Below are positions 1 through 32,893 of a stretch of 32,893 nucleotides of DNA, piece after piece. The stretch is taken from the UHGV virus genome UHGV-1353943; one strand, written 5' to 3'. Numbering within the stretch: the first letter of the stretch is position 1; each line of letters starts with the position of its first letter. Source of the stretch: a virus. A program made the position numbers and the translations under genes. The notes below the pieces were generated by a model, which did not search any database, was not told where the DNA came from, and saw only the letters and a program-made list of their open reading frames with translations.

Positions 1-492
1 CATCAGATGCTTATGCTGTGGGGGGCGAGGCTCTCAGAGCTTAGGCTGGCAACAAAGACAGAGTTTGACCTGCTGGACAACGTATGGACCGTACCGAAAG
101 AGCATAGCAAGATGGGTAATGTTATCCGCCGTCCAATCTTCGAACAAATTAAGCCTTTCCTCGAAAAGGCCATGACAACGTACAATGATGTTCTTTTCCC
201 TGGAGAAGACATAAACAAACCGATCAGCATCGCTGCAGCCAACCGATTCGTAAATCGAATAAGGGGAGGGATGGATCTAGGTTACTGGCGAACACACGAT
301 TTCAGAAGAACGCTTGTTACACGTCTGTCCGAGATGAATGTCGAGCCTCATGTTACTGAGCGAATGCTCGGTCATGAACTTGGCGGGATAATGTCCGTAT
401 ACAATAAACACGACTGGATAGAGGCTCAGCGCAAAGCGTATGAGCTTCACGCTGATAAATTGTTCTGGCACATCAGGAGCATTTCTGATTAA
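1..492 (+). CDS. int: Tyrosine integrase, C-terminal catalytic part (5' end outside window)
   Basis: Open frame from position 1 to stop at 492; translation carries recombinase-type motifs (HDFRRT, GHELGG, Y near the C-terminus). Confidence 0.85.
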   Translation, partial: HQMLMLWGARLSELRLATKTEFDLLDNVWTVPKEHSKMGNVIRRPIFEQIKPFLEKAMTTYNDVLFPGEDINKPISIAAANRFVNRIRGGMDLGYWRTHDFRRTLVTRLSEMNVEPHVTERMLGHELGGIMSVYNKHDWIEAQRKAYELHADKLFWHIRSISD

Positions 493-664
493 CGCCACCG
501 TTAAGAATCCACCCCTCAACAGCTTCACGAAGGTATGATTTGGGGTGGGTTCTGACTGGCTTCGGAAATCCGTGCCGTTTGGTATAGTTCCAGATTGTCT
601 GACGTGATGAAACACCGAGCTTGTTCATCACTTCTTTCTCAGGAATCAGGCTGGTATCGGTCAT
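473..664 (-). CDS. xis: Excisionase / AlpA-family DNA-binding protein
   Basis: 63 aa; LIPEKEV...GVSSRQTIWNYTKRHGFPKP resembles AlpA/Xis helix-turn-helix; GGAG upstream of the ATG at 664; converges on int and overlaps its 3' end by 20 nt. Confidence 0.65.
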   Translation of the reverse strand: MTDTSLIPEKEVMNKLGVSSRQTIWNYTKRHGFPKPVRTHPKSYLREAVEGWILNGGVNQKCS

Positions 665-680
665 CTTAATTCTCCAGGCA

Positions 681-703
681 AAAAGAAACCGCCATCAGGC
701 GGC
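681..703 (-). terminator. Intrinsic terminator (hairpin CCGCC/GGCGG plus T-tract on minus strand)
   Basis: Plus-strand AAAAGAAACCGCCATCAGGCGGC; on the minus strand this is a GC stem-loop followed by TTTCTTTT. Confidence 0.5.
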
Positions 704-745
704 TTGGTGTTCTTTCAGTTCTTCAATTCGAATGTTGGTTACGTC

Positions 746-1045
746 TTATTCGATACGCACTCCTGGTATTTCGCCTTTTGATATTGCTAAGTCATAAATT
801 TGCGCGGCACTATACCCATCTCGCATCCATGAATCTAAGGCGCGAACAGCCTCGCTACGCTTTTTATCTTCTCTCTCATTTTTGATATCAACGAGGACAT
901 CAACGCAATTAAGGCATATGTGGATTTTGTCCTTACATTCGATCATGGCGGCTTTGCCATGATTTCCGCCACACAGTGAGCATAAATCTTCAGGGTCTGG
1001 CTGGTATTTCTGTAACGTTAGAGGGTTGAATGTTGAACAGACCAT
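746..1045 (-). CDS. Hypothetical Cys-rich (zinc-ribbon-like) small protein; accessory gene
   Basis: ORF 746..1057; CSLCGG...CLNC Cys pairs; GGAG lies 6 nt before the third in-frame ATG (1045), the first ATG (1057) has no RBS; terminator hairpins on both sides. Confidence 0.45.
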   Translation of the reverse strand: MVCSTFNPLTLQKYQPDPEDLCSLCGGNHGKAAMIECKDKIHICLNCVDVLVDIKNEREDKKRSEAVRALDSWMRDGYSAAQIYDLAISKGEIPGVRIE

Positions 1046-1057
1046 AATCATCTCCAT

Positions 1058-1080
1058 AAAACAAAACTCGCAGTAGCGAG
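1058..1080 (-). terminator. Hairpin CTCGC-TACT-GCGAG followed by TTTTGTTTT on the minus strand
   Basis: Read directly; sits immediately upstream of the Cys-rich gene RBS. Confidence 0.4.
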
Positions 1081-1084
1081 TTCA

Positions 1085-1113
1085 GATAAAAGAAAACCCG
1101 CACTAGGCGGGTT
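1085..1113 (-). terminator. Intrinsic terminator (AACCCGC-loop-GCGGGTT plus TTCTTTTAT on minus strand)
   Basis: 7-bp stem, 5-nt loop and a T-rich tail on the minus strand, downstream of the NYN gene. Confidence 0.55.
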
Positions 1114-1292
1114 CGTATTCGTTCAGGTTGTCAGTTCTTGGCGTTCTGCTCAGCCATCTCTGTAAATAGAAAGGCCCGCAATGATGGCCTGGGTGTAAAT
1201 GCTGTTGGGGGCACTTAGGCTACTTCTTTGTGTTCTTTTTCTGCCAGAATGGATCATCTATTAAGGCGCGGCTAACCTATTCCTAGCTCCAA

Positions 1293-1940
1293 TCACAATT
1301 TATCCATGGTATCTGGCACTAACAAATCGGAATGTTCATACATCGTCTGCTTGACACTATGTCCCAGTGTGTATAGAAAAATCTGTCGGCCTTCTTTCCT
1401 GGCAAATTTTATAATTGGAACAAAATCTGAATCACCAGTCACCAAAGCATATATATCTGCCTGTTTTTTTAATGACATTGATGACATATCTAACGCAATA
1501 CGCATATCAACGCCTTTCTGCTGAACATTAGGCTTAACATTGTAGGCATTAATGGAAGAAGTTTTAGAGTCACTGCTCTTTAATGCCCATGGGTCAACCT
1601 TCCATCCTCGAAAGTTTGTCTCTCCAAGTCTTACTGCAAAAAAAGGAGTTCTTTTCAACTCATCAAGCATGGCTTTATTTCTTTTAGAAACTTCTGTTTC
1701 AGAGAAGTCAATTTTCTCTCCACTAATCGGATGCGTCTGTATTCCGGTAAGCGGCTCTGCATCGTAATAATAAATACGGTGCAAAATCATGCCTTCTAGT
1801 TCAGGCCTTTTTGTTAGTTTTTCTACAAATACTTTGATTACTTCCGCATCGATTGGCTTATCTTTTGTGCCTAATTTTGCACGCAAAAAACCAGCATCGA
1901 TCATGATGGCATATTTTCTGGTCATTGATTTGCAATTCAT
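1293..1940 (-). CDS. NYN/LabA-like (PIN-fold) domain protein; accessory gene
   Basis: 215 aa; N-terminal YAIMIDAGFL (Asp-containing strand) and C-terminal GDSDFVP are typical of NYN/LabA nuclease folds; markedly AT-rich compared with neighbours; no clear SD at any of the three candidate ATGs (1940, 1925, 1904). Confidence 0.6.
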   Translation of the reverse strand: MNCKSMTRKYAIMIDAGFLRAKLGTKDKPIDAEVIKVFVEKLTKRPELEGMILHRIYYYDAEPLTGIQTHPISGEKIDFSETEVSKRNKAMLDELKRTPFFAVRLGETNFRGWKVDPWALKSSDSKTSSINAYNVKPNVQQKGVDMRIALDMSSMSLKKQADIYALVTGDSDFVPIIKFARKEGRQIFLYTLGHSVKQTMYEHSDLLVPDTMDKL

Positions 1941-2165
1941 AGTAGGGAGGAAAGGGGGGGTGGGTTAAGTTCGCGGGGTACACCCCTCTTGTATAGTAGC
2001 GAACCGCCCACCTTCATTGCGCATAATTATAAAACCAAACTTATTGAGGAGCAAGCCCTCAGAGAAGGATGTTTTTACATCAAAAATGGTTAACCATCAT
2101 CCGAACCATCCGGAGTTACCGGAGAGTTGCCATTCACAAGGTCAGCTCGAACATATAGCGTGTCA

Positions 2166-2507
2166 TCATGGTGCTGATTGTGGCTGCACCACGTTAATTC
2201 GCTTAAATTGCTGGTTTCTTTCCCGTTCATCCAGTAGTGCCAGCGCAACATTTGGATTAAAGGCAGCAATAAATTCAGCGTTTGCATAAGCCTGAACATC
2301 TGTTTTAACCAGGCAGTTAACATGACATTCTGCAATCACGCCACCGGGTTCTCCTTTCCATTTTTGACAAACAAAAACTCCTGTTAAATTGCCGTGCTGG
2401 TTAACAGATGTATGCCCTACGATGTAGCTTCCTTTAGTTGCTTTCTCTGCCGCCTCACGCAGTGCCTGATAGTCAATCTTGCTCACTGGTTGCCTCCTTT
2501 GCGCCAC
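2166..2507 (-). CDS. Ead/Ea22-like early protein (tentative)
   Basis: 113 aa; position in the early-left 'ea' region; a 3' overlapping ORF in another frame (2090..2335) suggests a possible frameshift. Confidence 0.4.
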
Positions 2508-2683
2508 ATCTCATTCAGATATTTGTTTTGATTTACTGATGGAAAAGAATTTCTCTTAAGCAATTCCTCTCTCGATGGCATTGGCTTTACGCGTTGGCGA
2601 ATAATCATTTCTGCCGGAAGAATGCCGGGATTGTATGCAAGTCCTCTCATGGTAAATTCCTCAGTCATTACTGATAGCGCCAT
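2483..2683 (-). CDS. Hypothetical small early protein
   Basis: ORF 2483..2803; internal ATG at 2683 (or 2668, which forms an ATGA overlap with the upstream gene stop); operon context. Confidence 0.35.
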
Positions 2684-2957
2684 AGCGTGAGCGGTAATTA
2701 CGCAGGCGCGGGTCGATATATTCAGGGAAGTGGGTATATGTGGCTTTGCGGAATGGTCGGATTGATGTCTGGTAAATTCTCTCTCGTTCTTCTTTCTCTG
2801 CAAGCCATATACAGTGGCGAAATTCCTTTTCCTCTTTCGTTTCCTGCGGTAGTGACATTATCCGATCGTAGTTTTTTCTGAATTTATCCAGCACCTCCGA
2901 TACGGAATTGCCGGAACAGCGGCGCGGGTCATCCGCACCATACAGAGGCGCTGGCAT
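2661..2957 (-). CDS. Hypothetical early protein
   Basis: 98 aa ORF; AAGGA RBS about 8 nt before the ATG at 2957. Confidence 0.5.
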
Positions 2958-2980
2958 AATTAAATCCTTATTTTTCTAAA

Positions 2981-3364
2981 TCAGAATGGGATGGAATCGT
3001 CGTATACAGGGGTGTTCTGCTGGTTACTACTTTGCTGCTGCGGGCCATTTCCTGAAGCTGCAAATCCAATCTTTGCATTCAGTAATTCAAGAGTGATTGA
3101 TTGACCATTTTGCCCCTGATAAACATCAACCCTGATGTTTTCTCCGGTAATTTCCACAATGCCACCTTCAACAAGAACACTACGGTAGTAATCCGCTTGC
3201 GCTCCCGGCTTGGCAAATACAACGGCGCTGTAGTTTGTCCATTCTTTCTTTTTTGTCTGGCGATCGTAATACTGAACGCCAGCACGGATGTTGAATCCGA
3301 TATTTTCCCCGGCCTGAAACTCTCTTGCGGGCTTGTTTAGTCTTACAGTAATCGAATGTGCCAT
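2981..3364 (-). CDS. Single-stranded DNA-binding protein-like
   Basis: 127 aa ending in DDSIPF, like the acidic SSB C-terminal tail (DDDIPF); Q/N/G-rich linker before it; GAAGGAG RBS; start overlaps the Erf stop (TAATG). Confidence 0.55.
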   Translation of the reverse strand: MAHSITVRLNKPAREFQAGENIGFNIRAGVQYYDRQTKKKEWTNYSAVVFAKPGAQADYYRSVLVEGGIVEITGENIRVDVYQGQNGQSITLELLNAKIGFAASGNGPQQQSSNQQNTPVYDDSIPF

Positions 3365-3999
3365 TAAGCAGCCGCTCCTTCTAATTCGTCTCGTCTGATG
3401 TTGTAAACGTCCTGCGCTTTGTGCTGCTCAGGTGTGCCTTCGAGCATCTTCCACGCTTTGGCGAACGCCTGTTTAAGCTCTTCCACGGTGTTTTTCTGCA
3501 ATGCTGCGTCAGTGAATGCTTTTAGAACCTGTTCAGGTGTAGGTGATGGTTTTGATTGCTTTGCTGCTGCGTTCTGCTGATGTTTATGCTCGTCGGTATC
3601 TGCATCTTTCGCATCATCAATGCCGAACAAACCATTGAGGCAATACTTGCGTGCATAAGAGCTTGTAGCTCCCGTAACTTGTGCAGAATCCATTCCTTTC
3701 TTGCTTTCTTCCTCTCGTGCAAGAGCGGTTGCCGTATGACTGTTTTCGCCATCGGTAATAGTTGCCGTGGCTTTCACGTAATACCGATCACCAATCAACA
3801 CAACTTCATCGCTGATTGATAAAAACAGGCCATTCAGTAACGGCTTAACGCCTTCAAGAATGTCTTCGCAGCTTCTGTATTTATATTTGCCGAATGAGTT
3901 GTACTGATTCTTTGGCGCGTTCAGATTCTCCTGAATAGCTGCCAGTCTTGCGTAAAATTCTTTGCTCATATGATTGTTCTCAGAATGGACATGGCCCAA
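3364..3999 (-). CDS. erf: Erf-family ssDNA annealing (recombination) protein
   Basis: SYARKYCLNGLFGI core resembles the ERF superfamily; sits where lambda bet / P22 erf sit; start ambiguous (ATG 3999 or 3969). Confidence 0.65.
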   Translation of the reverse strand: MGHVHSENNHMSKEFYARLAAIQENLNAPKNQYNSFGKYKYRSCEDILEGVKPLLNGLFLSISDEVVLIGDRYYVKATATITDGENSHTATALAREEESKKGMDSAQVTGATSSYARKYCLNGLFGIDDAKDADTDEHKHQQNAAAKQSKPSPTPEQVLKAFTDAALQKNTVEELKQAFAKAWKMLEGTPEQHKAQDVYNIRRDELEGAAA

Positions 4000-4058
4000 G
4001 GAAATAACGCTGATTTAATACTTCAGTCTTTGCCGCATTTAAAAATACGCGAACACCT

Positions 4059-4229
4059 TCACGATCTCCCTTCTGGCGATACATTAACGCCTGCTGCGTG
4101 TACATGCGTCTCTGTAACTTGCTCTCCTTCACTGTGGTTGCAAGTGACATGAATATCTCCTTCGTTACCGATTAAATCTTTCATCTGACGAATGAATTCT
4201 TCGTCTGACCAGTTATCTGTAAAACTCAT
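4059..4229 (-). CDS. Hypothetical small protein (kil-position gene)
   Basis: 56 aa from the internal ATG at 4229, which forms an ATGA overlap with the cIII-like stop; identity unknown. Confidence 0.4.
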   Translation of the reverse strand: MSFTDNWSDEEFIRQMKDLIGNEGDIHVTCNHSEGEQVTETHVHAAGVNVSPEGRS

Positions 4230-4396
4230 GGACGGCCTTGTTGTTTCAAAATATCCCAAAGCTTTTCGAGCAAGCTTTTCATTCTTGGTTGTTTAAAGTC
4301 TGCTCCGGTTAAAATGTTTTTTCGTGAATGCTGTACCGATAAAATCGGGTTGAAAGGGCGAACCGATGCCGCCCCTGCAATAGCGAACTGTTGCAT
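4226..4396 (-). CDS. cIII: cIII-like protein (putative FtsH/HflB inhibitor)
   Basis: 56 aa from ATG 4396 with AAGGAG RBS; N-terminus MQQFAIAGA and SLLEKLWDILKQ resemble lambda CIII; correct position left of N. Confidence 0.5.
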   Translation of the reverse strand: MQQFAIAGAASVRPFNPILSVQHSRKNILTGADFKQPRMKSLLEKLWDILKQQGRP

Positions 4397-4465
4397 AGGA
4401 TGCTCCTTCTGTTTGATTGCATAACGAAAACGCCTCAAGTGAAGCGTTATTGGTATGCATATAAA

Positions 4466-4492
4466 AAGGCCCTCACACTGGAGGGCAAAGAA
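4466..4492 (-). terminator. Intrinsic terminator (GCCCTC-CAGTGT-GAGGGC plus TTTTTAT on minus strand), tL-like
   Basis: Strong GC hairpin and T-run on the minus strand between the membrane-protein gene and cIII. Confidence 0.6.
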
Positions 4493-4635
4493 GATTTCCA
4501 ATAATCAGAACAAGTCGGCTCCTGTTTAGTTACGAGCGACATTGCTCCGTGTATTCACTCGTTGGAATGAATACAAAGTGCAGTGTTTATTCTGTTGTTT
4601 GTGCCAAAAATAAAGGCCGACTATGCGTCCTGAAA

Positions 4636-5001
4636 TTACTTAACCAATGATGCTGCATATTCGATAAGGTAAAGTTTTGGAGCAAGCCAAATTTTCAGCC
4701 AGTCGAAATAATTGAAGAAAACAACAATAGAAGTAATCTCTATTCCTGATGTGACAAGTAGTGATAAAAGAACAATATCTGCATCATCTCCTTTATTCCA
4801 TGCAAAAATCATCAGATAAACACACGCTATAATCACCAATACACAGATAGCCTGAATTCCAGCTGATGATACGGCGTGCCACATCAAAAGCTGATGGATG
4901 ACATCAGGAATCTGTGCCTGGCTAAATGAAACAGCCGCGTCTATTCCATTGCTGGCTTTTTGCAGTAGTTCTACGAGAATCTTGTTTGCTTGTTCTTCCA
5001 T
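4636..5001 (-). CDS. Small membrane protein (two predicted TM helices); possible superinfection-exclusion-type gene
   Basis: 121 aa; hydrophobic stretches IQAICVLVIIACVYLMIFAW and IVLLSLLVTSGIEITSIVVFF; AAGGTGA RBS; AT-rich; terminators on both sides. Confidence 0.5.
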   Translation of the reverse strand: MEEQANKILVELLQKASNGIDAAVSFSQAQIPDVIHQLLMWHAVSSAGIQAICVLVIIACVYLMIFAWNKGDDADIVLLSLLVTSGIEITSIVVFFNYFDWLKIWLAPKLYLIEYAASLVK

Positions 5002-5049
5002 ATATCACCTTGATTGTAATAAGCATGAAATTATTTACGGCTAAAAAAT

Positions 5050-5080
5050 AAAGGCCACCATCAGGCAGCCTTGTTGTAAA
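5050..5080 (-). terminator. Intrinsic terminator (AAGGCTGCC-TGAT-GGTGGCCTT plus TATTTTTT on minus strand)
   Basis: Hairpin and T-tract read on the minus strand; overlaps the 3' end of ORF 5061..5312. Confidence 0.5.
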
Positions 5081-5312
5081 TGTTGCAGGTATCAAGTAAG
5101 TAATTAGATGGAGCGCCATAAATTATGAATTCATCGTTTGTCGGATCCATCTCCATCTCTTGGCCTATTGCCATTCTTGCGTCAGTGTCATCAGCGGCGA
5201 AGCATAAAACAGCCCACGCTCCCATTGTTTTAAAAAGAACTGCAATTGGCTGTGGTTTTACTGAATTTGCGTTAGCGCGAAAATCACAAATCGCACTTTC
5301 ATGAAATTCCAT
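5061..5312 (-). CDS. Hypothetical protein immediately downstream of N
   Basis: ORF 5061..5369; internal ATG at 5312 preceded by GAGGT RBS and clear of N. Confidence 0.4.
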   Translation of the reverse strand: MEFHESAICDFRANANSVKPQPIAVLFKTMGAWAVLCFAADDTDARMAIGQEMEMDPTNDEFIIYGAPSNYLLDTCNIYNKAA

Positions 5313-5320
5313 ATCTAACC

Positions 5321-5620
5321 TCAAATAAGTGGTTTGCTGCCTAATTTCATTTTCTGGCGACCAACACAAGTCATACCCATTTCACTGCGTGGCTTGCGGT
5401 AGTAAATACGATTCTGTTTACGCTCGACTTCTTCTTCCTTCTTGCAGCGAAGGCTTCCGAGTGATGCTGCTTTGTCTGCTCTGACGCAACCAGAGAGCTT
5501 TAGCGCAATTTTTCGCGCCAGTCGCTGCTCTTGCATTGCCTGTTCACGTTGAGCCTGTCTGCGTGCTCTGCGGCGATTTCTGGCGTTATCGTCAGCCAGA
5601 TATGTAATGACTACTGTCAT
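5321..5620 (-). CDS. N: Antitermination protein N
   Basis: 99 aa; N-terminal arginine-rich motif (NARNRRRARRQAQ) and C-terminus CVGRQKMKLGSKPLI close to lambda N; GGAGG RBS; nutL in its leader. Confidence 0.8.
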   Translation of the reverse strand: MTVVITYLADDNARNRRRARRQAQREQAMQEQRLARKIALKLSGCVRADKAASLGSLRCKKEEEVERKQNRIYYRKPRSEMGMTCVGRQKMKLGSKPLI

Positions 5621-5726
5621 GTTGACCTCCGATGATTGACTTTGGCGGTGACGCGCCGGGTGCTTATCTTCCGGTTGCCGTCGTGCAGCTGCACTTCACG
5701 TCACCCCAAAGCCAACTACTCTTTGG

Positions 5727-5770
5727 TTCCCGCATTTCGGCGGGACAATCCCATCAATGTTAAAGAGCCT
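5727..5770 (-). promoter_or_regulatory. nutL: nutL (boxA GGCTCTTTAACA, 13-nt spacer, boxB hairpin TCCCGCC-GAAAT-GCGGGA)
   Basis: BoxA-like sequence and stem-loop read on the minus strand in the N leader; the same boxB recurs at nutR. Confidence 0.65.
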
Positions 5771-5809
5771 GCCAATCTTTTCCGTTTGGCTTCCAGCGTC
5801 CTGCTGATG

Positions 5810-5845
5810 GCTTAAATTTAAGATCTCTTTAATTAATGGTCAAGA
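5810..5845 (-). promoter_or_regulatory. pL promoter (-35 TTGACC, 17-bp spacer, -10 TAAATT) overlapping TTAAGA-type operator half-sites
   Basis: Hexamers read on the minus strand upstream of the N leader; TTAAGATCTCTTTAA overlaps the promoter. Confidence 0.55.
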
Positions 5846-5911
5846 GTATTTTTGAAGAAAACTTAAATTTTCTTTCGTAACTTAAGTTTGGCTTTGATTT
5901 TTAAAGGAAAT

Positions 5912-5934
5912 AAAAAAAAGGGGCGAATGCCCCC
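5912..5934 (-). terminator. Intrinsic terminator just after the repressor gene (GGGGGC-ATTC-GCCCC plus T8 on minus strand)
   Basis: Hairpin followed by eight T on the minus strand, directly after the repressor stop codon. Confidence 0.6.
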
Positions 5935-6585
5935 TTATGGAAGGTTTGCTAGTTTTGCATCGACAACTACGCCGATGATTTTGCAGTTTCCGTTGATCTC
6001 GATCATCGGATATTGTGGGTTAAGTGGTTTTAGAAACTTCCTGCCTGCATCAATAACTAACTTCTTGAAAGTTGCCTCGTTTTCTCCTTCGAGCTTTGCA
6101 ACTACCAGTTTCCCGTTACGCGGCTCTACTTCAGGATCGACGAGTATTATCATTCCTTCAGGGATACTGAGACCGGCCGGAGCCGTCATTGAGTCTCCCT
6201 TCACGTCCAACCAAAACGAATCTTCTGAACAGTCTACGGTTGTATCGTACCAGTTATCTATTGCACGCTTATGATATGGTTCTACAGCTTCCATCCAGCA
6301 TCCTGCGCTCACCCAGCTAATCAGAGGGTATGACCCTCTTGGATCATGCCTACTGTGATAGGCAATGTTTGAAAGACTTTCCTCTCCTTTCATCAGATAG
6401 TCAGGGGAACACTTCAACGCATTAGCCAGGGCGAGAAGATTCTCTCCATTTGGCTCTGTCTCAGAGCGTTCCCACTGAGATATGGCAACATTAGACACGC
6501 CGACCATCTTTCCAAGTGCGGCCTGCCTGATCTTAAGTTCTTTTCTCCGAGCGCGAATGCGCTCTCCCATCAATTGAGTTTTCAT
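5935..6585 (-). CDS. c2: Prophage repressor, P22 C2-type (HTH plus S24 LexA-like peptidase domain)
   Basis: 216 aa; HTH (QAALGKMVGVSNVAISQWE), Ala-Gly cleavage site and GDSM...K Ser/Lys dyad; very close to P22 C2 as recalled. Confidence 0.9.
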   Translation of the reverse strand: MKTQLMGERIRARRKELKIRQAALGKMVGVSNVAISQWERSETEPNGENLLALANALKCSPDYLMKGEESLSNIAYHSRHDPRGSYPLISWVSAGCWMEAVEPYHKRAIDNWYDTTVDCSEDSFWLDVKGDSMTAPAGLSIPEGMIILVDPEVEPRNGKLVVAKLEGENEATFKKLVIDAGRKFLKPLNPQYPMIEINGNCKIIGVVVDAKLANLP

Positions 6586-6665
6586 AGTTAAGACATCTTA
6601 AATAAACTTGACTTAAGATTCCTTTAGTGGATAATTTAAGTGTTCTTTAATTTCGGAGCGAGTCT
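6586..6665. promoter_or_regulatory. OR region: divergent pRM/pR with three operator-like sites built on TTAAGA half-sites; pR -35 TTGACT (6608-6613), -10 ATAATT (6631-6636)
   Basis: TTAAGACATCTTAA, CTTAAGATT and ATTTAAGTGTTCTTTAAT read directly; the last matches a P22-type 18-bp operator and overlaps the -10. Confidence 0.65.
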
Positions 6666-6851
6666 ATGTACAAGAAAGATGTTATCGACCACTTCGGAAC
6701 CCAGCGTGCTGTAGCTAAAGCGTTAGGCATTAGCGATGCAGCAGTCTCTCAGTGGAAGGAAGTCATCCCAGAGAAAGACGCCTATCGACTGGAAGTCGTT
6801 ACAGCTGGCGCCCTGAAGTATCAAGAAAGCGCTTACCGCAAAGCGGCATAA
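6666..6851 (+). CDS. cro: Cro repressor
   Basis: 61 aa HTH protein (QRAVAKALGISDAAVSQWK) transcribed divergently from the repressor; GGAG RBS. Confidence 0.8.
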   Translation: MYKKDVIDHFGTQRAVAKALGISDAAVSQWKEVIPEKDAYRLEVVTAGALKYQESAYRKAA

Positions 6852-6857
6852 GCAAAT

Positions 6858-6902
6858 TGCTCTTTAACAGTCATGGTCCTCATTCCCGCCGAAATGCGGG
6901 AA
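6858..6902 (+). promoter_or_regulatory. nutR: nutR (boxA TGCTCTTTAACA, 13-nt spacer, boxB hairpin TCCCGCC-GAAAT-GCGGGA)
   Basis: BoxA is nearly the rrn-type consensus; boxB is identical to the nutL copy. Confidence 0.65.
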
Positions 6903-6959
6903 TACAACGCGCATAAGTTGATGCGCATAACTTCTTATTTGTTAAGGAAATACTTACAT

Positions 6960-7238
6960 ATGCAACTTACAAGTACTCGCAAGAAAGCGAATGCAATTAC
7001 AAGCAACATCCTGAATCGAATTGCTGTACGTGGTCAGCGAAAGGTTGCCGACGCGTTAGGGATTAATGAATCGCAAATTTCGCGATGGAAAGACAGCTTC
7101 ATCCCAAAAATGGGAATGCTTCTTGCTGTTCTTGAATGGGGTGTTGAAGACGAGGAGTTGGCGGAACTGGCTAAGCAAGTAGCCAGAATGCTGACAAAAG
7201 AAAAAGCCCCGAAGAACGGCGAATTCTTCGAGGCCTGA
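6960..7238 (+). CDS. cII: cII-like transcriptional activator (P22 c1 analogue)
   Basis: ORF 6873..7238; AAGGAAA RBS before ATG 6960; NESQISRWK...IPKMGMLLAVLEWGV close to lambda CII. Confidence 0.8.
   Translation: MQLTSTRKKANAITSNILNRIAVRGQRKVADALGINESQISRWKDSFIPKMGMLLAVLEWGVEDEELAELAKQVARMLTKEKAPKNGEFFEA
6993..7006 (-). promoter_or_regulatory. Candidate pRE-type cII-binding site (TTGC-N6-TTGC on minus strand)
   Basis: TTGCTTGTAATTGC read on the minus strand inside the 5' part of the cII-like gene, as at lambda pRE. Confidence 0.4.
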
Positions 7239-7272
7239 TGTAGAAAGACTGGATCAATCCACAGGAGTAATT

Positions 7273-7434
7273 ATGACAAAACGTCGTAAGAAATACCAGG
7301 AAAAAGAAGAGATTCGACACCCTGATTCACCTGAGGGATTAGTGGTAGCCGCAGCAAATAACAGGGCGTTCGCAGAGCGCCTTGTTGGTGTTTACAGACT
7401 AGCCAAAGCAGGAGTGAAACATGGGCGTCGTTAA
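7273..7434 (+). CDS. Small basic protein (53 aa), not in the ORF track
   Basis: AGGAG RBS 7 nt before ATG 7273; MTKRRKKYQEKEEIRH...; 14-nt overlap with the O-like gene start. Confidence 0.4.
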   Translation: MTKRRKKYQEKEEIRHPDSPEGLVVAAANNRAFAERLVGVYRLAKAGVKHGRR

Positions 7435-8251
7435 GTTAGCTGATTACAGGCCTCAACTGGAGGTCGTGGAGCATCGCGTGGCAGAACTCGAAGATGGCTA
7501 CACTCGGACTGCAAACACACTGTTAGAAGCCGCCATGCTTTCTGGGCTTACTCTACATCAGTTACTGATTGTTATGGCTGTGTGGCGCAAGACATACGGT
7601 TACAACAAAAAAATAGATTGGATCGGAAACGAACAGTTCGCTGAACTCACTGGCATGGCACCAACCAAATGCTCTACCGCCAAAAACGAGCTTATCAGAA
7701 TGGGAGTTCTCATTCAGGTGGGGCGTCAAGTTGGTATGAATACAAACATTTCCGAGTGGAAAACGAAAGTTAACGGATTCGGTAAAACATTTACTAATTC
7801 GGTAAAACAAAGCTTCACCAAATCGGTAAAAAGCAATTTACCGAATCAGTCAAACACAAAAGACAATATACAAAAGACAATAAATACAAATACCCCCTTA
7901 CCCCCTAACGGGGGCGGCGATGGGCAGGTTAAACCTGAACGTCGCAAGGCAGAACGAATCGACTATGAATCCTTCCTGAACGCCTACAACACCGAAGTCG
8001 GTGACAGACTGCCACACGCTGTTGCGGTCAACGAGAAACGCAAACGTCGCCTGAAGAAAATCATTCCGCAACTGAAAACGCCAAACGTGGACGGTTTCAG
8101 AGCGTATGTCAGGGCGTTTGTGCATCAGGCCAAGCCGTTTTACTTCGGAGACAACGACACGGGCTGGACGGCAGATTTTGATTACCTGCTGAGGGAAGAC
8201 TCGTTAACGGGAGTTCGGGAAGGGAAGTTTGCAGACAGGGGGATTGCATGA
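7421..8251 (+). CDS. Replication initiator (lambda O-like, iteron-binding)
   Basis: 276 aa; position between cII and the DnaB-type helicase; iteron array inside the gene; AGGAG RBS. Confidence 0.65.
7778..7900. repeat. Putative phage origin: three direct iterons (TTCGGTAAAACA x2, ATCGGTAAAAAG), one inverted copy (TTTACCGAAT), then an A-rich tract
   Basis: Repeats at 7778, 7798 and 7822 plus inverted copy at 7837, followed by AAAAGACAATATACAAAAGACAATAAATACAAATA; all inside the initiator ORF. Confidence 0.6.
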
Positions 8252-9624
8252 GACAGGATATCGAAGCGAGCGTTATCGGTGGCCTGCTGATTGGTGGATT
8301 AACTCCAACCGCCAGTGACGTTCTGGCAACGCTGGAGCCGGAAGCGTTTTCAATTCCGCTCTACCGGAAAGCCTTCGAGGTTATCCGCAAGCAGGCGAGA
8401 AACAGAAACCTAATCGACGCGCTGATGGTTGCCGAGGCGTGCGGAGAGGAGCATTTCACGTCAATCCTGATGACCAGCAAAAACTGCCCGAGCGCCGCAA
8501 ACCTGAAGGGATATGCCGGAATGGTCGCGGATAACTATCACCGCCGTCTGGTGCTGGAAATCATGGATGAAATGCGTGAACCAATTCAGAGCGGAACCAT
8601 CGATACATCGAGTCAGGCGATGGACGAGCTTGTAAAGCGTCTTTCAGCCATCAGAAAGCCCCGTGACGAGGTTAAACCTGTACGGTTAGGGGAAATCATC
8701 ACTGACTACACTGACACGCTTGACAGGCGTCTGAGGAACGGAGAAGAGTCAGATACCCTGAAGACCGGAATCGAAGAACTTGACGCCATCACCGGAGGGA
8801 TGAACGCGGAAGACCTGGTGATTATCGCTGCTCGTCCGGGTATGGGGAAAACCGAACTGGCGCTGAAGATTGCCGAAGGCGTTGCAAGCCGCGTTATTCC
8901 TGGTTCTGACGTCCGGCGCGGAGTGTTGATTTTCTCGATGGAAATGAGCGCATTGCAGATTGCAGAGCGAAGCATTGCCAACGCCGGGAGGATGTCGGTT
9001 AGCGTGCTGCGAAATCCTGCATCGATGGATGACGAAGGCTGGGCGCGTGTTGCTAACGGCATGAGTCAGCTTGCAGATTTGGATGTATGGGTAGTCGATG
9101 CCTCGCGGTTATCGGTCGAAGAAATACGCTCAATCGCAGAACGGCACAAACAGGAAAATCCAAACCTGTCACTCATCATGGCGGATTATCTTGGCCTGAT
9201 TGAGAAGCCGAAAGCAGACCGCAACGACCTCGCAATTGCTCACATCTCCGGAAGCCTGAAGGCGATGGCGAAAGACCTGAAAACACCGGTTATCTCCCTG
9301 AGTCAGCTTTCGCGCGATGTTGAGAAGCGACCAAACAAACGCCCGACAAACGCAGATTTGCGTGATTCAGGAAGCATTGAACAGGACGCAGACTCAATCA
9401 TCATGCTCTATCGGGAAGCGGTATATGACGAGAACAGTAGCGCCGCACCATTTGCTGAAATCATTGTGACAAAAAACCGTTTTGGCTCGCTTGGTACGGT
9501 TTACCAGCGGTTCTGCAACGGACACTTTGTTGCATGTGACCAGGATGAAGCCAGACAGATTTGCACAGCATCAAATGCGCCCGCTGCGCGTGGCAGACGA
9601 TATGCACAAGGGGCTGACGTATGA
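8248..9624 (+). CDS. Replicative DNA helicase, DnaB family (P22 gene 12-like)
   Basis: 458 aa; Walker A ARPGMGKT, Walker B-like [11 protein letters not shown], DnaB-type C-terminal motifs. Confidence 0.9.
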
Positions 9625-9651
9625 CCATCTACGTCACTGAGCTAATAACAG

Positions 9652-9680
9652 GCCTGCTGGTAATCGCAGGCTTTTTTATT
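9652..9680 (+). terminator. Intrinsic terminator after the replication genes (GCCTGC-TGGTAATC-GCAGGC plus TTTTTTATT)
   Basis: 6-bp GC stem and T-tract read directly. Confidence 0.6.
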
Positions 9681-9696
9681 TGGGGGAGAGTAAATC

Positions 9697-9903
9697 GTGG
9701 TTGAGTTGATTTTCTCTGCATTGAGGCTTCTCAGTGCTATGTGGATGGTGGCGACGTTCATTGTGGTTGCCAGCAGTTTTGTCCGGTTGGTAGGCGAAGG
9801 TAAAGACCTGGTGGGTGTGCTTTTCGGTAGCATTCTCCTGTGGGTGATTATCGGTGTTATGCCTGTTGTCGTAGCAAAAATGGCGTGGCGTTTTGTGAGT
9901 TGA
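9697..9903 (+). CDS. Small hydrophobic (membrane) protein, GTG start
   Basis: 68 aa, mostly hydrophobic; GGGGGAGAG RBS 6 nt before the GTG; its 3' end contains a 27-bp linker repeat. Confidence 0.4.
   Translation: MVELIFSALRLLSAMWMVATFIVVASSFVRLVGEGKDLVGVLFGSILLWVIIGVMPVVVAKMAWRFVS
9877..9903. repeat. 27-bp direct repeat, copy 1 (AAAATGGCGTGGCGTTTTGTGAGTTGA)
   Basis: Matches 10724..10750 with one mismatch; both copies lie just upstream of an RBS and ATG. Confidence 0.7.
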
Positions 9904-9920
9904 ACTGAGGGTAAGTATCG

Positions 9921-10211
9921 ATGGACGAATCAAGAAAGCAGTTTGAAGAATGGTTTAAAAACAAATATCACGTTTCAAGTGACGTGATGAAGATTATGCA
10001 CATCAAGGTCGAGATTGCATGGGAGGCATGGCAGGCATCGCGAGCAGCTATTGAACTGGATATCGACTGGCCCGAATCGAATGACAACTTTTGGAAAGAT
10101 GGTGAAGAAGGTGCTTATGCGATGGGTTATGAGGATGGGAGAGACAAAACGGTAATTGCAGTAATGAAAGCTATCAGGGCCGCAGGAATCAAAGAAAAGA
10201 ATTTCGATTAA
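9921..10211 (+). CDS. Hypothetical protein
   Basis: 96 aa ORF with GAGG RBS; inside the repeat-bounded insert. Confidence 0.5.
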   Translation: MDESRKQFEEWFKNKYHVSSDVMKIMHIKVEIAWEAWQASRAAIELDIDWPESNDNFWKDGEEGAYAMGYEDGRDKTVIAVMKAIRAAGIKEKNFD

Positions 10212-10343
10212 GCAAATATCACTTCAATAAATCGCTTTTAAGGCATCACAATCGCTCTGTAGCGATGTAAACGCGTGCAATGTATGCCGATTAGCAGCGA
10301 GAATGAAAAATGCGTCAGAATGCGTTTGAGGAGGTTTTAAGAA

Positions 10344-10559
10344 ATGAGTACGATAGCTGAACTTGTCAGGGCTAATTTTCGTGAAGAGTTGGTGCGTTGG
10401 TATCGGTATCGTTCATCGTCCAGTTTGCCGCTTGATGAGTTGTATGAGCATTCACCTGCCGCACGACGCTATCCGCGTGACCGTGTTCTTCGACGGTTGT
10501 CCAAACTCAACAATGAGTTTCAGCGCAACAGAATTATTCGGAGTCTGGATTTAAAGTAA
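10344..10559 (+). CDS. Hypothetical protein
   Basis: 71 aa ORF with strong GAGGAGG RBS; Arg-rich. Confidence 0.5.
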   Translation: MSTIAELVRANFREELVRWYRYRSSSSLPLDELYEHSPAARRYPRDRVLRRLSKLNNEFQRNRIIRSLDLK

Positions 10560-10569
10560 AGGAGTGAGT

Positions 10570-10725
10570 ATGACAAATCAGCAGCAAATAGAGTTCATCC
10601 TTGAGCAGATCCGAAAAATGCGAGAAAAGAACCAGCCAGACATGATGGAACTATGGAGACGGCAGCGGGAAGAATGGCACAGGCATATTTTTGGTGAGAG
10701 AAAATGGGATGGATGGAGCCTATAA
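10570..10725 (+). CDS. Small hypothetical protein (51 aa), not in the ORF track
   Basis: AAGGAG RBS 6 nt before the ATG; translated by hand (MTNQQQIEFILEQIRKMREK...). Confidence 0.4.
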   Translation: MTNQQQIEFILEQIRKMREKNQPDMMELWRRQREEWHRHIFGERKWDGWSL

Positions 10726-10750
10726 AATGGCGTGGCGTTTTGTTAGTTGA
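10724..10750. repeat. 27-bp direct repeat, copy 2 (AAAATGGCGTGGCGTTTTGTTAGTTGA)
   Basis: See copy 1; lies immediately upstream of ninB. Confidence 0.7.
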
Positions 10751-10757
10751 GGTGACA

Positions 10758-11168
10758 ATGAAGCAAACAATCTTCCTCCGAACTAAGCAACAACAGCAAG
10801 CTGCAATAAATGCCATCCTCGCAACACCACTCGATAAAGACAAGCCAGTCACCATCCGCATTACTGACTACAAGCGCAACCTTGACCAGAACGCAAAATT
10901 TCACGCGATGCTGGCGGATATCGCACGTCAGGTTCAATGGTGCGATAAGTGGTTAAAACCAGAACAATGGAAGGTTTTGTTGATTAGCGGTCATGCAGTG
11001 GCAACAAAGCAGGAAGCTGATGTTTTGCCCGGCCTTGAAGGCGAATACGTCAACATTCGCGAAAGTAGCGCGCAGATGAGTGTGAAGCGTATGGCAAGTC
11101 TGATTGAGTACACGACAGCATGGGCTATTGGTCAGGGCGTAAGATTTACCGACAGGAGGTACGAATGA
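10758..11168 (+). CDS. ninB: NinB-like recombination protein
   Basis: Resembles lambda NinB (SLDQN motif); GAGGTGA RBS before ATG 10758. Confidence 0.7.
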
Positions 11169-11341
11169 GACGACAGCGACGAAGTATCACCGACATCATC
11201 TGCGAAAACTGCAAATACCTTCCAACGAAACGCTCCAGAAATAAACGCAAGCAAATCCCAAAAGAATCTGACGTAAAAACCTTCAACTACACGGCTCACC
11301 TGTGGGATATCCGGTGGCTAAGACATCGCGCGAGGAAATGA
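11165..11341 (+). CDS. ninE: NinE-like small protein
   Basis: [20 protein letters not shown]... resembles lambda NinE; GGAGG RBS; ATGA overlap with ninB. Confidence 0.5.
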
Positions 11342-11691
11342 CAATGGATTATTCACAGTTAAGTGATTTTGAAATTAACAAGCGAGTATTTAAAGCGATA
11401 GTGGGGGCAATACCATTAGGTTATCCGCACAACGCAGATGGACGGTCTGTCGGCAATGAATCAAATGGTAATTATCGATGGTACGACTACTGCAATAATC
11501 CTGAAGACGCAGAGCCGATTATCGTAGAGAACAGAATTGGCATTATTCCAGCGCCAGAAAACGGATTATGGAAGGCAGCGCATAGAAAAGTTGGCAGTGA
11601 TAGTACCCCATATCATATGACTCAAGATGAAAACCCACTCCGCGCCGCCATGATTGTCTTTCTCATGATGCAGGACGCTAATAATGCTTAG
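11338..11691 (+). CDS. NinX-like (DUF2591-type) protein
   Basis: About 117 aa; order ninE-ninX-ninF as in P22-like nin regions; start chosen at ATG 11338. Confidence 0.4.
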
Positions 11692-11860
11692 CCCATCCCA
11701 ATCCCTTCAATACCAGAAAGAAAGCGTCGAGCGAGCTTTAACGTGCGCTAACTGCGGTCAGAAGCTGCATATGCTGGAAGTTCACGTGTGTGAGCACTGC
11801 TGCGCAGAACTGATGAGCGATCCGAATAGCTCAATGTACGAGGAAGAAGACGATGAATGA
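11684..11860 (+). CDS. ninF: NinF-like small Cys-rich protein
   Basis: 58 aa ([28 protein letters not shown]...CEHCC...), below the ORF-track size cut-off; matches lambda NinF as recalled. Confidence 0.6.
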   Translation: MLSPSQSLQYQKESVERALTCANCGQKLHMLEVHVCEHCCAELMSDPNSSMYEEEDDE

Positions 11861-12575
11861 GTTAATAAATGGCAATGCTATCAAAATGACAAGCATTGAA
11901 ATCGCTGAGTTGGTGGGTAAGCGTCATGACAATGTGAAACGTACCATCGAAACGCTGGCTAAAAATGGTGTTATCCGGCTTCCTCAAATTGAGGTTTCCG
12001 AAAGAATCAATAACTTAGGGTTCAATGTTCAGTACGAGCATTACGTCTTCGAAGGCGAACAAGGTAAGCGAGATAGTATTGTTGTTGTTGCCCAGTTGTC
12101 GCCAGAGTTCACCGCTCGCCTTGTTGACCGCTGGCGAGAGCTTGAAGAAGCTGCGGTTAATATCCCCAAAACGCTACCGGAAGCGTTGCGCCTTGCTGCT
12201 GATCTTGCTGAGCAGAAAATGCAGCTGGAAAACCAGCTCGCAATTGCCGCACCTAAAGTTGAGTTTGCCGATCGCGTTGGCGAGGCCAGCGGAATTTTGA
12301 TTGGAAACTTTGCAAAGGTTGTCGGTATTGGTCCAAACAAACTGTTTGCGTGGATGCGCGATCACAAAATCCTTATTGCTTCAGGTTCCCGGCGCAGTGT
12401 GCCAATGCAGGAATATATGGATCGCGGCTATTTCACAGTGAAAGAAACAGCAGTCAACACAAATCACGGAATACAGATATCGTTCACCACAAAAATCACC
12501 GGGCGTGGTCAACAGTGGCTGACCAGAAAGCTGCTCGATAACGGAATGCTGAAAGTAACAGGTGAGGCTGCTTAA
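11853..12575 (+). CDS. Phage regulatory protein, Rha-family N-terminus with antirepressor-type C-terminal domain
   Basis: 240 aa; MTSIEIAELVGKRHDNVKR is a Rha/pRha signature; C-terminal half resembles KilAC/ORF6C domains. Confidence 0.55.
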   Translation: MNELINGNAIKMTSIEIAELVGKRHDNVKRTIETLAKNGVIRLPQIEVSERINNLGFNVQYEHYVFEGEQGKRDSIVVVAQLSPEFTARLVDRWRELEEAAVNIPKTLPEALRLAADLAEQKMQLENQLAIAAPKVEFADRVGEASGILIGNFAKVVGIGPNKLFAWMRDHKILIASGSRRSVPMQEYMDRGYFTVKETAVNTNHGIQISFTTKITGRGQQWLTRKLLDNGMLKVTGEAA

Positions 12576-12865
12576 TGGCTAATCTACGCAAAGAAGCACG
12601 CGGCAGAGAATGCCAGGTACGTATTTACGGCGTATGCAATGGCAATCCTGAAACTACAGTTCTGGCACATTACCGGATGGCTGGAATTTGCGGAACGGGA
12701 ATGAAGCCTGACGACCTGATCGGTGCATGGGCTTGTAGTGCGTGTCACGATGAAATCGACCGACGCACCCATAATCTCGACAACAAAGACGCCAGACTTT
12801 ACCACCTCGAAGGCGTGATCAGAACGCAGGCGATACTGCTGAGGGAGGGGAAGATTAAGTCATGA
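12575..12865 (+). CDS. YbcO-like protein (DUF1364, putative nuclease)
   Basis: 96 aa; CQVRIYGVCNGNPETTVLAH...CSACHDEIDRR resembles the DLP12 YbcO family. Confidence 0.55.
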   Translation: MANLRKEARGRECQVRIYGVCNGNPETTVLAHYRMAGICGTGMKPDDLIGAWACSACHDEIDRRTHNLDNKDARLYHLEGVIRTQAILLREGKIKS

Positions 12866-13224
12866 ACGAATATCAGTTTGTGCTTCCATACCCGCCGTCG
12901 GTGAATACCTACTGGCGAAGACGGGGAAGCCAATATTACATAAGCGATAAAGGCCAGAAATACCGAAAAGACGTTCAGCAAATCATCCGCCAACTCAAGT
13001 TAGACATTTTCACCAAATCACGACTCCGTATCAAAGTCATCGCAGACGTTCCAGACTCCCGCCGCCGCGACCTCGACAACATCCTGAAAGGTTTACTCGA
13101 CTCCCTTATCCACGCCGGATTTGCGGAAGACGACGAGCAATTCGATGACATTCGCGTAATTCGTGGTGTGAAAGTACCAGGCGGACGGCTTGGAATAAAA
13201 ATTACCGAACTGGAGAACGCATGA
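12862..13224 (+). CDS. rusA: Holliday junction resolvase RusA
   Basis: 120 aa; PPSVNTYW...RRRDLDNILKGLLDSL...GGRLGIKITE matches RusA signatures. Confidence 0.8.
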   Translation: MNEYQFVLPYPPSVNTYWRRRGSQYYISDKGQKYRKDVQQIIRQLKLDIFTKSRLRIKVIADVPDSRRRDLDNILKGLLDSLIHAGFAEDDEQFDDIRVIRGVKVPGGRLGIKITELENA

Positions 13225-13409
13225 ACGCCACAATTCAAACGATACCAGAGCTTCTTATCCAGACACGAGGCAATCAGACCGAAGTGGCAAGGATGCTTTC
13301 CTGCGCAAGAGGAACAGTGCTCAAGTACAACCGAGACAGCAAAGGCGAGCGTCACGTAATAGTTAACGGCGTCCTGATGGTCAAACAGGGCAAGAGGGGA
13401 AGACGATGA
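13221..13409 (+). CDS. ninH: NinH-like protein
   Basis: 62 aa; TIPELLIQTRGNQTEVARMLSCARGTVLKY resembles lambda NinH. Confidence 0.6.
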   Translation: MNATIQTIPELLIQTRGNQTEVARMLSCARGTVLKYNRDSKGERHVIVNGVLMVKQGKRGRR

Positions 13410-14029
13410 GACTCGAAAGCGTAGCTAAATTTCATTCGCCAAAAAGCCCGATGATGAGCGACTCACCACGGGCTACGGCTTCTGACTCTCTTTCCGGTAC
13501 TGATGTGATGGCTGCTATGGGGATGGCGCAATCACAAGCCGGATTCGGAATGGCTGCATTCTGCGGTAAGCATGAACTCAGCCAGAACGACAAACAAAAG
13601 GCTATCAACTATCTGATGCAATTTGCACACAAGGTATCGGGGAAATACCGTGGTGTGGCAAAGCTTGAAGGAAATACTAAGGCAAAGGTACTGCAAGTTC
13701 TCGCAACATTCGCTTATGCGGATTATTGCCGTAGTGCCGCGACGCCGGGCGCAAGATGCAGAGATTGCCACGGTACAGGCCGTGCGGTTGATATAGCAAA
13801 AACAGAGCAGTGGGGGAGAGTTGTTGAGAAAGAGTGCGGAAGATGCAAAGGCGTAGGCTATTCCAGGATGCCAGCAAGCGCCGCATATCGCGCTGTAACG
13901 ATGCTAATCCCAAACCTTACCCAACCCACCTGGTCACGAACTGTTAAGCCGCTGTATGACGCTCTGGTGGTGCAATGCCACAAAGAAGAGTCAATCGCAG
14001 ACAACATTTTGAATGCGGTCACACGTTAG
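13406..14029 (+). CDS. Q: Late antiterminator Q (lambda type)
   Basis: 207 aa; sequence, length and position before pR' match lambda Q as recalled; zinc-binding Cys cluster present. Confidence 0.85.
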   Translation: MRLESVAKFHSPKSPMMSDSPRATASDSLSGTDVMAAMGMAQSQAGFGMAAFCGKHELSQNDKQKAINYLMQFAHKVSGKYRGVAKLEGNTKAKVLQVLATFAYADYCRSAATPGARCRDCHGTGRAVDIAKTEQWGRVVEKECGRCKGVGYSRMPASAAYRAVTMLIPNLTQPTWSRTVKPLYDALVVQCHKEESIADNILNAVTR

Positions 14030-14071
14030 CAGCATGATTGCCACGGATGGCAACATATTAACGGCATAATA

Positions 14072-14100
14072 TTGACTTTTTGAATAAAGTTGGGTAAATT
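14072..14100 (+). promoter_or_regulatory. Late promoter pR' (-35 TTGACT, 17-bp spacer, -10 TAAATT), overlapping the qut region
   Basis: Hexamers read directly; surrounding sequence is lambda-like. Confidence 0.7.
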
Positions 14101-14240
14101 TGACCAAACAATGGGTCAATTCGCTCGTTGTGGTAGTGAGGTAAAAAGAGGCGGCGCTTACTACCGATTCTGCCTAGTTGGTCACTTCGACGTATCGTCT
14201 GGAACTCCAACCATAGCAGGCTGAGAGGTCTGCAAAATGC

Positions 14241-14302
14241 AATCCCGAAACAGTTCGCAGGTAATAGTTAGAGCCTGCACAACGGTTTCGGGATTTTTTA
14301 TT
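14241..14302 (+). terminator. tR' terminator (long hairpin AATCCCGAAAC...GTTTCGGGATT plus TTTTTTAT); ends the short pR' (6S-type) transcript
   Basis: Extended inverted repeat and T-tract read directly; lambda-like. Confidence 0.75.
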
Positions 14303-14303
14303 T

Positions 14304-14378
14304 GGGTCAGTCGTATAAAGGTCATTACGGAAGGCTGTTAACCTTCTTATCGTGGTTCGAGTCCACGCTGTCCCGCCA
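14304..14378 (+). tRNA. tRNA-Asn-like (anticodon GTT), non-canonical D-arm
   Basis: Hand-folded: acceptor GGGTCAG/CTGTCCC (one T-T mismatch), anticodon stem GAAGG/CCTTC with loop CTGTTAA, T-arm CGTGG-TTCGAGT-CCACG, encoded CCA; D-stem only 3 bp. Confidence 0.5.
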
Positions 14379-14383
14379 AACAT

Positions 14384-14459
14384 GCTGGTTTAGCTCCAAT
14401 GGTAGAGCGGTCGCCTTGTAAGCGAATGGGTAGCGGTTCAAGTCCGTTAACCAGCACCA
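14384..14459 (+). tRNA. tRNA-Thr (anticodon TGT)
   Basis: Hand-folded 76-nt cloverleaf: acceptor GCTGGTT/AACCAGC, D-arm GCTC-CAATGGTA-GAGC, anticodon loop CTTGTAA, T-arm AGCGG-TTCAAGT-CCGTT, encoded CCA. Confidence 0.7.
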
Positions 14460-14701
14460 TAACTGAGCCGTAGCCACTGGCTGTCCTGAATTCATCAGTG
14501 ATAGTTACGCTGCGGCCTTCTACGCATGACCTTCGTGAAAGCGGGTGGCAAGAAGTTGCGCTAACAACCTCCTGCCGTTTTGCCCGTGCATATCGGTCAC
14601 GAACAAATCTGATTACTAAACACAGTAGCCTGGATTTGTTCTATCAGTAATCGACCTTATTCCTAATTAAATAGAGCAAATCCCCTTATTGGGGGTAAGA
14701 C

Positions 14702-15025
14702 ATGAAGATGCCAGAAAAACATGACCTGTTAGCCGCCATTCTAGCGGCAAAGGAACAAGGCATCGGGGCAATCCTTGCGTTTGCAATGGCGTACCTTCGC
14801 GGCAGATATAATGGCGGTGCGTTTACAAAAACAGTAATCGACGCAACGATGTGCGCCATTATCGCCTGGTTCATTCGTGATCTTCTCGACCTCGCCGGAC
14901 TAAGTAGCAATCTCGCTTATATAACGAGCGTGTTCATCGGCTACATCGGTACTGACTCGATTGGTTCGCTTATCAAACGCTTCGCTGCTAAAAAAGCCGG
15001 AGTAGAAGATGGTGGGAATCAATAA
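14702..15025 (+). CDS. S: Holin S (lambda class I; dual-start antiholin/holin MKM motif)
   Basis: 107 aa, near-identical to lambda S as recalled ([20 protein letters not shown]...). Confidence 0.9.
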
Positions 15026-15485
15026 TCAACGTAAGGCGTTCCTCGATATGCTGGCATGGTCAGAGGGAACTGATAACGGACGTCAGAAAACCAGAAATCA
15101 TGGTTATGACGTCATTGTAGGCGGAGAGCTATTCACTGATTACTCCGATCACCCTCGCAAACTTGTCACGCTAAACCCCAAACTCAAATCAACAGCCGCC
15201 GGACGCTACCAACTTCTTTCCCGTTGGTGGGATGCCTATCGTAAGCAGCTTGGCCTGAAAGACTTCTCTCCGAAAAGCCAGGACGCTGTGGCATTGCAGC
15301 AGATTAAAGAGCGTGGCGCTTTACCAATGATTGATCGCGGCGATATTCGTCAGGCAATCGACCGTTGCAGCAATATCTGGGCTTCACTGCCGGGCGCTGG
15401 TTATGGCCAGTTCGAGCATAAGGCTGACAGCCTGATTGCAAAATTCAAAGAAGCTGGCGGAACAGTCAGAGAGATTGAGGTATGA
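15009..15485 (+). CDS. R: Endolysin R (lytic transglycosylase, lambda type)
   Basis: 158 aa, near-identical to lambda R as recalled; overlaps the S 3' end. Confidence 0.9.
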
Positions 15486-15919
15486 GCAGAGTAACCGCGA
15501 TTATCTCCGCTCTGGTTATCTGCATCATCGTCTGTCTGTCATGGGCTGTTAATCATTACCGTGATAACGCCATTACCTATAAAGAACAGCGCGATAAAGC
15601 AACGTACATCATCGCTGACATGCAGAAGCGTCAACGTGATGTAGCAGAACTTGACGCCAGATACACAAAGGAGCTTGCTGATGCTAACGCGACTATCGAA
15701 AGTCTCCGTGCTGATGTTTCTGCTGGTCGTAAGCGCCTGCAAGTCTCCGCCACCTGTGCAAAGTCAACGACCGGAGCCAGCAGCATGGGCGATGGAGAAA
15801 GCCCAAGACTTACAGCAGATGCTGAACTCAATTATTACCGTCTCCGAAGTGGAATCGACAAGATAACCGCGCAGGTTAACTACCTGCAGGAATACATCAG
15901 GACGCAATGCCTGAAATAA
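15482..15919 (+). CDS. Rz: Spanin, inner-membrane subunit Rz
   Basis: 145 aa; N-terminal TM ([21 protein letters not shown]) as in lambda Rz; central part diverges. Confidence 0.8.
15681..15866 (+). CDS. Rz1: Spanin, outer-membrane lipoprotein Rz1 (embedded in Rz, +1 frame)
   Basis: 61 aa from ATG 15681 with AAGGAG RBS; lipobox LVVSAC, Pro-rich; nested in Rz. Confidence 0.7.
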
Positions 15920-15950
15920 TTTTTTTGCAAATCACAAAGTCCATTTAATG

Positions 15951-15976
15951 AGCCTCGCGATGCGGGGCTTTTTTTA
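15951..15976 (+). terminator. Intrinsic terminator after the lysis cassette (AGCCTCGC-GAT-GCGGGGCT plus T7)
   Basis: 8-bp stem and seven T read directly. Confidence 0.65.
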
Positions 15977-16124
15977 CATCTGAATTTCACAGCGCATCTC
16001 ACGCGCATATTACATCACCCGAGCCTTTCAGAAAGTTGAGCCTGAGAACTGCCGTATATGGTGGCGACCATCTCGGGGCGGCTTTTCTGTGAGACAGGCT
16101 CACTTTCTAAAAGGTAAAGACGCT

Positions 16125-16622
16125 ATGAAAGCAATCACGCTTTTTAATACACCGATCCGTGTTGATGAATCAGGAATGATCTGCCTCACTGATATGTGGA
16201 AAGCCAGTGGTAAAAGTGAATCTGAATCTCCGTACCACTACCTGCGAAACAAGCAGACCAAAGAGTTCTTAGCCGAGCTGGAGAAAAACCACGAATCTGT
16301 GGTTTTTACTGAGCGCGGTGTACACGGTGGAACATATGGCGGGAAGTTTGTTGCTTACGATTATGCGGCTTGGTTAAACCCCGGGTTCAAGTACGCGGCC
16401 TATAAAGTCCTCGATGACTACTTCACCGGAGAACTTCAGCATCGCAACAGCTTAAGTGCGCAGCTCAACATGAAATGTCATGAGTTTGACCAGAAGAAAG
16501 ACATGGCGAGCTTCTGCGGACAAGGGCTGGCAGCATGGCGCTATACGAAGCCAGTGTTGGTCGCTGAGATTAACTCCCTGGCTAACCAGCTGCAGATTAC
16601 GATCCCCGGGCTTCCGGGATGA
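16125..16622 (+). CDS. KilA-N domain protein; accessory gene
   Basis: ORF 16089..16622; AAAGGTAAAG RBS before ATG 16125; KilA-N-like N-terminus ending in YAAWLNPGF. Confidence 0.55.
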   Translation: MKAITLFNTPIRVDESGMICLTDMWKASGKSESESPYHYLRNKQTKEFLAELEKNHESVVFTERGVHGGTYGGKFVAYDYAAWLNPGFKYAAYKVLDDYFTGELQHRNSLSAQLNMKCHEFDQKKDMASFCGQGLAAWRYTKPVLVAEINSLANQLQITIPGLPG

Positions 16623-16888
16623 GTGATCGTGTTATTGAATGCGCCTCCAGAGCGGGGCGCGACTTCTCAGAGTTCATGAAAGGCGAGAAGGGCATGATGG
16701 AAGCATTGGCCTCGGTGGATGAGTTTGGCGAGCAGCTGCGCCTCAACGGCTGTGTCAATCATCACTTTGTTAGCTACATGATGCGGAACTCGATCATGCA
16801 GGCATTCATGGACATGGCAAAAGCCGAGAGGAAAGAAGAGCGCCGGCGTAAGCGAGCGGAAGCAAAAGCAAAAGCAAAAGTGAAGTAG
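16619..16888 (+). CDS. Hypothetical protein with K/R/E-rich C-terminal helix
   Basis: 89 aa; ATGA overlap with the KilA-N gene; C-terminus AKAERKEERRRKRAEAKAKAKVK. Confidence 0.45.
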   Translation: MSDRVIECASRAGRDFSEFMKGEKGMMEALASVDEFGEQLRLNGCVNHHFVSYMMRNSIMQAFMDMAKAERKEERRRKRAEAKAKAKVK

Positions 16889-17136
16889 GCATTACAAAGC
16901 CCATTTACGGGTGGGCTTGATAATGAAACCGGAATTTATTCTGGGCCACCAGTTAACGGCAGTACCACGAAACAACCCAAGCCAGTAAGTGGGGAAATAA
17001 CACTGGCAGCCACTGAAAGATGAACCTCCTGCCTTATGGCAAAAAAGATTCTTTGTGGTGGCGGACTGATGGAAAGACATCGGTTATTGCAGAGGCCATT
17101 CAATGAGTGGTCTCGACAATGGCTTATACCCTACAC

Positions 17137-17165
17137 GGGATAACTTAACTGATATCCCTTTTAAC
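17137..17165 (+). promoter_or_regulatory. Inverted repeat GGGATA-N10-TATCCC followed by TTTTAA, just upstream of the HNH gene RBS
   Basis: Read directly; function unknown (attenuator or protein-binding site). Confidence 0.35.
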
Positions 17166-17183
17166 GGATAAACGGAGCCAACA

Positions 17184-17681
17184 ATGGCAAAGCTCGCAGA
17201 CAAACAAGAGCTGTTTTCCCATCCGGATGATGTGTATGTCGGAGAGTGTGTGATTTATACCGGCTACATAAATAAGCGAGGGTATGGGCAGAAGCACATT
17301 TCACGAAAGCCGCACTACGCACATCGAATCGCATACTGCGAAGCTAACGGAATTTCGCTAGATAGCATCAAGGACCTGGTTGTTAGGCATAAATGCGATA
17401 ATCCATCATGCGTGAATCCTGACCATCTGATTATAGGTACTGTCGCTGACAATAATCGTGACAGGTCAAGGCGAGGCAGAAACTCATACCCTGACCGTTC
17501 AGGTGAAAAGAACGGAATGGCGAAATTAAAAGAGTGCGATGTCATCTGCATTCGCCGCGAGTATGTGCGCGGGAGTGTAGGTAATGGGCTTAGGTCTTTA
17601 GCAAAGAGATATGGCGTATCCACTACCATGATTGCTGACATCGTTAATCATAGAAATTGGAGCAATGTTTCGGAGGTGTGA
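17184..17681 (+). CDS. HNH endonuclease (packaging-associated)
   Basis: 165 aa; H..R..Y, RHKCDNPSCVNPDHL and GT..DN motifs typical of HNH; directly upstream of the terminase genes; ACGGAG RBS. Confidence 0.75.
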   Translation: MAKLADKQELFSHPDDVYVGECVIYTGYINKRGYGQKHISRKPHYAHRIAYCEANGISLDSIKDLVVRHKCDNPSCVNPDHLIIGTVADNNRDRSRRGRNSYPDRSGEKNGMAKLKECDVICIRREYVRGSVGNGLRSLAKRYGVSTTMIADIVNHRNWSNVSEV

Positions 17682-18237
17682 TTTGAAACAGCTCACACCT
17701 AAGCAGGAACTGTTCTGCAGGGAATATTTAAAAGATTTAAACGCCACTCAGGCAGCTATCAGGGCGGGTTACAGCGAGAAAACTGCTCGCGCCACTGGTA
17801 GCGAGAACCTGTCAAAACCTGACATAGCAGATCGCATTGCTGAGCTAAAGGCTGAACGCAATGAAGAGGTAGGTATAGACGCTGCCTATGTATTGCGACG
17901 GCTGACTGAAATCGATCAGATGGACGTGCTTGACATTCTGCTTGCCAATGGCGAACTGAAGCCGATTAAAGACTGGCCTAAGGTGTGGCGTACAACGCTA
18001 TCAGGAATGGATGTCGTCGAGATGGTATCCGCAGATAGCGCCGCACTTCTGAAGAAAATCAAATGGCCTGATAAGGTTAAAAACCTTGAGTTGCTCGGGC
18101 GTCATGTTTCTGTTCAGGCGTTTAAAGACAATGTCAAAAATGAAGTGACTGGTGCTGACGGAGGACCAGTCAGAACAGAAATTACCAACTTAACGCCGGA
18201 GCAGGCTGCAGAAGCGTATAAAAAAATGATGGGCTAA
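17665..18237 (+). CDS. Terminase small subunit
   Basis: [28 protein letters not shown] is typical of terminase small subunits; start ambiguous (ATG 17665, or TTG 17683 behind a GGAGGTG RBS). Confidence 0.7.
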
Positions 18238-18239
18238 GT

Positions 18240-19862
18240 ATGCCGTTACCATTTCCCTTCGATTTTAAACATCCTGATTACCAGATGGTTTTTGAATGGC
18301 GGATGGAACGCCTACAGCGCATTCGCCAGAACCCTGAAATATTGCCCGTATTGAAGCAGTTTTACCGAACCAATCCGGCTCAGTTCATCATCGACTGGGG
18401 CATGACAACGGACCCGCGTAATATTGATTATGGCCTGCCGGTGACCATTCCGTTTTTACTCTTCCCTAAGCAGGAGGAGTGGATCCACTGGATTATGGAA
18501 CGCTGGGGCAATCGGGAGAATGGTATTACCGAAAAATCCCGTGAAATGGGGCTCAGTTGGACCGCGATCGGACTGGCCTGCTCGCTTTGTCTCTTCAACA
18601 AAGAAATGGTTATCGGTTTCGGCTCCCGTAAAGAGGAATACGTCGACAGCACCGGTGACCCGAAAGCATTGTTCTGGAAGGCACGCAAGTTCGTGGAAAC
18701 GCTACCTGTAGAGTTTCGCGGTTCGTGGAGCGAGAAGAAGCACGCGCCATATATGCGTGTTGAGTTTCCCGATACTGGCGCGGTCATCAAAGGCGAGGCT
18801 GGCGATAATATTGGTCGTGGTGACCGTACCACGCTTTATCTGGTTGATGAGGCTGCATTCCTTCAGCGTCCTCTGCTGATTGATGCGGCGTTGTCACAAA
18901 CGACGCGTTGCCGTATCGACCTGAGTTCAGTTAACGGCATGGCTAACCCGTTCGCTCAGAAGCGTCATGGCGGGAAGATACCGGTATTCACATTCCACTG
19001 GCGGGATGATCCTCGCAAGGATGAAGAGTGGTATCGCAGGGAATGCGAGAAAATCGATAATCCGGTGGTGGTGGCACAGGAACTTGATCTGAACTACAGC
19101 GCATCAGCGGAAGGCGTCCTGATTCCATCCGAATGGGTACAGGCTGCTGTCGACGCGCATATCAAGCTGGGCATCCAGCCAACAGGCAAGCGACTGGGCG
19201 CGATGGACGTCGCCGACGAAGGCAGGGACAAAAATTCCTTTTCCACCCGTCATGGCTTCCTCCTGGAGAATGTGCGGGAATGGTCCGGTGTGGGCAGCGA
19301 CATTTATCAGTCCGTCGAGAAGGTTTTCGGCTTTTGCGAACAGGACAACCTCGAAGAGTTTCGCTTTGACGAGGACGGGCTGGGCGCTGGCGTTCGCGGC
19401 GATGCACGCGCTATCAACGAACTGCGTAACGCTGCGCGTCGACCGTCAATACTTGCCACACCGTTTCGAGGTAGTGGCGCGGTATTTGATCCGGATGATG
19501 AAGCTGTTCGCGGGGACAACGGGCAAGCCGCACGTCTGAACAAGGACTTCTTCGCTAACGCCAAAGCCCAGAGCTGGTGGCGGTTACGTAAACTTTTCCA
19601 GAACACCTGGCGTGCCGTGGTTGAAGGTATGGCTTACAACCCGGACGAAATCATCTCAATCAGCAGTAGCATGGCACTCAAAGATAAACTCATCATCGAG
19701 CTTTCGCAGCCGACCTATTCCATTAATGGTGTGGGAAAAATCGTTATTGATAAACAGCCTGATGGAACCCGGTCGCCAAACCTTGCCGACTCGGTGATGA
19801 TCAGCTACGCGCCAATGAATTCAGCCCTGAACATCTGGGAGCTGCTAGGGAGACAGGCCTGA
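18240..19862 (+). CDS. Terminase large subunit (ATPase plus nuclease)
   Basis: 540 aa; Walker B-like [11 protein letters not shown]; size and position; stop overlaps the portal start (ATGA). Confidence 0.85.
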
Positions 19863-21328
19863 TGGCACGAAACAAGCAAGCCCTGCGAAGAACTGCGCAG
19901 GCCACAGCTGATGGTTATGAGAATTTTATTGCCCGCGTGGGGATGCAGACGCCTAACCAGCACTCAGCATCGACCTACCGGGCGAACTTCACCAGCCGCA
20001 ACCGCATGCTGGTGGAATGGTCATATCGCGGATCGTGGGTTATCGGCGAAGCGGTCGACGCTATCCCGGATGATATGACCCGCAAAGGCATTCGCATCAC
20101 TTCGGAAATTGATGCAAAAGATCGCGGCATTCTCGAATCACAACTGGATGAGTTGCAAATCTGGGATGCGCTGAACGACGTGCTGAAATGGTCGCGCCTC
20201 TACGGCGGCGCGGTCGGCTTCATCATGATCGAGGGGCAGGCACCAATGACCCCGCTGCGGCTCGAAACCATTGGAGAAGGCAAGTTTAAGGGCATTCTCC
20301 CGCTCGACCGCTGGATGATTAACCCGGTCCTGACCCGCCGCATTAAAGAGATGGGGCCAGATCTCGGCAAACCTGAGTTTTACGACGTGGTGACCACTGC
20401 AACGGGCATCCCGGCCTGGCGCATCCATCACAGCCGCCTGATTCGCTTCGATGGCGTCACGCTGCCATTCCAGCAGAAGATGACCGAAAACGAATGGGGA
20501 ATGTCGGTTGTAGAGCGTATCTGGGATCGGCTTACTGCGTTCGACAGCGCCACTGTCGGCGCGGCGCAGCTGGTCTACAAAGCGCATTTGCGTACCTACA
20601 GCGTGGAGAAGCTACGCGAGCTTATCGCACTTGGTGGTCCTGCGTATGAAGCGCTGCTGAAGAACATCGACCTGATCCGCCAGTTCCAGAGCAATGAAGG
20701 CATGACGCTCATGGACTCGCGGGATAAGTTCGAAACCCACCAGTACAGCTTCAGCGGTCTGGATGACATTCTTTCGCAGTTCGCTGAGCAGATCAGCGGT
20801 GCCGTTGGTATCCCGCTGGTGCGACTGTTCGGTCAATCCCCGAAAGGCTTCTCTACTGGTGACGCAGACCTCGCCAACTATTACGACCGGGTGAGCTCAT
20901 TGCAGGAACGCCGCTTACGGATGCCGATGCGTCGGATACTGGACATCATGCATCGTTCGGAGCTTGGCAAGCCGCTGCCGGACGATTTCACGTTTGAGTT
21001 TAACCCGCTATGGCAAATGTCTGACGTTGACCGCTCAACGGTGGCCGTAAACACTACCAACGCAATCAGTACGGCGCTGGGTGATGGTCTGATGACACTG
21101 AAAGCCGCTATGACTGATTTGCGCGAAAATTCTGACGTAACCGGCATCGGGGCGTCCATTACCGACGAGGACATAGAGAATGCCGAAGACGAAGCGCCGC
21201 CAGGCATCGGCGAACTTGGCGACAAACCGCCAGAGTCGCCAGGCGGAGATCCGATATCGAACGAGCCTACGGCAGATAGCGCGGGCGGTCGGGGATATCG
21301 TAAATGGTCGCTACGATGGTTCAAATGA
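19862..21328 (+). CDS. Portal protein
   Basis: 488 aa directly after TerL; size and order are characteristic. Confidence 0.7.
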   Translation: MARNKQALRRTAQATADGYENFIARVGMQTPNQHSASTYRANFTSRNRMLVEWSYRGSWVIGEAVDAIPDDMTRKGIRITSEIDAKDRGILESQLDELQIWDALNDVLKWSRLYGGAVGFIMIEGQAPMTPLRLETIGEGKFKGILPLDRWMINPVLTRRIKEMGPDLGKPEFYDVVTTATGIPAWRIHHSRLIRFDGVTLPFQQKMTENEWGMSVVERIWDRLTAFDSATVGAAQLVYKAHLRTYSVEKLRELIALGGPAYEALLKNIDLIRQFQSNEGMTLMDSRDKFETHQYSFSGLDDILSQFAEQISGAVGIPLVRLFGQSPKGFSTGDADLANYYDRVSSLQERRLRMPMRRILDIMHRSELGKPLPDDFTFEFNPLWQMSDVDRSTVAVNTTNAISTALGDGLMTLKAAMTDLRENSDVTGIGASITDEDIENAEDEAPPGIGELGDKPPESPGGDPISNEPTADSAGGRGYRKWSLRWFK

Positions 21329-21953
21329 CAGTGTCACCGAAATAATGGATGCGCTGGAGCGCTACAGCGAAATCATCACCCCCTGGGCGACGAAGGTTGC
21401 TGAGAACTTTACCGCCGACATTGCACGCCAGAATGAAAAGCAGTGGCGTCAGCACAGCCGGAACATCAGTGCAGAGCTGCGCAACATGGTCGACCGCGCC
21501 CCGGTAGGCCAGGTGATGAAATCCATCGTCGCCGAGCAAATTAAGTACATCAAGTCACTGCCTCTTGAGGCCGCCGATCGGGTGTATGACATTCAGAACA
21601 AGGCCATCGAGGCCGTTGTGTCTGGTGGCCGCGCTGAACCATTCGCGAAAGAGATAGCAGCGTCCGGTGACGTGTCACGCTCACGAGCGAACCTTATCGC
21701 CCGTACCGAGCTTGGACGTGCAACCGGCGCGCTGGATCAGGCGCGTGCGCTGTCAATCGGCTCGAATGGTTATATCTGGCGTACAGCCGAAGATGGCGAC
21801 GTCCGGCATTCTCATCGGGAGATGGAAGGTAAGTTTGTCGAATGGGGCAAACCTCCAACGCTTGATGGCATGACCGGTCACGCTGGCGAGCTCCCGAATT
21901 GTCGCTGTTATAAAGAAATCGTTTTTCCCAACCCTCATTCTTATCTCGCCTGA
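21180..21953 (+). CDS. Head morphogenesis protein (Mu F / SPP1 gp7-like)
   Basis: 257 aa; RTELGRA...DGDVRHSHREMEGKF resembles Phage_Mu_F; GAGGA RBS before ATG 21180; overlaps the portal 3' end by 149 nt in another frame. Confidence 0.65.
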   Translation: MPKTKRRQASANLATNRQSRQAEIRYRTSLRQIARAVGDIVNGRYDGSNDSVTEIMDALERYSEIITPWATKVAENFTADIARQNEKQWRQHSRNISAELRNMVDRAPVGQVMKSIVAEQIKYIKSLPLEAADRVYDIQNKAIEAVVSGGRAEPFAKEIAASGDVSRSRANLIARTELGRATGALDQARALSIGSNGYIWRTAEDGDVRHSHREMEGKFVEWGKPPTLDGMTGHAGELPNCRCYKEIVFPNPHSYLA

Positions 21954-21967
21954 ATCGCAGGTAAACC

Positions 21968-23188
21968 ATGAAATATTTTTTCAATACCCGGCTGGGGGAA
22001 ACCCGCTATCAGCTGGCTGACGGCTCGCTGCTGTGCAAAGACGTGCCGATAGGTCGAACGGGTAAGCAGCTCTACGTCGCTGCCGATCTGCCAAACCTCA
22101 AACCCGACAAGCTCGGTGAGATAGTCGTAACGCGTTCTCCTGAGCAGGTATTCCATCCGGCCACGCTCGCCTCATTCGAAGGGATGAGCATCACGATCCT
22201 GCATCCTGAAGATGAAAACGGGAATGTGCGGCTGGTAAATCCCGAGAACTGGAAAGAGCTTGCGGTCGGGCACCTCCAGAATGTCCGGCGCGGGACGGGT
22301 GAGCAGTCTGATTTGATGCTGGCTGACCTTATCGTCAAAGACGAAAACGCCATTCAGCTTATCGAAGATGGCCTGCGTGAAGTGTCGTGCGGCTATGACG
22401 CGGAGTACGAGCAGACCGAGCCAGGTAAAGCCGAGCAGGTCGATATTACCGGAAACCATGTGGCTCTTGTCCCCAAAGGCAGAGCCGGAAATCGTTGTGC
22501 AATTGGAGACAGAGACACAATGGCAAATCAAAAGAAAAACTGGTGGAACCGCATGCGTGCAGCCATCAAGACAGGAGATGCCGACACCATGAACGAACTG
22601 GTGGAGTCGGCTCCCGCATCGGTTACAGGAGATGAGGGGGATTTGCCGCAGGGCGTTAATCTCAACATCAACCTGTCCCCGCAGCAACCACTACCGGACA
22701 AAGCACCAGAGATGGGTGGAGGTCCAACCGGCGACAGTGATGATGACCTCAAAACATTACTGAAAGCCCTGCTGGCTAAGCTGGAAGGAAATGCGACGGG
22801 CGATAACGACAATAAGCCTGACGATAATCCGACCGGTGACGGCGAGGACGATGAAGAGGAAACCACGATTACTGGTGACTCAGCCTGGCGTGCCGAAGTT
22901 ATCGTTCCGGGTATCGATCTGAGCCGTAAGATGAAACCGACCGCGTTCAAACGCGAGGTTCTGGCTTCCGCAGATAAAACGCTGGTTCGCCAGATAGTCG
23001 GTGATGCGGATATCCGCAAATTACCGAAACAATCGGTCAACATGGCGTTTAATGCCGTGTCTGAGATTGCCAAAGGGCGAAACACCCGCGCCACCACCGG
23101 CGATGCACAGCGCCCAAACATGGGCATGACCAGCATCGCTTCCCTGAACAAACAAAACGCCGAATTCTGGTCTAACCGCAAAGGATAA
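21968..23188 (+). CDS. Putative prohead protease/scaffold-like protein (DUF2213-like N-terminus, acidic low-complexity middle)
   Basis: 406 aa between the F-like and capsid genes; central D/E/G-rich region like scaffolding proteins. Confidence 0.45.
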   Translation: MKYFFNTRLGETRYQLADGSLLCKDVPIGRTGKQLYVAADLPNLKPDKLGEIVVTRSPEQVFHPATLASFEGMSITILHPEDENGNVRLVNPENWKELAVGHLQNVRRGTGEQSDLMLADLIVKDENAIQLIEDGLREVSCGYDAEYEQTEPGKAEQVDITGNHVALVPKGRAGNRCAIGDRDTMANQKKNWWNRMRAAIKTGDADTMNELVESAPASVTGDEGDLPQGVNLNINLSPQQPLPDKAPEMGGGPTGDSDDDLKTLLKALLAKLEGNATGDNDNKPDDNPTGDGEDDEEETTITGDSAWRAEVIVPGIDLSRKMKPTAFKREVLASADKTLVRQIVGDADIRKLPKQSVNMAFNAVSEIAKGRNTRATTGDAQRPNMGMTSIASLNKQNAEFWSNRKG

Positions 23189-23192
23189 TCCA

Positions 23193-23696
23193 ATGACTGC
23201 ATATCTGTACCGGATGCCTGTTGGCATTGCCGGGGCTATCTCTCGCCCGCAGGACTTAACCGTCGAACCGGTGGTCCTTAAATCCGATAACGCCTTTGCT
23301 GCCTATGGGCTGGCTGGTAAATACGATGCTGACGGTTTTTTCGTACCGCTGGCAGATGGTGATACCGCAGACAAGGTGAAGGGGATCTATGTGCGCCCTT
23401 ATCCGACCACTTCGCAGCCGGACATGGTTCGCCAGGTGGGGAGTGGCAAGAACTTCCCGGGCGACGCAATGAAGCGTGGCTACGTGACCGTTAATCTCGG
23501 TTCTGATTTTGATGCCAGCACCATCAAAAAAGGCGACCCGGTATACGTTGTCGTCTCCCCTGATGGATCCATCAAAGTGCCGCTGGGTGGATTCATGGCC
23601 ACGTCAGTCAGTGGCAAAAACGTGGTGCTGACCAACGCTGAATTCACAGGTGCCGGTGATGCTAACGGCAATGCAGAAATTTCCTGGAAGATTTAA
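23193..23696 (+). CDS. Hypothetical head protein (possibly decoration/structural)
   Basis: 167 aa immediately upstream of the major capsid gene. Confidence 0.4.
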   Translation: MTAYLYRMPVGIAGAISRPQDLTVEPVVLKSDNAFAAYGLAGKYDADGFFVPLADGDTADKVKGIYVRPYPTTSQPDMVRQVGSGKNFPGDAMKRGYVTVNLGSDFDASTIKKGDPVYVVVSPDGSIKVPLGGFMATSVSGKNVVLTNAEFTGAGDANGNAEISWKI

Positions 23697-23707
23697 GGAA
23701 CAGACGA

Positions 23708-24649
23708 ATGATTACTTTTGATCAGGCAACCGTTGACAGCTCTGGTGCCTTTCTCATCGGAGAGCTGGAGCGACTCGACCAGACTCTGAACCTGCCACTG
23801 GTGGGGTACACATGGACCCGCGATATTCAGTTGCGTGAAGATGTCTCTATCGCAGATGACATTTCCAGCTGGACGAATACCAGCTTCGCCGCTGCGGGTA
23901 CTGGCGCAAATCCGAATGGCAAAAACTGGGTAGGCAAAGACTCAACCGCTATTGCTGGCGTAAACGTGGATATCGGCAAATCCGGTAACCCGCTGAACCT
24001 GTGGGGGATGGAGCTTGGCTGGACGGTCATAGAATTGCAGGCTGCTCAGCAGGTCGGACGCCCGATCGATACGCAGAAGTATGACGGGATGCAACTGAAA
24101 TGGCAGATGGATAACGATGAACAGGTATATGTTGGCGATTCAGCATTAAACCTGAAAGGCCTTGTTACCCTGGACGGCGTGCCTGTCAACAACGCTGCCA
24201 AAACGTGGGCAACCTCAACACCGGACGAAATCCGCGCAAGCATTAACCAGGTGCTGTCTGATGCGTGGGCCGCTTCCGGTTACTCTGTGGTTCCGAGTGA
24301 TTTGCTGATCCCACCTGAGCAGTTTGCTCTGTTGTCCAGCATCATCGTTTCATCTGCGGGTAACCAGTCCCTGTTGACGTACCTTCAGACCAACACCATC
24401 AGCTATCACCAGAACGGTGTTCCGCTGAATATCCGCGCGGTTAAATGGCTGAAAGGCCGTGGTGTGGGGAAAAAGGATCGCATGGTTGCGTATACCAACG
24501 ATAAAAAATACGTCCGCTACCCGCTGGTTCCGCTTCAGAGCGTGCCGGTGCAGTATCGCAGTCTGTATCAGATCGTCACTTACTACGGCAAGCTGGGTGC
24601 GGTTGAGCCAGTGTACAAAGAAACCATTTCGTACGTTGATGGCATTTAA
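23708..24649 (+). CDS. Major capsid protein (putative)
   Basis: 313 aa at the expected position; followed by a strong stem-loop. Confidence 0.6.
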   Translation: MITFDQATVDSSGAFLIGELERLDQTLNLPLVGYTWTRDIQLREDVSIADDISSWTNTSFAAAGTGANPNGKNWVGKDSTAIAGVNVDIGKSGNPLNLWGMELGWTVIELQAAQQVGRPIDTQKYDGMQLKWQMDNDEQVYVGDSALNLKGLVTLDGVPVNNAAKTWATSTPDEIRASINQVLSDAWAASGYSVVPSDLLIPPEQFALLSSIIVSSAGNQSLLTYLQTNTISYHQNGVPLNIRAVKWLKGRGVGKKDRMVAYTNDKKYVRYPLVPLQSVPVQYRSLYQIVTYYGKLGAVEPVYKETISYVDGI

Positions 24650-24656
24650 CAGCCAC

Positions 24657-24678
24657 ATGGCCCCCTGGCGGGGGCCAT
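24657..24678 (+). promoter_or_regulatory. GC stem-loop (ATGGCCCCC-TGGC-GGGGGCCAT) after the capsid gene, without a T-tract
   Basis: 9-bp perfect stem read directly; likely mRNA 3' stabiliser or partial terminator. Confidence 0.35.
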
Positions 24679-24691
24679 TAAGGATGACCCG

Positions 24692-24913
24692 ATGGCAAAA
24701 AATAATGCAGTAATACACGTACATACCCCGTTTGTGCTCACGCTTCCCGACGGTTCTCGGCGCGAGTTTGTTAAAGGCCGTCATGCAGTGGAGGAAGACG
24801 TTGCCACGCACTGGTTCACTCGTGCGCACGCGGAAGTATCCGTTGGCAAAGCCACAGACGCGCGTAACGAGGTAAAAAATGCCAAAGAATCAAAGTCTGC
24901 CAGCGGTAAGTGA
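24692..24913 (+). CDS. Hypothetical small protein
   Basis: 73 aa ORF downstream of the capsid gene; overlaps the next gene start. Confidence 0.35.
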
Positions 24914-25286
24914 TTTTCGCCGCGACTTCCCGCAGTTTGCTGACCCTGCCAAATATCCCGAAGCGCAAATCCAGTTTCGTCTGAATCTGGCCGATGAACT
25001 GCTGAGCGAAAACGTCACCGGCAAAAAGTTGTTTCCGTACTTTGCCGGATTGTTCGTTGCACACTACATGACGCTCTGGGCGGCAGACAGCCGGGCGATG
25101 CTGGCTGGCGGGCCGGGCGGTTCAACCAATGGTGTTCAATCCTCAAAGTCTGTTGACAAGGTAAGCGTCAGCTATGACACCAGCGCGACGCTAAACCCTG
25201 ACGCAGGCTTCTGGAATAACACCCGATATGGCGCTGAATTTTATCAGTTGATCACGATGTTTGGTGCAGGCGGTCGCCAGCTATGA
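24879..25286 (+). CDS. Head-tail connector-type protein (DUF4054-like)
   Basis: 135 aa; N-terminal [13 protein letters not shown] resembles DUF4054 family starts. Confidence 0.45.
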
Positions 25287-25837
25287 GCTTCAAAAGCGGT
25301 GTAACAACGAGGGTGGATAACGCTCAGGCCATTCTGGATGCGCTCAGGTCGCTAACCAAAAAGGATGTGCTGGTCGGCATCCCTTCGGAAGACAGCGAGC
25401 GTGAAGATGTTCCGTTTGGTAATGCCGGGATCGGCTATGTCAACGAATACGGCTCACCAGCACAAAACATCCCCCCACGCCCGCACCTGACCCCCGGCGT
25501 TAAATCGGTAGAGGGACAGACAGTGCCGCAGCTCAAAGCAGCGGCGCAGGCTGCGCTTGATGGTAATGCGTCGGGTGCGGAAAGAGCGCTCAACCGTGCC
25601 GGAACGCTGGCCGCTAATGGCGTCAGGCGTTACATGACCATTACCGGCTTTACACCGCTTGCTGACAGCACTGTTGAAGCCCGCGCACGTCGAGGGCGCA
25701 AAGGGGCGAAAGCTGAGCTTGCCCGACGCGCTGCTGGCGAGTCACCCGGAACCGATCTGGTGAAACCGCTAATTGACACCGGACAGTACCGCAGAGCTAT
25801 TACCCATGTAGTGAGGGATAAAGATGCCGACTCTTGA
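25283..25837 (+). CDS. Hypothetical head-tail joining protein
   Basis: 184 aa in the head-completion block; translationally coupled overlaps. Confidence 0.4.
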
Positions 25838-26213
25838 TGTAACAGACGTGCTTTTTGACCCCGATTTTTGCGACTTCAACCTGTGGGTAACGCGTCGCGT
25901 GCAAACGGTGGACGATGACGGGATCGGCAGTGACAGCGAAGTTAAAACGCAGTTTGCCGGAGTTGTTACCGTTGACCGCTCCCTGGAGAACCGCCGTATG
26001 CAGTCCGGGCAAGTTATCAGTGGCGCGATTCTTATCGTGACAACTGAGCAACTGACGCAGGGACAGACTGGCCGTGATGCAGATATCGTGACGTATCAGG
26101 GCCGTGATTATCGTGTGACCTTCGTCGACCCGTATACAGCTTATGGGGCCGGATTCGTTCAGGCGCATTGTGAGTTGATGCCGTTTGATGGGGGAATTCC
26201 GGTTGAGCAATAA
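25824..26213 (+). CDS. Hypothetical head-tail adaptor protein
   Basis: 129 aa, position. Confidence 0.4.
   Translation: MPTLDVTDVLFDPDFCDFNLWVTRRVQTVDDDGIGSDSEVKTQFAGVVTVDRSLENRRMQSGQVISGAILIVTTEQLTQGQTGRDADIVTYQGRDYRVTFVDPYTAYGAGFVQAHCELMPFDGGIPVEQ

Positions 26214-32893: not shown

Follow-up and report, generated by a model that had tools for sequence, protein, structure and literature searches.

A conserved structured leader RNA precedes a predicted NYN endoribonuclease gene in a mobile phage cassette

A lone nuclease-like gene beside the integrase of a phage raises the question of what it does there and what controls it. Such a gene lies in a 32,893-nucleotide stretch of the virus genome UHGV-1353943, the whole of which is called the window here. 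A preliminary description of its sequence had proposed an insulated accessory cistron at 1058-2010, encoding a candidate single-gene defence or host-takeover nuclease.

Extent, mobility and surroundings of the cassette

Comparison by blastn placed the gene in a mobile cassette of about 1.1 kb (1047..2131, no strand assigned) that is common to unrelated prophage backbones. Positions 1047-2131 matched at 99% in L002, a prophage integrated at ybhC, positions 1165-2128 matched at 87% in the Klebsiella phage-plasmid L003, and the match in L004 covered 682-2132. Phages Sf101 and HK544 matched the flanks of the cassette at 96-98%, and both were without the cassette itself. Carriers amounted to 7 of 5,426 E. 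coli genomes, with the cassette at three different att sites, and no close homologue of the NYN gene was found among 50,697 deposited phages. The gene was very rare among otherwise similar phages and on these counts is accessory rather than core, as had been supposed. An accessory unit does lie at 1058-2010, but it extends to about 2131 and includes a predicted promoter beyond the earlier range. Its placement in an int-proximal variable slot was borne out by the C-terminus of int at 7..492 and xis at 473..664.

The boundaries of the cassette varied (1047 or 1165; 2128-2132) and fell at homologous junction sequences rather than at the hairpin described below. The right-hand junction, a short stretch of an ead/Ea22-like gene (2093..2131, no strand assigned), was also present in phages without the cassette, with matches of 97% in Sf101, where it falls within the ead/Ea22 gene, and of 92% in L007, and the neighbouring Ead/Ea22 ORF (2166..2507) was truncated C-terminally. 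The NYN ORF had a GC content of 0.381, the lowest of any 633-nt interval in the 32.9 kb (mean 0.50, sd 0.046), against 0.43-0.49 in the flanking genes, in agreement with the earlier remark that it is AT-richer than its flanks.

The terminator scan reported an intrinsic terminator on the minus strand at 1094..1114, with an 8-bp stem followed by UCUUUUAU, where one had been described at 1085..1113, and a second in tandem on the same strand at 1064..1083, both in a 30-nt tandem duplication (1056-1114). A possible weak terminator on the minus strand at 1163..1190 was read by eye as a hairpin (AGGCC, a 9-nt loop, GGCCT) with the U-rich tract UUCUAUUU; the scan did not report it because its loop exceeds 8 nt, and it sits in the conserved 3' part of the cassette (1165-1292 at 73% in Klebsiella). 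Matches to genes for the theta subunit of DNA polymerase III (holE-like) showed that 1131..1160, on the minus strand, is what is left of the 3' end of such a gene. Positions 1058-1160 matched the 3' end and flank of this gene at 87-89% in 86 other E. coli genomes, and Klebsiella L003 carried an intact theta gene after NYN. Both terminators come from the sequence that flanked this theta gene on its 3' side before the gene was deleted. Trp-leader-like (1088-1186, E=0.33) and isrK-like (682-756, E=1.1) Rfam matches coincided with terminator hairpins and were taken as chance. Upstream of the cassette, the scan found no terminator on the minus strand, so that pL transcription, once antiterminated, would run on into it. 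The insulation from pL that had been proposed was therefore not upheld, the terminators being on the 3' side only.

Inserts of this kind are familiar from lambdoid phages as morons and lysogen-expressed exclusion genes, among them lambda rexAB and the morons of HK97 and HK022. The cassette resembles these as an autonomous promoter-gene-terminator insert of deviant composition that lies between conserved genes and is present or absent in close phages, and distant NYN paralogues occupy the rexAB slot beside cI; it differs from them in gene family and in RNA element. With its promoter and terminators recognised at the sequence level, it is by its sequence features a classic moron: accessory, with its own promoter-like signals and terminators and a deviant composition.

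One cassette was found in different operons across phages, namely early-left, early-right and late. The gene in the window was co-oriented with pL and next to the early anti-host genes for Abc2 (anti-RecBCD), Erf and SSB, the Klebsiella phage carried the cassette in the nin region, co-oriented with the nin/pR operon, and the Serratia and Morganella prophages carried it in tail operons, between the tail chaperone and tape measure genes. The search returned over 2,200 proteins of the NYN clade tied to the leader described below, mostly outside phages. In phages of the ev099/Stx2a type, distant relatives came immediately after cI, and in a Streptococcus prophage they lay between repressor and integrase. 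These distant lysogeny-module clades shared the layout of promoter, terminator-like hairpin and ORF, and their placement fits expression in the lysogen.

Co-orientation with pL, and elsewhere with pR or a late operon, makes a role in lytic growth conceivable and counts against the reading preferred below. The protein would then be an RNase working for the benefit of the phage in host takeover or counter-defence, directed at host mRNA or tRNA or at defence RNAs (ToxI-like antitoxins, retron ncRNA, crRNA), and the leader would only limit its expression. The adjoining early genes, the lack of an upstream terminator in the scan and the orientation of the Klebsiella copy are in keeping with such a role, and anti-defence (anti-CRISPR) loci, which are also found as promoter-bearing inserts in late operons, offer a precedent. 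We nevertheless consider it quite unlikely. The cassette brings its own promoter and occurs in all three operon classes, so its function cannot depend on one temporal class, and both the distant clades beside the repressor and the largely non-phage distribution of the family speak against it, as does the rarity of the gene among otherwise similar phages.

The NYN gene and its predicted product

The gene had been described as a 215-aa ORF on the minus strand (1293..1940). That ORF exists, but its first ATG, at 1940, was dropped as the start because it is not conserved in the orthologues of Serratia and Morganella. Homologues start instead at the second in-frame ATG, so that the gene proper very probably spans 1293..1925 (minus strand, 210 aa), which is also the RefSeq annotation. 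The Pfam NYN profile (PF01936) matched the protein at 46.1 bits against a curated cutoff of 24.2. The match spanned model positions 59-124 only, because the N-terminal half carries insertions, and the sole further Pfam match was a weak one to PIN7. An AF2 model (pLDDT 92) had the NYN variant of the PIN-like alpha/beta fold, and the earlier assignment to the NYN/PIN fold was thus confirmed by profile and model alike.

Invariant residues were D15, D60, D145, D151, D170 and D172 (215-aa numbering), with the invariance of D15, D60, D145 and D170/D172 scored over 53 sequences. In the model, D15 is at the end of beta1, D60 at the end of beta2, D145 at the start of alpha3 and D170/172 at the end of beta4. 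Four aspartates of MARF1 occupy those positions by topology, not by residue-level superposition, and mutating them abolishes cleavage of ssRNA (PMC6217404). The modelled NYN fold shows an intact catalytic constellation, and the protein is a putative metal-dependent endoribonuclease.

Searches of the PDB by sequence gave no match for the single protein or for the family profile, and the link to solved NYN structures came from fold comparison only. Identity to the NYN.COG1432/LabA-like protein VPA0982 (PDB 2QIP) and to the NYN domain of MARF1 (5YAA) was only 12-18%. The present family differs from these in some 60 additional residues, which form beta-hairpins at about 62-82 and 101-135, in being without a LOTUS/OST-HTH partner domain and in its cognate leader RNA, which is undescribed for VPA0982/MARF1-type proteins. 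NCBIfam and PHROGs provided no functional assignment (phrog_5783 is listed as 'unknown function'). PADLOC-DB v2 gave no system match and no near full-length component match; the partial matches extended over some 50 aa at the GDSDF motif and were weak (PDLC01154 'NYN', 2.3e-5; HEC-09, 2.6e-4). The defence role suggested earlier gained only these partial matches and is treated here as conjecture, and the statement that no named defence system could be assigned stood. A search of the literature for NYN with defence, TA, RNA motif or ncRNA returned nothing on this NYN family and no report of a defence system or TA that employs it. A Thermus RNase knockout paper (PMC4229858) was discarded because it concerns a PhoH-like protein of another family.

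A comparison with VapBC and other PIN-domain type II TA systems showed a likeness in the putative toxin, a PIN-superfamily metal-dependent RNase, and in the small, mobile and sporadic modules. However, no conserved partner ORF or protein antitoxin was found in the cassette on either side of the gene (1047-1292 or 1941-2131), and the protein belongs to the NYN branch, not to that of VapC.

A conserved structured leader RNA upstream of the NYN gene

The most informative feature of the locus was the leader. The G-rich palindrome GGGGTACACCCC noted earlier is present at 1975-1986, but it is not a generic element; it is the apical hairpin of a leader RNA of about 60 nt with three helices (1956..2015, minus strand), which covaries throughout the family and was defined by covariance models and covariation. 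On this strand, P1 pairs 2012..2007 with 1964..1959, P2 pairs 2005..1999 with 1974..1968, and P3 (GGGG/CCCC with the loop UGUA) pairs 1986..1983 with 1978..1975. Positions 1998..1987 form an invariant 12-nt asymmetric loop, UACUAUACAAGA.

The leader lies directly downstream of a predicted promoter and thus between this and the ATG at 1925. The promoter was read from the sequence as the -35 box TTGCTC (2049..2054, minus strand) and, after a 17-nt spacer, the -10 box TATAAT (2026..2031, minus strand), a perfect consensus. The -35 box was kept as TTGCTC, TTGCGC or TTGAAG in the E. coli, Klebsiella, Serratia, Morganella and IMG/VR copies with a diverging spacer of 16-17 nt, and for the -10 box the TATAnT columns were invariant in alignment A2, with TATAAT, TATAGT or TATATT across all copies. 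The sigma-70 promoter call is based on this phylogenetic conservation and not on the generic promoter scan, which missed the promoter since its -35 box matches TTGACA at just 3 of 6 bases. Between leader and start codon, the pyrimidine-rich spacer CCCCCCCUUUCCUCCCUACUAUGAAUUGCAAAUCA (1926..1955, minus strand) had no Shine-Dalgarno sequence, which implies weak translation, and no U-run. The tails that follow the 3' strand of P1 were CU-rich family-wide, with a U-run in 34 of 59 and none in the enteric copies.

Covariance models R1 and R2 scored the leader at 63.4 and 61.1 bits, the sole match in the 32.9-kb window. It was invariant from E. coli to Morganella despite a protein identity of 66%, and among 79 distant family members, with 41-53% protein identity, at least 73 had it upstream, a total that includes 13 loci folding unconstrained into the same architecture. 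Of the 63 matches at E <1e-5, 62 were immediately 5' to an NYN ORF and shared its strand, with one match per locus, the leader being single-copy; flanking sequence totalling about 250 kb yielded no others, and phages lacking NYN yielded none. When 42 leaders were aligned with MAFFT without regard to structure, 81.6% of cells were paired, against at most 49% when slid; 16 of the 18 pairs changed on both sides, and none of 500 shuffles reached the observed value. The model-fitted alignment of 70 sequences had 88% paired, against at most 50% when slid, with 17 of 18 pairs changing on both sides. The leader is thus a real, covarying and strand-specific element that is specific to this NYN family. 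Rfam 15 had no match to it in the window at E up to 5, nor to the leaders of 7 loci at gathering thresholds or of 8 variant loci at E up to 1. A 41-aa GTG ORF overlapping the hairpin (1858..1983) was rejected as a leader peptide, as neither Serratia nor Morganella, both with a CUU loop, retains it, and TRF found no ToxI-like repeat array upstream of the NYN ORF.

The palindrome might alternatively act as DNA, as a recombination or transposition site or an operator, or be a mere insulator or terminator of upstream genes. The mobility of the cassette is compatible with this, as is a GC-rich inverted repeat which in many relatives has A-tract and T-tract flanks resembling a bidirectional terminator. 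The helices, however, held 81 G.U wobbles against 9 A.C mismatches, a strand-specific bias typical of RNA, and the position and orientation of the leader relative to the NYN ORF were fixed whatever the orientation of the upstream gene. A generic terminator, moreover, has no need of an invariant 12-nt internal loop. This asymmetry, together with the variable cassette boundaries, which fall at homologous junctions and not at the hairpin, ruled out attC, a transposon end or another DNA hairpin, and a DNA-level or insulator role as a whole is very improbable.

A search starting from the RNA gave 18 elements, among them 4 lineages with NYN stubs only and 5 without NYN on the contig. Helices stayed compensated in the stub and orphan elements alike, and one orphan, on the phage contig L114 (4275-4335), was located among head genes and had a terminator of its own. 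Among the 7 E. coli copies, one had lost 148 bp from within NYN and had an intact leader. The RNA therefore often persists after loss of NYN; the orphan RNAs could also be recent relics, which would count against the toxin-antitoxin-like reading given below.

These elements bear on another explanation, in which the leader acts purely in cis (as an attenuator, a riboswitch-like sensor or a site bound by a host factor), the protein is a non-toxic LabA-like regulatory RNase and the cassette is neutral or mildly beneficial cargo with no part in phage-phage conflict. The element always lies between promoter and ORF, and where a terminator-like hairpin is followed by the U-run the layout is that of a standard attenuator or riboswitch, with a 12-nt loop conserved as a ligand or protein pocket would be. 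Many distant members, furthermore, are lone chromosomal genes amid metabolic genes (a nif cluster; beside pyr genes), a placement that also fits an ordinary regulated housekeeping RNase, and the NYN.COG1432/LabA-like cluster has been tied to gene regulation, not toxicity (PMC5499597). Even so, a purely cis element should decay along with its gene, and the compensated helices that persist where NYN is deleted or absent, including on the phage contig with its own terminator, disfavour it. The family is also scattered, repeatedly with mobile elements (prophages, conjugative plasmids, integrase or transposase neighbours), the cassette is rare within E. coli, and no ligand suggests itself, since the NYN RNase is the single associated gene family and no metabolic regulon is seen. 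We find this explanation rather unlikely, and in the window copy, which has no U-run, attenuation by termination cannot be the mechanism.

Proposed control of the RNase and its meaning

The reading that we prefer is tentative, quite possible yet short of probable: a self-contained moron in which the leader RNA controls a potentially toxic NYN RNase, either in the manner of a type III TA system or by autoregulation. The cassette would run from the sigma-70 promoter through the leader RNA of about 60 nt and the NYN endoribonuclease (210 aa) to the terminators, and RNA and RNase would be a cognate pair travelling together through phages, plasmids and chromosomes. As the NYN's own negative control element, the leader would present the invariant single-stranded 12-nt loop, held between stable helices, for recognition by the protein, which would bind and/or cleave it and so keep the synthesis or activity of the RNase low. 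Its own promoter would drive the cassette in the lysogen. Should control lapse, for example when an infecting phage shuts off transcription, the RNase would cleave cellular and phage RNA, leading either to exclusion or abortive infection or to post-segregational addiction. Lysogen transcription, binding or cleavage of the RNA by NYN, toxicity and an anti-phage phenotype are steps that we only infer. The missing Shine-Dalgarno sequence, the orphan elements and the 148-bp deletion with its leader kept are hints of a TA-like arrangement.

Type III TA and Abi systems (ToxIN, CptIN and TenpIN, and AvcID with a single sRNA antitoxin) share with the cassette one promoter, a small structured RNA and then, directly downstream on the same strand, an endoribonuclease-type effector. 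In many NYN family members a terminator-like U-run follows the hairpin ahead of the ORF, which is not so in the window copy, and the NYN modules are likewise scattered over phages, plasmids and chromosomes, with an RNA that persists when the protein is lost. They differ in that the protein is NYN/PIN-like and not of the ToxN/AbiQ, CptN or TenpN family, and in that the RNA is a single hairpin with no tandem repeat array or pseudoknot. Phage PhiTE escapes ToxIN-type control by a pseudo-ToxI mechanism, and by analogy the phage-borne orphan RNA may recall it. Autoregulation also has models among the mRNA hairpins of RNases, such as hp2 of the E. coli rne 5'UTR with its asymmetric internal loop, the rnc leader and the stem-loop in the Regnase-1 3'UTR; both RNase E and Regnase-1 target the mRNAs that encode them. 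A conserved stem-loop with a single-stranded internal loop in a nuclease transcript would, by this analogy, give negative feedback here. The sequences and enzymes are unrelated, however, and the present element also occurs without its gene.

A bolder proposal, which we hold to be doubtful, is that the cassette belongs to an unrecognised class of RNA-controlled toxin or Abi systems, composed of a PIN-superfamily nuclease and a single covarying hairpin, mobilised by temperate phages as a moron, with some phages carrying only the RNA as a decoy to disarm it; as part of the same doubtful proposal, such a module would be widespread in Proteobacteria and Acidobacteriota.

NYN/LabA-like proteins are among the largest bacterial nuclease families still labelled 'function unknown' (PMC5499597). 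The strongly covarying structured RNA described here, absent from Rfam and tied to one NYN clade, gives this family its first concrete molecular partner, and binding, cleavage or neutralisation can now be tested. If the pair is a toxin with an RNA antitoxin, type III-like systems would come to include the PIN superfamily, the cassette would be a compact single-gene-plus-RNA candidate for prophage-encoded immunity, and the orphan RNAs of phages would be candidate RNA decoys. If it is autoregulation only, the leader would still represent a new and widespread class of cis-regulatory RNA, with a simple architecture suited to structural and mechanistic work.

The NYN gene and its signals

The NYN region lies in a P22-like or lambdoid prophage, at the distal end of its early-left operon. 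The window starts inside a tyrosine integrase gene (7..492, plus strand), followed on the minus strand by an AlpA-type excisionase gene (473..664), a 103-aa zinc-finger-like ORF (746..1057) with its own intrinsic terminator (705..686), the NYN cassette, a C-terminally truncated Ead/Ea22-like gene (2166..2507) and, beyond it, Abc2 anti-RecBCD, SSB and Erf genes and, farther on, a cI-like repressor gene. The 746..1057 ORF matched the ClpX-type C4 zinc finger weakly (E=0.015) and phrog_3680, listed as of unknown function, over its full length. It was present in the compared loci L001 and L004, and other genes took its place in a ybhC-integrated prophage (L002) and a phage with no cassette (L007); this ORF thus seems to be a second cargo item, independent of the cassette.

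The preliminary description gave the NYN ORF as 1293..1940 (215 aa). This ORF exists, but its start does not hold: the ATG at 1940 is absent from the Serratia and Morganella orthologues and all homologues begin at the position of the second ATG, and the gene is therefore very probably 1293..1925 (minus strand, 210 aa), matching the RefSeq annotation. No Shine-Dalgarno sequence was found before either ATG. The profile search upheld the NYN signatures noticed earlier, as the ORF scored 46.1 bits against Pfam NYN (cutoff 24.2), aligned over aa 129-191 only, and matched phrog_5783 (listed as of unknown function) over its full length. An alignment of 53 sequences showed invariant D15, D60, D145, D151, D170 and D172 and many conserved Arg/Lys residues. 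Invariant Asp lie where beta1, beta2 and beta4 end and where alpha3 starts; in MARF1, four aspartates occupy these positions, and mutating them abolishes ssRNA cleavage (PMC6217404). The protein is a genuine NYN nuclease and appears to be active. The family carries about 60 residues, mostly beta-hairpins, more than the MARF1-type domains of about 150 aa, and sequence-only searches of the PDB produced no match. Its counterpart in the PIN-superfamily classification is the NYN.COG1432/LabA-like cluster, annotated "function unknown" (PMC5499597).

At 0.381, the ORF had the lowest GC content among all 633-nt windows of the 32.9-kb sequence (mean 0.50, sd 0.046), and its neighbours were at 0.43-0.49. 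This agrees with the AT-richness remarked on before. Where one downstream terminator had been proposed (1085..1113), two intrinsic terminators stand in tandem on the minus strand (1114..1094 and 1083..1064), being a 30-nt tandem duplication within 1056..1160 (1.9 copies, 82% match). A predicted promoter, TTGCTC-17-TATAAT (-35 at 2054..2049, -10 at 2031..2026, minus strand), falls outside the region first delimited (1058-2010); its boxes are kept in the E. coli, Klebsiella, Serratia, Morganella and other copies of the cassette, and its spacer has diverged. The terminator scan found none upstream of the cassette, so the suggested insulation from pL is only half right.

The leader RNA

The palindrome GGGGTACACCCC, already reported upstream of the gene, was located at 1975-1986 and, judging from comparative sequence evidence, belongs to a new, widespread and strongly covarying RNA motif (2015..1956, minus strand). 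In the upstream alignment of E. coli, Klebsiella, Serratia and Morganella, about 50 nt were invariant, with proteins 66-95% identical and diverged flanks; the enteric hairpin loop varies (UGUA, UUUA or CUU) and its stem is kept. Distant members (Methylomonas, Acidiferrobacter, Arenicellales, Binatia and others, 41-53% protein identity) have the same architecture in the same place, built from helices of entirely different sequence. The element comprises a closing GC-rich helix P1 (5-7 bp), a helix P2 (7-8 bp), a 12-nt one-sided loop confined to the 5' side (UACAAUCCAAGA; UACUAUACAAGA in enterics) and a variable apical hairpin, P3.

A structure-blind MAFFT alignment of 42 leaders had 81.6% of cells paired, against at most 49% with partners slid by 1-3 columns; 16 of the 18 pairs change on both sides, and none of 500 shuffles reached the observed values. 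After one covariance-model iteration, an alignment of 70 sequences, which leans towards structure because it was fitted to the model, gave 88% paired against at most 50% slid, with 17/18 pairs changing on both sides. G.U/U.G pairs outnumbered A.C/C.A pairs by 81 to 9; hence it is at the RNA level, in the sense orientation of NYN, that the structure works, and a DNA-level role of the hairpin is unlikely.

Each of the ten IMG/VR contigs that contain the exact motif carries an NYN ORF some 80 nt downstream of it. Among covariance-model hits at E < 1e-5, 62/63 immediately precede an NYN ORF on the same strand, a count that includes loci left out of model training, and there were no further hits in about 250 kb of other sequence, including the whole window and NYN-less phages. 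Unconstrained folding of another 13 loci gave this architecture too, the loop being a variant, GACAUGUAACA, and the element is present in at least 73 of 79 species-level NYN loci. P1 is preceded by a conserved AUAAAAAAC tract, with sigma-70 boxes about 20 nt upstream of this tract; such an order would place the element at the 5' end of the transcript. A U-run follows P1' in 34/59, a terminator-like layout, and in the others, the window's copy among them, the tail is CU-rich. The element matches no Rfam 15 family, and no paper describing it was found.

A second covariance-model hit (43.8 bits) in a Thermoanaerobaculia MAG (L105, 1011-1066, minus strand) lies about 450 nt upstream of the NYN gene on the opposite strand, with no NYN ORF or convincing gene after it and with GGGACTACGATA repeated nearby. 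In Methylomonas subterranea (L008/L030), the NYN gene and leader sit midway through a nif cluster (nifEN, nifX, ferredoxins), as an insertion in the opposite orientation.

Mobility of the cassette and orphan RNAs

Of 5,426 complete E. coli genomes, only 7 had the segment (identity at least 98.9%), in prophages at three sites (by sbcB, ybhC and dsdC/torI) with different integrases, and a close homologue was absent from the deposited phages (best match, 34% identity), which supports the reading of the gene as accessory and not core. By BLAST breakpoints, 1047-2131 is the shared unit and 1165-2128 its minimal core. The right edge adjoins a 39-nt ead/Ea22-derived junction also found in NYN-less phages. 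The Ead/Ea22 gene covers positions 1-81 of 139 of the Pfam model only, and RefSeq flags its orthologue as missing the C-terminus; this truncation is consistent with recombination of the cassette into an ead/Ea22 gene. On the left, 1058-1160 consists of the 3' end of a holE-like DNA polymerase III theta gene together with its terminator region, and the last nine or so codons of this gene precede the tandem terminators (1056..1160). Phage theta genes, intact or pseudogenised, fill the slot in 86 other E. coli genomes, and a 42.6-kb Klebsiella phage-plasmid has an intact theta gene after NYN, the pair lying in the nin region. The Serratia (87% identity) and Morganella (66%) prophages carry the NYN gene between tail-chaperone-like and tape measure genes, next to other variable cargo. 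The same gene is thus found in early-left, early-right and late operons across hosts, which argues for autonomous expression. One of the seven E. coli copies (WP4-S18-ESBL-08, L004, 5262-5699) has a 148-bp internal NYN deletion (window equivalent 1359-1506), with promoter and leader RNA still 99% identical.

Viral and metagenome collections were searched with an 18-mer of the commonest loop form, and 18 of the 20 matches were true elements (53-76 bits). Three or four had an intact or plausibly intact NYN gene, four lineages had NYN stubs only (L116, L120, L121/128, L129), five had no NYN anywhere on the contig (L113, L114/131, L117/124, L118, L125), and two elements were cut by contig ends. 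The orphans keep compensated helices (P2 GCGGGC/GCCUGC in L113, GCGCGC/GCGUGC in L117). The orphan of phage contig L114 (4275-4335; L131 is the same contig), with a close relative in L113 (616-676), is followed by its own second terminator, and there is no NYN on the contig. It lies between an HTH gene on one side and gpW-like, portal (lambda-family) and protease-capsid genes on the other, and may be an RNA decoy or else a relic.

The cassette is an accessory moron with an intact NYN nuclease and a family-specific structured leader RNA; its mobility, rarity, own promoter-like signals and terminators sustain the earlier accessory reading.

Function of the RNA-plus-RNase module

The locus is an RNA-plus-RNase module or moron, and the leader RNA would most likely be the negative control element of the nuclease, through binding and/or cleavage at the exposed 12-nt loop. 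The closest likenesses of this arrangement include type III toxin-antitoxin and abortive-infection modules, and also RNase self-regulation (rne hp2, Regnase-1).

NYN clades at about 30-34% identity have a strong promoter and a long terminator-like hairpin before the ORF, and lie in lysogeny modules: after cI in ev099/Stx2a-type phages and in the repressor-integrase gap of Streptococcus phage Javan85. Phage ev099 (L110, NC_049953, 4007-4864) encodes a 285-aa paralogue (about 30% identity) directly downstream of cI on the same strand, preceded by TTGACG-17-TAGATT and a terminator-like hairpin with U7, and about 48 Stx2a-converting phage records have a paralogue downstream of cI. This slot is where lambda has rexAB. 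More distant homologues (32-35% identity) in apparent operons were found on a Thermus thermophilus plasmid (L133, 2492-3205), flanked by a helicase-related gene and by an N6 DNA methylase gene that it overlaps, and on Campylobacter pTet-M129 (L111, 4001-4681); on 136 conjugative plasmids of Campylobacter, NYN directly follows a giant SNF2-related gene. Both contexts look defence-like or anti-restriction-like.

The sequence comparisons lean towards a toxin-like, conflict-related role because there is no Shine-Dalgarno sequence, NYN is repeatedly lost with the RNA kept, spread on mobile elements is sporadic, and relatives lie in lysogeny modules. Counting against this role, PADLOC found no defence system at the locus, the RNA is single-copy in the window, where it has no terminator tail, and many NYN relatives have ordinary metabolic genes as neighbours. 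Live rivals are a benign RNase whose leader acts purely as a cis-regulator, and an NYN function in the lytic cycle or in counter-defence; a defence role is a hypothesis. The locus is more interesting than the preliminary description stated, because the palindrome is part of a new covarying RNA motif, the partner of a nuclease family that is itself uncharacterised.

Follow-up and report, generated by a model that had tools for sequence, protein, structure and literature searches.

The Imm protein of phage T4, which is small, made early and located in the inner membrane, prevents DNA injection, and variable surfaces are typical of phage-versus-phage conflict. SieB, which is about 190 aa long, is a prophage-expressed protein that acts by aborting infection; lambda and P22 keep its gene, like ral, in the same slot of the pL operon. 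The post-lysis moron slot of lambda carries bor, which is also prophage-expressed. HK97 gp15, an inner-membrane protein encoded by a phage moron, stops genome entry by related phages. The same outcome is achieved by the P22 inner-membrane protein SieA, whose gene lies in a moron position (PMC10883804).

In this study, we followed up a gene at 4636..5001 of the window, that is, the whole 32,893-nt stretch of viral DNA that was analysed. Its product looks like an ordinary accessory membrane protein and belongs to a family, PHROG 3054, that is unusually large and has a striking modular architecture. New here are the termini that are conserved across temperate and virulent phages, a core that is unalignable and exchangeable, and the lack of any detected promoter of its own together with the early or middle gene positions in virulent phages. 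On this basis, we consider the gene a reasonable candidate for blocking rival phages. The sequence-only reading, which took the product for a possible exclusion or abortive-infection protein in a sieB-like position, was right about a small protein with two transmembrane (TM) segments in the variable N-to-cIII slot, but the model searches and promoter scans reported below found neither homology to SieB, Imm or defence proteins nor a promoter for prophage expression.

The genes around 4636..5001 belong to a lambdoid early-left (pL) operon, whose features are as follows.

6666..6851: cro-like gene, assigned from its translation alone
5935..6585: cI-like repressor gene, assigned from its translation alone
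5321..5620, minus strand: N-like antiterminator gene (phrog_271, E 1.7e-36; weak Pfam N_peptide match)
5064..5312: 83-aa ORF of unknown function (phrog_2471), between the N-like gene and the membrane-protein gene
5002..5040, minus strand: short AT-rich leader with ribosome-binding site (RBS), from reading of the sequence
4636..5001, minus strand: gene for a two-TM membrane protein that belongs to PHROG 3054 (ORF list, profile match, hydropathy and AF2 model)
4226..4396, minus strand: cIII-like gene, the next gene downstream in the pL operon (phrog_550, E 1e-22)

Past cIII, the window encodes Erf, an SSB-like protein, Abc2, an Ea22-like protein and a NYN-domain protein. The placement of the gene between N and cIII had been claimed from the sequence, and the phrog_271 and phrog_550 genes on its two sides bear this out, although the 83-aa ORF intervenes on the N side. 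The slot is strongly preferred among related viruses: 64 of 77 IMG/VR loci have an N-like gene immediately upstream of the family gene, at a median gap of 320 nt, and in related phages the family gene neighbours cIII and a kil homologue. A conserved spacer with an inverted repeat is also present in this region; an Rfam scan of 3900..6900 returned nothing except a chance snoRNA match.

The ORF at 4636..5001 starts with ATG and encodes a product of 121 aa, and its RBS, AAGGTG at 5011..5006 on the minus strand, is followed by the ATG 4 nt further on. Its GC content is 38.5%, compared with 50.0% for the window. Two transmembrane helices, joined by the loop NKGDDAD, are indicated by hydropathy (Kyte-Doolittle, 19-residue mean), with maxima of 2.79 at residues 49-67 and 2.23 at residues 76-94. 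The AF2 model (mean pLDDT 83.5) is confidently helical and consists of helix 2-70, which comprises the N-terminal helix and TM1, helix 74-97, which corresponds to TM2, and the C-terminal helix 100-120; in a 140-aa allele, a loop of ~20 residues was modelled at pLDDT >80. The 121-aa ORF, the good RBS, the AT richness and the two hydrophobic helices described in the sequence-only reading are thus all present. That the ORF is a real gene is shown by its hundreds of homologues and by the strong purifying selection on its termini.

The N-terminal helix is amphipathic (muH 0.43-0.53), while the C-terminal segment is hydrophobic and not amphipathic. Although the two TM segments are clear, their orientation is ambiguous by the positive-inside rule. 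The mean K+R in the 25 residues before TM1 is 0.18, the C-terminus carries ~2.8 K/R, and short loops carry ~2.6 K/R together with 2.8 D/E, the basic residues lying beside TM1 and the acidic ones beside TM2. This ambiguous K/R pattern gives no firm placement of the variable loop in the periplasm, and an N-in/C-in orientation was assumed on grounds of parsimony.

The protein matches the PHROG 3054 profile with an E value of 1.4e-46, its residues 1-121 covering profile positions 1-137 of 137, and it contains all of the family motif residues (F26, P32, V34 and W41; I104, A107-P108-K109, L112 and E114), which flank the two TM helices. Named relatives include Sf6 gene 34, CUS-3 ECRS218_0047, Oslo AMBK_46, HK633_044 and a 'TMhelix containing protein' of a Vibrio phage. 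In total, 573 homologues were recovered, and a profile search of 1.84 billion representatives of 50%-identity clusters gave 4,532 matches at E<=1e-3 and 1,936 at E<=1e-10. PHROG 3054 is a very large family, not a rare novelty. The earlier statement that the protein resembles no nameable family is correct for Pfam (no match at E<=1) and NCBIfam (none beyond noise), but the protein is not an orphan.

Homologues are plentiful, and no characterised protein or solved structure was matched. In their sources, the homologues are all called 'hypothetical', 'TMhelix containing' or 'phage transmembrane protein', or are unnamed, and a second homology search with a profile of remote members returned no functionally named protein. 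A profile search of PDB sequences gave 0 matches at E<=10, and Foldseek found nothing below E=1 in the PDB and uncharacterised phage proteins alone in BFVD, e.g., from Pseudomonas phage Bjorn. Among known defence systems, no PADLOC-DB v2 model was matched significantly; the only matches were to '2TM effector' models at E 0.11 and 0.15, which align with the TM region and are attributed to TM composition. In the literature searched, we found no study of the PHROG 3054 family.

Copies that are 99% identical to the window's protein are present in coliphage HK633, a siphovirus, and in P22-like Salmonella phages such as SPN9CC. The annotation of HK633 covers just the last 58 codons of the gene. Alleles at 41-55% identity are found in CUS-3, Stx2a phages, Oslo and PhiR46_1, whereas relatives at 30-40% identity are found in strictly virulent phages, namely Stephanstirmvirinae ('alia'), N4-like Salmonella phages (TR2) and many Vibrio phages, and also in phages of Rheinheimera, Klebsiella and Pseudomonas. 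A search with the family member of TR2 recovered the Sf6 gene 34 protein and HK639 as homologues. Each phage carries one copy (180 places in 178 records). We detected the sequences flanking the slot in 2,246 of 5,426 complete E. coli genomes, of which only 22 covered at least 80% of the 1-kb query. In other phages the gene occupies alternative positions, between Rz and Nu1 in PhiR46_1 and beside a sieB gene in Oslo. A conserved neighbour in the virulent phages was sought and rejected, the neighbouring genes encoding an AAA ATPase, a DUF2800 nuclease and a YadA/collagen-like protein.

Of the features by which morons are recognized (Hendrix/Juhala), the gene has a patchy presence, a deviant GC content and its own downstream terminator, but no promoter of its own was seen by a simple consensus scan in three contexts. 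We show that the gene sits in a horizontally mobile accessory unit set just after N in the pL operon.

The modular architecture of the protein becomes apparent when members of the family are compared, and it divides the gene into three segments.

4876..5001, minus strand: N-terminal scaffold, residues 1-42, made up of an amphipathic helix (muH 0.43-0.53) plus the motif GIDxAVxFxQAQIPDVxxQLLxW, which runs into TM1
4708..4875, minus strand: hypervariable TM1-loop-TM2 cassette, residues 43-98, here with a very short loop, NKGDDAD (7 aa)
4639..4707, minus strand: C-terminal scaffold, residues 99-121, FDWLKIWLAPKLYLIEYAASLVK

Across the family, the motif after TM2 reads WLKIWxAPKxYLxEYAAxLxK, in which A107, P108 and K109 never vary. 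The N-terminal 38 residues have a median pairwise identity of 58% and the C-terminal 20 residues one of 80%, compared with 22% in the middle, where 210 sequences fall into 97 clusters at 35% identity and the loop varies in length from 3 to ~80 aa. The terminal motifs, i.e., the first ~42 and the last ~22 residues, are kept in the Vibrio, N4-like and Stephanstirmvirinae phages.

Recent recombination was considered as a cause of the conserved termini and was rejected, as synonymous sites there are near saturation. In the last 22 codons, the comparison with PhiR46_1 gives 12 codons with synonymous changes and 2 with replacements. By the Nei-Gojobori method, and with few substitutions to count, dN/dS is 0.06-0.09 at the N-terminus, while at the C-terminus dS is saturated and dN is ~0.04. 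The termini are thus kept by purifying selection, not by recent exchange. Within one cassette type, again with few substitutions, TM2 is near neutral (dN/dS 0.75-1.5), and the loop, with a dN/dS of 0.16-0.44, is functional on that evidence.

The core behaves differently from the ends. Among alleles that agree to 93-97% in their flanking DNA and to 83-91% in their terminal codons, DNA identity in the middle is 0.45-0.49, compared with 0.50 for shuffled sequence, and one locus (L064) is a recombinant that has the termini of one type and the cassette of another. These comparisons show that the TM1-loop-TM2 core is swapped between alleles by intragenic recombination. An accessory hairpin whose ends are invariant, and whose core is exchangeable yet conserved among alleles of one type, reads as the signature of a specificity determinant on a common scaffold.

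Terminators around the gene bear on when it would be expressed. Four hairpins are relevant.

5041..5072, minus strand: upstream intrinsic-terminator-like hairpin (stem 5072..5051, 9 bp; T-run 5050..5041; -13.9 kcal/mol, z = -2.5)
4606..4631, minus strand: terminator site directly 3' of the stop codon, with a C-to-A mismatch in the stem, so that a stable stem is absent here
4460..4486, minus strand: downstream terminator, ~150 nt past the stop codon (stem 4486..4469, followed by a T-run; -10.7 kcal/mol, z = -3.0)
4421..4448, minus strand: further terminator-like hairpin just before cIII (stem 4448..4429; -9.9 kcal/mol, z = -2.7)

The first of these overlaps the end of the 83-aa ORF. It had been claimed from the sequence that the gene is bracketed by two intrinsic terminators, the first and the third of this list; both are there and fold well, and the picture is refined by the weakened hairpin at 4631..4606 and the one at 4448..4429. 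In the region 3900..6700, 9 terminator-like sites were counted, compared with 2.4 +/- 1.5 in shuffled sequence. The terminator after the stop codon is intact in CUS-3, where it is an AGGCCG/CGGCCT hairpin, and the homologues in Oslo, PhiR46_1 and vB_Se_EI_sp1 likewise have a hairpin and a T-run directly 3' of the gene. The window, CUS-3 and Stx2_EH2085 share a unit made up of an upstream terminator, a leader of ~45 nt, the RBS, the ORF and a terminator. Over the 75 nt ahead of the ATG, the identity in CUS-3 and Stx2_EH2085 amounts to 93%, whereas the gene ahead of the unit differs, being the 83-aa ORF in the window and ral in the two other phages.

A simple consensus scan, which a weak or non-sigma-70 promoter could escape, detected no sigma-70 promoter between the upstream terminator and the ATG in the window, and the same scan detected none upstream of the Oslo and PhiR46_1 homologues. 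Since no promoter of its own is visible and a terminator lies upstream, expression would be N-dependent: the ORF is probably transcribed from pL when N overrides the upstream terminator, no other route being visible. The product would then be among the first delayed-early proteins made after infection or induction. This timing fits the positions of the gene in virulent phages, where the homologues belong to early or middle clusters: in Vibrio phages, genes for replication or nucleases are close by, and in the N4-like phage TR2 the homologue comes after the RNAP genes. Expression from the prophage, the hallmark of sieB-type genes, is unsupported, because no sigma-70 promoter was found in the three contexts.

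Taken together, we favour a role in superinfection exclusion of the Imm type during lytic development, with the cassette setting specificity, and give this reading a probability of about 35%. The two-pass protein would insert early into the inner membrane, where genome entry by later-arriving phages would be blocked. The exchangeable hairpin and loop would choose the incoming machinery or the membrane target, and the conserved ends would perform a common task, e.g., oligomerising or docking to a conserved inner-membrane component. Such a role is consistent with a real membrane protein that has two TM segments and a confident helical model, with an accessory and mobile gene that combines a scaffold with a swappable, type-conserved cassette, and with the early N-dependent expression proposed above, which the early or middle positions of the virulent homologues match. 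However, no known exclusion protein is homologous to it, the loop orientation is ambiguous by charge, and conservation is strongest in the termini and not in the loop, which a conserved host partner would fit at least as well. It is also somewhat contradictory that one allele occurs in HK633 and SPN9CC, phages with unrelated virions; hence the cassette is not matched to the injection apparatus of its carrier. If the protein does act in exclusion, an early-lytic mode like that of Imm would be more likely than an abortive one like that of SieB.

A wider version of this idea, which we offer only tentatively, is that PHROG 3054 represents a widespread modular specificity system against phages or defences, in which a universal scaffold, nearly unchanged from Vibrio to Escherichia phages, carries an exchangeable hairpin/loop cassette that picks the phage or effector to be blocked. 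It would constitute a new major family of early exclusion or counter-defence proteins, one that spans temperate and virulent phages.

The extreme conservation of the ends is best accounted for if the protein is an effector of host takeover or envelope physiology, whose termini bind a conserved host protein in or close to the (inner) membrane, e.g., a protease, a transporter or a component of cell division, with the TM hairpin serving mainly as an anchor while the cell is reprogrammed early in infection. Such a partner is suggested by the dN/dS of ~0.1 in the termini and by their preservation in phages that infect Escherichia, Salmonella, Vibrio and Pseudomonas, and the membership in an early gene cluster, next to cIII and to a kil homologue in related phages, and the single copy in each phage (180 places, 178 records) are in line with it. 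Nevertheless, ~100 distinct cassette types would be needless for a mere anchor, and the loop is both preserved within each type (dN/dS 0.16-0.44) and swapped as a unit. No gene or domain provided a lead to a partner, the neighbours in virulent phages being mutually unrelated. We regard a host-takeover role as somewhat unlikely.

The diversity of the cassettes also resembles an arms race, as would be expected of a membrane-embedded inhibitor of membrane-bound defence effectors deployed by the host or by prophages (Rex-like, 2TM-effector, Zorya-type or Kiwa-type), whose variable hairpin would match the TM segments of its targets. The company that the gene keeps points in the same direction, since it is an accessory part of the pL operon that stands beside the anti-restriction gene ral in CUS-3 and Stx2 phages and beside abc2, whose product is anti-RecBCD, in the window, and it is carried by temperate and virulent phages alike. 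However, a counter-defence function is without precedent in the family, no particular defence system is linked to it, and the weak PADLOC '2TM effector' matches (E~0.1) reflect TM composition only. This makes it an unlikely explanation.

A SieB-like exclusion or abortive protein, the direction in which the sequence-only reading pointed, would be made in the lysogen from a promoter of its own. In favour of such a protein, the gene occupies the same slot as sieB and ral in lambda and P22, has the low GC content and the flanking terminators of a moron, and in PhiR46_1 has a homologue in the post-lysis moron slot. This explanation seems distinctly improbable. In none of the three contexts did the scan detect a promoter from the upstream terminator to the ATG, no Pfam or PADLOC model was matched, SieB included, the family gene co-occurs with sieB in Oslo, and members of the family are frequent in strictly virulent phages, for which there is no lysogen to protect. 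A part in lysis timing, as a class II holin, a pinholin or an antiholin-like protein, is the least probable explanation and was rejected on gene position and the absence of holin-model matches: the size and the two-TM hairpin are those of class II holins and in PhiR46_1 the homologue follows R and Rz at a short distance, but no holin model was matched in Pfam, NCBIfam or PHROGs, the gene is in the early-left operon of a window that has a complete Q-dependent cassette of its own (holin, endolysin and Rz at 14702..15919; the whole Q-holin-endolysin-Rz cassette at 13406..15919), and the homologues in virulent phages are not beside endolysins. Of the findings named beforehand as speaking against an exclusion protein, neither a lack of TM helices nor homologues with a characterised holin or other late function were obtained, there being two TM segments and no holin-model match.

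Of all that phage accessory genomes encode, small membrane proteins are the least understood, and PHROG 3054 is common both to lambdoid prophages of E. coli and Salmonella, including the Stx2a phages, and to virulent phages of the kinds considered for therapy, such as the N4-like phages and the Stephanstirmvirinae. Its architecture of invariant ends and a swappable core is easy to test. If phage exclusion or the disarming of membrane-bound defences proves to be its function, this would bear on prophage-mediated phage resistance, on the design of phage cocktails and on the annotation of thousands of 'hypothetical' genes. If instead a conserved host membrane protein is the target, the invariant motifs would point to that target.

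Among known systems, T4 Imm is the functional analogue that we favour. Within PHROG 3054 itself, the protein from the window has a loop of 7 aa, which is of the shortest kind, in contrast to the loops of ~35-37 aa in the Sf6/CUS-3 (140 aa) and Stx2/Oslo (149 aa) types. Class II holins and pinholins such as S21 are of similar size and share the two-TM hairpin; however, holins belong to late lysis cassettes, whereas the gene for the 121-aa protein is in the early-left operon and its product matches no holin model. With SieB of lambda and P22, the protein has in common that it is encoded by an accessory gene in the same pL slot, between N (gene 24 in P22) and cIII. It differs in having 121 aa, no SieB homology and no detected promoter, and in belonging to a family that is also present in virulent phages. 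In fact, the family gene in Oslo adjoins sieB rather than replacing it, and no similarity to SieB was detected in Pfam (no match at E<=1), in NCBIfam (none beyond noise) or in PADLOC (none better than E~0.1). SieA and, probably, HK97 gp15 are unrelated to it in sequence; both are prophage-expressed and are encoded at other positions, the ant moron and the tail region, respectively. T4 Imm resembles it as a small phage inner-membrane protein with two hydrophobic segments that is made early in lytic growth (a timing deduced here from gene position) and occurs also in virulent phages. There is no sequence similarity between the two (Imm_superinfect; no Pfam match at E<=1), and, to our knowledge, invariant termini around an exchangeable hairpin have not been described for Imm. 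Despite these differences, the 121-aa protein may work like T4 Imm, P22 SieA or HK97 gp15, while apparently standing outside the families to which they belong.

The family proteins, with conserved termini around an exchangeable TM1-loop-TM2 cassette, include one allele, at locus L064, in which the two parts differ in type.

L064 4001..4450: recombinant allele within the gene, termini and cassette of different types

At its N- and C-termini this allele, an intragenic recombinant, matches the Stx2_EH2085 type; in the TM-loop-TM cassette it matches the PhiR46_1 type. The homologue in phage HK633 is 121 aa long, although its GenBank annotation covers the C-terminal 58 aa only.

HK633 locus 3675..3851: HK633_044, the annotated part of the 121-aa homologue

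The conserved N-terminus of this homologue shows that the start codon of HK633_044 was miscalled in the record.

In the window, the two-TM gene is followed by a terminator and a conserved spacer.

4606..4631, minus strand: terminator immediately 3' of the stop codon, with a C-to-A stem mismatch
4487..4605, minus strand: spacer from the two-TM gene to the terminator at 4486, conserved in CUS-3 and Stx2_EH2085

The CUS-3 counterpart of the first terminator is a perfect 6-bp hairpin; because of the mismatch in the window copy, transcripts there probably run on as far as the terminators at 4486 and 4448. The spacer, which contains the inverted repeat TGTATTCA..TGAATACA, is 96-97% identical to those of CUS-3 and Stx2_EH2085; it had no match in Rfam.

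Two other genes of the pL operon were considered.

5061..5312, minus strand: 83-aa protein between N and the two-TM gene (phrog_2471, E 1.4e-61)
1293..1940, minus strand: 215-aa NYN-domain protein (Pfam PF01936, E 9e-12; phrog_5783)

The latter lies near xis/int at the far end of the operon and is possibly an accessory or defence gene of the RNase type. The former is uncoupled from the two-TM gene, because ral occupies its place in CUS-3 and the Stx2 phages.

Family members in other phages have further neighbours.

Salmonella phage vB_SalP_TR2 locus 4426..5403: collagen triple-helix repeat protein with a YadA-like membrane anchor
Phage Oslo locus 1769..2356: annotated sieB, with N and the family gene on the other strand

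In vB_SalP_TR2, which is N4-like and virulent, the collagen/YadA-like gene immediately follows the family member, and such an autotransporter-adhesin-like gene is unusual for a phage early/middle region. In Oslo, N and the family gene directly flank the oppositely oriented sieB.

Follow-up and report, generated by a model that had tools for sequence, protein, structure and literature searches.

A repeated 27-nt gene end as a probable boundary sequence for module reassortment upstream of ninB

The window, i.e., the whole stretch of DNA analysed here, comprises 32,893 nucleotides of the virus genome UHGV-1353943. Its variable zone lies between the gene of a DnaB-type replicative helicase and ninB, and the anatomy of this zone is directly observed (Table 1). 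Homologues of the helicase are annotated as replicative helicases in Kapi1, HK620 and E. coli prophages, with Pfam DnaB/DnaB_C. The ninA mini-ORF overlaps both of its neighbours: the stop codon of the helicase gene with its ATG (ATGA), and the start of TM68, the gene of a small hydrophobic protein, with its TGA. The terminator that the initial annotation had placed past dnaB was found, and it proved to be the already annotated tR2, lying inside ninA. Its stem of 8 bp contains 5 G-C pairs and is followed by TTTTTTATTT, with a folding energy of -14.1 kcal/mol. The sequence is annotated as 'tR2 terminator' in Nil2 (AJ413274) and HK620 (NC_002730); in the window, one C-to-T change (9672) makes the stem one pair shorter and the T-run longer. 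The identification as tR2 is based on a G+C-rich hairpin and a T-run located directly after the replication genes, and on the agreement with the annotated sequences. Tightly packed genes with overlapping stop and start codons have been described for lambdoid nin regions (PMC8022706). With tR2 directly after the replication genes and small genes overlapping through ATGA, the window resembles a lambda-type nin region, and no essential difference was found.

A terminator/promoter scan revealed no promoter-like site after tR2, and between 9900 and 10760 neither a plus-strand promoter-like site nor a terminator-like site. Since the genes 3' of tR2 have no promoter of their own, we infer that the small genes should be expressed only when transcription from pR reads through tR2. 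The earlier suggestion that the terminator sets TM68 under separate regulation thus gives way to gating of the pR transcript by readthrough or antitermination, which would be the classical logic of a nin region.

Table 1. Features of the window that are discussed in the text.
Feature	Position	Strand	Description
Erf-family single-strand annealing recombinase	3364..3999	-	Pfam ERF, E=2.5e-44
DnaB-type replicative helicase gene	8248..9624	+	458-aa ORF; left anchor of the variable zone
ninA mini-ORF	9621..9704	+	27 aa, hydrophobic; same ORF called ninA in HK620 and Nil2
tR2 intrinsic terminator	9650..9683	+	Hairpin 9650-9673 and T-run, within ninA; terminator scan
TM68	9697..9903	+	GTG start, 68 aa, two hydrophobic segments; phrog_1165, E=5e-35, full length
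R copy 1	9877..9903	+	Last 8 codons (KMAWRFVS) and TGA of TM68; G at position 21
g96	9921..10211	+	96 aa, acidic; PF26207 (Phage_phiTE_015); phrog_343, E=1e-31
Second, shorter relic	10207..10222	+	At the g96/IG joint; ATTAAGCAAATATCAC, similar to ATGAAGCAAATAT where ninB starts
Intergenic block (IG)	10212..10343	+	Accompanies DUF7301 in Stx-type and A-type prophages
A-type/B-type switch point	10340..10360	.	Best estimate from mismatch maps; possible anywhere from 10340 to 10570
DUF7301 gene	10344..10559	+	71 aa, basic; Pfam PF23975, E=3e-25; phrog_1785
g51	10570..10725	+	51 aa, helical, charged; phrog_18758
R copy 2	10724..10750	+	Non-coding; begins at base 2 of the g51 stop codon, other frame; T at position 21
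ninB	10758..11168	+	136 aa, Orf-family recombination mediator; PF05772, E=4e-54; right anchor

The three small ORFs between TM68 and ninB and the 68-aa ORF itself are all present as first described. TM68 was found in 107 phage records by tblastn, and the annotation of its Kapi1 homologue gives two transmembrane helices. For g96, the PF26207 assignment is precomputed for a protein identical to g96 and for all of its 100+ homologues; a direct profile search with a local copy of Pfam gave no match. An AF2 model of g96 built from a 33-sequence alignment was mostly helical (pLDDT 71) and returned no Foldseek match in the PDB better than E=4. The RNA fold of the IG that follows showed no significant structure (z=+0.29). 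The DUF7301 protein scored 88.8 bits against a profile cut-off of 27, and a literature search for this family found no paper. The exact g51 protein occurs in 351 blocks of a public collection. In all ten of the places listed, the next gene is NinB, or a g96-family gene followed by NinB, and DUF7301 lies upstream of g51 in nine of these ten. The four small proteins had no sequence matches in NCBIfam, PADLOC or the PDB, and no functionally characterised family was among their Pfam and PHROGs matches; the PADLOC search was also empty for ninA. NinB matches its Orf-family profile with 182 bits (cut-off 23.8) over positions 1-131 of 131. Besides the Erf-family gene, the minus strand carries an N-like ORF (5321-5620) with a weak match to Pfam N_peptide (E=8e-4), under the cut-off of the family.

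The zone contains a 27-nt direct repeat, AAAATGGCGTGGCGTTTTGTKAGTTGA, hereafter R. A pattern search that allowed up to three mismatches gave just the two matches already noted in the window, and none was obtained in 100 dinucleotide-preserving shuffles. The copies are identical in 26 of 27 positions, the exception being position 21. In a repeat search the pair reached 32 nt, with 91% identity and a spacing of 847 nt; the bases beyond the 27-mer are merely a common TGA. Only copy 1 lies within a coding sequence; copy 2 is non-coding and in a different frame, so that the two agree as DNA and not as protein. Both copies lie at a gene or module boundary, either at the stop-codon end of TM68 or directly past the g51 stop. 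They are also, as had been noticed at the outset, followed shortly by a Shine-Dalgarno-like sequence and an ATG, namely GAGGG...ATG (start at 9921) after copy 1 and GGTGACAATG (start at 10758) after copy 2. The distance from the end of R to the next gene start is 7-17 nt, which puts R just 5' of the ribosome site.

The origin of R can be traced. R is the 3' end of TM68 in about 120 of 138 related loci, and all of its occurrences are at places that have, or once had, TM68; copy 2 is a 27-nt non-coding relic of this gene end. The first 20 nt of R are unchanged even in Salmonella homologues of TM68 with 41% protein identity, in which the adjacent codons differ. The notion of a 'linker' at a module boundary was therefore partly correct: R behaves as a lambdoid boundary sequence and yet is not free-standing, being the end of TM68 in most of these loci.

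In Kapi1 and HK620 the order is TM68-R-ninB with one copy of R, the TM68 gene being unannotated in HK620. A single copy abutting ninB, which the initial annotation had proposed to look for in relatives, thus exists in these phages and in other loci. The counter-scenario, with two copies everywhere and no single-copy junction, was not seen: R is single in 138/138 related loci, most of which were found by the search with R, so that the 100% conservation of R in this set is circular and the profile around it descriptive only. The unbiased samples are those anchored on ninB and on TM68. Upstream, the neighbour of R in the 138 loci is TM68 (about 120) or g51 (17), and downstream it is g96 (77), ninB type b (36), ninB type a (12), IG (9) or something else (4); as many of the loci are near-duplicates from related isolates, these counts are not independent events. 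TM68 was seen with all downstream classes and g51 with g96, ninB-a and ninB-b, so that nearly all combinations are present, and the only sequence common to them on that side is R. The contexts of TM68 and g51 share only the 27 nt, with homology running from AAAATGG to TGA. The g51-R joint recurs in 17 other loci; it was not found in a one-genome-per-species collection. R is missing from Nil2 and 933W-type phages. Among 125 starts of ninB-a, R is directly upstream in 19, and 36 have no R within 3 kb (loci with the full 3 kb upstream).

Position 21 adds information on the descent of the two copies. Next to g96 the ratio is 74 G to 3 T, and next to ninB-a it is 9 T to 3 G; the base is associated with the downstream module without being fixed to it. 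Each copy in the window has the allele typical of its downstream partner, which argues that it arrived with this neighbour and was not duplicated in place.

The two halves of the zone are each collinear with a different arrangement. The A-type has the order helicase-ninA/tR2-TM68-R-g96-IG, and window positions 9621-10349 are 97% identical to an A-type prophage of E. coli E6 (L142). The order of the common B-type is tR2-DUF7301-g51-R-ninB-ninE; two such loci (L137 and L140) are 98.4-98.5% identical to window positions 10330-11379 without gaps. The homology of the B-type to the window covers 9621-9693 and resumes from 10330 on, with R kept, a pattern that places the replacement of TM68 exactly between tR2 and R. 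L142 is identical to the window from 10284 to 10349 and divergent beyond. L137 has mismatches at 10335 and 10339 and is then identical up to 10610. The switch point given in Table 1 is based on few polymorphic sites, which are variable among B-types too. No locus spans both halves except a near-identical contig of an independent short-read assembly (Logan SRR5677826, L143, 1825 bp), which is 99.95% identical to window positions 9545-11369 and contains both copies of R. It is the only other public contig with two copies; the arrangement is otherwise absent from 50,697 phage records, 5,426 E. coli genomes and about 240 loci.

Taken together, R, a gene end with a second copy kept as a relic, probably acts as a boundary sequence for the reassortment of modules, and the window is probably a joint between an A-type and a B-type arrangement. 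In lambdoid phages, TM68 lies between tR2 and the nin genes, with R as its conserved 3' end. For the order of events and the recombination pathway, we infer the following scheme. In the B-type lineage, the DUF7301-g51 cassette would have replaced the body of TM68 (window-equivalent 9694-9876), and the last 27 nt of the gene would have stayed behind as a non-coding relic 5' of ninB. As R is the sole sequence common to TM68- and g51-bearing genomes at this place, it would serve as a short patch of homology. There, the Erf/NinB proteins of the phage or the RecA of the host may recombine genomes by homologous or relaxed-homologous exchange, so that TM68 or DUF7301-g51 on the upstream side is combined anew with g96, one of the two ninB types or IG-DUF7301-Lar on the downstream side. 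The window would have two copies because an A-type left half was joined to a B-type right half. Judged from the alignments, the copies would most simply have been united by one crossover, within the shared DUF7301 gene or at its 5' edge. As for the reciprocal product, tR2-DUF7301-Lar, the candidate O111/O121 prophages proved to be TM68-R-IG-DUF7301-Lar.

Short or diverged homologies are recombined by Rad52-like recombinases, among them an Erf-family enzyme of phage D3; Red-beta needs a pairing segment of at least 23-27 bp, compared with 31-34 bp for RecA (PMC3945230). With 27 nt and a mismatch at position 21 (20 and 6 perfect positions), R is at or below this length, so that exchange within R is plausible at most. 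Illegitimate joins that spread later may account for some of the assortments, and an ancestor resembling the window could have given rise to the Kapi1-type or B-type arrangements by deletion.

The interval was at first regarded as recently acquired cargo, i.e., the 820-bp g96-IG-DUF7301-g51 segment would be one cassette that recently entered a Kapi1-like TM68-R-ninB arrangement via R on both sides. The empty site with one R is known, the corresponding span of Kapi1 is that of the window minus exactly 847 bp, and the G+C content of the interval is somewhat lower than that of the window (44% versus 50%). However, this entry requires a donor in which R flanks the same cassette, and L143 was the only example in the collections searched. 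The interval is moreover a composite of parts with different closest relatives, each collinear with its outside flank: the left part with the TM68 block of the A-type, the right part with the ninB-ninE block of the B-type. In agreement with this, the SNP patterns of the flanks show co-inheritance of the left flank with g96 and of the right flank with g51. Arms of 27 nt are also far poorer substrates than the homology of about 230 bp in DUF7301, and entry as a single unit is therefore unlikely. Formally, a direct repeat around an insert, single where the insert is missing, is also what a target-site duplication or the end repeat of a mobile element would leave. No transposase, integrase or terminal inverted repeat was found within the interval or near it; the base at position 21 differs between the copies, as expected from their separate neighbours; and the right copy with g51 is widespread without the left copy. 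A mobile element is effectively refuted by these features. Misassembly of this window alone is unlikely as well, since L143 reproduces the arrangement independently, and the chance that the repeat is due to either cause is minute.

A functional role would explain in another way why R is retained, either as a cis-acting element of translation or RNA (coupling or re-initiation) or as a site for protein binding. Its invariable position beside the ribosome site and the constancy of its first 20 nt in the diverged Salmonella homologues fit such a role. The same 20 nt, however, code for KMAWRF, which includes the single-codon residues M and W, and R is restricted to places where TM68 is or was. Neither copy has a stable or unusual RNA fold (z=+1.41 and -1.37), and an Rfam search at a permissive threshold gave two chance-level matches only. 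Furthermore, g96 and ninB occur in many phages without R upstream, which means that R is not an obligatory cis-element. We consider such a role quite improbable. A broader version, in which R and the invariant ninA/tR2 block are kept as an 'adapter' and delimit a slot reserved for cassettes, with translational hand-over and a landing pad for Erf/NinB, is very doubtful; if true, the slot between helicase and ninB would be akin to a primitive cassette-exchange site.

Viewed as the probable boundary sequence, R has known counterparts. That short conserved boundary sequences underlie lambdoid mosaicism is an established proposal (Clark et al. 2001; Susskind and Botstein 1978, as summarised in PMC2327257 and PMC3029335). 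Like these sequences, R is short, lies at a gene boundary of the nin region and is common to phages with differing flanking modules; two upstream module classes combine with at least four downstream ones across it. Unlike them, it has a traceable origin in the 3' end of one gene, the body of which was replaced, and is present twice in one genome. In the mycobacteriophages Island3 and Brujita, a direct repeat of about 50 bp surrounds an indel and is single in the relative; the authors were unable to say whether the segment had been lost or acquired, and they appealed to general recombination acting on short boundary sequences (PMC3029335). The window likewise has a direct repeat that brackets a segment missing, with one copy, in a relative, whereas the mycobacteriophage case concerns another phage group and a longer repeat, and no population-wide assortment was shown there.

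Morons are inserts in phage genomes that consist of a promoter, a gene and a terminator. The interval shares with them small accessory genes that only some of the relatives possess, but these form part of the pR operon without a promoter or terminator of their own, which sets it apart from morons. The window shows an ordinary process in clean form, with a boundary sequence of a known kind, and the current understanding is unchanged by this locus. Its value lies in being an unusually legible case of a lambdoid mosaic joint that forms and persists, for which public data contain not only the recombinant but also its two parental arrangements and the empty site. These forms, together with the traceable origin of the boundary and the phage's own Erf/NinB, make the locus a convenient natural system in which recombination between very short homologies can be measured.

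A second, shorter relic lies at the joint between g96 and IG. In one related locus (L006), g96 continues straight into the ATG of ninB at this sequence, and in nine loci and L147 the sequence comes after R and the ninB ribosome site.

The 27-mer AAAATGGCGTGGCGTTTTGT(G/T)AGTTGA, here called R, lies at the two places given in the initial annotation; a search of the 32.9-kb window with up to three mismatches allowed gave no further match, and none of 100 shuffled sequences contained one. The copies lie 847 nt apart. The open reading frames listed there (68, 96, 71 and 51 aa, then ninB) were also all found. Because copy 1 is coding and copy 2 is non-coding and in another frame, their identity is a DNA-level relic, with no protein motif in common. 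Both copies also stand in a 1,825-bp contig built from unrelated public reads (Logan SRR5677826, L143; 99.95% identity to window 9545-11369), so the two-copy arrangement is real.

Features of the locus between the helicase gene and ninB
Feature	Coordinates	Remarks
ninA mini-ORF, 27 aa	9621-9704	hydrophobic; overlaps helicase stop (ATGA) and TM68 start
Terminator-like hairpin and T-run	9650-9683	
TM68, 68-aa ORF	9697-9903	GTG start; two hydrophobic segments; full-length phrog_1165 member
R copy 1	9877-9903	coding: final 8 codons (KMAWRFVS) and TGA of TM68
g96, 96-aa ORF	9921-10211	PF26207
DUF7301 gene, 71-aa ORF	10344-10559	PF23975
g51, 51-aa ORF	10570-10725	
R copy 2	10724-10750	non-coding; starts at second base of g51 TAA stop; frame different relative to g51
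ninB	from 10758	Pfam NinB match, full length

The interval between the copies had been read as one recently acquired insert; it is rather a join of two pre-existing blocks. Window 9621-10349 is collinear (97% identity) with an E. coli E6 prophage of the order tR2-TM68-R-g96-IG-DUF7301' (A-type; IG, an intergenic block), and beyond 10349 that prophage has a divergent sequence. Over 10330-11379 the window is collinear with two B-type prophage loci (L137 and L140), at 98.4-98.5% identity and with no gap, the former having no mismatches over 10340-10610. Among the loci compared, none except L143 spans both halves. A single crossover joining an A-type to a B-type genome would be the simplest way to obtain the two copies; it is best placed at 10340-10360, with a range of possibility anywhere in DUF7301 to 10570. 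Insertion of a single cassette between two linkers would instead presuppose a donor already built in this way, and the searches turned up none. The window type could also have given rise to the Kapi1 type by deletion between the R copies, and to the B-type by deletion of 9694-10329. A mycobacteriophage indel flanked by a repeat of about 50 bp is directly comparable to the R pair, and the paper describing it likewise does not decide between gain and loss of the segment (PMC3029335).

In the B-type order (helicase-ninA/tR2-DUF7301-g51-R-ninB), homology to the window covers 9621-9693, ends three bases 5' of the TM68 start codon and restarts at R. DUF7301-g51 has probably taken the place of the TM68 body, the final 27 nt of which were left as R. 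The earlier reading of a module-boundary linker was right in kind, the linker being a gene-end relic. The B-type order is a common one: a protein identical to g51 is listed in 351 blocks of a public collection, and among the 10 places displayed NinB came next in all, directly or after a g96-family gene, with DUF7301 immediately upstream in nine. TM68 itself is mosaic: its body is very different in HK620, mEp213 and H-19B while the tR2 block and the last ~70 nt are the same. In a Salmonella phage (146851_sal5, L145 ~880-890), the A-run with which R begins is one base shorter, and the TM68 homologue is frameshifted to a 104-aa ORF.

The predicted empty site, with a single-copy R abutting ninB, was found in two genomes. 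Kapi1 has the order helicase-ninA/tR2-TM68-R(T)-ninB, with a single R 7 bases 5' of the ninB ATG, and its matching span of 1,054 bp is 847 bp shorter than the 1,901-bp query. The junction in HK620 is the same, apart from one mismatch in R. When the scan was anchored on the ninB start rather than on R, R was directly upstream in 19 of 125. Related loci were collected by scanning a viral collection for R and adding prophage loci from other searches, two mismatches being allowed. Exactly one R was present in 138 loci and two in none; as most of the 138 came from the search with R, and near-duplicates are frequent among them, these counts describe a pattern and not numbers of events. Upstream of R stood TM68 (about 120 loci) or g51 (17), and downstream g96 (77), ninB type b (36), ninB type a, the window's type (12), IG preceding DUF7301 (9) or other sequence (4). 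Via R, g51 is joined to g96 and both ninB types, and TM68 to every downstream class. Genomes with TM68 and genomes with g51 have no sequence but R in common here, so that such combinations require either exchange within R or independent joins made repeatedly at one and the same base. Position 21 of R goes with the downstream module, though not invariably (G 74, T 3 with g96; T 9, G 3 with ninB-a), and both copies in the window bear the allele typical of their own downstream neighbour.

Part of lambdoid mosaicism has been explained in print by homologous recombination at short sequences, conserved at flanks or boundaries (PMC2327257, PMC3029335). R (27 nt; 20+6 between the window's copies) is at the lower limit of the measured pairing length for recombination (23-27 bp for Red-beta, 31-34 bp for RecA; PMC3945230), and Erf and NinB are both encoded in the window. 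The boundary-sequence idea reportedly stems from Clark et al. 2001 (HK620) and Susskind & Botstein 1978, as cited by later papers. The locus is a clear new example of this known phenomenon; a linker traceable to a gene end, an interval joined from two blocks, and a terminator and mini-ORF that are the known tR2 and ninA refine the earlier reading. That R is a functional adapter has a low probability. Even the distant TM68 homologues of Salmonella have the first 20 nt of R unchanged, but these encode KMAWRF, so protein constraint largely explains the invariance. The RNA fold at either copy is unremarkable and R has no Rfam match; in Nil2 and in phages of the 933W type, g96-family genes stand directly after tR2, with neither TM68 nor R between, and the majority of the 125 ninB starts lack R directly upstream. 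This argues against an obligatory role.

A strong terminator and a small gene after dnaB had been taken to suggest separate regulation. Both exist, but the hairpin is the same in sequence as the annotated tR2 of HK620 and Nil2 and lies wholly within the ninA mini-ORF, and this nin-region layout is the classical arrangement (PMC8022706). A separate transcription unit was not borne out: no promoter-like site was found after tR2, and TM68 and all downstream genes are predicted to be part of the pR transcript, dependent on tR2 readthrough. Since translation stopping near tR2 is reported to suppress termination (PMC4824070), ninA translation might modulate readthrough into the nin genes. B-type prophages retain the ninA ORF with a different C-terminus, and there too it overlaps the next gene, DUF7301, by ATGA. 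At 9672 the window has a C-to-T change in tR2 relative to five relatives compared base by base, and C is also present in the aligned HK620, mEp213 and sal5-type Salmonella phage copies; the last stem pair is lost and the T-run is longer (GCAGGCTTTTTT against GCAGGCCTTTTT).

The four small proteins (TM68, g96, DUF7301, g51) matched only families of unknown function, NCBIfam, PADLOC and PDB sequence searches gave nothing usable, and neither did a Foldseek search with an AlphaFold model of g96 (pLDDT 71). The g51 position after DUF7301 is taken in Stx-type phages by a Lar-like gene for restriction alleviation; this hints that the slot may carry host-interaction genes, but it tells nothing about g51 itself.

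A second, shorter boundary relic was seen at 10207-10222: the g96/IG joint there repeats the opening 11-13 nt of ninB (ATGAAGCAAA[TAT]). An O111 prophage has this ninB-start relic on both sides of an IG-DUF7301-Lar block (L147 1190-1203 and 1747-1760), and in another prophage g96 runs at the same sequence directly into the ninB ATG (L006 1797-1812). A perfect 7-bp inverted repeat in IG (ATCGCTCTGTAGCGAT, 10245-10270) has no T-run and is changed in the O111 copy; folding statistics point to no function for it. The E. coli E89 locus (L005, NZ_CP121157, 1990-2380) has a permuted, partly duplicated order. After helicase-tR2-DUF7301-g51 come the 9 nt that open R, joined to a 99-bp copy of the 3' end of the helicase gene; another tR2, TM68, a complete R, g96, IG and another DUF7301 allele follow. 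The joint resembles the product of a short-homology event (TTTGT). An ATG at 10704 starts a 154-aa frame (10704-11168), stop-free through R copy 2 into ninB, and a gene caller started the NinB of L143 at an in-frame ATG close by (151 aa). The longer form is probably a calling artefact, since the 136-aa form already covers the whole Pfam NinB profile.

The window is a lambdoid phage genome, with genes for cI, O, a DnaB-type helicase, NinB, NinX, Q and an Erf-family annealing protein. Its early region is similar to CUS-3, HK97, Kapi1 and HK620, and its late region to the contractile-tail module of vB_EcoM-689R2 and SEN34; the hybrid joins 1-17190 (early and lysis, HK97/CUS-3/Kapi1-like) to a vB_EcoM-689R2/SEN34-like structural module at 18000-32893. 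Five Chi sites (GCTGGTGG) are present at 19573-32711, every one on the plus strand. A nuclease-like NYN domain (Pfam E=9e-12) is encoded in the pL operon region, by a 215-aa ORF on the minus strand (1293-1940).

Follow-up and report, generated by a model that had tools for sequence, protein, structure and literature searches.

Background

The tandem tRNA-Asn/tRNA-Thr cassette found near the head of the late operon in lambdoid and P22-like phages is already known: it has been annotated as a gene pair for years, and a function for its Thr tRNA was published in 2025–26. In phage 21 (OL657228, positions 39591-39746), the two genes have the same order, the same 5-nt spacing and the same position directly after the terminator tR' as in the viral sequence analysed here (UHGV-1353943, the whole 32,893-bp stretch of which is hereafter called the window). 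In phage 21, by contrast, the elements preceding the genes are its own Q21, pR' and a short tR', the S21 pinholin follows them, and homology to the window stops ~62 bp past the CCA of tRNA-Thr. Sf6 and P22-like phages (BTP1, SPN9CC, ST64T and phage L variants) have annotated tRNA-Asn and tRNA-Thr genes between tR' and a lambda-type holin gene and match the window from ~14291 to 14700 at 97–98%, whereas their upstream side consists of a Q21-like antiterminator and terminator. Some P22-like relatives have the Asn gene only, or the Asn gene and an aberrant second gene; in phage L, the anticodon loop of this second gene is aberrant and 4 nt shorter, and the gene is not called by ARAGORN. HK446 shares the Gp33-Erf-gp31-Abc2 locus with the window at 95–99.5%, but differs in possessing Oad2 (gp27), in A26 of its tRNA-Thr and in other virion genes, and both HK446 and Kapi1 have the inter-tRNA spacer AATAT where the window has AACAT.

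The locus has been described several times in the phage literature. A 1991 study of phage 21 described the cassette, according to its citation in the SfI genome paper (PMC3636060), which itself places the two tRNAs behind Q and refers to Sf6, ST64T, PS3 and phage 21. Asn-GTT and Thr-TGT genes were marked in P22-like prophages in the epsilon34 paper (PMC2629481), and the locus is also discussed in the phage L paper (PMC8022706).

Functional evidence comes from studies of nucleases that attack host tRNAs. According to Govande et al. (NAR 2025; PMC12445682), classical P2-lambda interference has as its effector P2 Old, a Toprim tRNase that is lethal because it removes the anticodon arm from host tRNA-Thr(UGU); each cut follows the C of a CNG motif, the two motifs being paired at 28-30 and 40-42. 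The tRNA-Thr of phage 21 ('tRNA-Thr21') protects cells from Old+Gam toxicity and is resistant to cleavage in vitro; its anticodon stem is shortened, and pairs close to the two cleavage sites are changed, C28U/G42A among them (PMC12445682). Mutagenesis of another phage tRNA-Thr (tRNA-Thr6), which is not the lambdoid allele, demonstrated that stem shortening together with CNG alteration leads to resistance (PMC12445682), and the UGU anticodon was needed for rescue by this tRNA. Overexpression of host tRNA-Thr(UGU), unlike the phage alleles, offered little or no protection (PMC12445682; bioRxiv 10.64898/2026.07.10.737580). Plasmid-expressed HK446 tRNA-Thr returned the plating of HK97, HK542 and Bas34 to near wild-type, while a single Thr tRNA rescued neither lambda nor recB-deficient cells exposed to Old toxicity; the authors of that preprint consider that the HK446 tRNA may be an adaptation to temperate life, HK446 having Oad2 as well (bioRxiv 10.64898/2026.07.10.737580). 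[quoted passage not shown] Full rescue from PARIS by T5 required all three of its tRNAs (Lys, Thr and Asn).

Late-operon setting of the cassette

The cassette of the window lies on the late-operon strand between a Q-controlled tR' and the holin gene, a layout common to Sf6, phage 21 and Kapi1. Upstream, a lambda-type Q antiterminator of 207 aa is encoded at 13406-14029 (plus strand), an open reading frame matched by megablast to genes of lambda, HK446 and Kapi1 that bear the annotation Q or antitermination protein. The late promoter pR' (TTGACT-17-TAAATT; 14072-14100, plus strand) aligns with lambda pR', and the equivalent site in HK446 is annotated as 'similar to coliphage lambda PR''. It is the sole promoter-like (sigma-70-like) site in 13900-14800, and the promoter scan of this interval detected no dedicated tRNA promoter between pR' and S. 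The 6S-like leader ends at the tR' terminator (14242-14303, plus strand), a long hairpin followed by TTTTTTATTT (14294-14303), which is ~95% identical to lambda up to 14301. A simple terminator scan missed tR' because of its long loop, and the hairpin (~14242-14294) was instead confirmed by RNA folding, with a free energy of -28.3 kcal/mol (z = -5.1) and 0 of 200 shuffled sequences as stable. The promoter site and this fold support the pR' and tR' hairpin that a first-pass annotation, made from the sequence alone, had placed upstream of the tRNAs. Downstream of the cassette, a lambda-type leader (14461-14701, plus strand; 96.8% identical to lambda over 14461-14710) precedes the first late gene, which encodes the holin/antiholin S (14702-15025, plus strand; an open reading frame of 107 aa with homologues annotated as S or holin in lambda, Sf6 and Kapi1). 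This S leader travels with the cassette in Sf6-type phages; Sf6, HF4s and vB_SosS_Oslo match the window from ~14291 onward.

Relative to lambda, the cassette represents a block replacement. The first-pass annotation had described lambda-like flanks with the spacer before S replaced, and alignment of the window with lambda (J02459), Sf6 and Kapi1 agrees with that description. The left flank (14030-14301) is about 95% identical to lambda 44510-44781 and the right flank (14461-14710) 96.8% identical to lambda 44945-45194, whereas the 159-bp mosaic block between them (14302-14460, plus strand), which replaces the 163 bp of lambda 44782-44944, reaches 36% identity in a forced alignment, that is, chance level. 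The left joint of the replacement falls inside the terminator T-tract. Lambda is the classic Old-sensitive phage; its late leader (Q, pR', 6S leader, tR' and S leader) is 95–97% identical to that of the window, but it has 163 unrelated bases with no tRNA signal at the place of the 159-bp cassette. The idea that the lambda spacer is a relic of the cassette was rejected on account of the 36% identity and of a permissive Rfam scan (E<=10), which found no tRNA trace in lambda 44180-45484, the only match being a chance one to a snoRNA.

Structure and identity of the two tRNAs

Exactly two tRNA genes were found in the window by ARAGORN, and Rfam agrees with both calls, which are those of the first-pass annotation (Asn-GTT and Thr-TGT). 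The tRNA-Asn gene (14304-14378, plus strand) has the anticodon GUU (GTT), G73 and an encoded CCA, and the tRNA-Thr gene (14384-14459, plus strand) has the anticodon UGU (TGT), G1-C72, C2-G71, A73 and, again, an encoded CCA. The spacer AACAT (14379-14383, plus strand) and both CCA ends, read directly in the sequence, confirm the 5-nt separation and the encoded 3' ends described earlier. Against the Rfam tRNA model RF00005, tRNA-Asn scores 55.3 bits (E 1.7e-9) and tRNA-Thr 61.2 bits (E 4.2e-11), in both cases over the full model (positions 1-71); set against the gathering score of 29, these values place the two calls far beyond chance. No tRNA-Lys(UUU) was detected by ARAGORN anywhere in the window.

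In addition to their RF00005 scores and 3' CCA, both genes have the loops of canonical bacterial-type tRNAs, including 7-nt anticodon loops with U33 and A37 (CTGTTAA in tRNA-Asn and CTTGTAA in tRNA-Thr), canonical T-loops (TTCGAGT and TTCAAGT, respectively) and D-loops with G18G19 (AAAGGTCA in tRNA-Asn and CAATGGTA in tRNA-Thr). The E. coli identity rules are G34-U35-U36 and G73 for AsnRS, and G1-C72, C2-G71, G35 and U36 for ThrRS. All of these elements are present in the respective tRNAs of the window, and the discriminators G73 and A73 match those of host asnT and thrU. The departures from the ideal cloverleaf lie in tRNA-Asn, whose D-arm has three Watson-Crick pairs and a U13.U22 mismatch, whose acceptor stem has a U4.U69 mismatch and whose variable loop is 4 nt long. 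The weak D-arm pointed out in the first-pass annotation is therefore present but mild, amounting to the single U13.U22 mismatch, and the accompanying suggestion that tRNA-Asn might be degenerate is contradicted by its 100% identity in phage 21, BTP1, phage L, mEp506 and others. Its distance from the terminator also needs correction: rather than starting 2 nt past the T-tract, the gene begins 4 nt beyond the T6 run (14294-14299) that follows the tR' hairpin, directly after TTTTTTATTT. The interval 14241-14460 that had been singled out in that annotation comprises tR' and both tRNAs. The rescue obtained with the phage 21 and HK446 tRNA-Thr alleles implies that both genes of the window are likely functional phage tRNA genes.

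Anticodon stems and nuclease determinants

The anticodon stems of both phage tRNAs differ from those of their host counterparts, while the host anticodon loops, CUGUUAA for Asn and CUUGUAA for Thr, are retained. For tRNA-Thr, the stem reads GUCGC/GCGAA in the phage versus ACUGA/UCAGU in the host, so that a G27.A43 mismatch followed by U28-A42, C29-G41, G30-C40 and C31-G39 takes the place of the host pairs A-U, C-G, U-A, G-C and A-U. The phage stem is one pair shorter, lacks CNG at both 28-30 and 40-42, and has G in place of U39; the Rfam alignment likewise flags the 27/43 mismatch. With its UGU anticodon, altered CNG motifs and shortened stem, this tRNA has all features of the Old-resistant tRNA-Thr(UGU) type (features as given in PMC12445682). 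For tRNA-Asn, the stem reads GAAGG/CCUUC versus the host GCGGA/UCCGU, with both CNG motifs lost and U39 changed to C. The conservation of the decoding parts together with the rewriting of the nuclease-contact parts is the pattern that a role as replacement tRNAs, and not simple dosage supplementation, would predict.

The same positions bear on PARIS. At the AriB site (U36-A-A-U39-C40/N41), the phage tRNA-Thr reads UAAGCG and tRNA-Asn UAACCU, with U39 replaced in both. Judging from these stem sequences, the tRNA-Asn of the window may be resistant to Old or AriB. Because the U39 determinant was defined on tRNA-Lys only, we infer the AriB resistance of the two tRNAs by extension from that case. 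The complete anti-PARIS set comprises Lys-UUU, Thr-UGU and Asn-GUU, of which the window has Asn and Thr only; with tRNA-Lys absent, any benefit of the cassette against PARIS is presumed.

The proposal in the first-pass annotation that the tRNAs could counter tRNA-targeting host defences has experimental support from the tRNA-Thr alleles of phage 21 and HK446 (PMC12445682; bioRxiv 10.64898/2026.07.10.737580). Each of these differs from the tRNA-Thr of the window at one position, 26 (A26G, the window having G26), and the anticodon arm (27-43) is identical.

Distribution and exchange of the cassette

The 170-bp cassette is 98.8–99.4% identical in phage 21, Sf6, SfI, BTP1, HK446, Kapi1, mEp506, phiv205-1 and many Salmonella P22-like phages. 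In most such records, including phage 21, Sf6, SfI, BTP1, Kapi1 and mEp506, the tRNA-Asn and tRNA-Thr genes are annotated; in HK446, phiv205-1 and a number of Salmonella phages the cassette is present but unannotated, so that several public records still await their tRNA annotation. Among complete E. coli genomes, 369 of 5,426 carry the cassette, where it is annotated by PGAP. Phage 21 and HK446 encode exactly the tRNA-Asn of the window, a sequence that does not vary among dozens of phages of E. coli, Shigella and Salmonella. The 701-bp interval from the end of Q to the start of S is 97.4–97.9% identical in phiv205-1, Kapi1, HK446 and mEp506, and hence the combination of flanks and cassette seen in the window is already in GenBank. 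A prophage of E2348/69 has a cassette 100% identical to that of the window; the possibility that the window is this prophage was rejected, as the Q of that prophage is of another kind and is separated from the tRNAs by an HNH ORF.

Across its carriers, the cassette stands behind different antiterminators, namely a lambda-type Q in the window and HK446, a 21-type Q in Sf6 and phage 21, and a further type with the HNH ORF in E2348/69, and different holins are found downstream. This variety on both sides indicates that the cassette behaves as an independently exchanged module. An origin by recent acquisition from the host was tested and rejected, since tRNA-Asn agrees with asnT in only 44 of 76 aligned columns and the stems are far removed from those of thrU and thrT.

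Old trigger and anti-Old factors

The early-left region of the window offers a further link to Old. A homologue of HK446 Gp33 is encoded at 4062-4229 (minus strand; 94.6% identity over 56 aa by tblastn), and Gp33 has been reported as a trigger of P2 Old (bioRxiv 10.64898/2026.07.10.737580). Given this homologue, the phage of the window very likely triggers Old. The early-left operon also contains Abc2 (2661-2957, minus strand), Erf and an SSB-like gp31 homologue. A tblastn search of the window (E<=1e-3) found no homologue of the anti-Old protein Oad2 (HK446 gp27). The Oad2-equivalent slot is occupied by other ORFs, including one for an NYN-domain protein, and pairwise BLASTP of the ORF in this slot against Oad2 gave E = 1.7. 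The tRNA cassette is the only element within the window that matches a reported anti-Old factor.

The prophage of the window is, in this respect, a natural genotype with Gp33 and a resistant-type tRNA-Thr and without Oad2. It is suited to the study of the native, Q-dependent cassette against P2 Old, and the same genotype is convenient for assessing the contribution of tRNA-Asn against Old or PARIS.

Proposed role and alternative explanations

Taken as a whole, the explanation that we regard as probable is that of a Q-dependent cassette supplying replacement tRNAs that escape Toprim tRNases, with added capacity for decoding ACA as a secondary gain. The tRNAs, having no promoter of their own, would depend on pR' and be transcribed only upon read-through of tR' by Q-modified RNA polymerase, and host tRNA-processing enzymes would excise them from the late transcript. 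The main benefit would lie in replacement tRNAs that evade Toprim tRNases encoded by competing mobile elements: P2 Old kills lambdoid-infected cells chiefly via tRNA-Thr(UGU), the single host decoder of ACA, and the phage tRNAs, combining host anticodon loops and synthetase identity elements with rewritten stems devoid of the features recognized by the nuclease, would thereby allow late-protein synthesis to continue. Additional ACA decoding capacity would be a compatible, secondary benefit. Several points weigh against this explanation. The tRNAs would be made after Q acts, yet Q itself has ACA codons and ACA is commoner in the early than in the late genes; the published rescue data all come from plasmid-expressed tRNA and not from the native late-operon position; a single Thr tRNA failed to rescue lambda or to relieve Old toxicity in recB-deficient cells (bioRxiv 10.64898/2026.07.10.737580); and the set, having no tRNA-Lys(UUU), is incomplete with respect to PARIS.

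More tentatively, and with somewhat less than even confidence, the Asn(GUU) and Thr(UGU) pair could be, rather than an accident of codon usage, a dedicated lambdoid/P22-like countermeasure against the Old and PARIS systems of P2- and P4-family elements, with tRNA-Asn being nuclease-resistant too. Under such a scheme, the cassette alone would decide growth on P2 lysogens in phages that have Gp33 but not Oad2, and its placement behind tR' would limit expression to the lytic phase and protect late-protein synthesis.

The alternatives differ in how much of the locus they can accommodate. In pure codon supplementation, the two tRNAs would simply increase the decoding of phage-favoured codons independently of any nuclease, since only one host tRNA, of low abundance, reads ACA, and Asn codons would benefit too. 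ACA accounts for 12.7 per 1000 codons and 24% of Thr codons across 50 ORFs of the window, as compared with the commonly cited ~7 per 1000 in E. coli K-12, and Asn codons for 48.5 per 1000. E. coli has four tRNA-Asn genes, and this host supply speaks against a need for the Asn member, as does the SfI paper, which reported ACA at 17.3 in the phage versus 7.1 in the host but saw no Asn codon bias (PMC3636060); in the coat gene of phage L, on the supporting side, 24 of the 25 Asn codons are AAC (PMC8022706). The codon compensation suggested in the first-pass annotation is accordingly plausible for ACA and weak for Asn. Even for ACA the timing fits poorly, with the enrichment being greater in early genes (15-16 per 1000 codons, versus 10.7 in late genes), which are translated before the tRNAs exist; the Q gene itself contains 4 ACA codons. 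Supplementation also leaves unexplained why the stem changes coincide exactly with the Old and AriB determinants and the loops are left intact, and why extra host tRNA-Thr(UGU) is barely or not protective whereas the phage alleles are. We consider it unlikely as the sole explanation.

Two further readings have far lower probability. Compensation for a host tRNA gene disrupted by integration was suggested for HK446, whose attP resembles thrW (bioRxiv 10.64898/2026.07.10.737580). This seems highly improbable for the cassette, which encodes Thr(UGU), whereas thrW has the anticodon CGU, and which encodes an Asn tRNA in addition. Near-identical cassettes occur across unrelated attachment sites, with phage 21 reported to integrate in icd, Sf6 in argW and P22-like prophages at various sites. 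Behind a Q-controlled terminator, moreover, the cassette should be little expressed in the lysogen, the very state that would call for compensation, and integration into a tRNA gene normally rebuilds that gene, as for phage L and thrW (PMC8022706). A non-decoding role, in which the tRNA-like structures mainly let RNase P/E cut off the 6S-like leader and influence the 5' end and stability of the late mRNA, or in which tRNA-Asn is a decaying pseudogene, could draw on the U4.U69 and U13.U22 mismatches and the 4-nt variable loop of tRNA-Asn, and on the aberrant second gene of phage L as a sign that decay does occur at this locus. We find it hardly credible, as both genes score well above the Rfam threshold and have canonical loops, identity elements and an encoded CCA, no variation in tRNA-Asn is seen among dozens of phages, and rescue by tRNA-Thr6 depends on its UGU anticodon.

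Comparison with other tRNA-carrying phages

Stx phages of the 933W type follow a similar logic, with tRNA genes close to Q where the late operon begins, but their tRNA species differ, being Ile and Arg tRNAs for rare codons. These Stx-phage tRNA genes were not among the matches of the cassette sequence searches. A tRNA gene close to the stx2 operon is credited in the SfI paper (PMC3636060) to Schmidt et al. 1997. Phage JLK-2012 carries, directly after Q, tRNA-Asn, a Thr-like gene whose anticodon stem is very short, and tRNA-Gly(UCC), and Gly(UCC) is among the preferred Old targets in the 2026 preprint (bioRxiv 10.64898/2026.07.10.737580).

Beyond the lambdoid and P22-like phages, P1 has a tandem Asn(GUU)-Thr(UGU) pair with the same anticodons as the cassette. 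The occurrence of such tRNAs in further temperate coliphages, P1 and JLK-2012, lends comparative weight to the proposed replacement role. The P1 Thr gene is ~80% identical to that of the cassette, and the sequences of T5, T4 and BASEL phages and of P1 are otherwise less similar. The P1 pair lies downstream of annotated C1-controlled ban promoters and not behind a Q-controlled terminator, and its Thr member retains a CUG/CAG motif and its Asn member U39-C40-A41. T5 encodes nuclease-resistant Lys, Thr and Asn variants that jointly neutralise PARIS, the anticodons of the latter two being, as in the cassette, UGU and GUU.

Genomic setting of the tRNA cassette

In the window, the virion genes (15000-32893), tail sheath and baseplate among them, find their matches in phages of the vB_EcoM-689R2 type and in Salmonella phage SEN34 rather than in lambda or HK97; for the early region the matches are Kapi1, HK97 and HK446. 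Because the virion genes and the early region match different phages, the window is a lambdoid prophage of strongly mosaic make-up whose tail module is of the myovirus type, a combination likewise found in SfI and the E. coli E2348/69 prophage. The start of the block replacement that carries the tRNA genes falls within the equivalent of the lambda hypothetical gene orf-64 (lambda 44621-44815). A 69-aa ORF on the minus strand (14174-14383), which overlaps both tR' and tRNA-Asn, is almost certainly a spurious call.

A recombination locus of HK446 type is also present in the window on the minus strand (4062-4229 and 2661-3999). The first interval encodes a homologue with 94.6% identity to HK446 Gp33, which has been reported as a trigger of P2 Old (2026 preprint, bioRxiv 10.64898/2026.07.10.737580), and the second encodes Erf (99.5% identity to the HK446 counterpart), gp31 (96%) and Abc2 (96.9%). 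A search of the window for a homologue of Oad2 (gp27, the anti-Old protein of HK446) found none. An accessory slot with an xis-like gene on one side and the recombination genes on the other holds a 215-aa ORF (1293-1940, minus strand) with an NYN domain (PIN-like RNase; Pfam E 9.3e-12; PHROG 5783, unknown function). Oad2 lies at roughly this slot in HK446, but the two proteins are unrelated.

Codon demand

The ACA codon is used at 15-16 per 1000 codons in the early genes (window 1-14029; 32-34% of Thr codons) vs. 10.7 per 1000 in the late genes (14702-32893; 18.5%). Because ACA is commoner in early than in late genes, a tRNA made late and only serving codon demand fits this usage poorly.

Relatives of the cassette

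The E2348/69 prophage (L007 17442-17954) carries a cassette 100% identical to that of the window, although its Q differs and an HNH-endonuclease ORF is inserted between Q and the tRNAs. Both tRNA genes are present in HK446 (NC_019714 / JQ086372; L012 15098-15253), where ARAGORN finds them, but are unannotated, as is the pair in phiv205-1, HF4s, SEN22 and several Salmonella phage records (judged by record feature lists, with 'none' under the match). Beside tRNA-Asn in Salmonella phage L, a gene annotated as tRNA-Leu(TAA) (L011 781-852) aligns with the Thr gene, has an anticodon loop 4 nt shorter and receives no ARAGORN call; this gene appears to derive from the Thr slot and to be aberrant or in decay. 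In JLK-2012 (L010 1421-1654), Q is followed by Asn(GUU) and by a gene resembling Thr(UGU) whose anticodon stem has only three pairs and which ARAGORN does not call; next come Gly(UCC) and then tciA/tciB. P1 (L009 1123-1276) has Asn and Thr in tandem near tciA/tciB. Together these arrangements suggest that tRNA modules of P1 type and of lambdoid phages are exchanged with each other.

Follow-up and report, generated by a model that had tools for sequence, protein, structure and literature searches.

A mobile KilA-N cassette with a structured leader RNA in the Rz–terminase slot of phage late operons

A KilA-N gene and its translationally coupled partner

The window, a 32,893-nucleotide stretch of DNA from the virus genome UHGV-1353943, carries two open reading frames on its + strand, 16125..16622 (165 aa from the ATG) and 16619..16888 (89 aa), which overlap in an ATGA at 16619–16622. 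A sequence-only reading of this DNA had described an ATGA-coupled two-gene unit, and both frames were recovered at these positions. By identity the pair is hkbK/hkbL of phage HK620 (NP_112071 and NP_112072; ~96% nucleotide identity), with HK620 hkbK spanning the first frame at 96%. The order of the genes, the ATGA coupling and the position after Rz are the same in both phages. They differ further 3′: HK620 continues with hkbM (DUF2560), hkbN and a small terminase subunit of another kind, whereas the window has an HNH_3 endonuclease gene in place of hkbM and hkbN. The two genes are thus already annotated in HK620 but uncharacterised: a literature search returned no relevant paper on the function of hkbK or hkbL, and no functional study was found on hkbK/hkbL, ORF11CD3 or KilA-N proteins in late operons. 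Purifying selection acts on both genes (dN/dS of 0.05–0.26 against diverged homologues). A minus-strand frame at 16892..17080 was taken as non-coding, having no family match and an implausible composition.

The hkbK homologue (16125..16622) consists of a KilA-N domain followed by an ORF11CD3 helical hairpin. The profile search for KilA-N (PF04383) matched residues 7–101 with 58.5 bits against a curated cut-off of 23.8 (E=6.6e-16), spanning positions 6–106 of the 107 in the profile, so that the KilA-N-type domain proposed from the sequence is upheld. The ORF11CD3 domain (PF10549), which that reading did not mention, covers residues 109–161 over the full profile (E=2.4e-13, 50.5 bits against a cut-off of 25). 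The protein also matches phrog_129 and phrog_10441, and P1 KilA aligns with its residues 11–127 at 30% identity (E=1e-10). In the AlphaFold2 model (pLDDT 84) long helices occupy residues 86–130 and 132–156, and the ORF11CD3 region forms a long helical hairpin. Sequence profile searches of the PDB gave no match, nor did NCBIfam. Pfam found no Phage_pRha domain (PF09669) in it; the protein works in the slot used by rha genes but is not a Rha protein. An alternative GTG at 16089 would lengthen it to 177 aa; the ATG at 16125 is nevertheless the supported start, because homologue alignments agree on it and the leader model described below ends at this AUG in every locus. The corresponding Shine-Dalgarno sequence (SD), AAAGG, lies at 16110–16114.

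The hkbL homologue (16619..16888) belongs to phrog_875 (E=3.7e-54) and to no Pfam family. AlphaFold2 models it with a pLDDT of 91.7 as three helices (residues 3–20, 26–42 and 48–88), and therefore its Lys/Arg/Glu-rich C-terminus is predicted to be helical, in line with what had been read from the sequence. The fold comparison returned generic three-helix bundles and no specific match. Such proteins are rare: among 1.84 billion proteins, hkbL matched only 21 cluster representatives. Distant relatives carry an hkbL-like domain in a fusion with T5orf172, also a Bro-network domain, and one of these fusions adjoins a gene for a KilA-N+P63C protein. With one such fused relative (P0189), neither a scan of viral contigs nor a blastn search of its locus against phage records gave a match. 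The tail of hkbL contains an in-frame hexanucleotide repeat, (AAGCAA)3.5 at 16860..16880 (Tandem Repeats Finder), which encodes (AK)n and varies from 1 to 9 copies among loci, giving proteins of 85–101 aa. A zinc site formed by C8, C45, H48 and H49 was considered and dropped, since C8 is not kept in the T5orf172-fused relatives and H48/H49 vary.

The claim that the two genes form a unit was strengthened by comparison across loci. In all 162 loci with an hkbL homologue, a KilA-N gene of either ORF11CD3 or P63C architecture lies directly 5′ of it, the junction is an ATGA overlap or a gap of 0–2 nt, and hkbL has no SD of its own. The converse fails, as KilA-N genes with the same leader but lacking hkbL exist, for example in phage SF11. 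Directly 5′ of the ATGA junction lies a GC hairpin (CCCGG-GCTT-CCGGG, 16605..16618, + strand), which is kept in all ORF11CD3-type junctions and which we infer enforces coupling by termination and reinitiation. The hkbL variants that are 96% identical to each other sit behind KilA-N proteins that share only ~21% identity; a specific protein–protein interface therefore sits uneasily with these data.

Cassette boundaries and the structured leader

The 5′ end of the cassette is an intrinsic-terminator hairpin with a U-run at 15950..15977 on the + strand, in which a 9-bp stem with six GC pairs (15950–15970) is followed by TTTTTTT. All the cassette variants examined have a hairpin here, their stem sequences differing (GCCTCGC/GCGGGGC, GCCCACG/CGTGGGC, GAGCCAGC/GCTGGCTT and GGCACC/GGTGCC), and in all the positions examined the terminator moves together with the cassette. 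Loci that match the window increase in number from 76 to 102–116 exactly at 15951. This hairpin had been named a post-lysis terminator. The hairpin and U-run are indeed present, but they form the 5′ boundary of the KilA-N cassette and not the end of the lysis cassette, and the annotation should be corrected by reassigning the terminator to the cassette. At the other end stands a hairpin without a + strand U-run, AAGCCCA-N8-TGGGCTT (16897..16918), which the terminator scan reports as a weak terminator-like site on the minus strand; among the relatives of this window, for which the 3′ boundary was mapped, matching loci fall from 85 to 46 at ~16925. The homology boundaries thus coincide with the two hairpins, and define a mobile cassette of ~975 bp, from 15950 to ~16925, in the Rz–terminase slot that is also used by P22 rha. 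Its order is the terminator, a small GC hairpin, a leader that pairs with the SD, the KilA-N+ORF11CD3 gene and the gene for the basic-tailed three-helix protein.

The small GC-rich hairpin or palindrome, CAGCGCATCTCACGCGCAT at 15990..16010 (+ strand), which we call the ‘GCGC box’, is followed by a short A/T-rich linker. It is kept in all cassette types in symmetric variants (TGCGC..GCGCA, GCGCA..TGCGC, ATGCGT..ACGCAT and GCGCTT..AAGCGT), and could be an operator, a promoter spacer or a second RNA hairpin. Around it, between the terminator and the leader, the sequence TTCACA-16 nt-TATTAC is by eye a 9-of-12 match to a promoter. Its −35-like hexamer is not conserved between cassette types, and the promoter scan reported no + strand sigma-70 promoter in the cassette; as a weak promoter it nonetheless counts against a model of exclusively late expression. 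Neither a LexA box, looked for by reading the sequence, nor an IHF consensus site was found in the cassette. The second hairpin, GCCG..CGGC followed by UUUUCUG, was rejected as a second terminator because its U-run is not conserved.

The region of 150 bp upstream of the KilA-N gene, in which a promoter had been suspected, is chiefly a structured RNA leader (16018..16130, + strand) and not obviously a promoter. The leader, ~95 nt in length, folds into a long interrupted stem (16023–16115) on whose 3′ strand the SD pairs with GCCTTT at 16023–16028; within this stem, helix 3 joins 16038–16044 to 16095–16101. The fold has a minimum free energy of −44.3 kcal/mol (z=−3.9), and five of the seven sequence types fold into the same architecture independently. 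In alignment A10, which was fitted to the model, 90.7% of the cells in paired positions can pair, compared with 73.6% in shuffled alignments, and 28 of the 34 pairs have changed on both sides, compared with 18.7 in shuffles (0 of 500 shuffles). The covariation score is 0.512 against 0.210 in shuffles and at most 0.118 in slid controls, all drawn from only ~7 sequence lineages. The MAFFT-only alignment A5, with a structure derived from A5 itself, gives an agreeing picture. The G-U pairs (~8% of paired cells) and the score of the minus strand (26.7 bits, against 131.4 bits for the + strand) argue for action as an RNA on the + strand. The apical helix is without support, only 57–61% of its cells being paired. 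A cmscan of positions 15800–17300 against Rfam 15 at E≤10 returned chance-level matches, with none over 16018–16130, and the conserved hairpin leader that locks the SD is previously uncatalogued.

In every lineage, helix 1 has the SD at the end of its 3′ strand. Within the 5′ strand conservation is highest in the anti-SD CCUUU, and pairs 9–11 with 125–127 are near-invariant. The leader is a long interrupted duplex of ~29 bp, whose 3′ side has a conserved, asymmetric internal loop (CUGUG). The structure always ends 8–12 nt 5′ of the start codon (AUG) of a Bro-network gene, and never precedes other late genes. Opening the SD costs 9–15 kcal/mol in five leader types. In the other two, that of mEp235, HK022 and Klebsiella RAH1 and that of Leclercia, the SD is nearly free in the lowest-energy fold, with an opening cost of 0.6–5 kcal/mol, and a description of the leader as always repressed is therefore too simple. 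The SD-open fold comes only from constrained folds of single types; its register differs between types, so that it is not scorable as one alignment structure.

The same leader precedes P22 rha (Phage_pRha+ORF11CD3) and the Rha genes of other phages, P22_AR_N+ORF11CD3 genes between R and Rz, and a T5orf172 gene. The leader model (R1) matches P22 at positions 1538–1650 of locus L251 with 43.4 bits (E=8e-11) and the rha gene of phage 2B8 with 123 bits. In P22, the annotated start of rha probably lies inside the leader.

Distribution and relation to known systems

The region matches 2783 of the 5426 complete E. coli genomes; hkbL occurs in only 57 of 50,697 phage records. The Rz genes that flank the cassette are 50–99% identical, and the downstream genes and terminase types vary. 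In the window, the pair is followed by the HNH gene and a small terminase subunit; elsewhere it accompanies small terminases of at least four different types, occurs in HK97-like cos phages, and also lies inside tail operons of Klebsiella and Raoultella, far from the terminase genes. These facts support the earlier proposal that the pair is accessory and part of neither lysis nor packaging; very common in E. coli, it is not a ubiquitous core component adjacent to terminase genes. In being present or absent between otherwise conserved neighbours and in occupying more than one genomic position, the cassette resembles a moron. As to moron layout, it has a terminator upstream, a downstream hairpin without a U-run and, for a promoter, the 9-of-12 match seen by eye. 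In another phage (L169), the same gap carries a HicAB toxin-antitoxin pair.

The cassette belongs to the domain-shuffling ‘Bro/KilA-N network’ of DNA-binding, antirepressor-like phage proteins, and several members of this network bear on its interpretation. The immI region of P22 (mnt-arc-ant, with the sar antisense RNA) is a case of a Bro-network antirepressor gene in a late operon under tight post-transcriptional control. The cassette resembles it in that its leader also precedes P22_AR_N-domain genes, but immI relies on the Arc and Mnt repressors and an antisense RNA rather than on a cis hairpin that sequesters the SD, and the window protein lacks the domains of Ant. P1 KilA, which named the family because its expression kills the host, shares the KilA-N domain; its gene, however, is part of the lytic replicon, is longer, encodes another C-terminal region, and lacks both the leader and hkbL. 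BstA of the Salmonella prophage BTP1 is encoded next to the repressor locus. By its published description (PMC8585504), BstA is a 307-aa protein with a C-terminal domain of its own, active in lysogens and subject to a DNA self-immunity element, and no such feature was seen in the cassette; the window protein, with 165 aa, an ORF11CD3 C-terminus and a place in a late operon, is set apart by that description, and PADLOC gave no match to its BstA model. The rha genes of P22 (orf201) and phi80 occupy the same co-oriented late-operon slot between Rz and the terminase genes. P22 rha further shares the terminator, the leader and the C-terminal ORF11CD3 domain; it differs in having a Phage_pRha N-terminus instead of KilA-N and no hkbL-like gene after it. 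According to the summary in PMC4936722, rha of P22 belongs to the late operon and harms lytic growth when IHF is missing.

A throttled late regulator and its alternatives

Starting from the directly observed anatomy, domains, hkbL–KilA-N linkage, mobility and covariation-supported RNA structure, we propose that the cassette encodes a DNA-binding regulator of the rha slot that is sensitive to dosage, transcribed late and throttled in translation, a reading to which we give about an even chance. The cassette would be confined to Q-antiterminated late operons, where its terminator would stop ordinary transcription from entering and Q-modified polymerase would read through in lytic growth. The leader would then hold translation low, because opening the SD costs ~10 kcal/mol. 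With no ribosome-binding site of its own, hkbL would be translated only by ribosomes coming straight from the end of the KilA-N gene, and the output would be a KilA-N DNA-binding dimer and its partner, in low amount and at a fixed ratio. The conserved terminator upstream, a promoter scan that is empty on the + strand and a ribosome-binding site held in a stem favour late and throttled expression over the prophage expression that a defence gene needs. By analogy with Rha, which is harmful to its own phage when misregulated, the product would be a dosage-sensitive regulator that acts on DNA late in infection, and a component of neither lysis nor packaging. With no IHF consensus site in the cassette, the analogy may not extend to regulation. 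Late-only expression, translational repression, a physical interaction between the two proteins and the biological target are the parts of this proposal that we infer.

The pair might instead be a prophage-expressed defence, abortive-infection or toxin-antitoxin-like module, in which the KilA-N protein would be a toxic or sensing effector in the manner of P1 KilA or BstA, hkbL its neutraliser, and the leader and terminator a means of limiting a dangerous protein to traces in the lysogen. The family's namesake, P1 KilA, is a homologue, which speaks for this, as do the tight coupling of two small co-translated genes, which is also seen in type II toxin-antitoxin systems, the HicAB pair in the same gap of L169, the very high prevalence in E. 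coli prophages, the possible weak promoter, and a weak local PADLOC match to the candidate PDC-S22 (E=6.8e-9 over 31 residues). A KilA-N-like prophage protein, BstA, mediates abortive infection (PMC8585504); its size, its other C-terminal domain and its position adjoining the repressor weaken the parallel. We consider such a module unlikely, since neither protein matched an established defence or toxin-antitoxin family in Pfam, NCBIfam or PADLOC and the fold of hkbL is only generic. Furthermore, the cassette is always co-oriented in Q-dependent late operons with its terminator first, unlike lysogen-expressed morons, which begin with a promoter, and KilA-N genes that carry the leader and lack hkbL would be unexpected if hkbL were an obligatory antitoxin.

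A different question is what the leader does, the proteins being as proposed above. Its long interrupted duplex with an asymmetric loop resembles the RNase III sites of phage T7, and it sits at junctions between functional blocks of the late operon; it may act as a processing or stability element of the RNase III type, one that cuts the lysis mRNA from the downstream late mRNA, or protects a 3′ end, its pairing with the SD being incidental. The constancy of that pairing across lineages and the fixed placement before Bro-network start codons, and never before other late genes, are against this, and we regard it as distinctly improbable. That the pair is a core or accessory DNA-packaging factor, such as a helper in pac or cos recognition, draws on its place immediately upstream of the HNH gene and the small terminase subunit and on the predicted DNA-binding domain. 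The diversity of the accompanying terminases, the cos phages, the copies in tail operons, the rarity of hkbL among phage records and the presence of rha in this slot of P22 make a packaging role very remote.

Returning to the throttled regulator, a broader proposal, which we hold tentatively as possible but doubtful, is that the terminator, the GC hairpin and the SD-sequestering stem together constitute an undescribed and widespread class of cis-regulatory RNA that gates Bro-network genes as a two-state switch. The genes so gated would be those for Rha, KilA-N, P22_AR_N and T5orf172 proteins in Q-dependent late operons of enterobacterial phages. As modelled, an upstream GAGCC or GAACC would compete with the inner strand for GGCUC or GGUUC and so free the SD; its state would depend on co-transcriptional folding or on a trans factor. 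With its arginine-rich ERRRKRAE helix, hkbL could bind the RNA as a partner and so exert feedback on the switch.

About half of the complete E. coli genomes match this region, which contains two genes without an assigned function. The present analysis turns two ‘hypothetical proteins’ into one bounded unit, with an RNA leader of explicit base pairs, a coupled partner and a link to the rha genes of P22 and phi80. Rha is a 40-year-old genetic phenotype that is still without a mechanism; if true, the RNA switch class would supply the mechanism that is missing for the dosage phenotype of Rha in P22 and phi80. Likewise, should the leader act generally as a gate for antirepressor-like genes of late operons, it would be a new entry for catalogues of regulatory RNAs, and would explain how phages carry proteins that are harmful when over-made.

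The gene pair and its neighbourhood

The window belongs to a lambdoid phage or prophage. Q (13406–14029) is followed by tRNA-Asn (GTT) and tRNA-Thr (TGT) genes (14304–14459), holin (14702–15025), endolysin (15009–15485) and Rz (15482–15919). Because the two tRNA genes follow the antiterminator gene Q and precede holin, they fall inside the leader of the late transcript.

A sequence-only reading had placed a terminator after the lysis genes, followed by two ATGA-joined genes, one encoding a KilA-N protein and the other a protein with a Lys/Arg/Glu-rich C-terminal helix. These features were all recovered. A strong terminator-like hairpin at 15950–15970 precedes seven T; both open reading frames are present (16125–16622 and 16619–16888); and the profile search places KilA-N in the first protein (Pfam, E=6.6e-16), together with a C-terminal ORF11CD3 domain (E=2.4e-13). 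The 89-residue second protein is modelled with high confidence as three helices (pLDDT 91.7), of which helix 48–88 holds the charged tail. They are the HK620 genes hkbK and hkbL (~96% nucleotide identity), and both are under purifying selection (dN/dS 0.05–0.26). Database searches matched this DNA to 309 phage records and to 2783 of 5426 complete E. coli genomes.

In all of the 80 IMG/VR loci with close relatives, hkbK lies immediately 5′ of hkbL. At these loci the upstream Rz is 50 to 99% identical to that of the window, and the 3′ neighbours vary (DUF2560/hkbM, several small-terminase types, and others). Furthermore, copies of the pair are found in tail operons of Klebsiella phage RAH1, one Raoultella contig and about 70 Klebsiella-type viral contigs, between a tail-chaperone-like gene and the gene for the tape measure. 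Given the varied flanks and the tail-operon copies, the pair is a common but optional movable unit and not a core partner of terminase; a ubiquitous core pair beside terminase would have refuted the sequence-only reading. In the lysis-to-terminase gap of a low-GC phage contig (L169), the opposite strand encodes a HicA/HicB toxin-antitoxin pair (3018–3652), beside a T5orf172 gene driven by the leader described below; the gap thus serves generally as an accessory-gene hot spot.

Downstream of the pair, the window has an HNH_3/His-Me endonuclease gene (17184–17681; Pfam E=1.5e-9), which is missing from 167 of 167 related loci. It stands in place of HK620 hkbM/hkbN (DUF2560), reusing their upstream region (17101–17183), and may be either a homing endonuclease or an HNH protein associated with terminase, like HK97 gp74. 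It lies directly 5′ of, and overlaps, the small terminase subunit gene (Terminase_2; 17632–18237), which is followed by the large subunit and portal. With its listed TTG start (17632), the small-subunit gene shares 50 nt with the HNH gene, and residue 21 is the first of its Terminase_2 domain; on inspection of the sequence, an internal ATG at ~17665 is a more likely start.

Linkage of hkbL to KilA-N proteins

The profile search assigned hkbL to no Pfam family; it corresponds to phrog_875, of unknown function, and fold searches returned nothing beyond generic three-helix bundles. The family is tiny, with 21 matches among 1.84 billion cluster representatives. Its two most distant full-length relatives are fusions of an hkbL-like domain with T5orf172/MUG113, which, like KilA-N, belongs to the Bro network, the domain-shuffling set of phage DNA-binding and antirepressor-like proteins. 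One of these fusion genes lies in a tail operon next to a gene of the KilA-N+P63C type, and the other sits in a lysis-to-terminase gap.

The gene directly 5′ of hkbL encodes a KilA-N protein in 162 of 162 loci: KilA-N+ORF11CD3 in 86, KilA-N+P63C in about 70 (as in mEp235 gp59 and HK022) and truncated remnants in six. The reverse linkage fails: Salmonella phage SF11 lacks hkbL but carries a KilA-N gene behind the same leader. The start of hkbL is within 0–2 nt of the preceding stop and lacks a Shine-Dalgarno (SD) sequence, and ORF11CD3-type junctions place a GC hairpin (16605–16618) immediately before ATGA; translation by termination-reinitiation is therefore most likely. We read hkbL as a putative interaction or nucleic-acid-binding module acting with KilA-N proteins. 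Nearly identical hkbL variants follow KilA-N proteins just ~21% identical to each other, which counts against a specific protein interface. In the hkbL tail, a hexanucleotide repeat, (AAGCAA)n at 16860–16880, varies from 1 to 9 copies across otherwise near-identical loci, giving proteins of 85–101 residues. A phase switch is ruled out because the changes stay in frame; the variation is therefore a length polymorphism.

A terminator and structured leader in the same cassette

When upstream regions are aligned, three elements prove to be conserved along with the genes: the terminator hairpin, a GC-rich small hairpin or palindrome (15990–16010) and the next ~110 nt, the leader. They are retained at every cassette position, tail operons included, and before both KilA-N architectures. 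The leader is shared by 102–116 loci, more than hkbK (84) or Rz (about 70). Homology starts exactly at the terminator hairpin and stops just past a second hairpin at 16897–16918. The non-coding ~210 nt after the cassette (16889–17100) are common to only about 46 related loci; a sub-threshold Rfam match to Proteo-phage-1 at 16976–17011 (16.8 bits, where the gathering score is 42; E=5) is probably chance.

The predicted leader fold is a long stem with interruptions (−44 kcal/mol, z=−3.9), where GCCUUU (16023–16028) pairs with AAAGGU (16110–16115), the SD, 10 nt upstream of the start codon. Of seven diverged sequence types, five independently folded into the same architecture, and a search of Rfam 15 gave no match. 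In a sequence-only alignment, from which the tested structure was itself derived, RNAalifold found compensatory changes in 14 of 21 pairs, 93.6% of cells were paired (77.7% shuffled) and both sides had changed in 15 pairs (10.2 shuffled; 0/500 shuffles). The alignment of 36 distinct sequences, which is fitted to the model, gave 90.7% paired cells against 73.6%, both sides changed in 28 of 34 pairs against 18.7 (0/500), and a covariation score of 0.512 against 0.210, with slid controls at or below 0.118; the covariation draws on only about seven lineages. Helices 1–3 are 93–99% paired, and the apical helix received no support in these tests. That the leader is a sense-strand RNA is indicated by the many G-U pairs and by a score five-fold lower on the opposite strand.

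The cost of forcing the SD open is 9–15 kcal/mol in five types and only 0.6–5 kcal/mol in two. In most types, the constrained folds pair an upstream GAGCC (or GAACC) with GGCUC (or GGUUC) of helix 3. This alternative, with one matching change between types, faintly hints at a two-state or kinetic switch.

The rha slot and the role of the cassette

Covariance-model matches to the leader always end at the start codon of a downstream Bro-network gene. They precede P22_AR_N+ORF11CD3 genes sited between endolysin and Rz, a T5orf172 gene with an hkbL-like N-domain on a contig whose GC content is 39%, and rha in P22 and other phages. P22 Rha (Phage_pRha+ORF11CD3) occupies the same slot as the window cassette. 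Since ORF11CD3, slot and leader are all shared, we take the window cassette to be the KilA-N allele of the 'rha slot'.

Several observations accompany these matches. In P22 (NC_002371; locus L251), the match at 1538–1650 (record 39537–39649) places the rha AUG at 39644, and the annotated start, 39575, falls within the leader stem; Phage_pRha begins at residue 48 of the annotated 201-residue protein, and 'orf201' is therefore probably 178 residues long. In L087 (Scandinavium hiltneri, 4575–5260), an HNH_3+AP2 endonuclease gene (4678–5229) lies between a full leader copy (4575–4683) and a KilA-N+P63C gene, and the last ~35 nt of the leader, SD included, recur after it, as if a homing endonuclease had inserted into the leader. 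Nine loci (L171, L173, L176, L179, L183, L184, L190, L193, L199) have Rz flanked by two leader-driven Bro-network cassettes, with P22_AR_N+ORF11CD3 between endolysin and Rz and KilA-N+ORF11CD3 plus hkbL after Rz. The window itself has a second Bro-network protein, Roi-like (Phage_pRha+ANT/KilAC; 11853–12575), in the nin region; the covariance-model search found no leader copy there.

The cassette is seen only in the late-operon direction, within Q-dependent late operons, and a promoter scan found no + strand promoter in it. It opens with a terminator, and its ribosome-binding site sits in a covariation-supported stem. The terminator would halt ordinary transcription and let Q-modified polymerase pass, the leader would throttle translation, and the KilA-N protein and hkbL would be produced in a fixed ratio. 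P22 rha is known as a late-operon gene detrimental to lytic growth without IHF (PMC4936722), which gives an independent reason for tight dosage control of such genes.

We rank highest, at about even confidence, a Rha/antirepressor-like regulator that acts late and is sensitive to dosage. A defence or toxin-antitoxin module expressed from the prophage seems improbable. That the leader is only a processing site is somewhat less probable again, and a packaging role is very improbable. The cassette falls among Bro-network morons and its leader among SD-sequestering leaders, both known kinds.

Public records already annotate both genes, as well as the KilA-N and ORF11CD3 domains. As far as the databases and literature searched show, the strict hkbL-after-KilA-N linkage, the hkbL-T5orf172 relationship and the terminator-plus-leader cassette common to rha are undescribed. 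The upstream 190 nt are the most informative part of the region. The cassette is unsurprising in principle. It is widespread and sharply defined, and it brings an old question about Rha within reach of direct tests.
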